Source: an uncultured archaeon
GTDB taxonomy: Archaea > Asgardarchaeota > Thorarchaeia > Thorarchaeales > Thorarchaeaceae
Direction: 5' to 3'
DNA: 32,000 bases
Assembly: GCA_964354495.1 (NCBI GenBank)
Contig: CAYHAA010000006.1
Span: 1-32,000 of the forward strand
Below the pieces are notes generated by a model. The model saw only the letters and a list, made by a program, of their open reading frames with translations. It did not search any database and was not told the origin of the DNA. The translations under genes were made by a program, and so were the position numbers. Positions 1 to 32,000 of the stretch are shown piece after piece (the stretch's first letter is position 1; the number at the start of each line of letters is the position of its first letter).

Positions 1-390
1 TCACAGAATGAAGTTATCCTGTGAGCGTGATAAGGCGTGCACCAATATTGATGGAACCATTCCTGTCAGCATTGGTCTTATGCTCACATGAGGGGCAGAT
101 GAAAGAGTTCTGCCTGGGCCGGACTCCCTTCGCCCCGCATTTCCAACACATGATAGAGGTCCACGACTCTTGAATAATCCTGAATCTTGAGCCTTTCCCG
201 CTTGTGTTCCATCCCAGCTGTGCCAATTGGAGTGCTATTCCTTCGGTGATTCTGGCGAATGCCCAAGAGTGAATCAGTCGTCTGAATCCTCTGCTCTTGC
301 ATGTGATTTTTTGAGCACCCACCCGGATATTCTTCAGACGCCCAATAGCAACAAAGAGGGTGTAACATTCGGATAGTTCAAGAATGTAAG
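1..390 (-). pseudogene. tnpB: TnpB-family RNA-guided nuclease remnant (C-terminal RuvC-II/Zn-finger/RuvC-III part only)
   Basis: The translation SYILELSECYTLFVAIGRLKNIR...IQESWTSIMCWKCG...CPSC...NADRNGSINI aligns closely with the intact TnpB at 13605-15287. There is an in-frame TAG at about 390, with no recognisable homology further upstream. An in-frame TAA at 14-16 sits where the intact copy has Ser (TKSLHSV vs TG*LHSV). Homology runs off the window edge. Confidence 0.9.
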
Positions 391-494
391 ACTAAAGAAG
401 ACATAATCCGGATTCATCATATGGCTTAGATGATTTGCCTTATAGGTCAGTCCTTTTCATTCTCGAAATACCCCACGGAGAGAGGCAGTGTCCA

Positions 495-1286
495 TTGACA
501 AAATATGATGACATCATCAAGGAACGTCGCGAGATTCTGAAGGCACATGACTATGACGAAATTCCTCCTGATGAGTGGTGGAAGCCACATCAAGGAAAGG
601 GAGTACCACCTCCACCTCTCGAGAAACCATTCCCCAAAGATGCGAAGCTCGTTGACCTAGTAAGCCCTAGAGATTTCACCTCTGGTAACTTGCCCCTTAG
701 AGAGGTGATCCGTAAGAGAAGGAGTCGTAGAAGATTCATTGAAAAGCAGCTTACGCTGGAAGAATTATCGTTTCTTCTGTGGAGCACGCAGGGTGTAAGA
801 GCTGTCGACAAGAATCTAGTATGGACCCTACGTACTGTTCCTTCAGGTGGGGCAAGGCATCCATTTGAAACCTACTTGATTGTGAATTGGGTAGAGGGAG
901 TGAAAGATGGTTTATATCGATATTTGCCAATCGAGCATAAGCTGCTCCTGATTAGAGAAACCGATTCTAAAATCCAAGAGCATGTGACAGAGATATGTCA
1001 TGGACAGGAGTTCTGTGGAAAATCAGCTGTCTTCTTTGTTTGGGCAGTGATTCCATACAGATCCGAATGGAGATACAGCATTCAAGCTTACAAGGACGTA
1101 GCAATGGAGGCAGGTCATGTATGCCAGAACCTGTACCTTGCAAGCGAGTCGATTGGTGCAGGAACATGTGCGATTGCGTCATACAATCAGAAAGGAGTAG
1201 ATGAGCTGATCGGTGTAGATGGTGAGAGTGAGTTCGCTATCTATGTTGCACCAGTTGGCAAGGTTGGAAACGATGCGGAATCTTGA
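495..1286 (+). CDS. SagB/ThcOx-type nitroreductase-family dehydrogenase
   Basis: Motifs RRSRRRF, LRTVPSGGARHPFETY, GLYRY and MEAGHVCQNLYL are typical. The ORF opens at 435, but TTG at 495 follows a GAGAGG SD-like motif and is the more likely start. Confidence 0.9.
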   Translation: MTKYDDIIKERREILKAHDYDEIPPDEWWKPHQGKGVPPPPLEKPFPKDAKLVDLVSPRDFTSGNLPLREVIRKRRSRRRFIEKQLTLEELSFLLWSTQGVRAVDKNLVWTLRTVPSGGARHPFETYLIVNWVEGVKDGLYRYLPIEHKLLLIRETDSKIQEHVTEICHGQEFCGKSAVFFVWAVIPYRSEWRYSIQAYKDVAMEAGHVCQNLYLASESIGAGTCAIASYNQKGVDELIGVDGESEFAIYVAPVGKVGNDAES

Positions 1287-1325
1287 AAGGGCTGTAAGTT
1301 CGTAGAGCTGCGGGGGCTCAGCCCG

Positions 1326-3509
1326 CTGAAACGTCCGATTGAAGTAACATTTCCTCTAGATGAGGTCAATAAGATAGCAGAGATGGAATCAACGGGGTTT
1401 GGCAGACGCCATTATAGGCCGGTCTATGTCATGCATAAATGGTGGGCACGACGACTAGGTTCTGTATTCCGAGCTCTTCTTCTGTACTCACTAGCAGACA
1501 ATGACCTTCAAGACTGGGATGGAAATCCGGAGAGCCTTCGGGATTTCTACTCAAAGGATGTCGATTTTGGGGGAAAGATAGTACTTGATCCCATGATGGG
1601 CGGAGGAACAACGGTAGTTGAGGCATTGAAACTTGGTTGTAAGGTCGTAGGTGGAGACCTCAATCCGGTAGCTTGGTTCATCGTGAAGAAGACTGTGGAG
1701 GATATCGATCCGGCGAAACTCCGCCAGACTCTGATTGATATTGATAGTGAATTGGGGGAGAGTCTTCGAAAGTACTATCGCACATCGTGCCCGGAGTGTG
1801 GGAACGAAGCAGAGGGTATCTACTATTTCTACTGCAAGGATGCCCTTTGCCCAGAATGCGCAAATGTAATTCCACTAATGCGCAATTACTTTCTCTCAAA
1901 ATCGCCATCTGTGCAGGGTGACTATGTCGTATGTCCTCGTTGTTGGAATGTGTTCTTGACAGAAAACGCCAAAAAAACAGCAAAATGCTCCAAATGTGAG
2001 GAGGTTTTCACACCAACGGATAGATCTCTTGTTTCAGGTCGAGCATTCAGATGCGAGAACACCTCATGCAAAAAACATAGCATAGTCAAGACCATCAGAG
2101 ATTCTGGGACAAGACTCAATGAGCGTCTGTATGCTATCGAGTTCTACTGTAGGCATTGTGATGAGTTGGGAAATAAGAAGCTGAGAAATGGGAGAGGGTA
2201 CAAGTCTGCTGATAGTGAAGACCTCGCGTTGTTGGAGTCTGCTCATACAGAGTTCAGAAGAATTCGTGATACATTACCACTGCCAGATGGGGCACTACCC
2301 CTTGGGGTGGAAACTAGGCGTGCATTAAACCACGGGTACTTGAATTTTCAAGATATGTTCAATGCCAGACAGCTCTTGAACCTTGGAAAGATCTATCGGT
2401 GGATTCTGGGTGTTCAAGATTGGAATCTGAGAGAGTTCTTGATTCTCGCCTTCTCAAACTGCCTAAAGTACAACAACATGTTTGCGAAGTACAATGCTAC
2501 AAGAGGATTCATCACAGATATCTTCAGAACACATTCATTTTCGCCATCCCTGTCTCCTGTGGAGGCTAACTGCTATGATACCTCAAAGGGCAGAGGCGCC
2601 TTCACTGCGTTCGTGAAGCTGGTAATTGAGGGGAAGGAGTATTGCCGAGAACCATTTGAGCGAGTCTTTGATGGAAAATCGATGAAAAAAGTCACTCTTC
2701 AGAACAGAATCGATGGAAAACTGGCTCGGAACTATACCGACTTTCATCACGGAGCAAATGTACTCCTCCTATGTGGGTCATCAGAGTCTGTTCCCATTCC
2801 TGACTCAAGTGTTGATGCAGTGGTTACGGATCCGCCATACTCCGGCAATGTGATGTATTCAGAACTGTCCAACTTCTTCTATGTCTGGTTGAGAATTGGA
2901 TTGAAAGAGAGGTATCAGGAATTTAGAACAGAATATGTGCCATGGGTCGATGAAATAATCGAGAACAAGACGCAGGCGAAGGGTCGAGAGGAGTATGTAC
3001 GGGGTCTAACAAAGGTGTTCTCAGAATCGAAACGAGTGTTAATTCAGGATGGCATTCTGGTTTTTACCTTCCATCATACGAGACTGTCAGTATGGGGTGC
3101 GCTCTTAGAGGCCTTACTTCAATCCGGTTTCTATATCACAGCAACATATCCTGTGAGAAGTGAGATGAAGGCGTCAACACACCTTCACGAGATGGAGAAC
3201 ATCGCGTACGACATGGTCTTTGTATGCAGAAAGAAGACTACTAATCCAACAGCAGTCCAGTGGTCTACTCTTCGGGCATGTGTTGTTCAGTCCGTTGCTG
3301 AAACACTCGAAAACCTTCAGAAGAATGGACTATCGACAAGTGAGCAAGACCTCTTTGCTATTGCACTTGGTAAGTTGCTGCAATTCTATTCGAAGTACTA
3401 TCCTAATGTGAAAGACGAAGAACGTGAGGTGCGTCCAGATCTAGCTCTTTCACTGATTGAAGCAGATATCACCGACATTCTTCATAGTGGTTCTATGTGC
3501 AGTTTATAG
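1326..3509 (+). CDS. Adenine-specific DNA methyltransferase with Zn ribbons (DUF1156/COG1743-like)
   Basis: N-terminal HKWWARR motif, SAM-binding LDPMMGGGTT, catalytic VTDPPY followed by YSELSNFFYVWLR, and several CxxC pairs. The first ATG is at 1383, but the family-like N-terminus RPIEVTFPLDEVNKIAEME begins after CTG at 1326. Confidence 0.9.
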   Translation: MKRPIEVTFPLDEVNKIAEMESTGFGRRHYRPVYVMHKWWARRLGSVFRALLLYSLADNDLQDWDGNPESLRDFYSKDVDFGGKIVLDPMMGGGTTVVEALKLGCKVVGGDLNPVAWFIVKKTVEDIDPAKLRQTLIDIDSELGESLRKYYRTSCPECGNEAEGIYYFYCKDALCPECANVIPLMRNYFLSKSPSVQGDYVVCPRCWNVFLTENAKKTAKCSKCEEVFTPTDRSLVSGRAFRCENTSCKKHSIVKTIRDSGTRLNERLYAIEFYCRHCDELGNKKLRNGRGYKSADSEDLALLESAHTEFRRIRDTLPLPDGALPLGVETRRALNHGYLNFQDMFNARQLLNLGKIYRWILGVQDWNLREFLILAFSNCLKYNNMFAKYNATRGFITDIFRTHSFSPSLSPVEANCYDTSKGRGAFTAFVKLVIEGKEYCREPFERVFDGKSMKKVTLQNRIDGKLARNYTDFHHGANVLLLCGSSESVPIPDSSVDAVVTDPPYSGNVMYSELSNFFYVWLRIGLKERYQEFRTEYVPWVDEIIENKTQAKGREEYVRGLTKVFSESKRVLIQDGILVFTFHHTRLSVWGALLEALLQSGFYITATYPVRSEMKASTHLHEMENIAYDMVFVCRKKTTNPTAVQWSTLRACVVQSVAETLENLQKNGLSTSEQDLFAIALGKLLQFYSKYYPNVKDEEREVRPDLALSLIEADITDILHSGSMCSL

Positions 3510-3531
3510 CAGGCGTGTCGCACTAGACTGT

Positions 3532-3783
3532 ATGAGAACGACACGGGTACTGCGTACGTGGGATCGAACAAAGGCTGAGTTTGTTGAGATTCCTGTCCAG
3601 TATCAACCAGACACATCTCTATCATGTGAGGAATGCAGGTATTTCGATGACAGTTCTGGAATCTGCCTTGGTGTCGGCTCAGCATACTACATGAAGAAGA
3701 CCCCACGTCATGAGTTCGTACCACGTTATGCTGAGTGCCGAATCAGACTTCCCCCAGACCTTCTCTCTTTCGCCGAGTCCTAG
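3532..3783 (+). CDS. Small putative Zn-binding protein (CxxC...C...C), hypothetical
   Basis: 83-aa ORF from ATG 3532, directly after the methyltransferase. It has four Cys (CEEC-x8-C...C) and a TAG stop that overlaps the convergent ecfT end. Confidence 0.55.
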   Translation: MRTTRVLRTWDRTKAEFVEIPVQYQPDTSLSCEECRYFDDSSGICLGVGSAYYMKKTPRHEFVPRYAECRIRLPPDLLSFAES

Positions 3784-4598
3784 AGAACTCCAACTAATCG
3801 TGGTATGAAACCAAGAGAGAGAGAAACACATAGTACAAGATAAGCAAGAGCGATGAGAAGGACAAGAGTGTCTCGAGCGTGCCATTCTGATTTTCGTAAA
3901 TAGGTCCTTGTATTGCTATATCCGAACCCACGACCATCCATGGATATTGATAGTGCTTCAACACGAGATAATGAAGATACAAGAAGTGGAAAGAAGGTAT
4001 ATTGAACTGTCCGCAACAGCTTGCGAATTCCGCCTATCTCAGGCTCAATGCCCCTCGACTTTTGGGCCAGGCGAACCACCTGATTCTCAGAGTCAAAGAG
4101 GGGTAGGAATCGGAGAGCTATGACAAGAGCAAAACTGTACCTGAATGGTATTCTCAGACGAGTCAGTGAATGTGCAAGCAATGTAGGGTCAGTGACGGAA
4201 ACAAAGAGCATACTCGATAGAACGATGAGGAGGAATCTGAGCGATATTGAGAGACCTCGTTCGATTCCATAGTCCGTTATTGGAAAGTAGGGACCAAAAT
4301 CCCCTAACTGTGGGATAATGAAACCGAAGACCGTACCATTGGGAGTGAGTACAACCTGGAATAGCAGTAAAATCATTGAGAACAGAATGATGAACTTCGT
4401 ACGTCGTTGTGAGAACTTTAGTGATGTCCGTGAAGCTTTGAATAATACCAAGACGAGCAGAAGGAGAATGAGACTAAGTCGCCAGCTTGGATAGATCAAT
4501 ATGCCAATCAATACGAACATCAACAGGAACAAGTTCAGAAGAGGGTTGAGCCTTCGGATTGAGGAGTCATCCAGAGTGTAAGTAGGCTGTGCCCCCAT
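3780..4598 (-). CDS. ecfT: ECF transporter transmembrane (T) component, EcfT/CbiQ family
   Basis: Multiple TM helices, ALRFLP, AQKSRG and the second ARG-like motif (SMDGRGF). Confidence 0.93.
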   Translation of the reverse strand: MGAQPTYTLDDSSIRRLNPLLNLFLLMFVLIGILIYPSWRLSLILLLLVLVLFKASRTSLKFSQRRTKFIILFSMILLLFQVVLTPNGTVFGFIIPQLGDFGPYFPITDYGIERGLSISLRFLLIVLSSMLFVSVTDPTLLAHSLTRLRIPFRYSFALVIALRFLPLFDSENQVVRLAQKSRGIEPEIGGIRKLLRTVQYTFFPLLVSSLSRVEALSISMDGRGFGYSNTRTYLRKSEWHARDTLVLLIALAYLVLCVSLSLGFIPRLVGVL

Positions 4599-4601
4599 GT
4601 A

Positions 4602-6047
4602 CTATTCCGCCCCCAAGCTGACGAATTCAGCTCGATTCGTTTCTATCAGTCGTTGGAATACTATCTCTGGTGGGCCATCGAGCAAAATCGACCCATTTTC
4701 CATGAAAACAACACGATCACAGTGATTTTTCGCAAAATCTGTGTCGTGAGTCACTACTAGAGATGCACCCCCGGCCTGAGCTGCCTCAGCTAGAATTCTC
4801 ATAATGAATCTACGGCCATCCAGATCTTGGCCGATAAACGGCTCATCAAACAAGATGATGTCAGGAGAGTGCACTGATACTGAGCTTACATTCAGTCGTC
4901 TCTTCTGTCCATGACTTAACGTGAAGGGGTTTCTCTCTCTCATAGTAGCAAGGCCTGCGAGTTCTAGGAGTTCGGTTGCCCTCTGGTGGCTTTCCGCATC
5001 CCGAATACCAAGTATATCTGCTGTTAGGTTCTGTTCTCTCCAGACAGTTCGTTCGAAGATCTGGTGGTTGGGGTTCTGGAATACAATGGAGAGTGTCCGA
5101 GTGATCTCTTTCCTATCGATACCATGAATGGGTGTTTCTCCAAGATACACTGTCCCTGTTTCGGGTGTCAGCAGTCCACCAAGGAGTTGGACTAGAGTCG
5201 TCTTTCCGGATCCATTCGCTCCCATGAGCGCGATTATTTCGCCTTCATGAATTGCTAGACTCACATCTTGAAGGACTCGATTCGTTCCGTATGAAAAACT
5301 GACATCTTTCGTTGATAAAACGCGGTCGCCCAGCTGAACCGGAGGTTTTTGCAGATCTGGTTCCTGCGATATCTCAGGAGGATGCCAAGTCGATATTGTT
5401 CCATTCGAAATGACTAGAATTCGATCAGAAATCTGTCGAAACGCGTTCAAATTGTGCTCGATACAGACAACTCCGACATTTCGTGCCTTCAGACCTGACA
5501 AGATGCTCCGGAGTGAAAGTATCCCTTTTGGGTCTAGGCTCGATGAGGGCTCATCAAGGATGATATAATCTGGCTGGCACGAGAGCATTGATGCTATGGC
5601 CACTCTCTGTTTTTCTCCACCTGAAAGTGCATAAGTGGGTCTAAGGCGAAGATGGCTGGAGTCTACTTCAGCAAGCGTGGAATCTACCAAGTTTCTAATC
5701 GACTCCAACTCAAATCCGTAATTCTCCGGCCCAAATGCTACCTCGTCAGCAACCCTCAACGTACAGATTTGGCTATCTGGATCTTGTTGAACGAGCGATA
5801 CTCTCTTGGATATCTCTGCAATCGAGAGACCGCTAGTATCTGTGCCATCGATTAGAAGAGTCCCGGAAAAAAATCCTTTGATGCTCCGAGGAATGAAACC
5901 AGACATGCATTTGGCAAGAGTGGACTTGCCAGAACCTGTGGGACCGGTGATTGTGACAATCTCGCCTCGAGCTATCTGGAGATTGACTGACCTCAGAACC
6001 TGTGTTATTCCATCGTATGAAAAGGACAGGTTCTGTACTTCAAACAT
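4602..6047 (-). CDS. ecfA: ECF/ABC transporter ATP-binding protein with two fused ATPase domains
   Basis: Two Walker A motifs (GPTGSGKST, GANGSGKTT), signatures LSGGEKQR and LSHGQKRR, two DEP Walker B motifs and H-loops. Confidence 0.95.
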   Translation of the reverse strand: MFEVQNLSFSYDGITQVLRSVNLQIARGEIVTITGPTGSGKSTLAKCMSGFIPRSIKGFFSGTLLIDGTDTSGLSIAEISKRVSLVQQDPDSQICTLRVADEVAFGPENYGFELESIRNLVDSTLAEVDSSHLRLRPTYALSGGEKQRVAIASMLSCQPDYIILDEPSSSLDPKGILSLRSILSGLKARNVGVVCIEHNLNAFRQISDRILVISNGTISTWHPPEISQEPDLQKPPVQLGDRVLSTKDVSFSYGTNRVLQDVSLAIHEGEIIALMGANGSGKTTLVQLLGGLLTPETGTVYLGETPIHGIDRKEITRTLSIVFQNPNHQIFERTVWREQNLTADILGIRDAESHQRATELLELAGLATMRERNPFTLSHGQKRRLNVSSVSVHSPDIILFDEPFIGQDLDGRRFIMRILAEAAQAGGASLVVTHDTDFAKNHCDRVVFMENGSILLDGPPEIVFQRLIETNRAEFVSLGAE

Positions 6048-6056
6048 CTTCTTCGC

Positions 6057-7130
6057 CTAGTAGATTTCTAATGTGATGACTTGACGCACCCAGAGAGAGC
6101 CATCATAGTTCGCCGCGATGAGCCAAAGACCGTCATCAGTTATTGTAAGAAGCATATTATGGTCGTCCATCACAACGCTCAAGTCCTCGAACCTAACAGC
6201 ATAACCATCTCGAGCAGATACTTGTAGCCCTGTAGCTTCTGGGAGTGGACTTGCCTGTGCAAGAATCGTGGTGATTAGAATACCTGTGTAATTTGTGAGT
6301 GGAATGTGTGTATAGGCACCAATCAGTTCAGCTTCGATTGTCACCTCATAATCTGCAAAGTCTTCGAAACGGAAAGAAAACGGCGTTTCGACAAGCCCCT
6401 TCACTTCACAGGTATAGGGATCAGCAAATGCATGAGAAACATTTGTTGTATAGTAGAGAGTACCTATAGTCAAGAAGAGAACAAAGGCAATAGCAGGAAG
6501 ATTCCTGTACACTAATGTCTTGGTTGTCCTAACCGCCGGTATTGTTCGCTGACTCTGAAAACCTGGAACCATACCTGCTTCATTGAGGAACTCCAGCGTT
6601 TCCCATGCAAAATAGCCTGCGAAAATGACTCCCGAACAGAATGCAAGAATCGTAATTGCCGTTATGTAGACAAGAGGAGCTCCTGTGAAGTATAGTATTT
6701 GTAATACAATGACATTCGCAGCCGCAGAAACTCCTGCTCCCAACCACCAGACTACACGGGAACTCTCTCGGGGATTATTCTTGGAACCAGCAGCTCTGGC
6801 ACTCATATCAATGATGATGCCCTGGACAAGGGAAACAAAGACGATGGCAATCCCGTGTGTACTCCCTGTGAACATCTCGACCGTGCCCTTGAGCAGACCT
6901 CCAGCTGTACCAGCTCCAAGCTTCGGTACAATTACTCTGATTAGCACTAGCCAAAACACATGAAGTCCAGCCATGAACTGGCCTGCTCCGAACGGAACTC
7001 CCAAGGCAAGATTGACGAGGTTCCCCAGATAGCCGATGAAGGTGCTCAAGGCGCCGCCAAGTGAAGCCAGTATCGCAATTGTCACGATATCCCTCGTAGT
7101 AACTGAAGAATCTAGACTGCTCAAGATCAT
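6057..7130 (-). CDS. ECF S component fused to a C-terminal molybdopterin-oxidoreductase-like domain
   Basis: N-terminus TRDIVTIAILASLGG followed by about 6 TM helices (S-component like), then an extra TM and a soluble domain VKGLVETPFSF...YTGILITTIL...VSARDGYAV. Likely start is ATG 7130, just after the upstream TGA at 7139-7141. Confidence 0.8.
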   Translation of the reverse strand: MILSSLDSSVTTRDIVTIAILASLGGALSTFIGYLGNLVNLALGVPFGAGQFMAGLHVFWLVLIRVIVPKLGAGTAGGLLKGTVEMFTGSTHGIAIVFVSLVQGIIIDMSARAAGSKNNPRESSRVVWWLGAGVSAAANVIVLQILYFTGAPLVYITAITILAFCSGVIFAGYFAWETLEFLNEAGMVPGFQSQRTIPAVRTTKTLVYRNLPAIAFVLFLTIGTLYYTTNVSHAFADPYTCEVKGLVETPFSFRFEDFADYEVTIEAELIGAYTHIPLTNYTGILITTILAQASPLPEATGLQVSARDGYAVRFEDLSVVMDDHNMLLTITDDGLWLIAANYDGSLWVRQVITLEIY

Positions 7131-7138
7131 CCACAAGG

Positions 7139-8401
7139 TCATCCAGCAACAACCTCCAGAAATGATACGAACCGTATCCAACGCGAACCTGCAGAAACAA
7201 CCGGGCTAGAGGAAGTGAGCATTGCATCCATGTTGCTGTAGGCACCATCAGGAGGGATCATCACAAGCCGCATACCATCAGTCCAATCCAAGACACGTGT
7301 TCCGTTATACTCATAGGCAAGAATCATTGGTCCCTGAAGCTCAGCCCAAGAAGCATTCGGGTAGACATTGGAATAGCTGAATTCCTGGAAATATCCATCG
7401 AAGGACATCACGACCAGTGTGTCGTTTGTTCCCATTCCCCCTACTAGTTCAATCAGAGTAGAAATGGCAATACCCTCATAGACACCTTGACCGCGCCAGT
7501 TGTCAAATTGATTCTCGAAGGATGAGAACCTCTCTGTTGGTACCATCTGAAGAAGATCATTCAGAGATAGAGTCGCATCTTCAGTGACGCCCCTCACAAC
7601 GACTGTATCTCGTAGTATTATCGGTGAACCTAGTGATACTGTTTCGATATACAGGTCGGATTGAGTCACTGTGACATTCACAAAATGATAGATTCCACCG
7701 TGGTCTTCATCTGCATAGAGACTTGCACCAGCTCCCCCGGTCATAATATATCTGACGCCATTGGCTATACTATCATTGAAGACATGGATATGCCCCGTGA
7801 AGACAACATCCACATTCTGTTCTTCAAAGAGTGCCATGAGCCTTGTACTAGTTGTGGTATTGATCAAGGAGTGATCTAGTTGTGAGAGTGGGTTAAAGGG
7901 TGGGATGTGGGTGAAGACGAACTTGTACTCCGAATCGGTCTGGGACAGGTCCTGTTCCAACCAAGCTAACTCATGCTCAGCAACATCACCCGAGGAGGTA
8001 TTGAATACTGCAATATGAGCAGGACCGCTATCAAAGGAGTATGTAGGACTGCCGAAGTACTCTGCATACAACACGCCCCCGCCCTCCTTGATATCATGAT
8101 TACCTATTGTAGTGTATACAGGTACCTGAGCTTGGTCGAGAACTGCCTTGATTTCTTGATATTGGTTCTCATGCCCAAAAGATGTAAGGTCTCCACAGTG
8201 GAGAATGAACTGAGGCCTATATTGGTTAGCAGCAGCCACAATCTGCTCAACCCCACCTTGGTATCCCTGTGAGTCACCGAACACATAGAAGTTCAGGGTG
8301 GTGCTATCATCTGATGAGAGGAAGAGAACTACTCCAACAGTTGTACTGACAAGAAGAATCGCTGTGATTGACAGCACCAGTACAGACTTTCGTTGCTCCA
8401 A
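7139..8401 (-). CDS. Membrane-anchored calcineurin-like metallophosphoesterase with a C-terminal molybdopterin-oxidoreductase-like domain
   Basis: N-terminal TM/signal segment. Metallophosphoesterase motifs GDSQ, GDLT, GNHD, FTH and GHIH. C-terminal domain YEGIAISTLI...SFDGY...MILAYEYNG...MRLV. Confidence 0.88.
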   Translation of the reverse strand: MEQRKSVLVLSITAILLVSTTVGVVLFLSSDDSTTLNFYVFGDSQGYQGGVEQIVAAANQYRPQFILHCGDLTSFGHENQYQEIKAVLDQAQVPVYTTIGNHDIKEGGGVLYAEYFGSPTYSFDSGPAHIAVFNTSSGDVAEHELAWLEQDLSQTDSEYKFVFTHIPPFNPLSQLDHSLINTTTSTRLMALFEEQNVDVVFTGHIHVFNDSIANGVRYIMTGGAGASLYADEDHGGIYHFVNVTVTQSDLYIETVSLGSPIILRDTVVVRGVTEDATLSLNDLLQMVPTERFSSFENQFDNWRGQGVYEGIAISTLIELVGGMGTNDTLVVMSFDGYFQEFSYSNVYPNASWAELQGPMILAYEYNGTRVLDWTDGMRLVMIPPDGAYSNMDAMLTSSSPVVSAGSRWIRFVSFLEVVAG

Positions 8402-8513
8402 GGCTCATAGTACTCTCCGAATGACTCTAAGCGATATGCATGACTGTATACTTCGGTTATGAAATGAATCACAATATGAACATTGGGGAGCAGCCACAGG
8501 GGACAGGTGAGTC

Positions 8514-9296
8514 TTAGCCCTTGGGTAGTCCCTCGGTTCGAATTCTCTCAGAGAACTCTAGGATTCCACTATCTCTACGCCAGACCGATGTCTGTTGCAG
8601 TGTGTCAGCTATGACAGTAGTGAATTCGTCCTCCAGAGCGGCATCTCTCTCTTGCCCAAGCAGGGAGAGGTACGTATCCAGAAGACGCCATGAGAGCGCT
8701 CTCTTTCTTGAGTCGAAAATCGGATTGGTATCTAATAGACTAGCACTAATACCAGCAATATCGAGCATCCAAGGTCCAGAACGTGATTCTTCAAAGTCAA
8801 GACCATAGAGTGTATTCTCATGGTAGATGAAGTTCCTCAGACGCGGGTCCCCCTTGATTTGTCTGTGAACAGAGTGGTAGTCGTAATACCAATGTGCCAA
8901 CTTGTCAATAATGCGTGAATCAAATGTGTGGTTTATTGCATCAACGAGAACTTCGCCAGGTATGAAAGACATGAGAATCACTCCATCTCGTGCCTCTATC
9001 ACCTCTGGAACTGCTAGGCCGTGCTTCCGACTGGATAACAGGACAGACACCTCCTTATCGTAACTGCCAGCAACAAACATCTTTGCGACCAGTTCCACAG
9101 ATCTCGACCTCTTTGATGACACTGTAAGGTGGAGTACTACATTCTTCCTACTTCTCAGACGATGGACATGCACTAGTACTGCATTCTTGCCGAACTTCTC
9201 CTGTAAAATTCGGTCCAATGTATCAATATGACTAGGTGGTAACGGCTTTCCATCAATCCCTCGTGGGAGCTCACCGAGCCACTTTATGAGGTCCAT
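8514..9296 (-). CDS. Protein-kinase-like/phosphotransferase (RIO/Bud32/APH-like fold)
   Basis: VAK (ATP Lys), helix-C Glu, GLAVPEV, MSFIPG hinge, catalytic loop KGDPRLRN and LDFE metal-binding motif. Confidence 0.8.
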   Translation of the reverse strand: MDLIKWLGELPRGIDGKPLPPSHIDTLDRILQEKFGKNAVLVHVHRLRSRKNVVLHLTVSSKRSRSVELVAKMFVAGSYDKEVSVLLSSRKHGLAVPEVIEARDGVILMSFIPGEVLVDAINHTFDSRIIDKLAHWYYDYHSVHRQIKGDPRLRNFIYHENTLYGLDFEESRSGPWMLDIAGISASLLDTNPIFDSRKRALSWRLLDTYLSLLGQERDAALEDEFTTVIADTLQQTSVWRRDSGILEFSERIRTEGLPKG

Positions 9297-9389
9297 AGCA
9301 TCACAACTTCTGTAGCATAGTCTCTATTAGCATTGCGTCAAGACCAATCAGATTTTAACAAATCAGGGTAGAGGCATCATGTGTAAGCA

Positions 9390-9608
9390 ATGACTGATAG
9401 AATATGTAATGCGGAGAGAAACAAGGAACGATGCGGTTGCACATATTCCGGATGCTCAAGACAGGGCTACTGCTGTGACTGCCTGCAGTTCCATTGGAAG
9501 CATCATGAGCTGCCCGGGTGCTTGTTCCCACCGGAAGCGGAGAAGTCCTATGACAGGTCTCTGGAGAATTTCATTGAAGTCTGGAGCAAGAAGCTACGCA
9601 AGAGATGA
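9390..9608 (+). CDS. Small Cys-rich protein (DUF6485-like)
   Basis: Pattern CxCTYxxCSRxGxCCDC..H...LPGCLF...EKSYDRS, recalled as this family. Confidence 0.8.
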   Translation: MTDRICNAERNKERCGCTYSGCSRQGYCCDCLQFHWKHHELPGCLFPPEAEKSYDRSLENFIEVWSKKLRKR

Positions 9609-9665
9609 ATTGTCATACAATAGGTTTAGTAGAGATTACACCGTATTGACTTTGGGTAGAAGTGT

Positions 9666-9899
9666 TTGAGGCAAGTACATGTCGGGCTGCTGCTCATGAT
9701 AGGTAGTGCAATAGTGTGGTTCGTCGCGAATGCGGTCTTATTTGATTACATTGTGAATGTGCTGCATCCTGACTTGGCATTCGGAGAACCGATTTGGGTT
9801 ATAGATCCTCTCGGATTCATGGTCATTTCAGTTCCAACAGGGATTGTCTTCTTTATTGGACTTCTGGCAGTCTTTGATGATATTATTCCAAGAGAATAG
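9666..9899 (+). CDS. Small two-TM membrane protein, hypothetical
   Basis: 77-aa ORF with two hydrophobic segments, filling the gap between flanking genes. TTG start. Confidence 0.55.
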   Translation: MRQVHVGLLLMIGSAIVWFVANAVLFDYIVNVLHPDLAFGEPIWVIDPLGFMVISVPTGIVFFIGLLAVFDDIIPRE

Positions 9900-9958
9900 C
9901 AAGTGGCGGGCGCGACAGGATTTGATTCTGGAATATCTTACTGTATTTGCTTTTTATC

Positions 9959-11176
9959 TCAATTCAATATTACATTAGTTTCCTTAGTCGACACCAAAGC
10001 CATTCTCTTCCTTCGGCGAACTAAAAACATCACACAAAAAACTATGAAAAGTGCTGCTGGTATACTGATGAATACTACAAGGATAGGATCTGACATCCCC
10101 ATCCAAAGACGAGTGCCAAGACTGTTTCCGTGAATGGTTCGATAGATATAACCCCCCCATCCTACCGCCCATCCATGTGTAAGATTGATGAAATCTATTG
10201 CTATTACTCGCGTGTCACCAGGGAAGTCCTGTGAATACCAGTCGAGCCCACCATTTGGAGTATAGGCTATCTCTGTTTCGTCACCAGCAATCCATCCGTT
10301 CTCAGAGTCTAGGAATAGAATGTCAGTGAAGTAAGGTGCTATTGGAGGAGGGAAGGGAGCGTTCCGCGGAGCTGGTTGCTCGATCCAAGTTTCACCATCT
10401 GTCATTTTCGCAAGCCAAGTATCGGCCACAGCCCAAGCTTCAGTATCACTCACGAAAGAAAGTGACCATCCACCACGACTGAAACTCTCTTCCCAGGTTT
10501 CGCATGCATCTTCAGTATGATAAATACCAAAGAATCCAATAGCCCAAGCCTCAGTGGGGGAAACAAGGTGAATCATCCTTAGGGTATCGCTGAATGTCCA
10601 AGATGTGATATTTTGCCATGTCTGCCCACCATCGATGGTCTTGTAGACATCATTCATTGTAGAGGTCCATCCATGAGTTTCGTTGATGAACTTCACAGCT
10701 CCCAAGCCAGCCTGAATATCTATGACCTTGCTTTCATTCCAGGTCATCCCACCATTGGTAGAGTAGACAAGGCCTCCTGTGCCTGTGACCCAGATAGTTT
10801 GCTTGTCGATTATGTCAATTGATCTGAACGTGTGAGAATCCTCGTACAATTGAAGTTGCCAAGAGTCACCACAATCTTTGGTGTTGAGAATTATTCCGCC
10901 GCCCAAACCACTTTTGTTCTGTCCTACTACCCAACCATGAGTGGAGTTTACGAAACGCACGTCACCGAGAATTGCATCCTTTTGAGAGAAGGAATGATTT
11001 AGAATCTGCCAAGAAGCTGTCTCCTGCATTGGTTCAAAAGCCTGTTTCTCTACCATTACCATAGTCGTTGGAAGTGAATCGGTACTATATCCCAATATCA
11101 ATAGGATTAGAACTATCCCTAATACATTGCACTCCATGATTCTCCCTGCAGGTTTCATCATTGTCCTCCAAACCAT
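9959..11176 (-). CDS. Cell-surface Ycf48/BNR-repeat beta-propeller protein with C-terminal membrane anchor
   Basis: Repeated F-x-[ND]-x-THGW and TxDGGxTW (Asp-box) motifs, an N-terminal hydrophobic signal, and a C-terminal TM followed by RRRKR. Confidence 0.88.
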   Translation of the reverse strand: MVWRTMMKPAGRIMECNVLGIVLILLILGYSTDSLPTTMVMVEKQAFEPMQETASWQILNHSFSQKDAILGDVRFVNSTHGWVVGQNKSGLGGGIILNTKDCGDSWQLQLYEDSHTFRSIDIIDKQTIWVTGTGGLVYSTNGGMTWNESKVIDIQAGLGAVKFINETHGWTSTMNDVYKTIDGGQTWQNITSWTFSDTLRMIHLVSPTEAWAIGFFGIYHTEDACETWEESFSRGGWSLSFVSDTEAWAVADTWLAKMTDGETWIEQPAPRNAPFPPPIAPYFTDILFLDSENGWIAGDETEIAYTPNGGLDWYSQDFPGDTRVIAIDFINLTHGWAVGWGGYIYRTIHGNSLGTRLWMGMSDPILVVFISIPAALFIVFCVMFLVRRRKRMALVSTKETNVILN

Positions 11177-11255
11177 TTCTCCTTCGAATTTCCAAACAAC
11201 TTACCTAATCAATTGGCTTAATGAGTACTCTATGAATCAATAATTCAGGACTTGA

Positions 11256-13109
11256 CTATTCGGGTAGCGGACCGCCACCGCCGCCACCACCCGGAAGTGT
11301 GACGTATTGTTGGTCGCTACCAAGATAGATATGGACATCTTGTTCTATTGCTGGATCCCATTCTATAGCATATGCCTGAACATTCACCTGCATTTGAACG
11401 TACCCTTGGAGAAGGCTCCAAGACACGTAGTAGTCTCCATAGTACGTGGGTGTGTAATCAGTGCCAACATAGAAATATGAGGTCCAGTATCCCAGGCTGT
11501 TCTTGTATTTGGCATAGACCTTCACGTAGTCCATTGCAGTCCAGTGATTGGCTCGAACATACCCTGTCACACCATTGACCTGCCATGCGCTGTACGTGAG
11601 CTCCTGTGCATCGATCGGATTGTCCGTGTCTAATGGATCATACCCCCAAGCTATTTCCTGTGAATCACTGAGAATGTCACCATCAGTGCTCAACGCGTTC
11701 GGATTTGTTCCATGAATGAATATCTCATCGTAGTCGCTGAGAGCATCATTGTCGCTGTCTGTATCATTTTGGTCTGTATAATAGACATATTTCTCTTCAG
11801 CATCTATGATGGTATCGCCATCTGAATCGATACCTCCAGCTAGCCAGTCACTTAGATTGGTGTACGTCCTCTGTAATGGATCTTCAATCAGAACGTTATG
11901 ATCAATGTCTTCAATCAATACTTGAGTTGCAAACGAGAGATGGGCTCGACCATTAGCTACAGGAACATCATTAGCATCAAGATGAACCAAAGTCATAATG
12001 ATTGCCCATGGTGAGTTACTTATACCTGAAACAGTGTACCACTCAATTCCCGATGAATAACTCATTGGATCAGCGTTAAGAGTGGTGATGAATTCATGGC
12101 TAGTTCCCATTTGTACAAAGACCTGAGTCGCCCAAGGTTTTTCATTATAGAAAAGGTCTAAGATATTTGTAAAGAGCATACCTAGGCCATAATCTGCAAC
12201 TCTTGTTCCTAGATGCGGTGTGCCTAATGTAATTACTCTACCCACTTCGACACCGTATGACTCCAATGTCTGTCGTTCAGTCATTAGCATCTGTCGGGCT
12301 ATGAGTCCGCCCATGCTATGAGCTACTATATCAATCTGAGTCCCTCTAGGGTGTTCATAAAGCAGATGATTCCTAAAGTTAATGGCATACTCCTCGATAC
12401 TAGCTCCATGTGCTACGTTTACTGAACTATAATCATCAAAATAGCTATAAAAGTAATAACCGTCATAGCCAGCAAAGCTTCCCCAGAGAGTCAATGTATC
12501 AATCAAGTCAAGAAATTGAGAGTTGTTACCATGATAGCCGTGTACAAAATATACATAGCTTTCAAGTGGATGTTTCATTGCATGTTGGACATCAACTATT
12601 TTCGAAGATGGAATGTTCTCTGAGTGTGGATTCATTAACCGTTTGACGTGCCAAGCAGCAAGCAACGCTCCAGCCTCTGCATCAATCATACCTGAGAATC
12701 CATATATACCAAATTCTAGATTGGATGGAGAGTCGCAGGCTAGGAGTATTGATATTTGAGATCGTCGTTCAACCATTGCTTCACTCACATTGACCCAAGG
12801 CAAGACGGTTTGAGAAACCTCCAGACCATCCTCTTGTCCATGTCCAATAAGCACAATAGCATCAGAATGAAGTGGTATCATTTCCAGATAATTCAATGTT
12901 GTTTCTCGAATTACACACTCTTCAGGTTTTAATTCATTGGTAAACGTTTGAGCTGCAAGTTGTATATTACCATCATGACTGTCTGTGTATACAATCCATA
13001 CAGATGGTTGTGTTGTTGTATTCTGAAGCCCTAATATAACCAAGGGAAGAAGTAGGATTATGACAATTGCTAGACTGTTAACACGTATTGATTCTGTTAT
13101 CCTCAACAT
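11256..13109 (-). CDS. Secreted multidomain protein: caspase/CHAT-like domain, alpha/beta-hydrolase (lipase/PGAP1-like), and Ca-binding DxDxD repeats
   Basis: Signal/TM segment; IVLIGHG and ILLACDS; FVHG, DIVAHSMGG and GTPH; DSDGD, DTDSDND and STDGD repeats; Gly7-PLPE tail. Confidence 0.85.
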   Translation of the reverse strand: MLRITESIRVNSLAIVIILLLPLVILGLQNTTTQPSVWIVYTDSHDGNIQLAAQTFTNELKPEECVIRETTLNYLEMIPLHSDAIVLIGHGQEDGLEVSQTVLPWVNVSEAMVERRSQISILLACDSPSNLEFGIYGFSGMIDAEAGALLAAWHVKRLMNPHSENIPSSKIVDVQHAMKHPLESYVYFVHGYHGNNSQFLDLIDTLTLWGSFAGYDGYYFYSYFDDYSSVNVAHGASIEEYAINFRNHLLYEHPRGTQIDIVAHSMGGLIARQMLMTERQTLESYGVEVGRVITLGTPHLGTRVADYGLGMLFTNILDLFYNEKPWATQVFVQMGTSHEFITTLNADPMSYSSGIEWYTVSGISNSPWAIIMTLVHLDANDVPVANGRAHLSFATQVLIEDIDHNVLIEDPLQRTYTNLSDWLAGGIDSDGDTIIDAEEKYVYYTDQNDTDSDNDALSDYDEIFIHGTNPNALSTDGDILSDSQEIAWGYDPLDTDNPIDAQELTYSAWQVNGVTGYVRANHWTAMDYVKVYAKYKNSLGYWTSYFYVGTDYTPTYYGDYYVSWSLLQGYVQMQVNVQAYAIEWDPAIEQDVHIYLGSDQQYVTLPGGGGGGGPLPE

Positions 13110-13498
13110 TTCTTACATGCCTCCACTTATCCATGAGTGTTATACTTAATAAATCGGCCCCTTACTTTGGCAATCGTTGTTGTGTGTTGTTATTGGCTAT
13201 ATTTGAGTAAATGAAACAATAGGAAGTCTATCGTATTGAGGGTGGAATAATTCAAAACCAAATACATCCATTAGCATTGCTTTTGTCGTAATCGTGGATT
13301 CTTTTTCACCTAAATCTTGAAGAAGTTTCGGATTTAAAAGAAGAAACAAACCTCAATAGAACACAAGATATCGGGATACGAATTCCAAGTTCTAATCTTC
13401 GTGTGGCTGGAAAAAGAAACTGCACTTTGAACTTCATATAGCTTTGATAGAGTGTATTCCTTGGATTCGAACCTGCGGCCTGACCTGGTTTTGAGGTG

Positions 13499-13679
13499 GT
13501 GAGTGAACTCCACGACGAAAACTTCTGTGTTCTGCCCTTATCTAGCCTGATGTCACCATCATTCTTTGGCGTTACCCAAAGTGCAGCTAGATTATTGTCG
13601 GCAATCATTGGGATGGAATCCCTCCTGAAGACCTGGCTTCTTTCTCCTGTGATATTACTGGAGCATCACTTCCACTCAC
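13499..13679 (-). ncRNA. Putative omegaRNA (guide scaffold) overlapping the tnpB 3' end
   Basis: Stems visible by eye: GGGAT/ATCCC; ATCTAGC/GCTAGAT enclosing CTTTGG/CCAAAG and TGATG-GTGA-CATCA (GNRA loop); a possible long-range closing helix GTGAGTGGA/TTCACTCAC. The position matches where TnpB omegaRNAs are normally encoded. Confidence 0.55.
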
Positions 13680-15287
13680 AGTGAGTGTTTCCACAGTACT
13701 TGCCACGGCGGAGCCATAATCACTCTTGTCTGTTCCATCGCTGAAGCCGACAAGGCCCATCTGGACAAAGTGAACAGCCGCGGACTCTCCAAGACCTGAT
13801 GCCTGTCCTTTAGTGGAGAGTGGGGACTTCCCTAGAGAAGATGACTTCTTTCGGGCTTTTGGTTGTGAACCTTTTTCTGCTTGAACAGAGTCAGCCCACT
13901 TACCTAGTCCTCTCACAGAGTGCAATGACTTTGTGAGCGTAATGAGGCGTCCGGCAATGTTTATTGCTCCATTCCTGTCTGCATTGGTCTTGTGTCCGCA
14001 TGAAGGACATTTGAAGTAGTTTTGCTTGGGTCTTACTCCCTTTGTGCCGCACTTCCAGCACATGATTGATGTCCAAGCCTCAGGGACTACAATGTATCTC
14101 GAGTCCTTTCCCTCCACAGACCAGCCTCCTTGAGCCAGTCCATGTCTTAGACTCTCGGTGATACGTGCAAAAGTCCAAGAGTGTATCATACCTCTATAGC
14201 TCTTGCCCCTGAAGTTCCCTTTCCGCGCCATATTTCTGATGTTCTTCAAACGACCAATGGCAACGTAGAGCGTGCACTTCGTAGACATATTACCAATGTA
14301 GTCTAGTAAATCTCGAACAAGTACTCGATCATACTCACGAGCAATATTCTCGCGCTTTGACTTGAGCGTCCTCAGTTTTTCTAGAACTCTATCTGCATTC
14401 TGACCACTGCTACGACGCGTGTCGGCTTCTCGTTGAAGATTGGCCACAAGAGTGTCATATTTCTTAATGACTGCAATCTTCTCCTTTTGCCTGAAGAAAC
14501 GAGTTTCGCTTACCTTTGTCGGTGTCACTAGTACGGTGCATGCAGCCTTCTCTATACCGAGATCAATGCCAAGGACAGCTGGTGGATAATGCGAACTAGT
14601 AGAGTCTGGTGCACTCACTCGGACCGCAAAGTTGACCCACCATTTCTTTAATCTGTCTACGTGGATTTGAAGGGCTTTGACTTCACCGCGATTCAACTGG
14701 TTGGTATGAAATGGTGAAACATTCAAGGGAATCAAAAGCCGGTCATGGATATATCGTCCCTCTCGTGTCGAGTCAAGTGCATCTCTCAGGTTGAGCCACC
14801 AGCGAGAGACCTCCGTTGGGGAGTATTCTAATTTGAACCTAGGTGAAAATACCCACCTTGGTATTCGTTGTGTCTGGTTAGATGTGCATGGACGGGAGGG
14901 GTTCCATCCTTTCTTATTCCTGAGCGCTAGATAGCTATCATACATTGAAACGGCTGTCTGTCTACACTCGGTCAGCTCATTCTGTGACATCCGTGGAAAT
15001 CGACTCTTCAGATCGTGTGGCACTGTCAGTCTTTGTGTATACCTCTCTTTGACTTTCAGAGCAGTCATTGTGAGTTTGCTCAGTGTCGTGTCGCAGATTC
15101 CGTTCTTCTTTGGTCCATTTATTAGAGTATCTTCGTTTTGTTCGATTATACCAAGAAATGCTCGTATCGCTCTCGTATCCCTTCCAACAATCTGCCGCAA
15201 CCGCTGTTGAGTCCTCTGTGTCATGATATCCCACCTTATCGGGATCTTGACACTGATTGTTATTCCTCGGGACCGAGCCATCGCCAT
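13605..15287 (-). CDS. tnpB: TnpB-family RNA-guided endonuclease with rearranged (Fanzor/IS607-type) RuvC
   Basis: RuvC-I GIDLG (D at 14562-14564). Canonical RuvC-II position is Gly (VAIGRL, 14253-14255). Alternative Glu in VPEAWTS (14079-14081). CxxC-CxxC Zn finger and RuvC-III NADRN (D at 13977-13979). No adjacent tnpA. Confidence 0.93.
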   Translation of the reverse strand: MAMARSRGITISVKIPIRWDIMTQRTQQRLRQIVGRDTRAIRAFLGIIEQNEDTLINGPKKNGICDTTLSKLTMTALKVKERYTQRLTVPHDLKSRFPRMSQNELTECRQTAVSMYDSYLALRNKKGWNPSRPCTSNQTQRIPRWVFSPRFKLEYSPTEVSRWWLNLRDALDSTREGRYIHDRLLIPLNVSPFHTNQLNRGEVKALQIHVDRLKKWWVNFAVRVSAPDSTSSHYPPAVLGIDLGIEKAACTVLVTPTKVSETRFFRQKEKIAVIKKYDTLVANLQREADTRRSSGQNADRVLEKLRTLKSKRENIAREYDRVLVRDLLDYIGNMSTKCTLYVAIGRLKNIRNMARKGNFRGKSYRGMIHSWTFARITESLRHGLAQGGWSVEGKDSRYIVVPEAWTSIMCWKCGTKGVRPKQNYFKCPSCGHKTNADRNGAINIAGRLITLTKSLHSVRGLGKWADSVQAEKGSQPKARKKSSSLGKSPLSTKGQASGLGESAAVHFVQMGLVGFSDGTDKSDYGSAVASTVETLTVSGSDAPVISQEKEARSSGGIPSQ

Positions 15288-15295
15288 TCGCCTGG

Positions 15296-15308
15296 GTTAT
15301 ATAAACTT
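15296..15308 (-). promoter_or_regulatory. TATA-box-like element proximal to tnpB (copy 1 of a 13-bp direct repeat)
   Basis: GTTATATAAACTT on +, reading AAGTTTATATAAC on -, which resembles BRE plus TTTATATA. Confidence 0.5.
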
Positions 15309-15309
15309 C

Positions 15310-15370
15310 TGACCTGTCTTGGTCATGTGAGTTCACTCCCCTTCTTGTCCGAAGGGGGTCTTTTGAACTC
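15310..15370. other. Double-hairpin module upstream of tnpB (possible element left end or small RNA)
   Basis: TGACC/GGTCA hairpin (15310-15325). GAGTTCA/TGAACTC outer stem (15329-15370) with inner CCCCTTC/GAAGGGG stem. Confidence 0.55.
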
Positions 15371-15389
15371 GTACTAGTATCATATCCAA

Positions 15390-15402
15390 GTTATATAAAC
15401 TT
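15390..15402 (-). promoter_or_regulatory. TATA-box-like element (copy 2 of the 13-bp direct repeat)
   Basis: Identical GTTATATAAACTT 94 bp from copy 1, within the quasi-palindrome AAGTT-ATATA-AACTT. Confidence 0.5.
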
Positions 15403-15497
15403 ATTAAACAAAAATTCTATTATTTCTATTTTCTAAGATTAAAGCATTATGGGTGCTTCTTTTTGAAAATAAAGACTTCCAAATAAGATAGAACTCC

Positions 15498-15531
15498 TTA
15501 TAAATAAAAGAACGACATTATCCCTGAGGAG
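15498..15531 (+). promoter_or_regulatory. Promoter/SD of the 1700-aa gene
   Basis: TTATAAAT at 15498-15505 and GAGGAG at 15526-15531 before TTG 15537. Confidence 0.55.
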
Positions 15532-15536
15532 TTGCT

Positions 15537-18500
15537 TTGGGGCGAAAGATCCGGGAATTTCGACCGAATGAAGTTCTGGTGAATGCAATCTACTCAGGAC
15601 TATCTGCCTTGGTCAGACTTTCATACAAGAGAAAGAACGATTCCACAAACAAGTTCTATGAGAAAACTAGGTCAAACTGGGAGGACGCATGTATTGAATG
15701 GGAGTCTTGTAGGAAACAGGGTTCGCATGACTTCTCTTCTATTCAGAATAAAGAGCCTATTCTGAGGAGATTATATCTTCAGATGCTCTGGTATGGTACG
15801 GTAAGATATGGGAATAAGGAGTTCAAGCGTGTATACAGCTGGAGGGAGGGGACCGTGGGGCCACTCAATGAACTGCTCAACTACATGGGTTCTCAACTCC
15901 GAGATATATTGGTTCCTCGGTATTATTTTCCAGATCCAAACCATTACCAGATAAGAAAATACAGAGATGGTCGACGAGAGATTATTCCCAAGAGCGTAGC
16001 TGATAAAATACCACCTGAGAAAGGTGTGAAAGTGTACCAGAAATCAGGCTATCGAGGAAACTCGAAGAGACCGCGTGTTCTCCTTGCACATCCTTCTCTT
16101 CCAGCCCTTGATTTTGTTGATATGATTCGGGCACACCTCATAGAGCTCTGCCGACAGTGCTTCATTCATGCCGTTCCCCGTCTCGAGTTTCAGAGATACA
16201 TCCGGTTGCTCATCCATAGACTTACCCCCTTCCTCGATTGGGTCTATACACGGGGAAAAGTCGGTCGGAAGAATTTCTATCCCGACGCAGATAGAGAGCT
16301 CCGTAAGATTGTGCTTGAGATTAGGACTCACTTCAGCAACAGGAGCGGAGTAGTTGAAGGAATGAGCAGACAGATAGAGGCGCCTCCTTTCGATTTTGGT
16401 GCTGATTCCCTCAAAGAGAAAGTCAAAGTGATTATGGATTCTTCGGAGAAGAAACACATCCAAGAAAAGGGTAAGGTCATCCTAGACCTAATCCAAGAGG
16501 AAATCATCACAGACACAGAGATTTCGAGATTTCGCGAAGAAATCACCGGAAAGGCGCAGAGAGAGGGGAATGACTGGCACAGAGTGTTGCTCTCAGGACT
16601 CTGTCACCCGAGGTCTCTGAAGGAGGCTGTCTTTGCAGGCGACCAGTTTCTATGGAATCCCTCTGGAATACAATATCTTGCCGAGGTTCCTGTCGTTGGG
16701 AACCATGGCGCTGGAAAGATTGACCTCGTGCTCTTTGCCCGGATGTTGAGAGGTGCAGGACAATACATCTGGTTTCCCGTCATGATTCTTGAAGTGAAGA
16801 CGAAAGAAGCATTCAACTTCAATATATACGGAATGCGACCTAGAACTAGGAAGATGGGTGTCTATGTTCCAACACTTCACTCTTGGAAAGTACCTCTTAC
16901 AGAGCGCGAATGGAATGCAGTATTGGGTTCCAGACCTCCAAAGGCCCATCTTGACCAGTTAGATGTATACGAAGAGATGATACTCTCTGAACTTAACGCT
17001 CTTGTCAAGGATCCTCTGACACCCAAACATGTCTGGAAAGGAGTTGTGACTCTTGATGTTTCACAGGACTATGAGGTGACGAAGAGGAGCTTTGATCAGC
17101 TTATTGGCCAACTGGCTGCGAAGTTGCTGGAGGGCGAGTTCACTGGGCATTGGAAGACACTCAAGTTCGAGGACTCTACTTCCAATGAACTTGCACCACG
17201 CGTTGCCATCACAATGACACCGGCTCAGGGTCCTGTATATCTTCTGAGGAGCATCATTCCCGCTAAGGCGACACAGAACGAGGATCCATTTACTGACCGC
17301 GTGGAGGACGATGTATTCTTCACTCAGTACATCTCTGTTCCCTCTCCGACATCCTCCGGCAAGAGTGCCGCTTGGTTGGCTAAGAACTGGCATCTACTGA
17401 ACCACCTGTCCGAGTTGGCAGATGCCACACCCTCTAGTCCACTATTCCTCTGGATTGACCTCCTTGGTGATTATTCCTCTGAGAGAATGGTCAACATGAG
17501 ATTCGGACTTGAAGCCCTATGGAAGAAGAGGCTAATCACTCAGGCCGAGTTTACCCGACTCAGTGGTTTCCTCAAGCACGTCCATTTTGTCAACCTCCAA
17601 AAAGAAATCGACGACTTGATTCTTATGAGTGGTCCTCTAGGACTAGAGAATCTTCGTGGCAAAATCAAATCCGTTCTTGTCAAGGGATATGGAGAGCGCG
17701 TTGCGATTGTGGATGGTTGGTCGGACCTTGAAACTATGGTGCCAAGACACCGTAGAAGCAATCTGCAAGTACTCGAGCTATCACTGTTAGAAATTCTGAA
17801 GAAACTGGATGAGGTGATATGGGTAGATAGTGGTGTGAATCATGCAGAGATGAGTCGAACCTACCAGCGACCATGTGTGAACCCTCTGTACCATAACTCG
17901 CCGCGAAGACAACTTGTTGACGAGATAATTTGGAACCTTCCTACTGCTCCACGGGAGATAGGATGGATGTCGCCTCAGTACGATGAAACTCGAGTTATTA
18001 TCCAGAATCTTCCCATAGGTAGTCCGCCGTGGATGACTGCGATTCACGTTCCACATCTCAGAGGCTGGACTCGCAGGTTCAGTGCTGCAGCAGCATCGAA
18101 CGCCCCTGCCAAGGCAGATAAGTATGTTGGGACCTTGAACCAGCAACAGAACATGCATGGAAGGTCGTTCCATGGTGCCTCGATTCAGGTTCGAAATGAT
18201 ATGATTAGCAGAGAGAGCCTAGAGGGTGTCAAGAAGAGAGCTTTCAGTCTTATTCCGAGCCTTTGGAAACCGCGGCAAGGGCGGGCAGAAATACTTGGAA
18301 GTGACGATTTTTCCCAGGACTGGAGTGTAGCCTACCATCCCGTGGACAATAATCAGACTCATCCAAGTCTGACCAGCAGATTGCATCTCGACCTGACACA
18401 ACTACCACCTCGTCCTAATAGGCTTGGTAGACGTCATGAAGGAATTCACGTTGAGGCCAATCAGATTACGAGAGGGTGGATTCACAAGGAGCGTGGTGAA

Positions 18501-25050: not shown

Positions 25051-26318
25051 TGAATGATGAGGACACTAGTTCAGACAGTGAGGAGATACTCACTCTCAAG
25101 GCATTCTTTGATGAACACACAATGAGTGTGCACTTGATTGAGAGGAATCCACCTCGTGCCAAGAGAGGAACACCAGGGAATTGGGAACTCGTTGAACTCT
25201 CAGACCGGATTCTCACCTACGACGAACTTGATGTTTTGGCTGAGGCCATCATGGAAACAGCAGAACATGACAAAGATTCATTTATTGAGATTGAGGAAGA
25301 GGGCGCAGCAGTTGTGCAGCTACGGAACATGAGAATTGCAATCGCTAGACGTCCCTTCGCTGATAAAATGGAAATCTCTGCAATTAGACCTATTCTGAAA
25401 CTCAATTTGGAAGACTATCGTCTGAGTCCCAAGCTAATGAAGAGGCTTGAGGAACGAGCAGAGGGCATACTCGTTTCTGGTTCGCCTGGTTCCGGCAAGA
25501 GTACGTTTGCAGCGGCATTGGCCGAATTCTATGGACACAAGGGTAACATTGTGAAGACACTTGAGCAACCGAGAGACCTACAGGTAGAGGAGTCTATTGT
25601 GCAGTATTCTCCCCTTGATGGCAGCATGGAGAAGGCTGCTGATATCCTTCTCTTGGTCAGACCAGATTATGTGATTTATGATGAACTACGAAAGAACTCT
25701 GACTTTCAGGCCTATGCCGATCTTCGGTCTGCAGGGGTTGGAATGGTAGGCGTTGTTCATGCGGGGTCCTCTATAGATGCCCTTCAACGATTGCTTCTTG
25801 GTGGACGAGTTGAACTTGGTCAGGTACCAAGTACAGTCGATACAGTTGTTCATATCGAAGACGGAAGAGTGGCAAAAGTGAATTCACTCTCATTGAAAGT
25901 GAAACTCCCTACTGGTATGAGTAGTTCACAGAGGGATCTTGCACGACCTGTTGTTGAGGTTCGCGACTTTGAATTGGGTCTGCTTGAGTATGAGATGTTT
26001 ACATTCGGAGGAGAAAAAGTCGTGGTGCCTGTGAGAAGTGTCATGCCTTTTGCTGGTAGAGGTGAAGAGAGGCGTCGTGGTGTTCCCGGAGAAACAGTTC
26101 CGGTTTCTTTGAGCTATAGCAAGAAGAAAGTCATAGTCACTGCTGGCAGGAAATATGCAAAGCAAAGAGTAGAGCTCTTCGCAGAGGAACAGTATCTGTT
26201 GACCACAGTCATTGGTGGAAACGGAGAGAGCTCGATTCGTGTGAAGACAAGACAAGGGGCAGCCCTAGTAGATGCCATGGAAGATGGGCTGAAGATAACT
26301 GCCAAGATAGTCGAGTAG
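25047..26318 (+). CDS. PINA/MJ1533-like secretion-type ATPase lacking PIN and KH domains
   Basis: MSVHL...AKRG.PG, GSPGSGKSTFAAAL, IYDE, GMVGVVHA and RPVVEVRDF, plus a PINA-like C-terminal domain. Confidence 0.85.
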   Translation: MMNDEDTSSDSEEILTLKAFFDEHTMSVHLIERNPPRAKRGTPGNWELVELSDRILTYDELDVLAEAIMETAEHDKDSFIEIEEEGAAVVQLRNMRIAIARRPFADKMEISAIRPILKLNLEDYRLSPKLMKRLEERAEGILVSGSPGSGKSTFAAALAEFYGHKGNIVKTLEQPRDLQVEESIVQYSPLDGSMEKAADILLLVRPDYVIYDELRKNSDFQAYADLRSAGVGMVGVVHAGSSIDALQRLLLGGRVELGQVPSTVDTVVHIEDGRVAKVNSLSLKVKLPTGMSSSQRDLARPVVEVRDFELGLLEYEMFTFGGEKVVVPVRSVMPFAGRGEERRRGVPGETVPVSLSYSKKKVIVTAGRKYAKQRVELFAEEQYLLTTVIGGNGESSIRVKTRQGAALVDAMEDGLKITAKIVE

Positions 26319-26372
26319 AAAGATACATTCGACAAAAGCTTTAACAACAGACAACCATTCGAACATCTCTCA

Positions 26373-26505
26373 GGGCCCGTGGCCTAGCCTGGTCATACAA
26401 AGAAATAATCTTGTATGTGGAAGATAGGGCGCCAGCCTCCTAGAATAACCAAAGGTTATTGGAGAGAGTTGGTAATCCCCGGTTCAAATCCGGGCGGGCC
26501 CGCCA
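26373..26505 (+). tRNA. tRNA-Arg(CCU) with two introns (D-loop 26393-26423; canonical 37/38 26443-26466)
   Basis: Acceptor GGGCCCG/CGGGCCC plus GCCA. Complete BHB at the anticodon (CTCC/GGAG, AATAACC/GGTTATT). Relaxed BHB in the D-loop (CATACAA/TTGTATG). Confidence 0.93.
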
Positions 26506-26573
26506 CACCTTCTCGTTTCATAAACAGAATATCCAAATGTGATAACTATTCTATATGATTTGGAGGCACATTC

Positions 26574-27680
26574 ATGAATGAGGAGTCCAAGCCCGATTAT
26601 GAATTCATCCCGGGTCGGGAATTATGCGAAGTCTTTTACAGAAACGCCGTGAAACCAATCTTGGAAGACTTTTACCCAGATCTGGTCTACTCGGCGGCCC
26701 ATATGGGCTCAGGCTCAGATGTTCTTGGTTTTGATACATCTCAATCTATGGATCATGGATGGGGCCCGAAACTATTACTCTTCTTGAGGAAAGCGGATTC
26801 GAACTCATATCAAGATAAAGTAGACCAGACACTTCGTCAGCATTTGCCCTATGAAATTCGAGGATTTCCAACCAACTTCACAATTCATGAGGATGGAAAC
26901 CTGATAATGTCACCAATAACTGCAGGACCCGTCAATCATGCAATCAAAATAAGTACAGTAAGTGATTTCTTCGCAGAATATGTTGGTTTATTTCCTTCAG
27001 AGGATCTCAGTATTATTGATTGGCTCACTGTTCCTGAACAGATACTACGAAGTATAGTGAGTGGACGTGTCTTCTATGATGGATTGGGAGAGTTACATCC
27101 AATAATTGCTAGACTGCAATATTATCCTCATGAGCTGTGGTTGTATCTCTTGGCAAATCAATGGCGAAGAATTTCCCAAGAAGGCACATTCATGGGTCGA
27201 TGTGGTCAGGTAGGAGATGAACTAGGTTCGAGAATAGTTGCTGCCAGACTAGTTAGGGATATGATGAGATTGTGTTTTCTTATGGAGAAGCAATATGCTC
27301 CCTACATGATGTGGTTTGGTACCGCGTTTTCAAAACTTAGTTGTGCCAAAGGCATTGAGCCACTTTTTCTTCAGTCACTTAATGCAGACAAGTGGGAGGA
27401 ACGAGAAACGTATCTAGTACAGGCCTATGAATATGTAGCAGAGATGCACAATAGACTTGGAATAACAAGACCATTGAATACGAAGGCAACATACTTCCAC
27501 AATCGTGCGTTCAGAATCATTCAGTCAGATGAATTCGTAAGTGAAATACTATCTGTAATAGGGAATGAAGAAGTAGAGAAACTGCCAGAGTTTCTAGGTA
27601 GTATTGATCAATACGTTGACTCGACGGATGTCTTGGCATATGCTAACAAATATCGTAGGTTTTGGTCAATGTATCAATGA
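26574..27680 (+). CDS. DUF4037-domain (nucleotidyltransferase-like) protein
   Basis: GSGSDVLGFD..S.DHGWGP, WLTVPEQ, G.VFYDG and YAPY.KW-like motifs. Confidence 0.85.
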   Translation: MNEESKPDYEFIPGRELCEVFYRNAVKPILEDFYPDLVYSAAHMGSGSDVLGFDTSQSMDHGWGPKLLLFLRKADSNSYQDKVDQTLRQHLPYEIRGFPTNFTIHEDGNLIMSPITAGPVNHAIKISTVSDFFAEYVGLFPSEDLSIIDWLTVPEQILRSIVSGRVFYDGLGELHPIIARLQYYPHELWLYLLANQWRRISQEGTFMGRCGQVGDELGSRIVAARLVRDMMRLCFLMEKQYAPYMMWFGTAFSKLSCAKGIEPLFLQSLNADKWEERETYLVQAYEYVAEMHNRLGITRPLNTKATYFHNRAFRIIQSDEFVSEILSVIGNEEVEKLPEFLGSIDQYVDSTDVLAYANKYRRFWSMYQ

Positions 27681-27688
27681 GGGCCCTT

Positions 27689-28387
27689 TCACTTTCTTAG
27701 AATGTATGCACCTTTTGCTGTACCAACATGTACCTCATCGGTCATTCCAATGAATAGTCCTGTTTCCACAACACCTGGAATCATCTTAAGTTCGATTGCC
27801 AGTTTTTCTGGATTATCTAGGAAACGAGTGAGTCTTAGATCGATAATGAAATTGCCATTATCTGTTACAACAGGACCCATTTTCCCCTGCGCCTCTCTTA
27901 CTATGGGTTCAATCCCCATCTTTTCTAATGTCTTTCTGACAACGCCAAGAGAGAATGGAAGTACTTCGATGGGGATAAGGCACTTGGTTCCTAGTTTCTC
28001 AACAAGCTTTGACTCATCAACAATTATGATTAGTTTCTTTGATGCAAAAGCCACAACTTTCTCTTGAAAGAGAGCTCCTCCGCCTCCTTTTGTCAGATTG
28101 AGGTCCTTATCAACTTCATCGGCTCCATCTATTGTGAGAAGTAATTCAGGGCTTAGATCAAGATTAGTCAGTGGAATACTATGTTTTATGGCAAGCTGAT
28201 ATGCTTGGTAAGAACTTGGAACAACTGAGACATTGACTTCTTGTGATTTGATTCTTTTACCTAATTCCTCAGCAAATACCGCGACTGTGGATCCACTACC
28301 GAGACCTATAGCGCCCTCTTTTGGAATGAGCGGCATAACACTCTTTGCAGCATTCAGCTTGACATGCGACATGGATTTTGACACCAT
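27689..28387 (-). CDS. rpiA: Ribose-5-phosphate isomerase A
   Basis: GLGSGST, DGADEVD, KGGGGA, EKVVA, TDNGN and GVVETGLF. Confidence 0.97.
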   Translation of the reverse strand: MVSKSMSHVKLNAAKSVMPLIPKEGAIGLGSGSTVAVFAEELGKRIKSQEVNVSVVPSSYQAYQLAIKHSIPLTNLDLSPELLLTIDGADEVDKDLNLTKGGGGALFQEKVVAFASKKLIIIVDESKLVEKLGTKCLIPIEVLPFSLGVVRKTLEKMGIEPIVREAQGKMGPVVTDNGNFIIDLRLTRFLDNPEKLAIELKMIPGVVETGLFIGMTDEVHVGTAKGAYILRK

Positions 28388-28479
28388 CTTGAGTTTGGAC
28401 TAATCTGGCAAAAAGTCTTCCTAGAAGAATGACTACTTAATTTCAGGGCTGAGAAGTCCACAAGAACTGCAGCTCTCAG

Positions 28480-29445
28480 CTAATCGCCGCCCATGAGTGC
28501 CTTAAGACGCTCCATCTCCTGAAGCATTTCAGATTGCAGAGAGCTCTTGCCATCTGTTGATTTCGGAGGGGTTCCACCGAGTATCGCACTGCCAAGACCC
28601 GAACCACCAGGAGGGTTAGCACTGGGAGCAACACCGCTTGGAGTACCCCCACTAGGAGGGCCACCACTCGGAACACCACCACCTGGAGGACCACCTACAG
28701 GAGCACCACCACTGGGAACTCCACCTCTTGGCGGGCCACCGCTCGGAGGACCACCAGCAGGAGGACCGCCGCTGGGCGGGCCAGCACTCGGAGGACCACC
28801 AGCAGGAGGACCACCACTCGGTCTGCCTGGGCTTACTGTACCCGGTACACCTACACTTGAAATGGGTGTTTCACCCAATTCGTCAGCTTCTACGGTGGTA
28901 CCAGACATTGCTGCGAGTTTTTGAAGATAGTCTGATCGCGCTCTGTCAACCGCCGAAGAAGTGTCAACTATGGCTTTGAGTTCTTGGTCCTTGGCGACTG
29001 CATCTTGAACTGCAGCAAGTCGGTCTTCATAGACCTGAGCAACCTTGGACTTCATTGATTCATCTAGGTCACCCTGTTGTGCATAGTAGTCCACTGCAAC
29101 GAGTGCTTGTTGAATTGCGTTTTCTTCAACCTTAAGAAACACGAGAGCTTCTGCTGGAGTCTTCAGAAACTTGAGTTTCTTGACACCAGCCATGCCTGCA
29201 GAAACATCACCTGTCGAAGCGATTATCCTCTTGATTCCCTCATCTACTCCAGCGCCGCCAGAAACACGGCGACCACGATGTGCCAGTACAAGAATGATTA
29301 CGAGGAGGGGGGATACTGTGATGATGAAGAACCATGCCTCAGGGCCAAATGGAATTCCCAAGGGTATAAAGAAGTCAGATATGGGTCGGAATAGTCCAAC
29401 TACGAATTCTGTGAAGGCTTGGTAAATTGTTTGCAATTGGCTCAC
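28480..29445 (-). CDS. Membrane-anchored helical protein with Pro/Gly pentapeptide repeats and a C-terminal amphipathic helix
   Basis: N-terminal TM, helical middle region, about 14 xGGPP-like units, and terminal LQSEMLQEMERLK. Confidence 0.8.
   Translation of the reverse strand: MSQLQTIYQAFTEFVVGLFRPISDFFIPLGIPFGPEAWFFIITVSPLLVIILVLAHRGRRVSGGAGVDEGIKRIIASTGDVSAGMAGVKKLKFLKTPAEALVFLKVEENAIQQALVAVDYYAQQGDLDESMKSKVAQVYEDRLAAVQDAVAKDQELKAIVDTSSAVDRARSDYLQKLAAMSGTTVEADELGETPISSVGVPGTVSPGRPSGGPPAGGPPSAGPPSGGPPAGGPPSGGPPRGGVPSGGAPVGGPPGGGVPSGGPPSGGTPSGVAPSANPPGGSGLGSAILGGTPPKSTDGKSSLQSEMLQEMERLKALMGGD
28600..28830. repeat. Degenerate 15-bp coding tandem repeat (xGGPP)
   Basis: Includes an exact 26-nt duplicate CTCGGAGGACCACCAGCAGGAGGACC at 28742-28767 and 28787-28812. 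Confidence 0.85.
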
Positions 29446-29664
29446 CTACTGGTACATCATCTGATGATGCACTTCTGAGTACTATTTTACTTTTCTTGTA
29501 AGCATTAGAGTTTGTAAGACACACATGTGATGCGGCTTAATCAACCAAGGCGACTGTCCGCACGTCTTTCTTGCGCACAGTGACTCATAAACATGTCCTT
29601 GATGAACACCACTTACTACGACCCAATTTACCTTAATTGGGTTGATTTGTAAAGTGATTAGTGG

Positions 29665-30216
29665 GTGACTGATATGAATCTGTTAGACCCATTAATTGAA
29701 GACTATGTGCTACATGAAAAAGCCTGGAAGTTCGGCGGTGGTGATATCTACAATCCACAGGGTGAGAAAGTAGGTTCAATGAAGAGGAAGCTCATATCGA
29801 TGAGAGCTGAAATCGAATTGAGAAACCCTGATGACTCGGTGGTCTGTATAATTAATAAGAAGCTAGTGAGTGCCCGTCCAATCTATGACGTGAAGACTCC
29901 TGAGGGCGAGCTGATAGGAAGAGGCAAGAGACCCATGATCGCTATCCGGGGATCTGTAGACATGTACGATGCTAATGACGTTTTGATATACAAGGCACAG
30001 GGCGGGGTCATGAAGTGGGACTTCACAATAACAGATCCTAATGATAAGAACAGAATCTATGCTCAGATTAAGAAGGGTGACAAGTGGAGAGATATTTTCG
30101 CTCCAGCCTTCAATTTCAAGGACCGTTATGTGATTCACGTCGGAGATCCGATGGCTCCAAGAATGATGCTGCTCGCCTATGCAGTTATCATCGATAATGT
30201 CTATCATGATAATTAG
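29665..30216 (+). CDS. LURP-one/scramblase (Tubby-C-like) family protein
   Basis: Repeated [IY]...G...G...K beta-hairpin units, WDFTI.D, and C-terminal DRY.I......LLAYAV.ID. Confidence 0.8.
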   Translation: MTDMNLLDPLIEDYVLHEKAWKFGGGDIYNPQGEKVGSMKRKLISMRAEIELRNPDDSVVCIINKKLVSARPIYDVKTPEGELIGRGKRPMIAIRGSVDMYDANDVLIYKAQGGVMKWDFTITDPNDKNRIYAQIKKGDKWRDIFAPAFNFKDRYVIHVGDPMAPRMMLLAYAVIIDNVYHDN

Positions 30217-30268
30217 AAAAGCTACGACGAAAACTCTATAATACGTTTAGAAGTAACGTGCAGTTCGT

Positions 30269-30375
30269 GCCCCAGTGGCTTAGAGGCTATAGTATCTCTG
30301 CTTGCTCACAGGTACGGCAAAAGCGGCTGACTTGTAATCAGCAGGTCGCGCGTTCAATTCGCGCCTGGGGCTCCA
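30269..30375 (+). tRNA. tRNA-Thr(UGU) with a D-arm intron of about 31 nt (about 30290-30320)
   Basis: Acceptor GCCCCAG/CTGGGGC plus TCCA, anticodon arm GCTGA-CTTGTAA-TCAGC, T arm GCGCG/CGCGC. Extra D-arm sequence with a GTATCT/AGGTAC stem. The exact splice sites are uncertain. Confidence 0.9.
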
Positions 30376-30421
30376 CTCTTTCTTAGGCCAGACCGATTAA
30401 TGCCTGTAATACAGTTGCTAT

Positions 30422-30712
30422 TCAAATGTATTGAATTCCCACGATCCAATAGATAATGAGAGAGATAATCAGACCAACAATTGCTACAGCCAGAAAGGAC
30501 ATTTTCTTAGTTTTATGGCGGAACTTGTACATACCACCAAGAATCCCGATTGCACCCCCAATGATTCCGAGCAGTTGTAAGGTGACCTCAGCAACGCGCC
30601 ATTGATTTCTTACTGCCTTTCTCTTGTCCCACCACATTGCTAGAAATGCCACAGCGTTGATCATTACTAGATAGAGAAGGGGAAACCAGTAGATTATTTC
30701 TGCGAGCTGCAG
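30422..30712 (-). CDS. DUF1294 family membrane protein
   Basis: INAVAFLAM..DK.KA...WRV.E..L...GG..G...M..FRHKT.K. First ATG is at 30664, but an in-frame hydrophobic extension starts at CTG 30712. Confidence 0.88.
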   Translation of the reverse strand: MQLAEIIYWFPLLYLVMINAVAFLAMWWDKRKAVRNQWRVAEVTLQLLGIIGGAIGILGGMYKFRHKTKKMSFLAVAIVGLIISLIIYWIVGIQYI

Positions 30713-30718
30713 CGGTAC

Positions 30719-31921
30719 TCACATCCTTCTTGCAGCCTCTTCGAGTGCTGATATCAACTCCAATTTCTTACCAGTGAGGAAATTGATTGTAGCTCCACCG
30801 CCTGTACTGATATGGGTGATTTTGTCATCAAGATGCATCTTTTTCGCTATTGCACCCATGTGGCCACCGCCTACTACTGTGATACCCTTGCAGTCTGCAA
30901 TCGCCTTCAGGACTTTCATAGTGCCTTTGGCGAAAATCTCTTTCTCAAAATACCCCATGGGACCGTTTGCAAAGACGACCGCAGATTTTCTGATGATAGT
31001 AGCATACTTTTCTGCGCTCTTTGTGCCGATGTCCAAGAAAGGATTCCCTTTCATCTCAGTGAAATCGCAATCGACTCTCTTGCCCGTGTCTACAGCAGCA
31101 TCTTGAGGAAGAATAAGTCTGTCACCATGGTTAGCTAGCAGTTCTCGAGCTGTTCCTACAGCAGCGTCGAATCCTTTGATTGGTTTGGAGTAAGTTTCCG
31201 GTACTTTACCAGCTGCAATCAAGAATAGAGTACCAATGAGTCCTCCAAGAAGTGCATTATCGACACGGCCTGTTCCCAAGAGCTTACTGAGCGTAGATAC
31301 CTTATCTTCTACCTTGCTCCCGCCTAGAACTAGAGTCCAGGGGTGTTTGTCGGTGCTTGTTGCGGCGGTCAATGTGCGAATCTCTTTCTCCACTAACCTT
31401 CCTGCAACAGATGGCAATACTGTGGTAAATCCAACTATTGATGCTTGAGATCTATGAGCGGCGCCAAATGCATCATTGACAAAGACGTCAAAGAGTGGAT
31501 ACAGCTCCTGTACTATCTGTTCCTTAGCGACTTCATTTGGGGGAGCCTTCTTCAGTTCACCGTCAAAGTATCGTACATTCTGAAGTACAAGTATCTCTCC
31601 AATCTTGACGCGGTTAATCGCTTTCTTTGCCTTTTGGCCGAATACGTCATCGACGAATGTAGCGTTGAATCCTAATTTCCTAAGAAACTCAGTGTGTTGC
31701 TCCAATGAGGTAAAATCATCACTACCAGGACTTCCTTGGTGAGCCATCAAGACTACCTTGCTCTTGGAGAGTTCATCCAATGTTTCACGTACCGCCTCAA
31801 TTCGTGAGAAATCTGTGATTTTCTTTGTTTCCGGATCTACTGAGCAGTTCAAATCAACGCGAAGTAGAACTCGTTTGCCAATATAGTCAACATCATCCAA
31901 CGTCTTGAAACTGATAGACAC
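30719..31921 (-). CDS. pgk: Phosphoglycerate kinase
   Basis: RVDLN, AHQG, NDAFGAAHR, GGSKVEDK, NGPMG, GGGH and ISTGGGA. Confidence 0.97.
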   Translation of the reverse strand: MSISFKTLDDVDYIGKRVLLRVDLNCSVDPETKKITDFSRIEAVRETLDELSKSKVVLMAHQGSPGSDDFTSLEQHTEFLRKLGFNATFVDDVFGQKAKKAINRVKIGEILVLQNVRYFDGELKKAPPNEVAKEQIVQELYPLFDVFVNDAFGAAHRSQASIVGFTTVLPSVAGRLVEKEIRTLTAATSTDKHPWTLVLGGSKVEDKVSTLSKLLGTGRVDNALLGGLIGTLFLIAAGKVPETYSKPIKGFDAAVGTARELLANHGDRLILPQDAAVDTGKRVDCDFTEMKGNPFLDIGTKSAEKYATIIRKSAVVFANGPMGYFEKEIFAKGTMKVLKAIADCKGITVVGGGHMGAIAKKMHLDDKITHISTGGGATINFLTGKKLELISALEEAARRM

Positions 31922-32000
31922 GTCCCATCACCGATTTTTGGACGAGGAAGCTTCCGAATAAAGAACTTGTTGGAAAGAACAAGTCGTTCAGCGACTAGAG

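Follow-up and report, generated by a model that had tools for sequence, protein, structure and literature searches.

The giant gene at positions 15537-20639 (plus strand; 1700 aa, TTG start) of the 32,000-nucleotide stretch of Thorarchaeota DNA analysed here (hereafter the window) probably encodes the aCas1 protein of an Asgard aCas1-TnpB mobile element, most likely serving as the integrase of that element. We assign the locus to this class because an exact GTTCACTCA lies 97 nt past the stop codon of the neighbouring tnpB, at 13508-13500 on the minus strand. Loci of this kind, with TnpB proteins of the groups Cas1H-Asgard-1 and Cas1H-Asgard-2, have been described in Asgard archaea, where a giant Cas1-like gene stands beside TnpB in place of TnpA, repeats flank the unit, a variable stretch separates a conserved T from an exact GTTCACTCA downstream of tnpB, and a transposon nature was proposed (Altae-Tran et al. 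2023, PMC10691335). The window locus shares the Asgard host, the gene pair, the GTTCACTCA layout and the flanking repeats with these loci and differs in nothing essential; the protein, which an earlier note on this DNA had called undescribed, thus belongs to a known element class, to which the locus adds one more copy and little else. The two-gene module, consisting of TnpB with its omega-RNA and the divergently oriented aCas1, is multi-copy, patchily distributed, occasionally pseudogenised and located at tRNA genes, and its mobility is directly visible in occupied and empty sites at tRNA genes among congeners.

The open reading frame was identified from sequence and translation as previously reported, and homologues share its start position (MGRK...). 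Approximately 110 homologues were found, exclusively in Thorarchaeota, and the family accounts for only 187 cluster representatives in 1.84 billion proteins. An alignment of 34 diverse homologues, spanning 23-74% identity, was used to assess residue conservation. Relative to a 73%-identical paralogue, dN/dS is 0.17 for the whole gene and 0.11-0.24 for its domains, indicating purifying selection on every one of them. Describing the protein as unknown by sequence seems fair, since the whole protein matched no family in Pfam, NCBIfam or PADLOC; a sequence-profile search of the PDB with the whole family as query likewise returned no match. Two short contigs from metatranscriptome X13 align at 98-99% identity over 15112-15351 and 18770-18948, which weakly hints at transcription, DNA carry-over being possible; the omega-RNA region has no X13 cover.

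Domain architecture of the giant protein

The N-terminal part, described earlier only as a basic N-terminus, is in fact the best-conserved part of the protein (aa 1-270) and a folded domain. Its Cas1-like fold, overlooked by the earlier note together with the divergent TnpB-like gene and its covarying omega-RNA-like structure, seen in almost every locus examined, and with the eight genomic copies, was delineated from an AF2 model, VIA-align searches and residue conservation as a Cas1-like catalytic (helical) domain at aa 1-275 (15537-16361, plus strand; pLDDT 86.5, pTM 0.85). In a comparison with 48,161 chains, Cas1 and casposase entries came out on top for aa 2-256, about ten of them at Z 12.8-9.5, led by 8flj_A (Z 12.8, rmsd 3.9, 178 aa), 4n06_B (Z 12.2) and 4w8k_A (Z 12.0) and including the casposase 6opm_A (Z 10.7), although the match is to a helical domain and Z values below about 13 can be generic for such folds. 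All of these matches fall on the Cas1 C-terminal domain. The Cas1 N-terminal beta-sandwich domain is missing, the model opening at the part that aligns to Cas1 residues ~83-114 onward.

Six candidate active-site residues, E73, R98, N111, H185, D192 and D195, are invariant or nearly so across homologues, and they are collinear, with matching spacing, with the invariant E156, R181, N191, H222, D234 and E237 of Asgard Cas1. Judged by conservation and spacing, E73, H185, D192 and D195 are the candidate counterparts of the metal-binding Glu, His and Asp/Glu residues of Cas1. Sequence comparison did not detect the relationship: Pfam gave no Cas1 (PF01867) match on the giant protein at E <= 1, hhalign of the N-terminal domain against 17 Asgard Cas1 sequences was insignificant (E 0.25), and an ESM Atlas feature search with aa 1-275 gave no usable match. 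PF01867 itself was absent from the entire genome, which is 97.7% complete, at E <= 10. Large Cas1-containing open reading frames of genome G041 were considered as relatives and rejected, as they are DEAD-helicase-Cas1 fusions beside a RAMP gene.

A RecB-type PD-(D/E)xK nuclease domain follows at aa 326-525 (16512-17111, plus strand), recognised by motif conservation and suggested by a fold match. The motif set read from the sequence earlier was exact in its coordinates, comprising H348 (16578), E383 (16683), D396 (16722), E419-x-K421 (16791-16799) and Q474...Y478 (16956-16970), and it is conserved in homologues: among the 34 diverse sequences, no substitution occurs at G344, H348, D396, K421, Q474 or Y478, and conservation at E383 and E419 reaches at least 90%. 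In structure comparison, MGME1 (5zyt_A) matched model residues 272-565 at Z 7.9, at rank 50 in a list filled by other domains. Neither a Pfam search with 26 members of the nuclease domain nor a PDB sequence-profile search with the domain gave a match, and the four-cysteine Fe-S cluster of the Cas4 type is absent, a single cysteine (C355) occurring within aa 326-560.

The next domain (aa 590-850; 17304-18086, plus strand) has a RecA fold with a degenerate Walker A motif, as judged by Foldseek and VIA-align. Foldseek against the PDB returned E values of about 1e-4 to Rad51 paralogues, RadA, DnaB and Elp456, and VIA-align gave Z 12.2-10 to Elp456, BCDX2, KaiC, Twinkle and RadB. The matches listed comprise Elp456, Rad51 paralogues, KaiC, Twinkle/DnaB, RadA/RadB and FlaH, and do not include HerA or FtsK; the HerA/FtsK-like ATPase of the earlier note thus appears nearer to RadA, Rad51 paralogues, KaiC, DnaB and Elp456. 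The sequence features on which that assignment had been based are all present, namely the P-loop-like SPTSSGKS (aa 603-610), the strand ending in WIDLLGDY (aa 639-646) and IVDGW (aa 724-728). Within them, the 34 homologues share S603, S606, G608, W639, D641 and L642 without exception, and most also keep D726. The Walker A lysine, K609, is confined to the nearest relatives, most of the family having N, E, V, I, T, R or G in its place. The proposed translocase role is therefore unsupported, because the domain appears nearer to RadA, KaiC and DnaB types and this lysine is not conserved. The earlier note would have given up its reading if the predicted fold lacked PD-(D/E)xK or RecA-like cores or if homologues had lost the motifs; a RecA-like core is seen in the model, a PD-(D/E)xK core is suggested by its fold match, and homologues keep the nuclease motifs, so that the reading survives on this count.

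For the C-terminal half, Foldseek against the PDB returned nothing below E 1e-3 and AFDB clusters only uncharacterised proteins. This half includes a helical domain at aa 1003-1180 (18543-19076, plus strand), for which VIA-align against nine Cas1 entries gave Z 5.2-5.7, values under the noise level; hhalign of this segment was significant neither against the N-terminal domain nor against Cas1. It might conceivably represent a second, degenerate Cas1-like domain. The remaining beta-rich domains (aa 1196-1700; 19122-20639, plus strand) are conserved (dN/dS 0.15-0.16) and confidently modelled, with pLDDT mostly above 85. Comparison of aa 1196-1700 with the PDB gave no match above Z 5, and an ESM Atlas feature search with aa 1195-1700 gave no usable match.

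The TnpB partner and the structured element end

Divergently upstream of the giant gene lies a TnpB-like gene of 560 aa (13605-15287, minus strand), identified by Pfam (Cas12f1-like_TNB, 1.2e-12; OrfB_IS605, weak) and by motif reading, in which the RuvC D/E/D residues and the zinc finger are intact (GIDLG...E...CxxC...CxxC...NADRN, read directly). A tnpB gene stands next to the giant gene in seven of the eight loci of this genome and was found in most of 23 loci from other genomes; the pairing holds across two TnpB groups and many genomes. Between copies, the similarities of TnpB and of the giant gene are incongruent.

The tnpB side ends in an omega-RNA-like structured region with the element end (13475-13650, minus strand), defined by motif, a nine-copy alignment and RNAalifold. 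A scaffold is followed by a 12-nt variable stretch (13509-13520), by GTTCACTCA (13508-13500) and by a conserved terminus of ~25 nt, the tnpB-side terminus of the element being GTTCACTCAC plus those ~25 nt. The layout of variable stretch and GTTCACTCA is repeated in C27, C17, L011, L065 and L075. For the nine aligned genomic copies, RNAalifold predicted 28 pairs, 17 of which show compensatory double changes, and synonymous divergence is depressed in the tail of tnpB that overlaps the region. The variable stretch is not claimed as a written spacer, because comparison by eye with the adjacent tRNA and the empty site gave no convincing match, because it is nearly alike in six of the nine copies and because its sequence is similar to that of the inner inverted-repeat copy ahead of tnpB. 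A 100-aa open reading frame (13306-13608) that overlaps the structured region is probably spurious.

The divergent intergenic region (15288-15536), characterised by sequence and by conservation among loci, carries the end motif in inverted copy at 15309-15341, with GTTCACTCC at 15331-15339, a conserved hairpin at 15329-15370, a TATA-like box twice (15296-15308 and 15390-15402) and TTATAAATA ~30 nt ahead of the start of the giant gene. These features are kept in all seven examined loci of the subgroup with TnpB proteins of 550-580 aa, the hairpin with compensatory changes. The tnpB-side end resembles the inner inverted copy (permutation p 0.006), and the tnpB unit is flanked by its own inverted repeats of 25-30 nt, with the giant gene lying outside them. 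Downstream of the giant gene, the first 300 nt contain no copy of the end motif; no CRISPR array was found in the window and no tandem repeat near the module.

Genomic copies and insertion at tRNA genes

The 3.3-Mb genome contains eight copies of the giant gene, and many decayed fragments of element ends are scattered over it. In a survey of Asgard genomes, one family had the gene in 36 of its 59 genomes and another in two of ten, while 26 other families had none; nine of 15 genomes of its own genus carry it, and some of the surveyed copies are interrupted by stops. In five loci the distance between the end of tnpB and a tRNA 3' end is 79-128 nt, and the earlier pointer to tRNA-adjacent islands and TnpB proved apt.

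In the window, the module belongs to a 10.8-kb island (9926-20742) that is absent at the corresponding site in at least six congeners, including G191:C16, G158:C72, G258:C116, G134:C63 and G116:C5. The island carries a BNR/YCF48-like gene (9959-11176, minus strand), a DUF7379/alpha-beta hydrolase gene (11256-13109, minus strand), tnpB and the giant gene. In the island-less congeners the left flank joins tRNA-Arg and aIF2B directly; this flank extends to 9925 in the closest congener, G191, and to ~9590-9925 in the others. At the left edge a 21-nt remnant of a tRNA-Arg 3' end (9905-9925, minus strand) is identical at 20 of 21 positions to the intact tRNA-Arg(TCG) of the right edge (20782-20859, plus strand; ARAGORN, Rfam), which begins 143 nt beyond the stop of the giant gene; at the site of the remnant, G191 carries a whole tRNA-Arg on the minus strand.

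A paralogue on contig C27 forms a 7.2-kb insert in tRNA-Gly that contains two genes only, tnpB and the giant gene. A 45-nt repeat of the tRNA-Gly 3' half (87% identity) marks the two borders of this insert, and the site is empty in the congener G146. Of the two repeat copies, the displaced one is ancestral, and the 3' half of the working tRNA is the newcomer; this pattern resembles recombination between attP and attB more than the fresh target duplication made by Cas1 and casposases. Inserts devoid of any aCas1 gene occupy the same tRNA-Gly site in G134 and G116, and integration can therefore proceed in trans or by another enzyme.

These last observations weigh against the integrase reading and bear on the best-surviving alternative, which we regard as improbable: that the giant protein is no recombinase, and that movement of the element in trans depends on a different integrase or on the inverted repeats of the tnpB unit, while the giant protein serves the element in another way, such as replicating or repairing the excised form or processing ends. 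The att-like repeats apparently brought by the insert, the aCas1-less inserts, the separate inverted repeats of the tnpB unit and the incongruent similarities of TnpB and giant gene would all agree with this explanation. It has to contend, however, with an insert that encodes nothing beyond tnpB and the giant gene, with a Cas1-like fold bearing conserved acidic and His residues, and with a pairing maintained over two TnpB groups and many genomes. Moreover, no Y1 TnpA transposase was found in the genome (97.7% complete), which leaves aCas1 as the sole recombinase candidate inside the 7.2-kb insert.

The earlier note had instead considered the protein likely defensive. A defence system on tRNA-linked islands, in which the giant protein would use its PD-(D/E)xK nuclease and RecA-like domains to sense or destroy invading DNA, with the RNA-guided TnpB as its partner, would account for the co-occurrence of a nuclease, a P-loop-fold domain and an RNA-guided nuclease, for the island beside a tRNA and for the patchy distribution. 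We nevertheless consider it unlikely, as eight paralogous giant-gene copies per genome, all but one with their own tnpB, a two-gene insert that lies between tRNA repeats and is missing from the site in a congener, and scattered decayed end fragments are the behaviour of a multi-copy mobile element inserting at tRNA genes; in addition, PADLOC gave no match, the Walker A lysine is unconserved and the best-conserved domain resembles an integrase. That the gene is a vertically inherited Thorarchaeota housekeeping gene (for example for chromosome maintenance) attracting TnpB insertions upstream is very improbable, since its full-length conservation under purifying selection is outweighed by its presence and absence at orthologous sites (only nine of 15 same-genus genomes have it, and the syntenic site is empty in congeners), by eight divergent copies in one genome and by pseudogenised copies.

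Proposed mechanism and relation to known systems

If the giant protein is the integrase of the element, as we favour, its N-terminal Cas1-like domain (E73, H185, D192/D195) would join the element to tRNA genes, and the RecB-type PD-(D/E)xK domain (D396, E419, K421) would process DNA ends by cutting or trimming, much as Cas4 and TnsA serve the enzymes they work with. With its Walker A motif degenerate across the family, the RecA-fold domain may help in assembly or bind DNA instead of driving translocation with ATP. The C-terminal half of 830 residues, perhaps including the second degenerate Cas1-like domain, could recognise the target or the element ends, and TnpB with its omega-RNA would most likely act in element retention or homing, as in IS200/IS605.

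Several known systems share parts of this arrangement. Cas1 of CRISPR adaptation has the same catalytic helical-domain fold and collinear E/R/N/H/D/E-type residues, and Cas4-Cas1 fusions likewise hold a RecB-family nuclease in one chain. The giant protein differs from both: Pfam finds no Cas1 in it, the N-terminal beta domain and an Fe-S cysteine cluster are lacking, the Cas1-like domain precedes the nuclease, the protein is five times larger, and the window has no CRISPR array. Casposons resemble the aCas1 module in a Cas1-family presumed transposase and in insertion at tRNA gene 3' regions, whereas the module has no family B polymerase, no terminal inverted repeats were found around the giant gene, and its repeat is a 45-nt non-identical tRNA half instead of a 14-15-bp target duplication. 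As in IS200/IS605 and IS607 elements, the 3' end of tnpB overlaps with a structured RNA that runs to the element end, and many decayed ends occur, but TnpA is exchanged for a divergently transcribed 1700-aa Cas1-like protein and the targets are tRNA genes. NurA-HerA and other pairs of a nuclease with HerA/FtsK also combine a nuclease with an ASCE P-loop-fold domain; in the giant protein, however, the nuclease is of the PD-(D/E)xK type and not NurA, and the P-loop domain, in which the Walker A motif is degenerate, resembles RecA, RadA and KaiC.

aCas1 reportedly goes back to Makarova et al. 2020 (CRISPR J 3:156). Beyond Altae-Tran et al. 2023, the present analysis may add the domain map, the tRNA-Gly and tRNA-Arg targets with empty sites, the omega-RNA covariation and the inverted repeats at the tnpB unit, with possible overlap with Makarova et al. 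2020. Substrates and mutants for a first biochemical study can be designed from the tRNA-Gly and tRNA-Arg sites, cleanly occupied in some genomes and empty in others, from the candidate catalytic residues and from the domain map. A more far-reaching and doubtful idea casts aCas1 as an "adaptation" enzyme that combines Cas1-like and Cas4-like functions in a single chain and works next to TnpB, the ancestor of Cas12; it would install the element itself, as well as cassettes without an integrase (the BNR/hydrolase pair, for example), at the 3' ends of tRNAs or genes, adding a copy of the target end each time. If this were true, aCas1 would be the enzyme behind the cassette arrays of these genomes, and the module would be a present-day counterpart of the transition that led from casposons and TnpB to type V CRISPR. 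aCas1-TnpB elements unite a Cas1 relative, a Cas4-like nuclease and a Cas12 ancestor in a two-gene unit, their hosts are the archaea closest to eukaryotes, and the question they open is whether a Cas1 relative can serve a TnpB element as a site-specific integrase.

The giant protein and its domains

The giant gene is a single unbroken frame of 1700 codons (15537–20639, +) opening with TTG, as the earlier note had read it; the start is considered correct because the homologues begin at the same MGRK... residues. About 110 homologues of 1450–1900 aa were found, every named one from Thorarchaeota, and a profile built from residues 1–870 matched no more than 187 cluster representatives in a set of 1.84 billion proteins. 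Across 251 Asgard genomes, the giant-protein profile matched in 36/59 of the window genome's own family, 2/10 of a second family and 0 in 26 other families, with in-frame stops in some copies. The gene is patchy inside the window genome's genus (9 of 15 genomes). Eight paralogues lie in this 3.3-Mb genome, which is 97.7% complete. Archaeal neighbours in the window comprise a tRNA-splicing endonuclease, aIF2B and a RIO kinase. Elsewhere in the window, a 708-aa protein (1383–3509) contains N6_N4 DNA methylase and UPF0020-type methyltransferase domains, and tandem repeats of 15/30/45 nt (28604–28821) code for a proline/glycine-rich, extensin-like stretch within ORF 28480–29445 (-).

Pfam, NCBIfam and PADLOC returned no match for the giant protein. 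The model of residues 1–870 is confident (pLDDT 86.5, pTM 0.85), and the N-domain is the best-conserved part. When residues 2–256 were compared with 48,161 PDB chains using VIA, the top matches were about ten different Cas1/casposase structures, among them 8flj_A (Z 12.8, rmsd 3.9, 178 aligned), 4n06_B (Z 12.2), 4w8k_A (Z 12.0) and the casposase 6opm_A (Z 10.7), all running through their C-terminal catalytic domain. Invariant or near-invariant residues E73, R98, N111 (in PLNALLNY), H185, D192 and D195 (both in LDFVDMIR) are collinear, at similar spacing, with E156/R181/N191/H222/D234/E237 of an Asgard Cas1 alignment. The Cas1 relationship of the N-domain was undetected by sequence methods (Pfam, hhalign), and the N-terminal beta domain present in Cas1 is missing from the giant protein. 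In another Asgard genome (G041), proteins of about 1350 aa (L032 7035–11126, -; L033 6766–10776, -) consist of a DEAD/Helicase_C helicase joined to a Cas1 that Pfam recognises; their genes adjoin a RAMP gene in an ARAMP-like locus unrelated to the giant-protein family.

The RecA-like core proposed in the earlier note holds in the predicted fold, and the nuclease core probably does too. Residues 272–565 resemble the PD-(D/E)xK nuclease MGME1 (Z 7.9, model against PDB chains), and the RecB-type motifs lie exactly where that note had placed them. Six residues (G344, H348, D396, K421, Q474, Y478) never vary among 34 aligned homologues of 23–74% identity, and E383 and E419 hardly do. Since the domain contains one cysteine, it has no Cas4-type cluster. 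Residues 590–850 adopt a RecA fold, matched by Foldseek to Rad51 paralogues, RadA, DnaB and Elp456 (E ~1e-4) and by VIA to Elp456, BCDX2, KaiC, Twinkle and RadB (Z 12–10). The P-loop-like stretch, WIDLLGDY strand and IVDGW described previously are all present; among the 34, the Walker A lysine, K609, survives in the closest relatives only. The C-terminal half shows good local fold confidence and found no clear relative among structure-search matches; within it, residues 1003–1180 weakly resemble Cas1 (Z 5.2–5.7), with no sequence support.

The TnpB partner and its structured 3' region

Directly upstream of the giant gene and divergent from it lies a TnpB-like gene of 560 aa (13605–15287, -) with intact RuvC and zinc-finger motifs. 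Such a gene or its remnant holds the same position at seven of the eight paralogues in the same genome and, with three exceptions, wherever upstream DNA suffices in other genomes. At the DNA level, the window copy and the paralogue on contig C27 are alike from the stop codon of one gene to that of the other. A conserved hairpin in the divergent promoter region (15309–15370; GAGTTCA...TGAACTC) surrounds a GC-rich inner stem whose pairing is preserved from locus to locus by compensatory changes; an element end, an operator or an RNA are candidate roles.

The tnpB 3' end and downstream region could be aligned for nine copies in the window's genome. Their consensus structure comprises 28 pairs, and compensatory double changes in 17 of these indicate an omega-RNA-like RNA; the tail of tnpB that overlaps it shows lowered synonymous divergence. 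This genome yielded 16 TnpB-type matches and no Y1 transposase. On its contigs C24, C4, C7, C15 and C43, the tnpB 3' end together with the omega-RNA region also occurs alone, whole or as a fragment, with no giant gene nearby; C43 carries two in tandem and C15 a 593-aa open frame. The window's contig itself begins inside another TnpB copy (1–322; TNB-domain match 44–217, -), where window positions 1–199 share 74% DNA similarity with tnpB at 13913–14112.

Insertions at tRNA genes and the identity of the recombinase

The window's giant gene and tnpB share a 10.8-kb island (9926–20742) with a BNR/YCF48-like gene and a DUF7379/alpha-beta hydrolase gene. In five congeners (G191, G158, G258, G134 and G116) and others, the left flank runs straight into tRNA-Arg and aIF2B; in the window, the island begins on its left at a 21-nt remnant of a tRNA-Arg 3' end, and an intact tRNA-Arg marks its right edge. 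This tRNA (20782–20859) occurs in either orientation between the same flanking genes across the genus, which suggests repeated replacement or inversion at a hotspot. Because most congeners have 30–120 nt between tRNA-Arg and aIF2B, the 1.9 kb found here (20864–22776; ORFs 21145–22131 and 22085–22555, no known family) is a second insertion, located 3' of the tRNA.

In the C27 copy, tnpB and the giant gene are the sole contents of a 7.2-kb insert. Its tnpB end adjoins an intact tRNA-Gly(TCC), and directly after the giant-gene stop begin 45 nt that repeat tRNA positions 31–75 at 87% identity. In five loci, the 3' end of a tRNA gene lies 79–128 nt from the tnpB end. In G146 the site is empty, with the intact tRNA followed by the flank that in the window's genome follows the displaced fragment. 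G134 carries here a 1.24-kb insert opening with the same end motif, and G116 a 3.46-kb insert, bounded by tRNA-Gly half repeats, that encodes a BNR-like protein and a DUF7379 hydrolase and has no recombinase gene. The BNR/hydrolase pair recurs (window 9959–13109; L087 382–3653; a paralogous pair at 4795–7775 of the window genome's C7) and looks like a mobile cargo cassette. Upstream of tRNA-Gly on G134:C188 (L086 150–370), three tandem scars, each joining a tRNA anticodon-arm remnant (...GCCTTCCA) to CTGACC..., may record repeated insertions; in the window, CTGACC... also occurs immediately 5' of tnpB (15309–15317).

Asgard Cas1 was proposed as the transposase of such loci (Altae-Tran et al. 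2023, PMC10691335). Four points speak for a less likely rival, in which the giant protein would not be the recombinase, or not the sole one. The tRNA-Gly repeats resemble the outcome of attP x attB recombination more than a Cas1-type target duplication: the displaced copy is ancestral-like, and the 3' half of the working tRNA is a newcomer in which acceptor changes compensate. The site is also taken by inserts without aCas1. The tnpB unit has its own imperfect inverted repeat (25–30 nt, ending GTTCACTC(A/C)C) that leaves the giant gene outside, and from copy to copy the TnpB similarities do not track those of the giant gene (69% vs 37% in one pair, 62% vs 73% in another).

Relation to described aCas1–TnpB loci

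The primary description of aCas1 is reportedly that of Makarova et al. 2020. 'Asgard Cas1s (aCas1s)' in place of TnpA beside TnpB were reported from two Asgard groups, with a hypervariable stretch downstream of tnpB whose conserved borders are a T and GTTCACTCA (Altae-Tran et al. 2023, PMC10691335). In the window, an exact GTTCACTCA (13508–13500, -) stands 97 nt past the tnpB stop, with ...AGAAGT and then 12 variable bases before it; C27, C17, L011, L065 and L075 share this arrangement. The protein that the earlier note had called undescribed and likely defensive thus falls within a kind already described computationally (Altae-Tran et al. 2023, PMC10691335), and a defensive role for it is unlikely. 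Because the published motif recurs exactly, the window locus is read as a further member of the aCas1–TnpB kind, which is known from computation.
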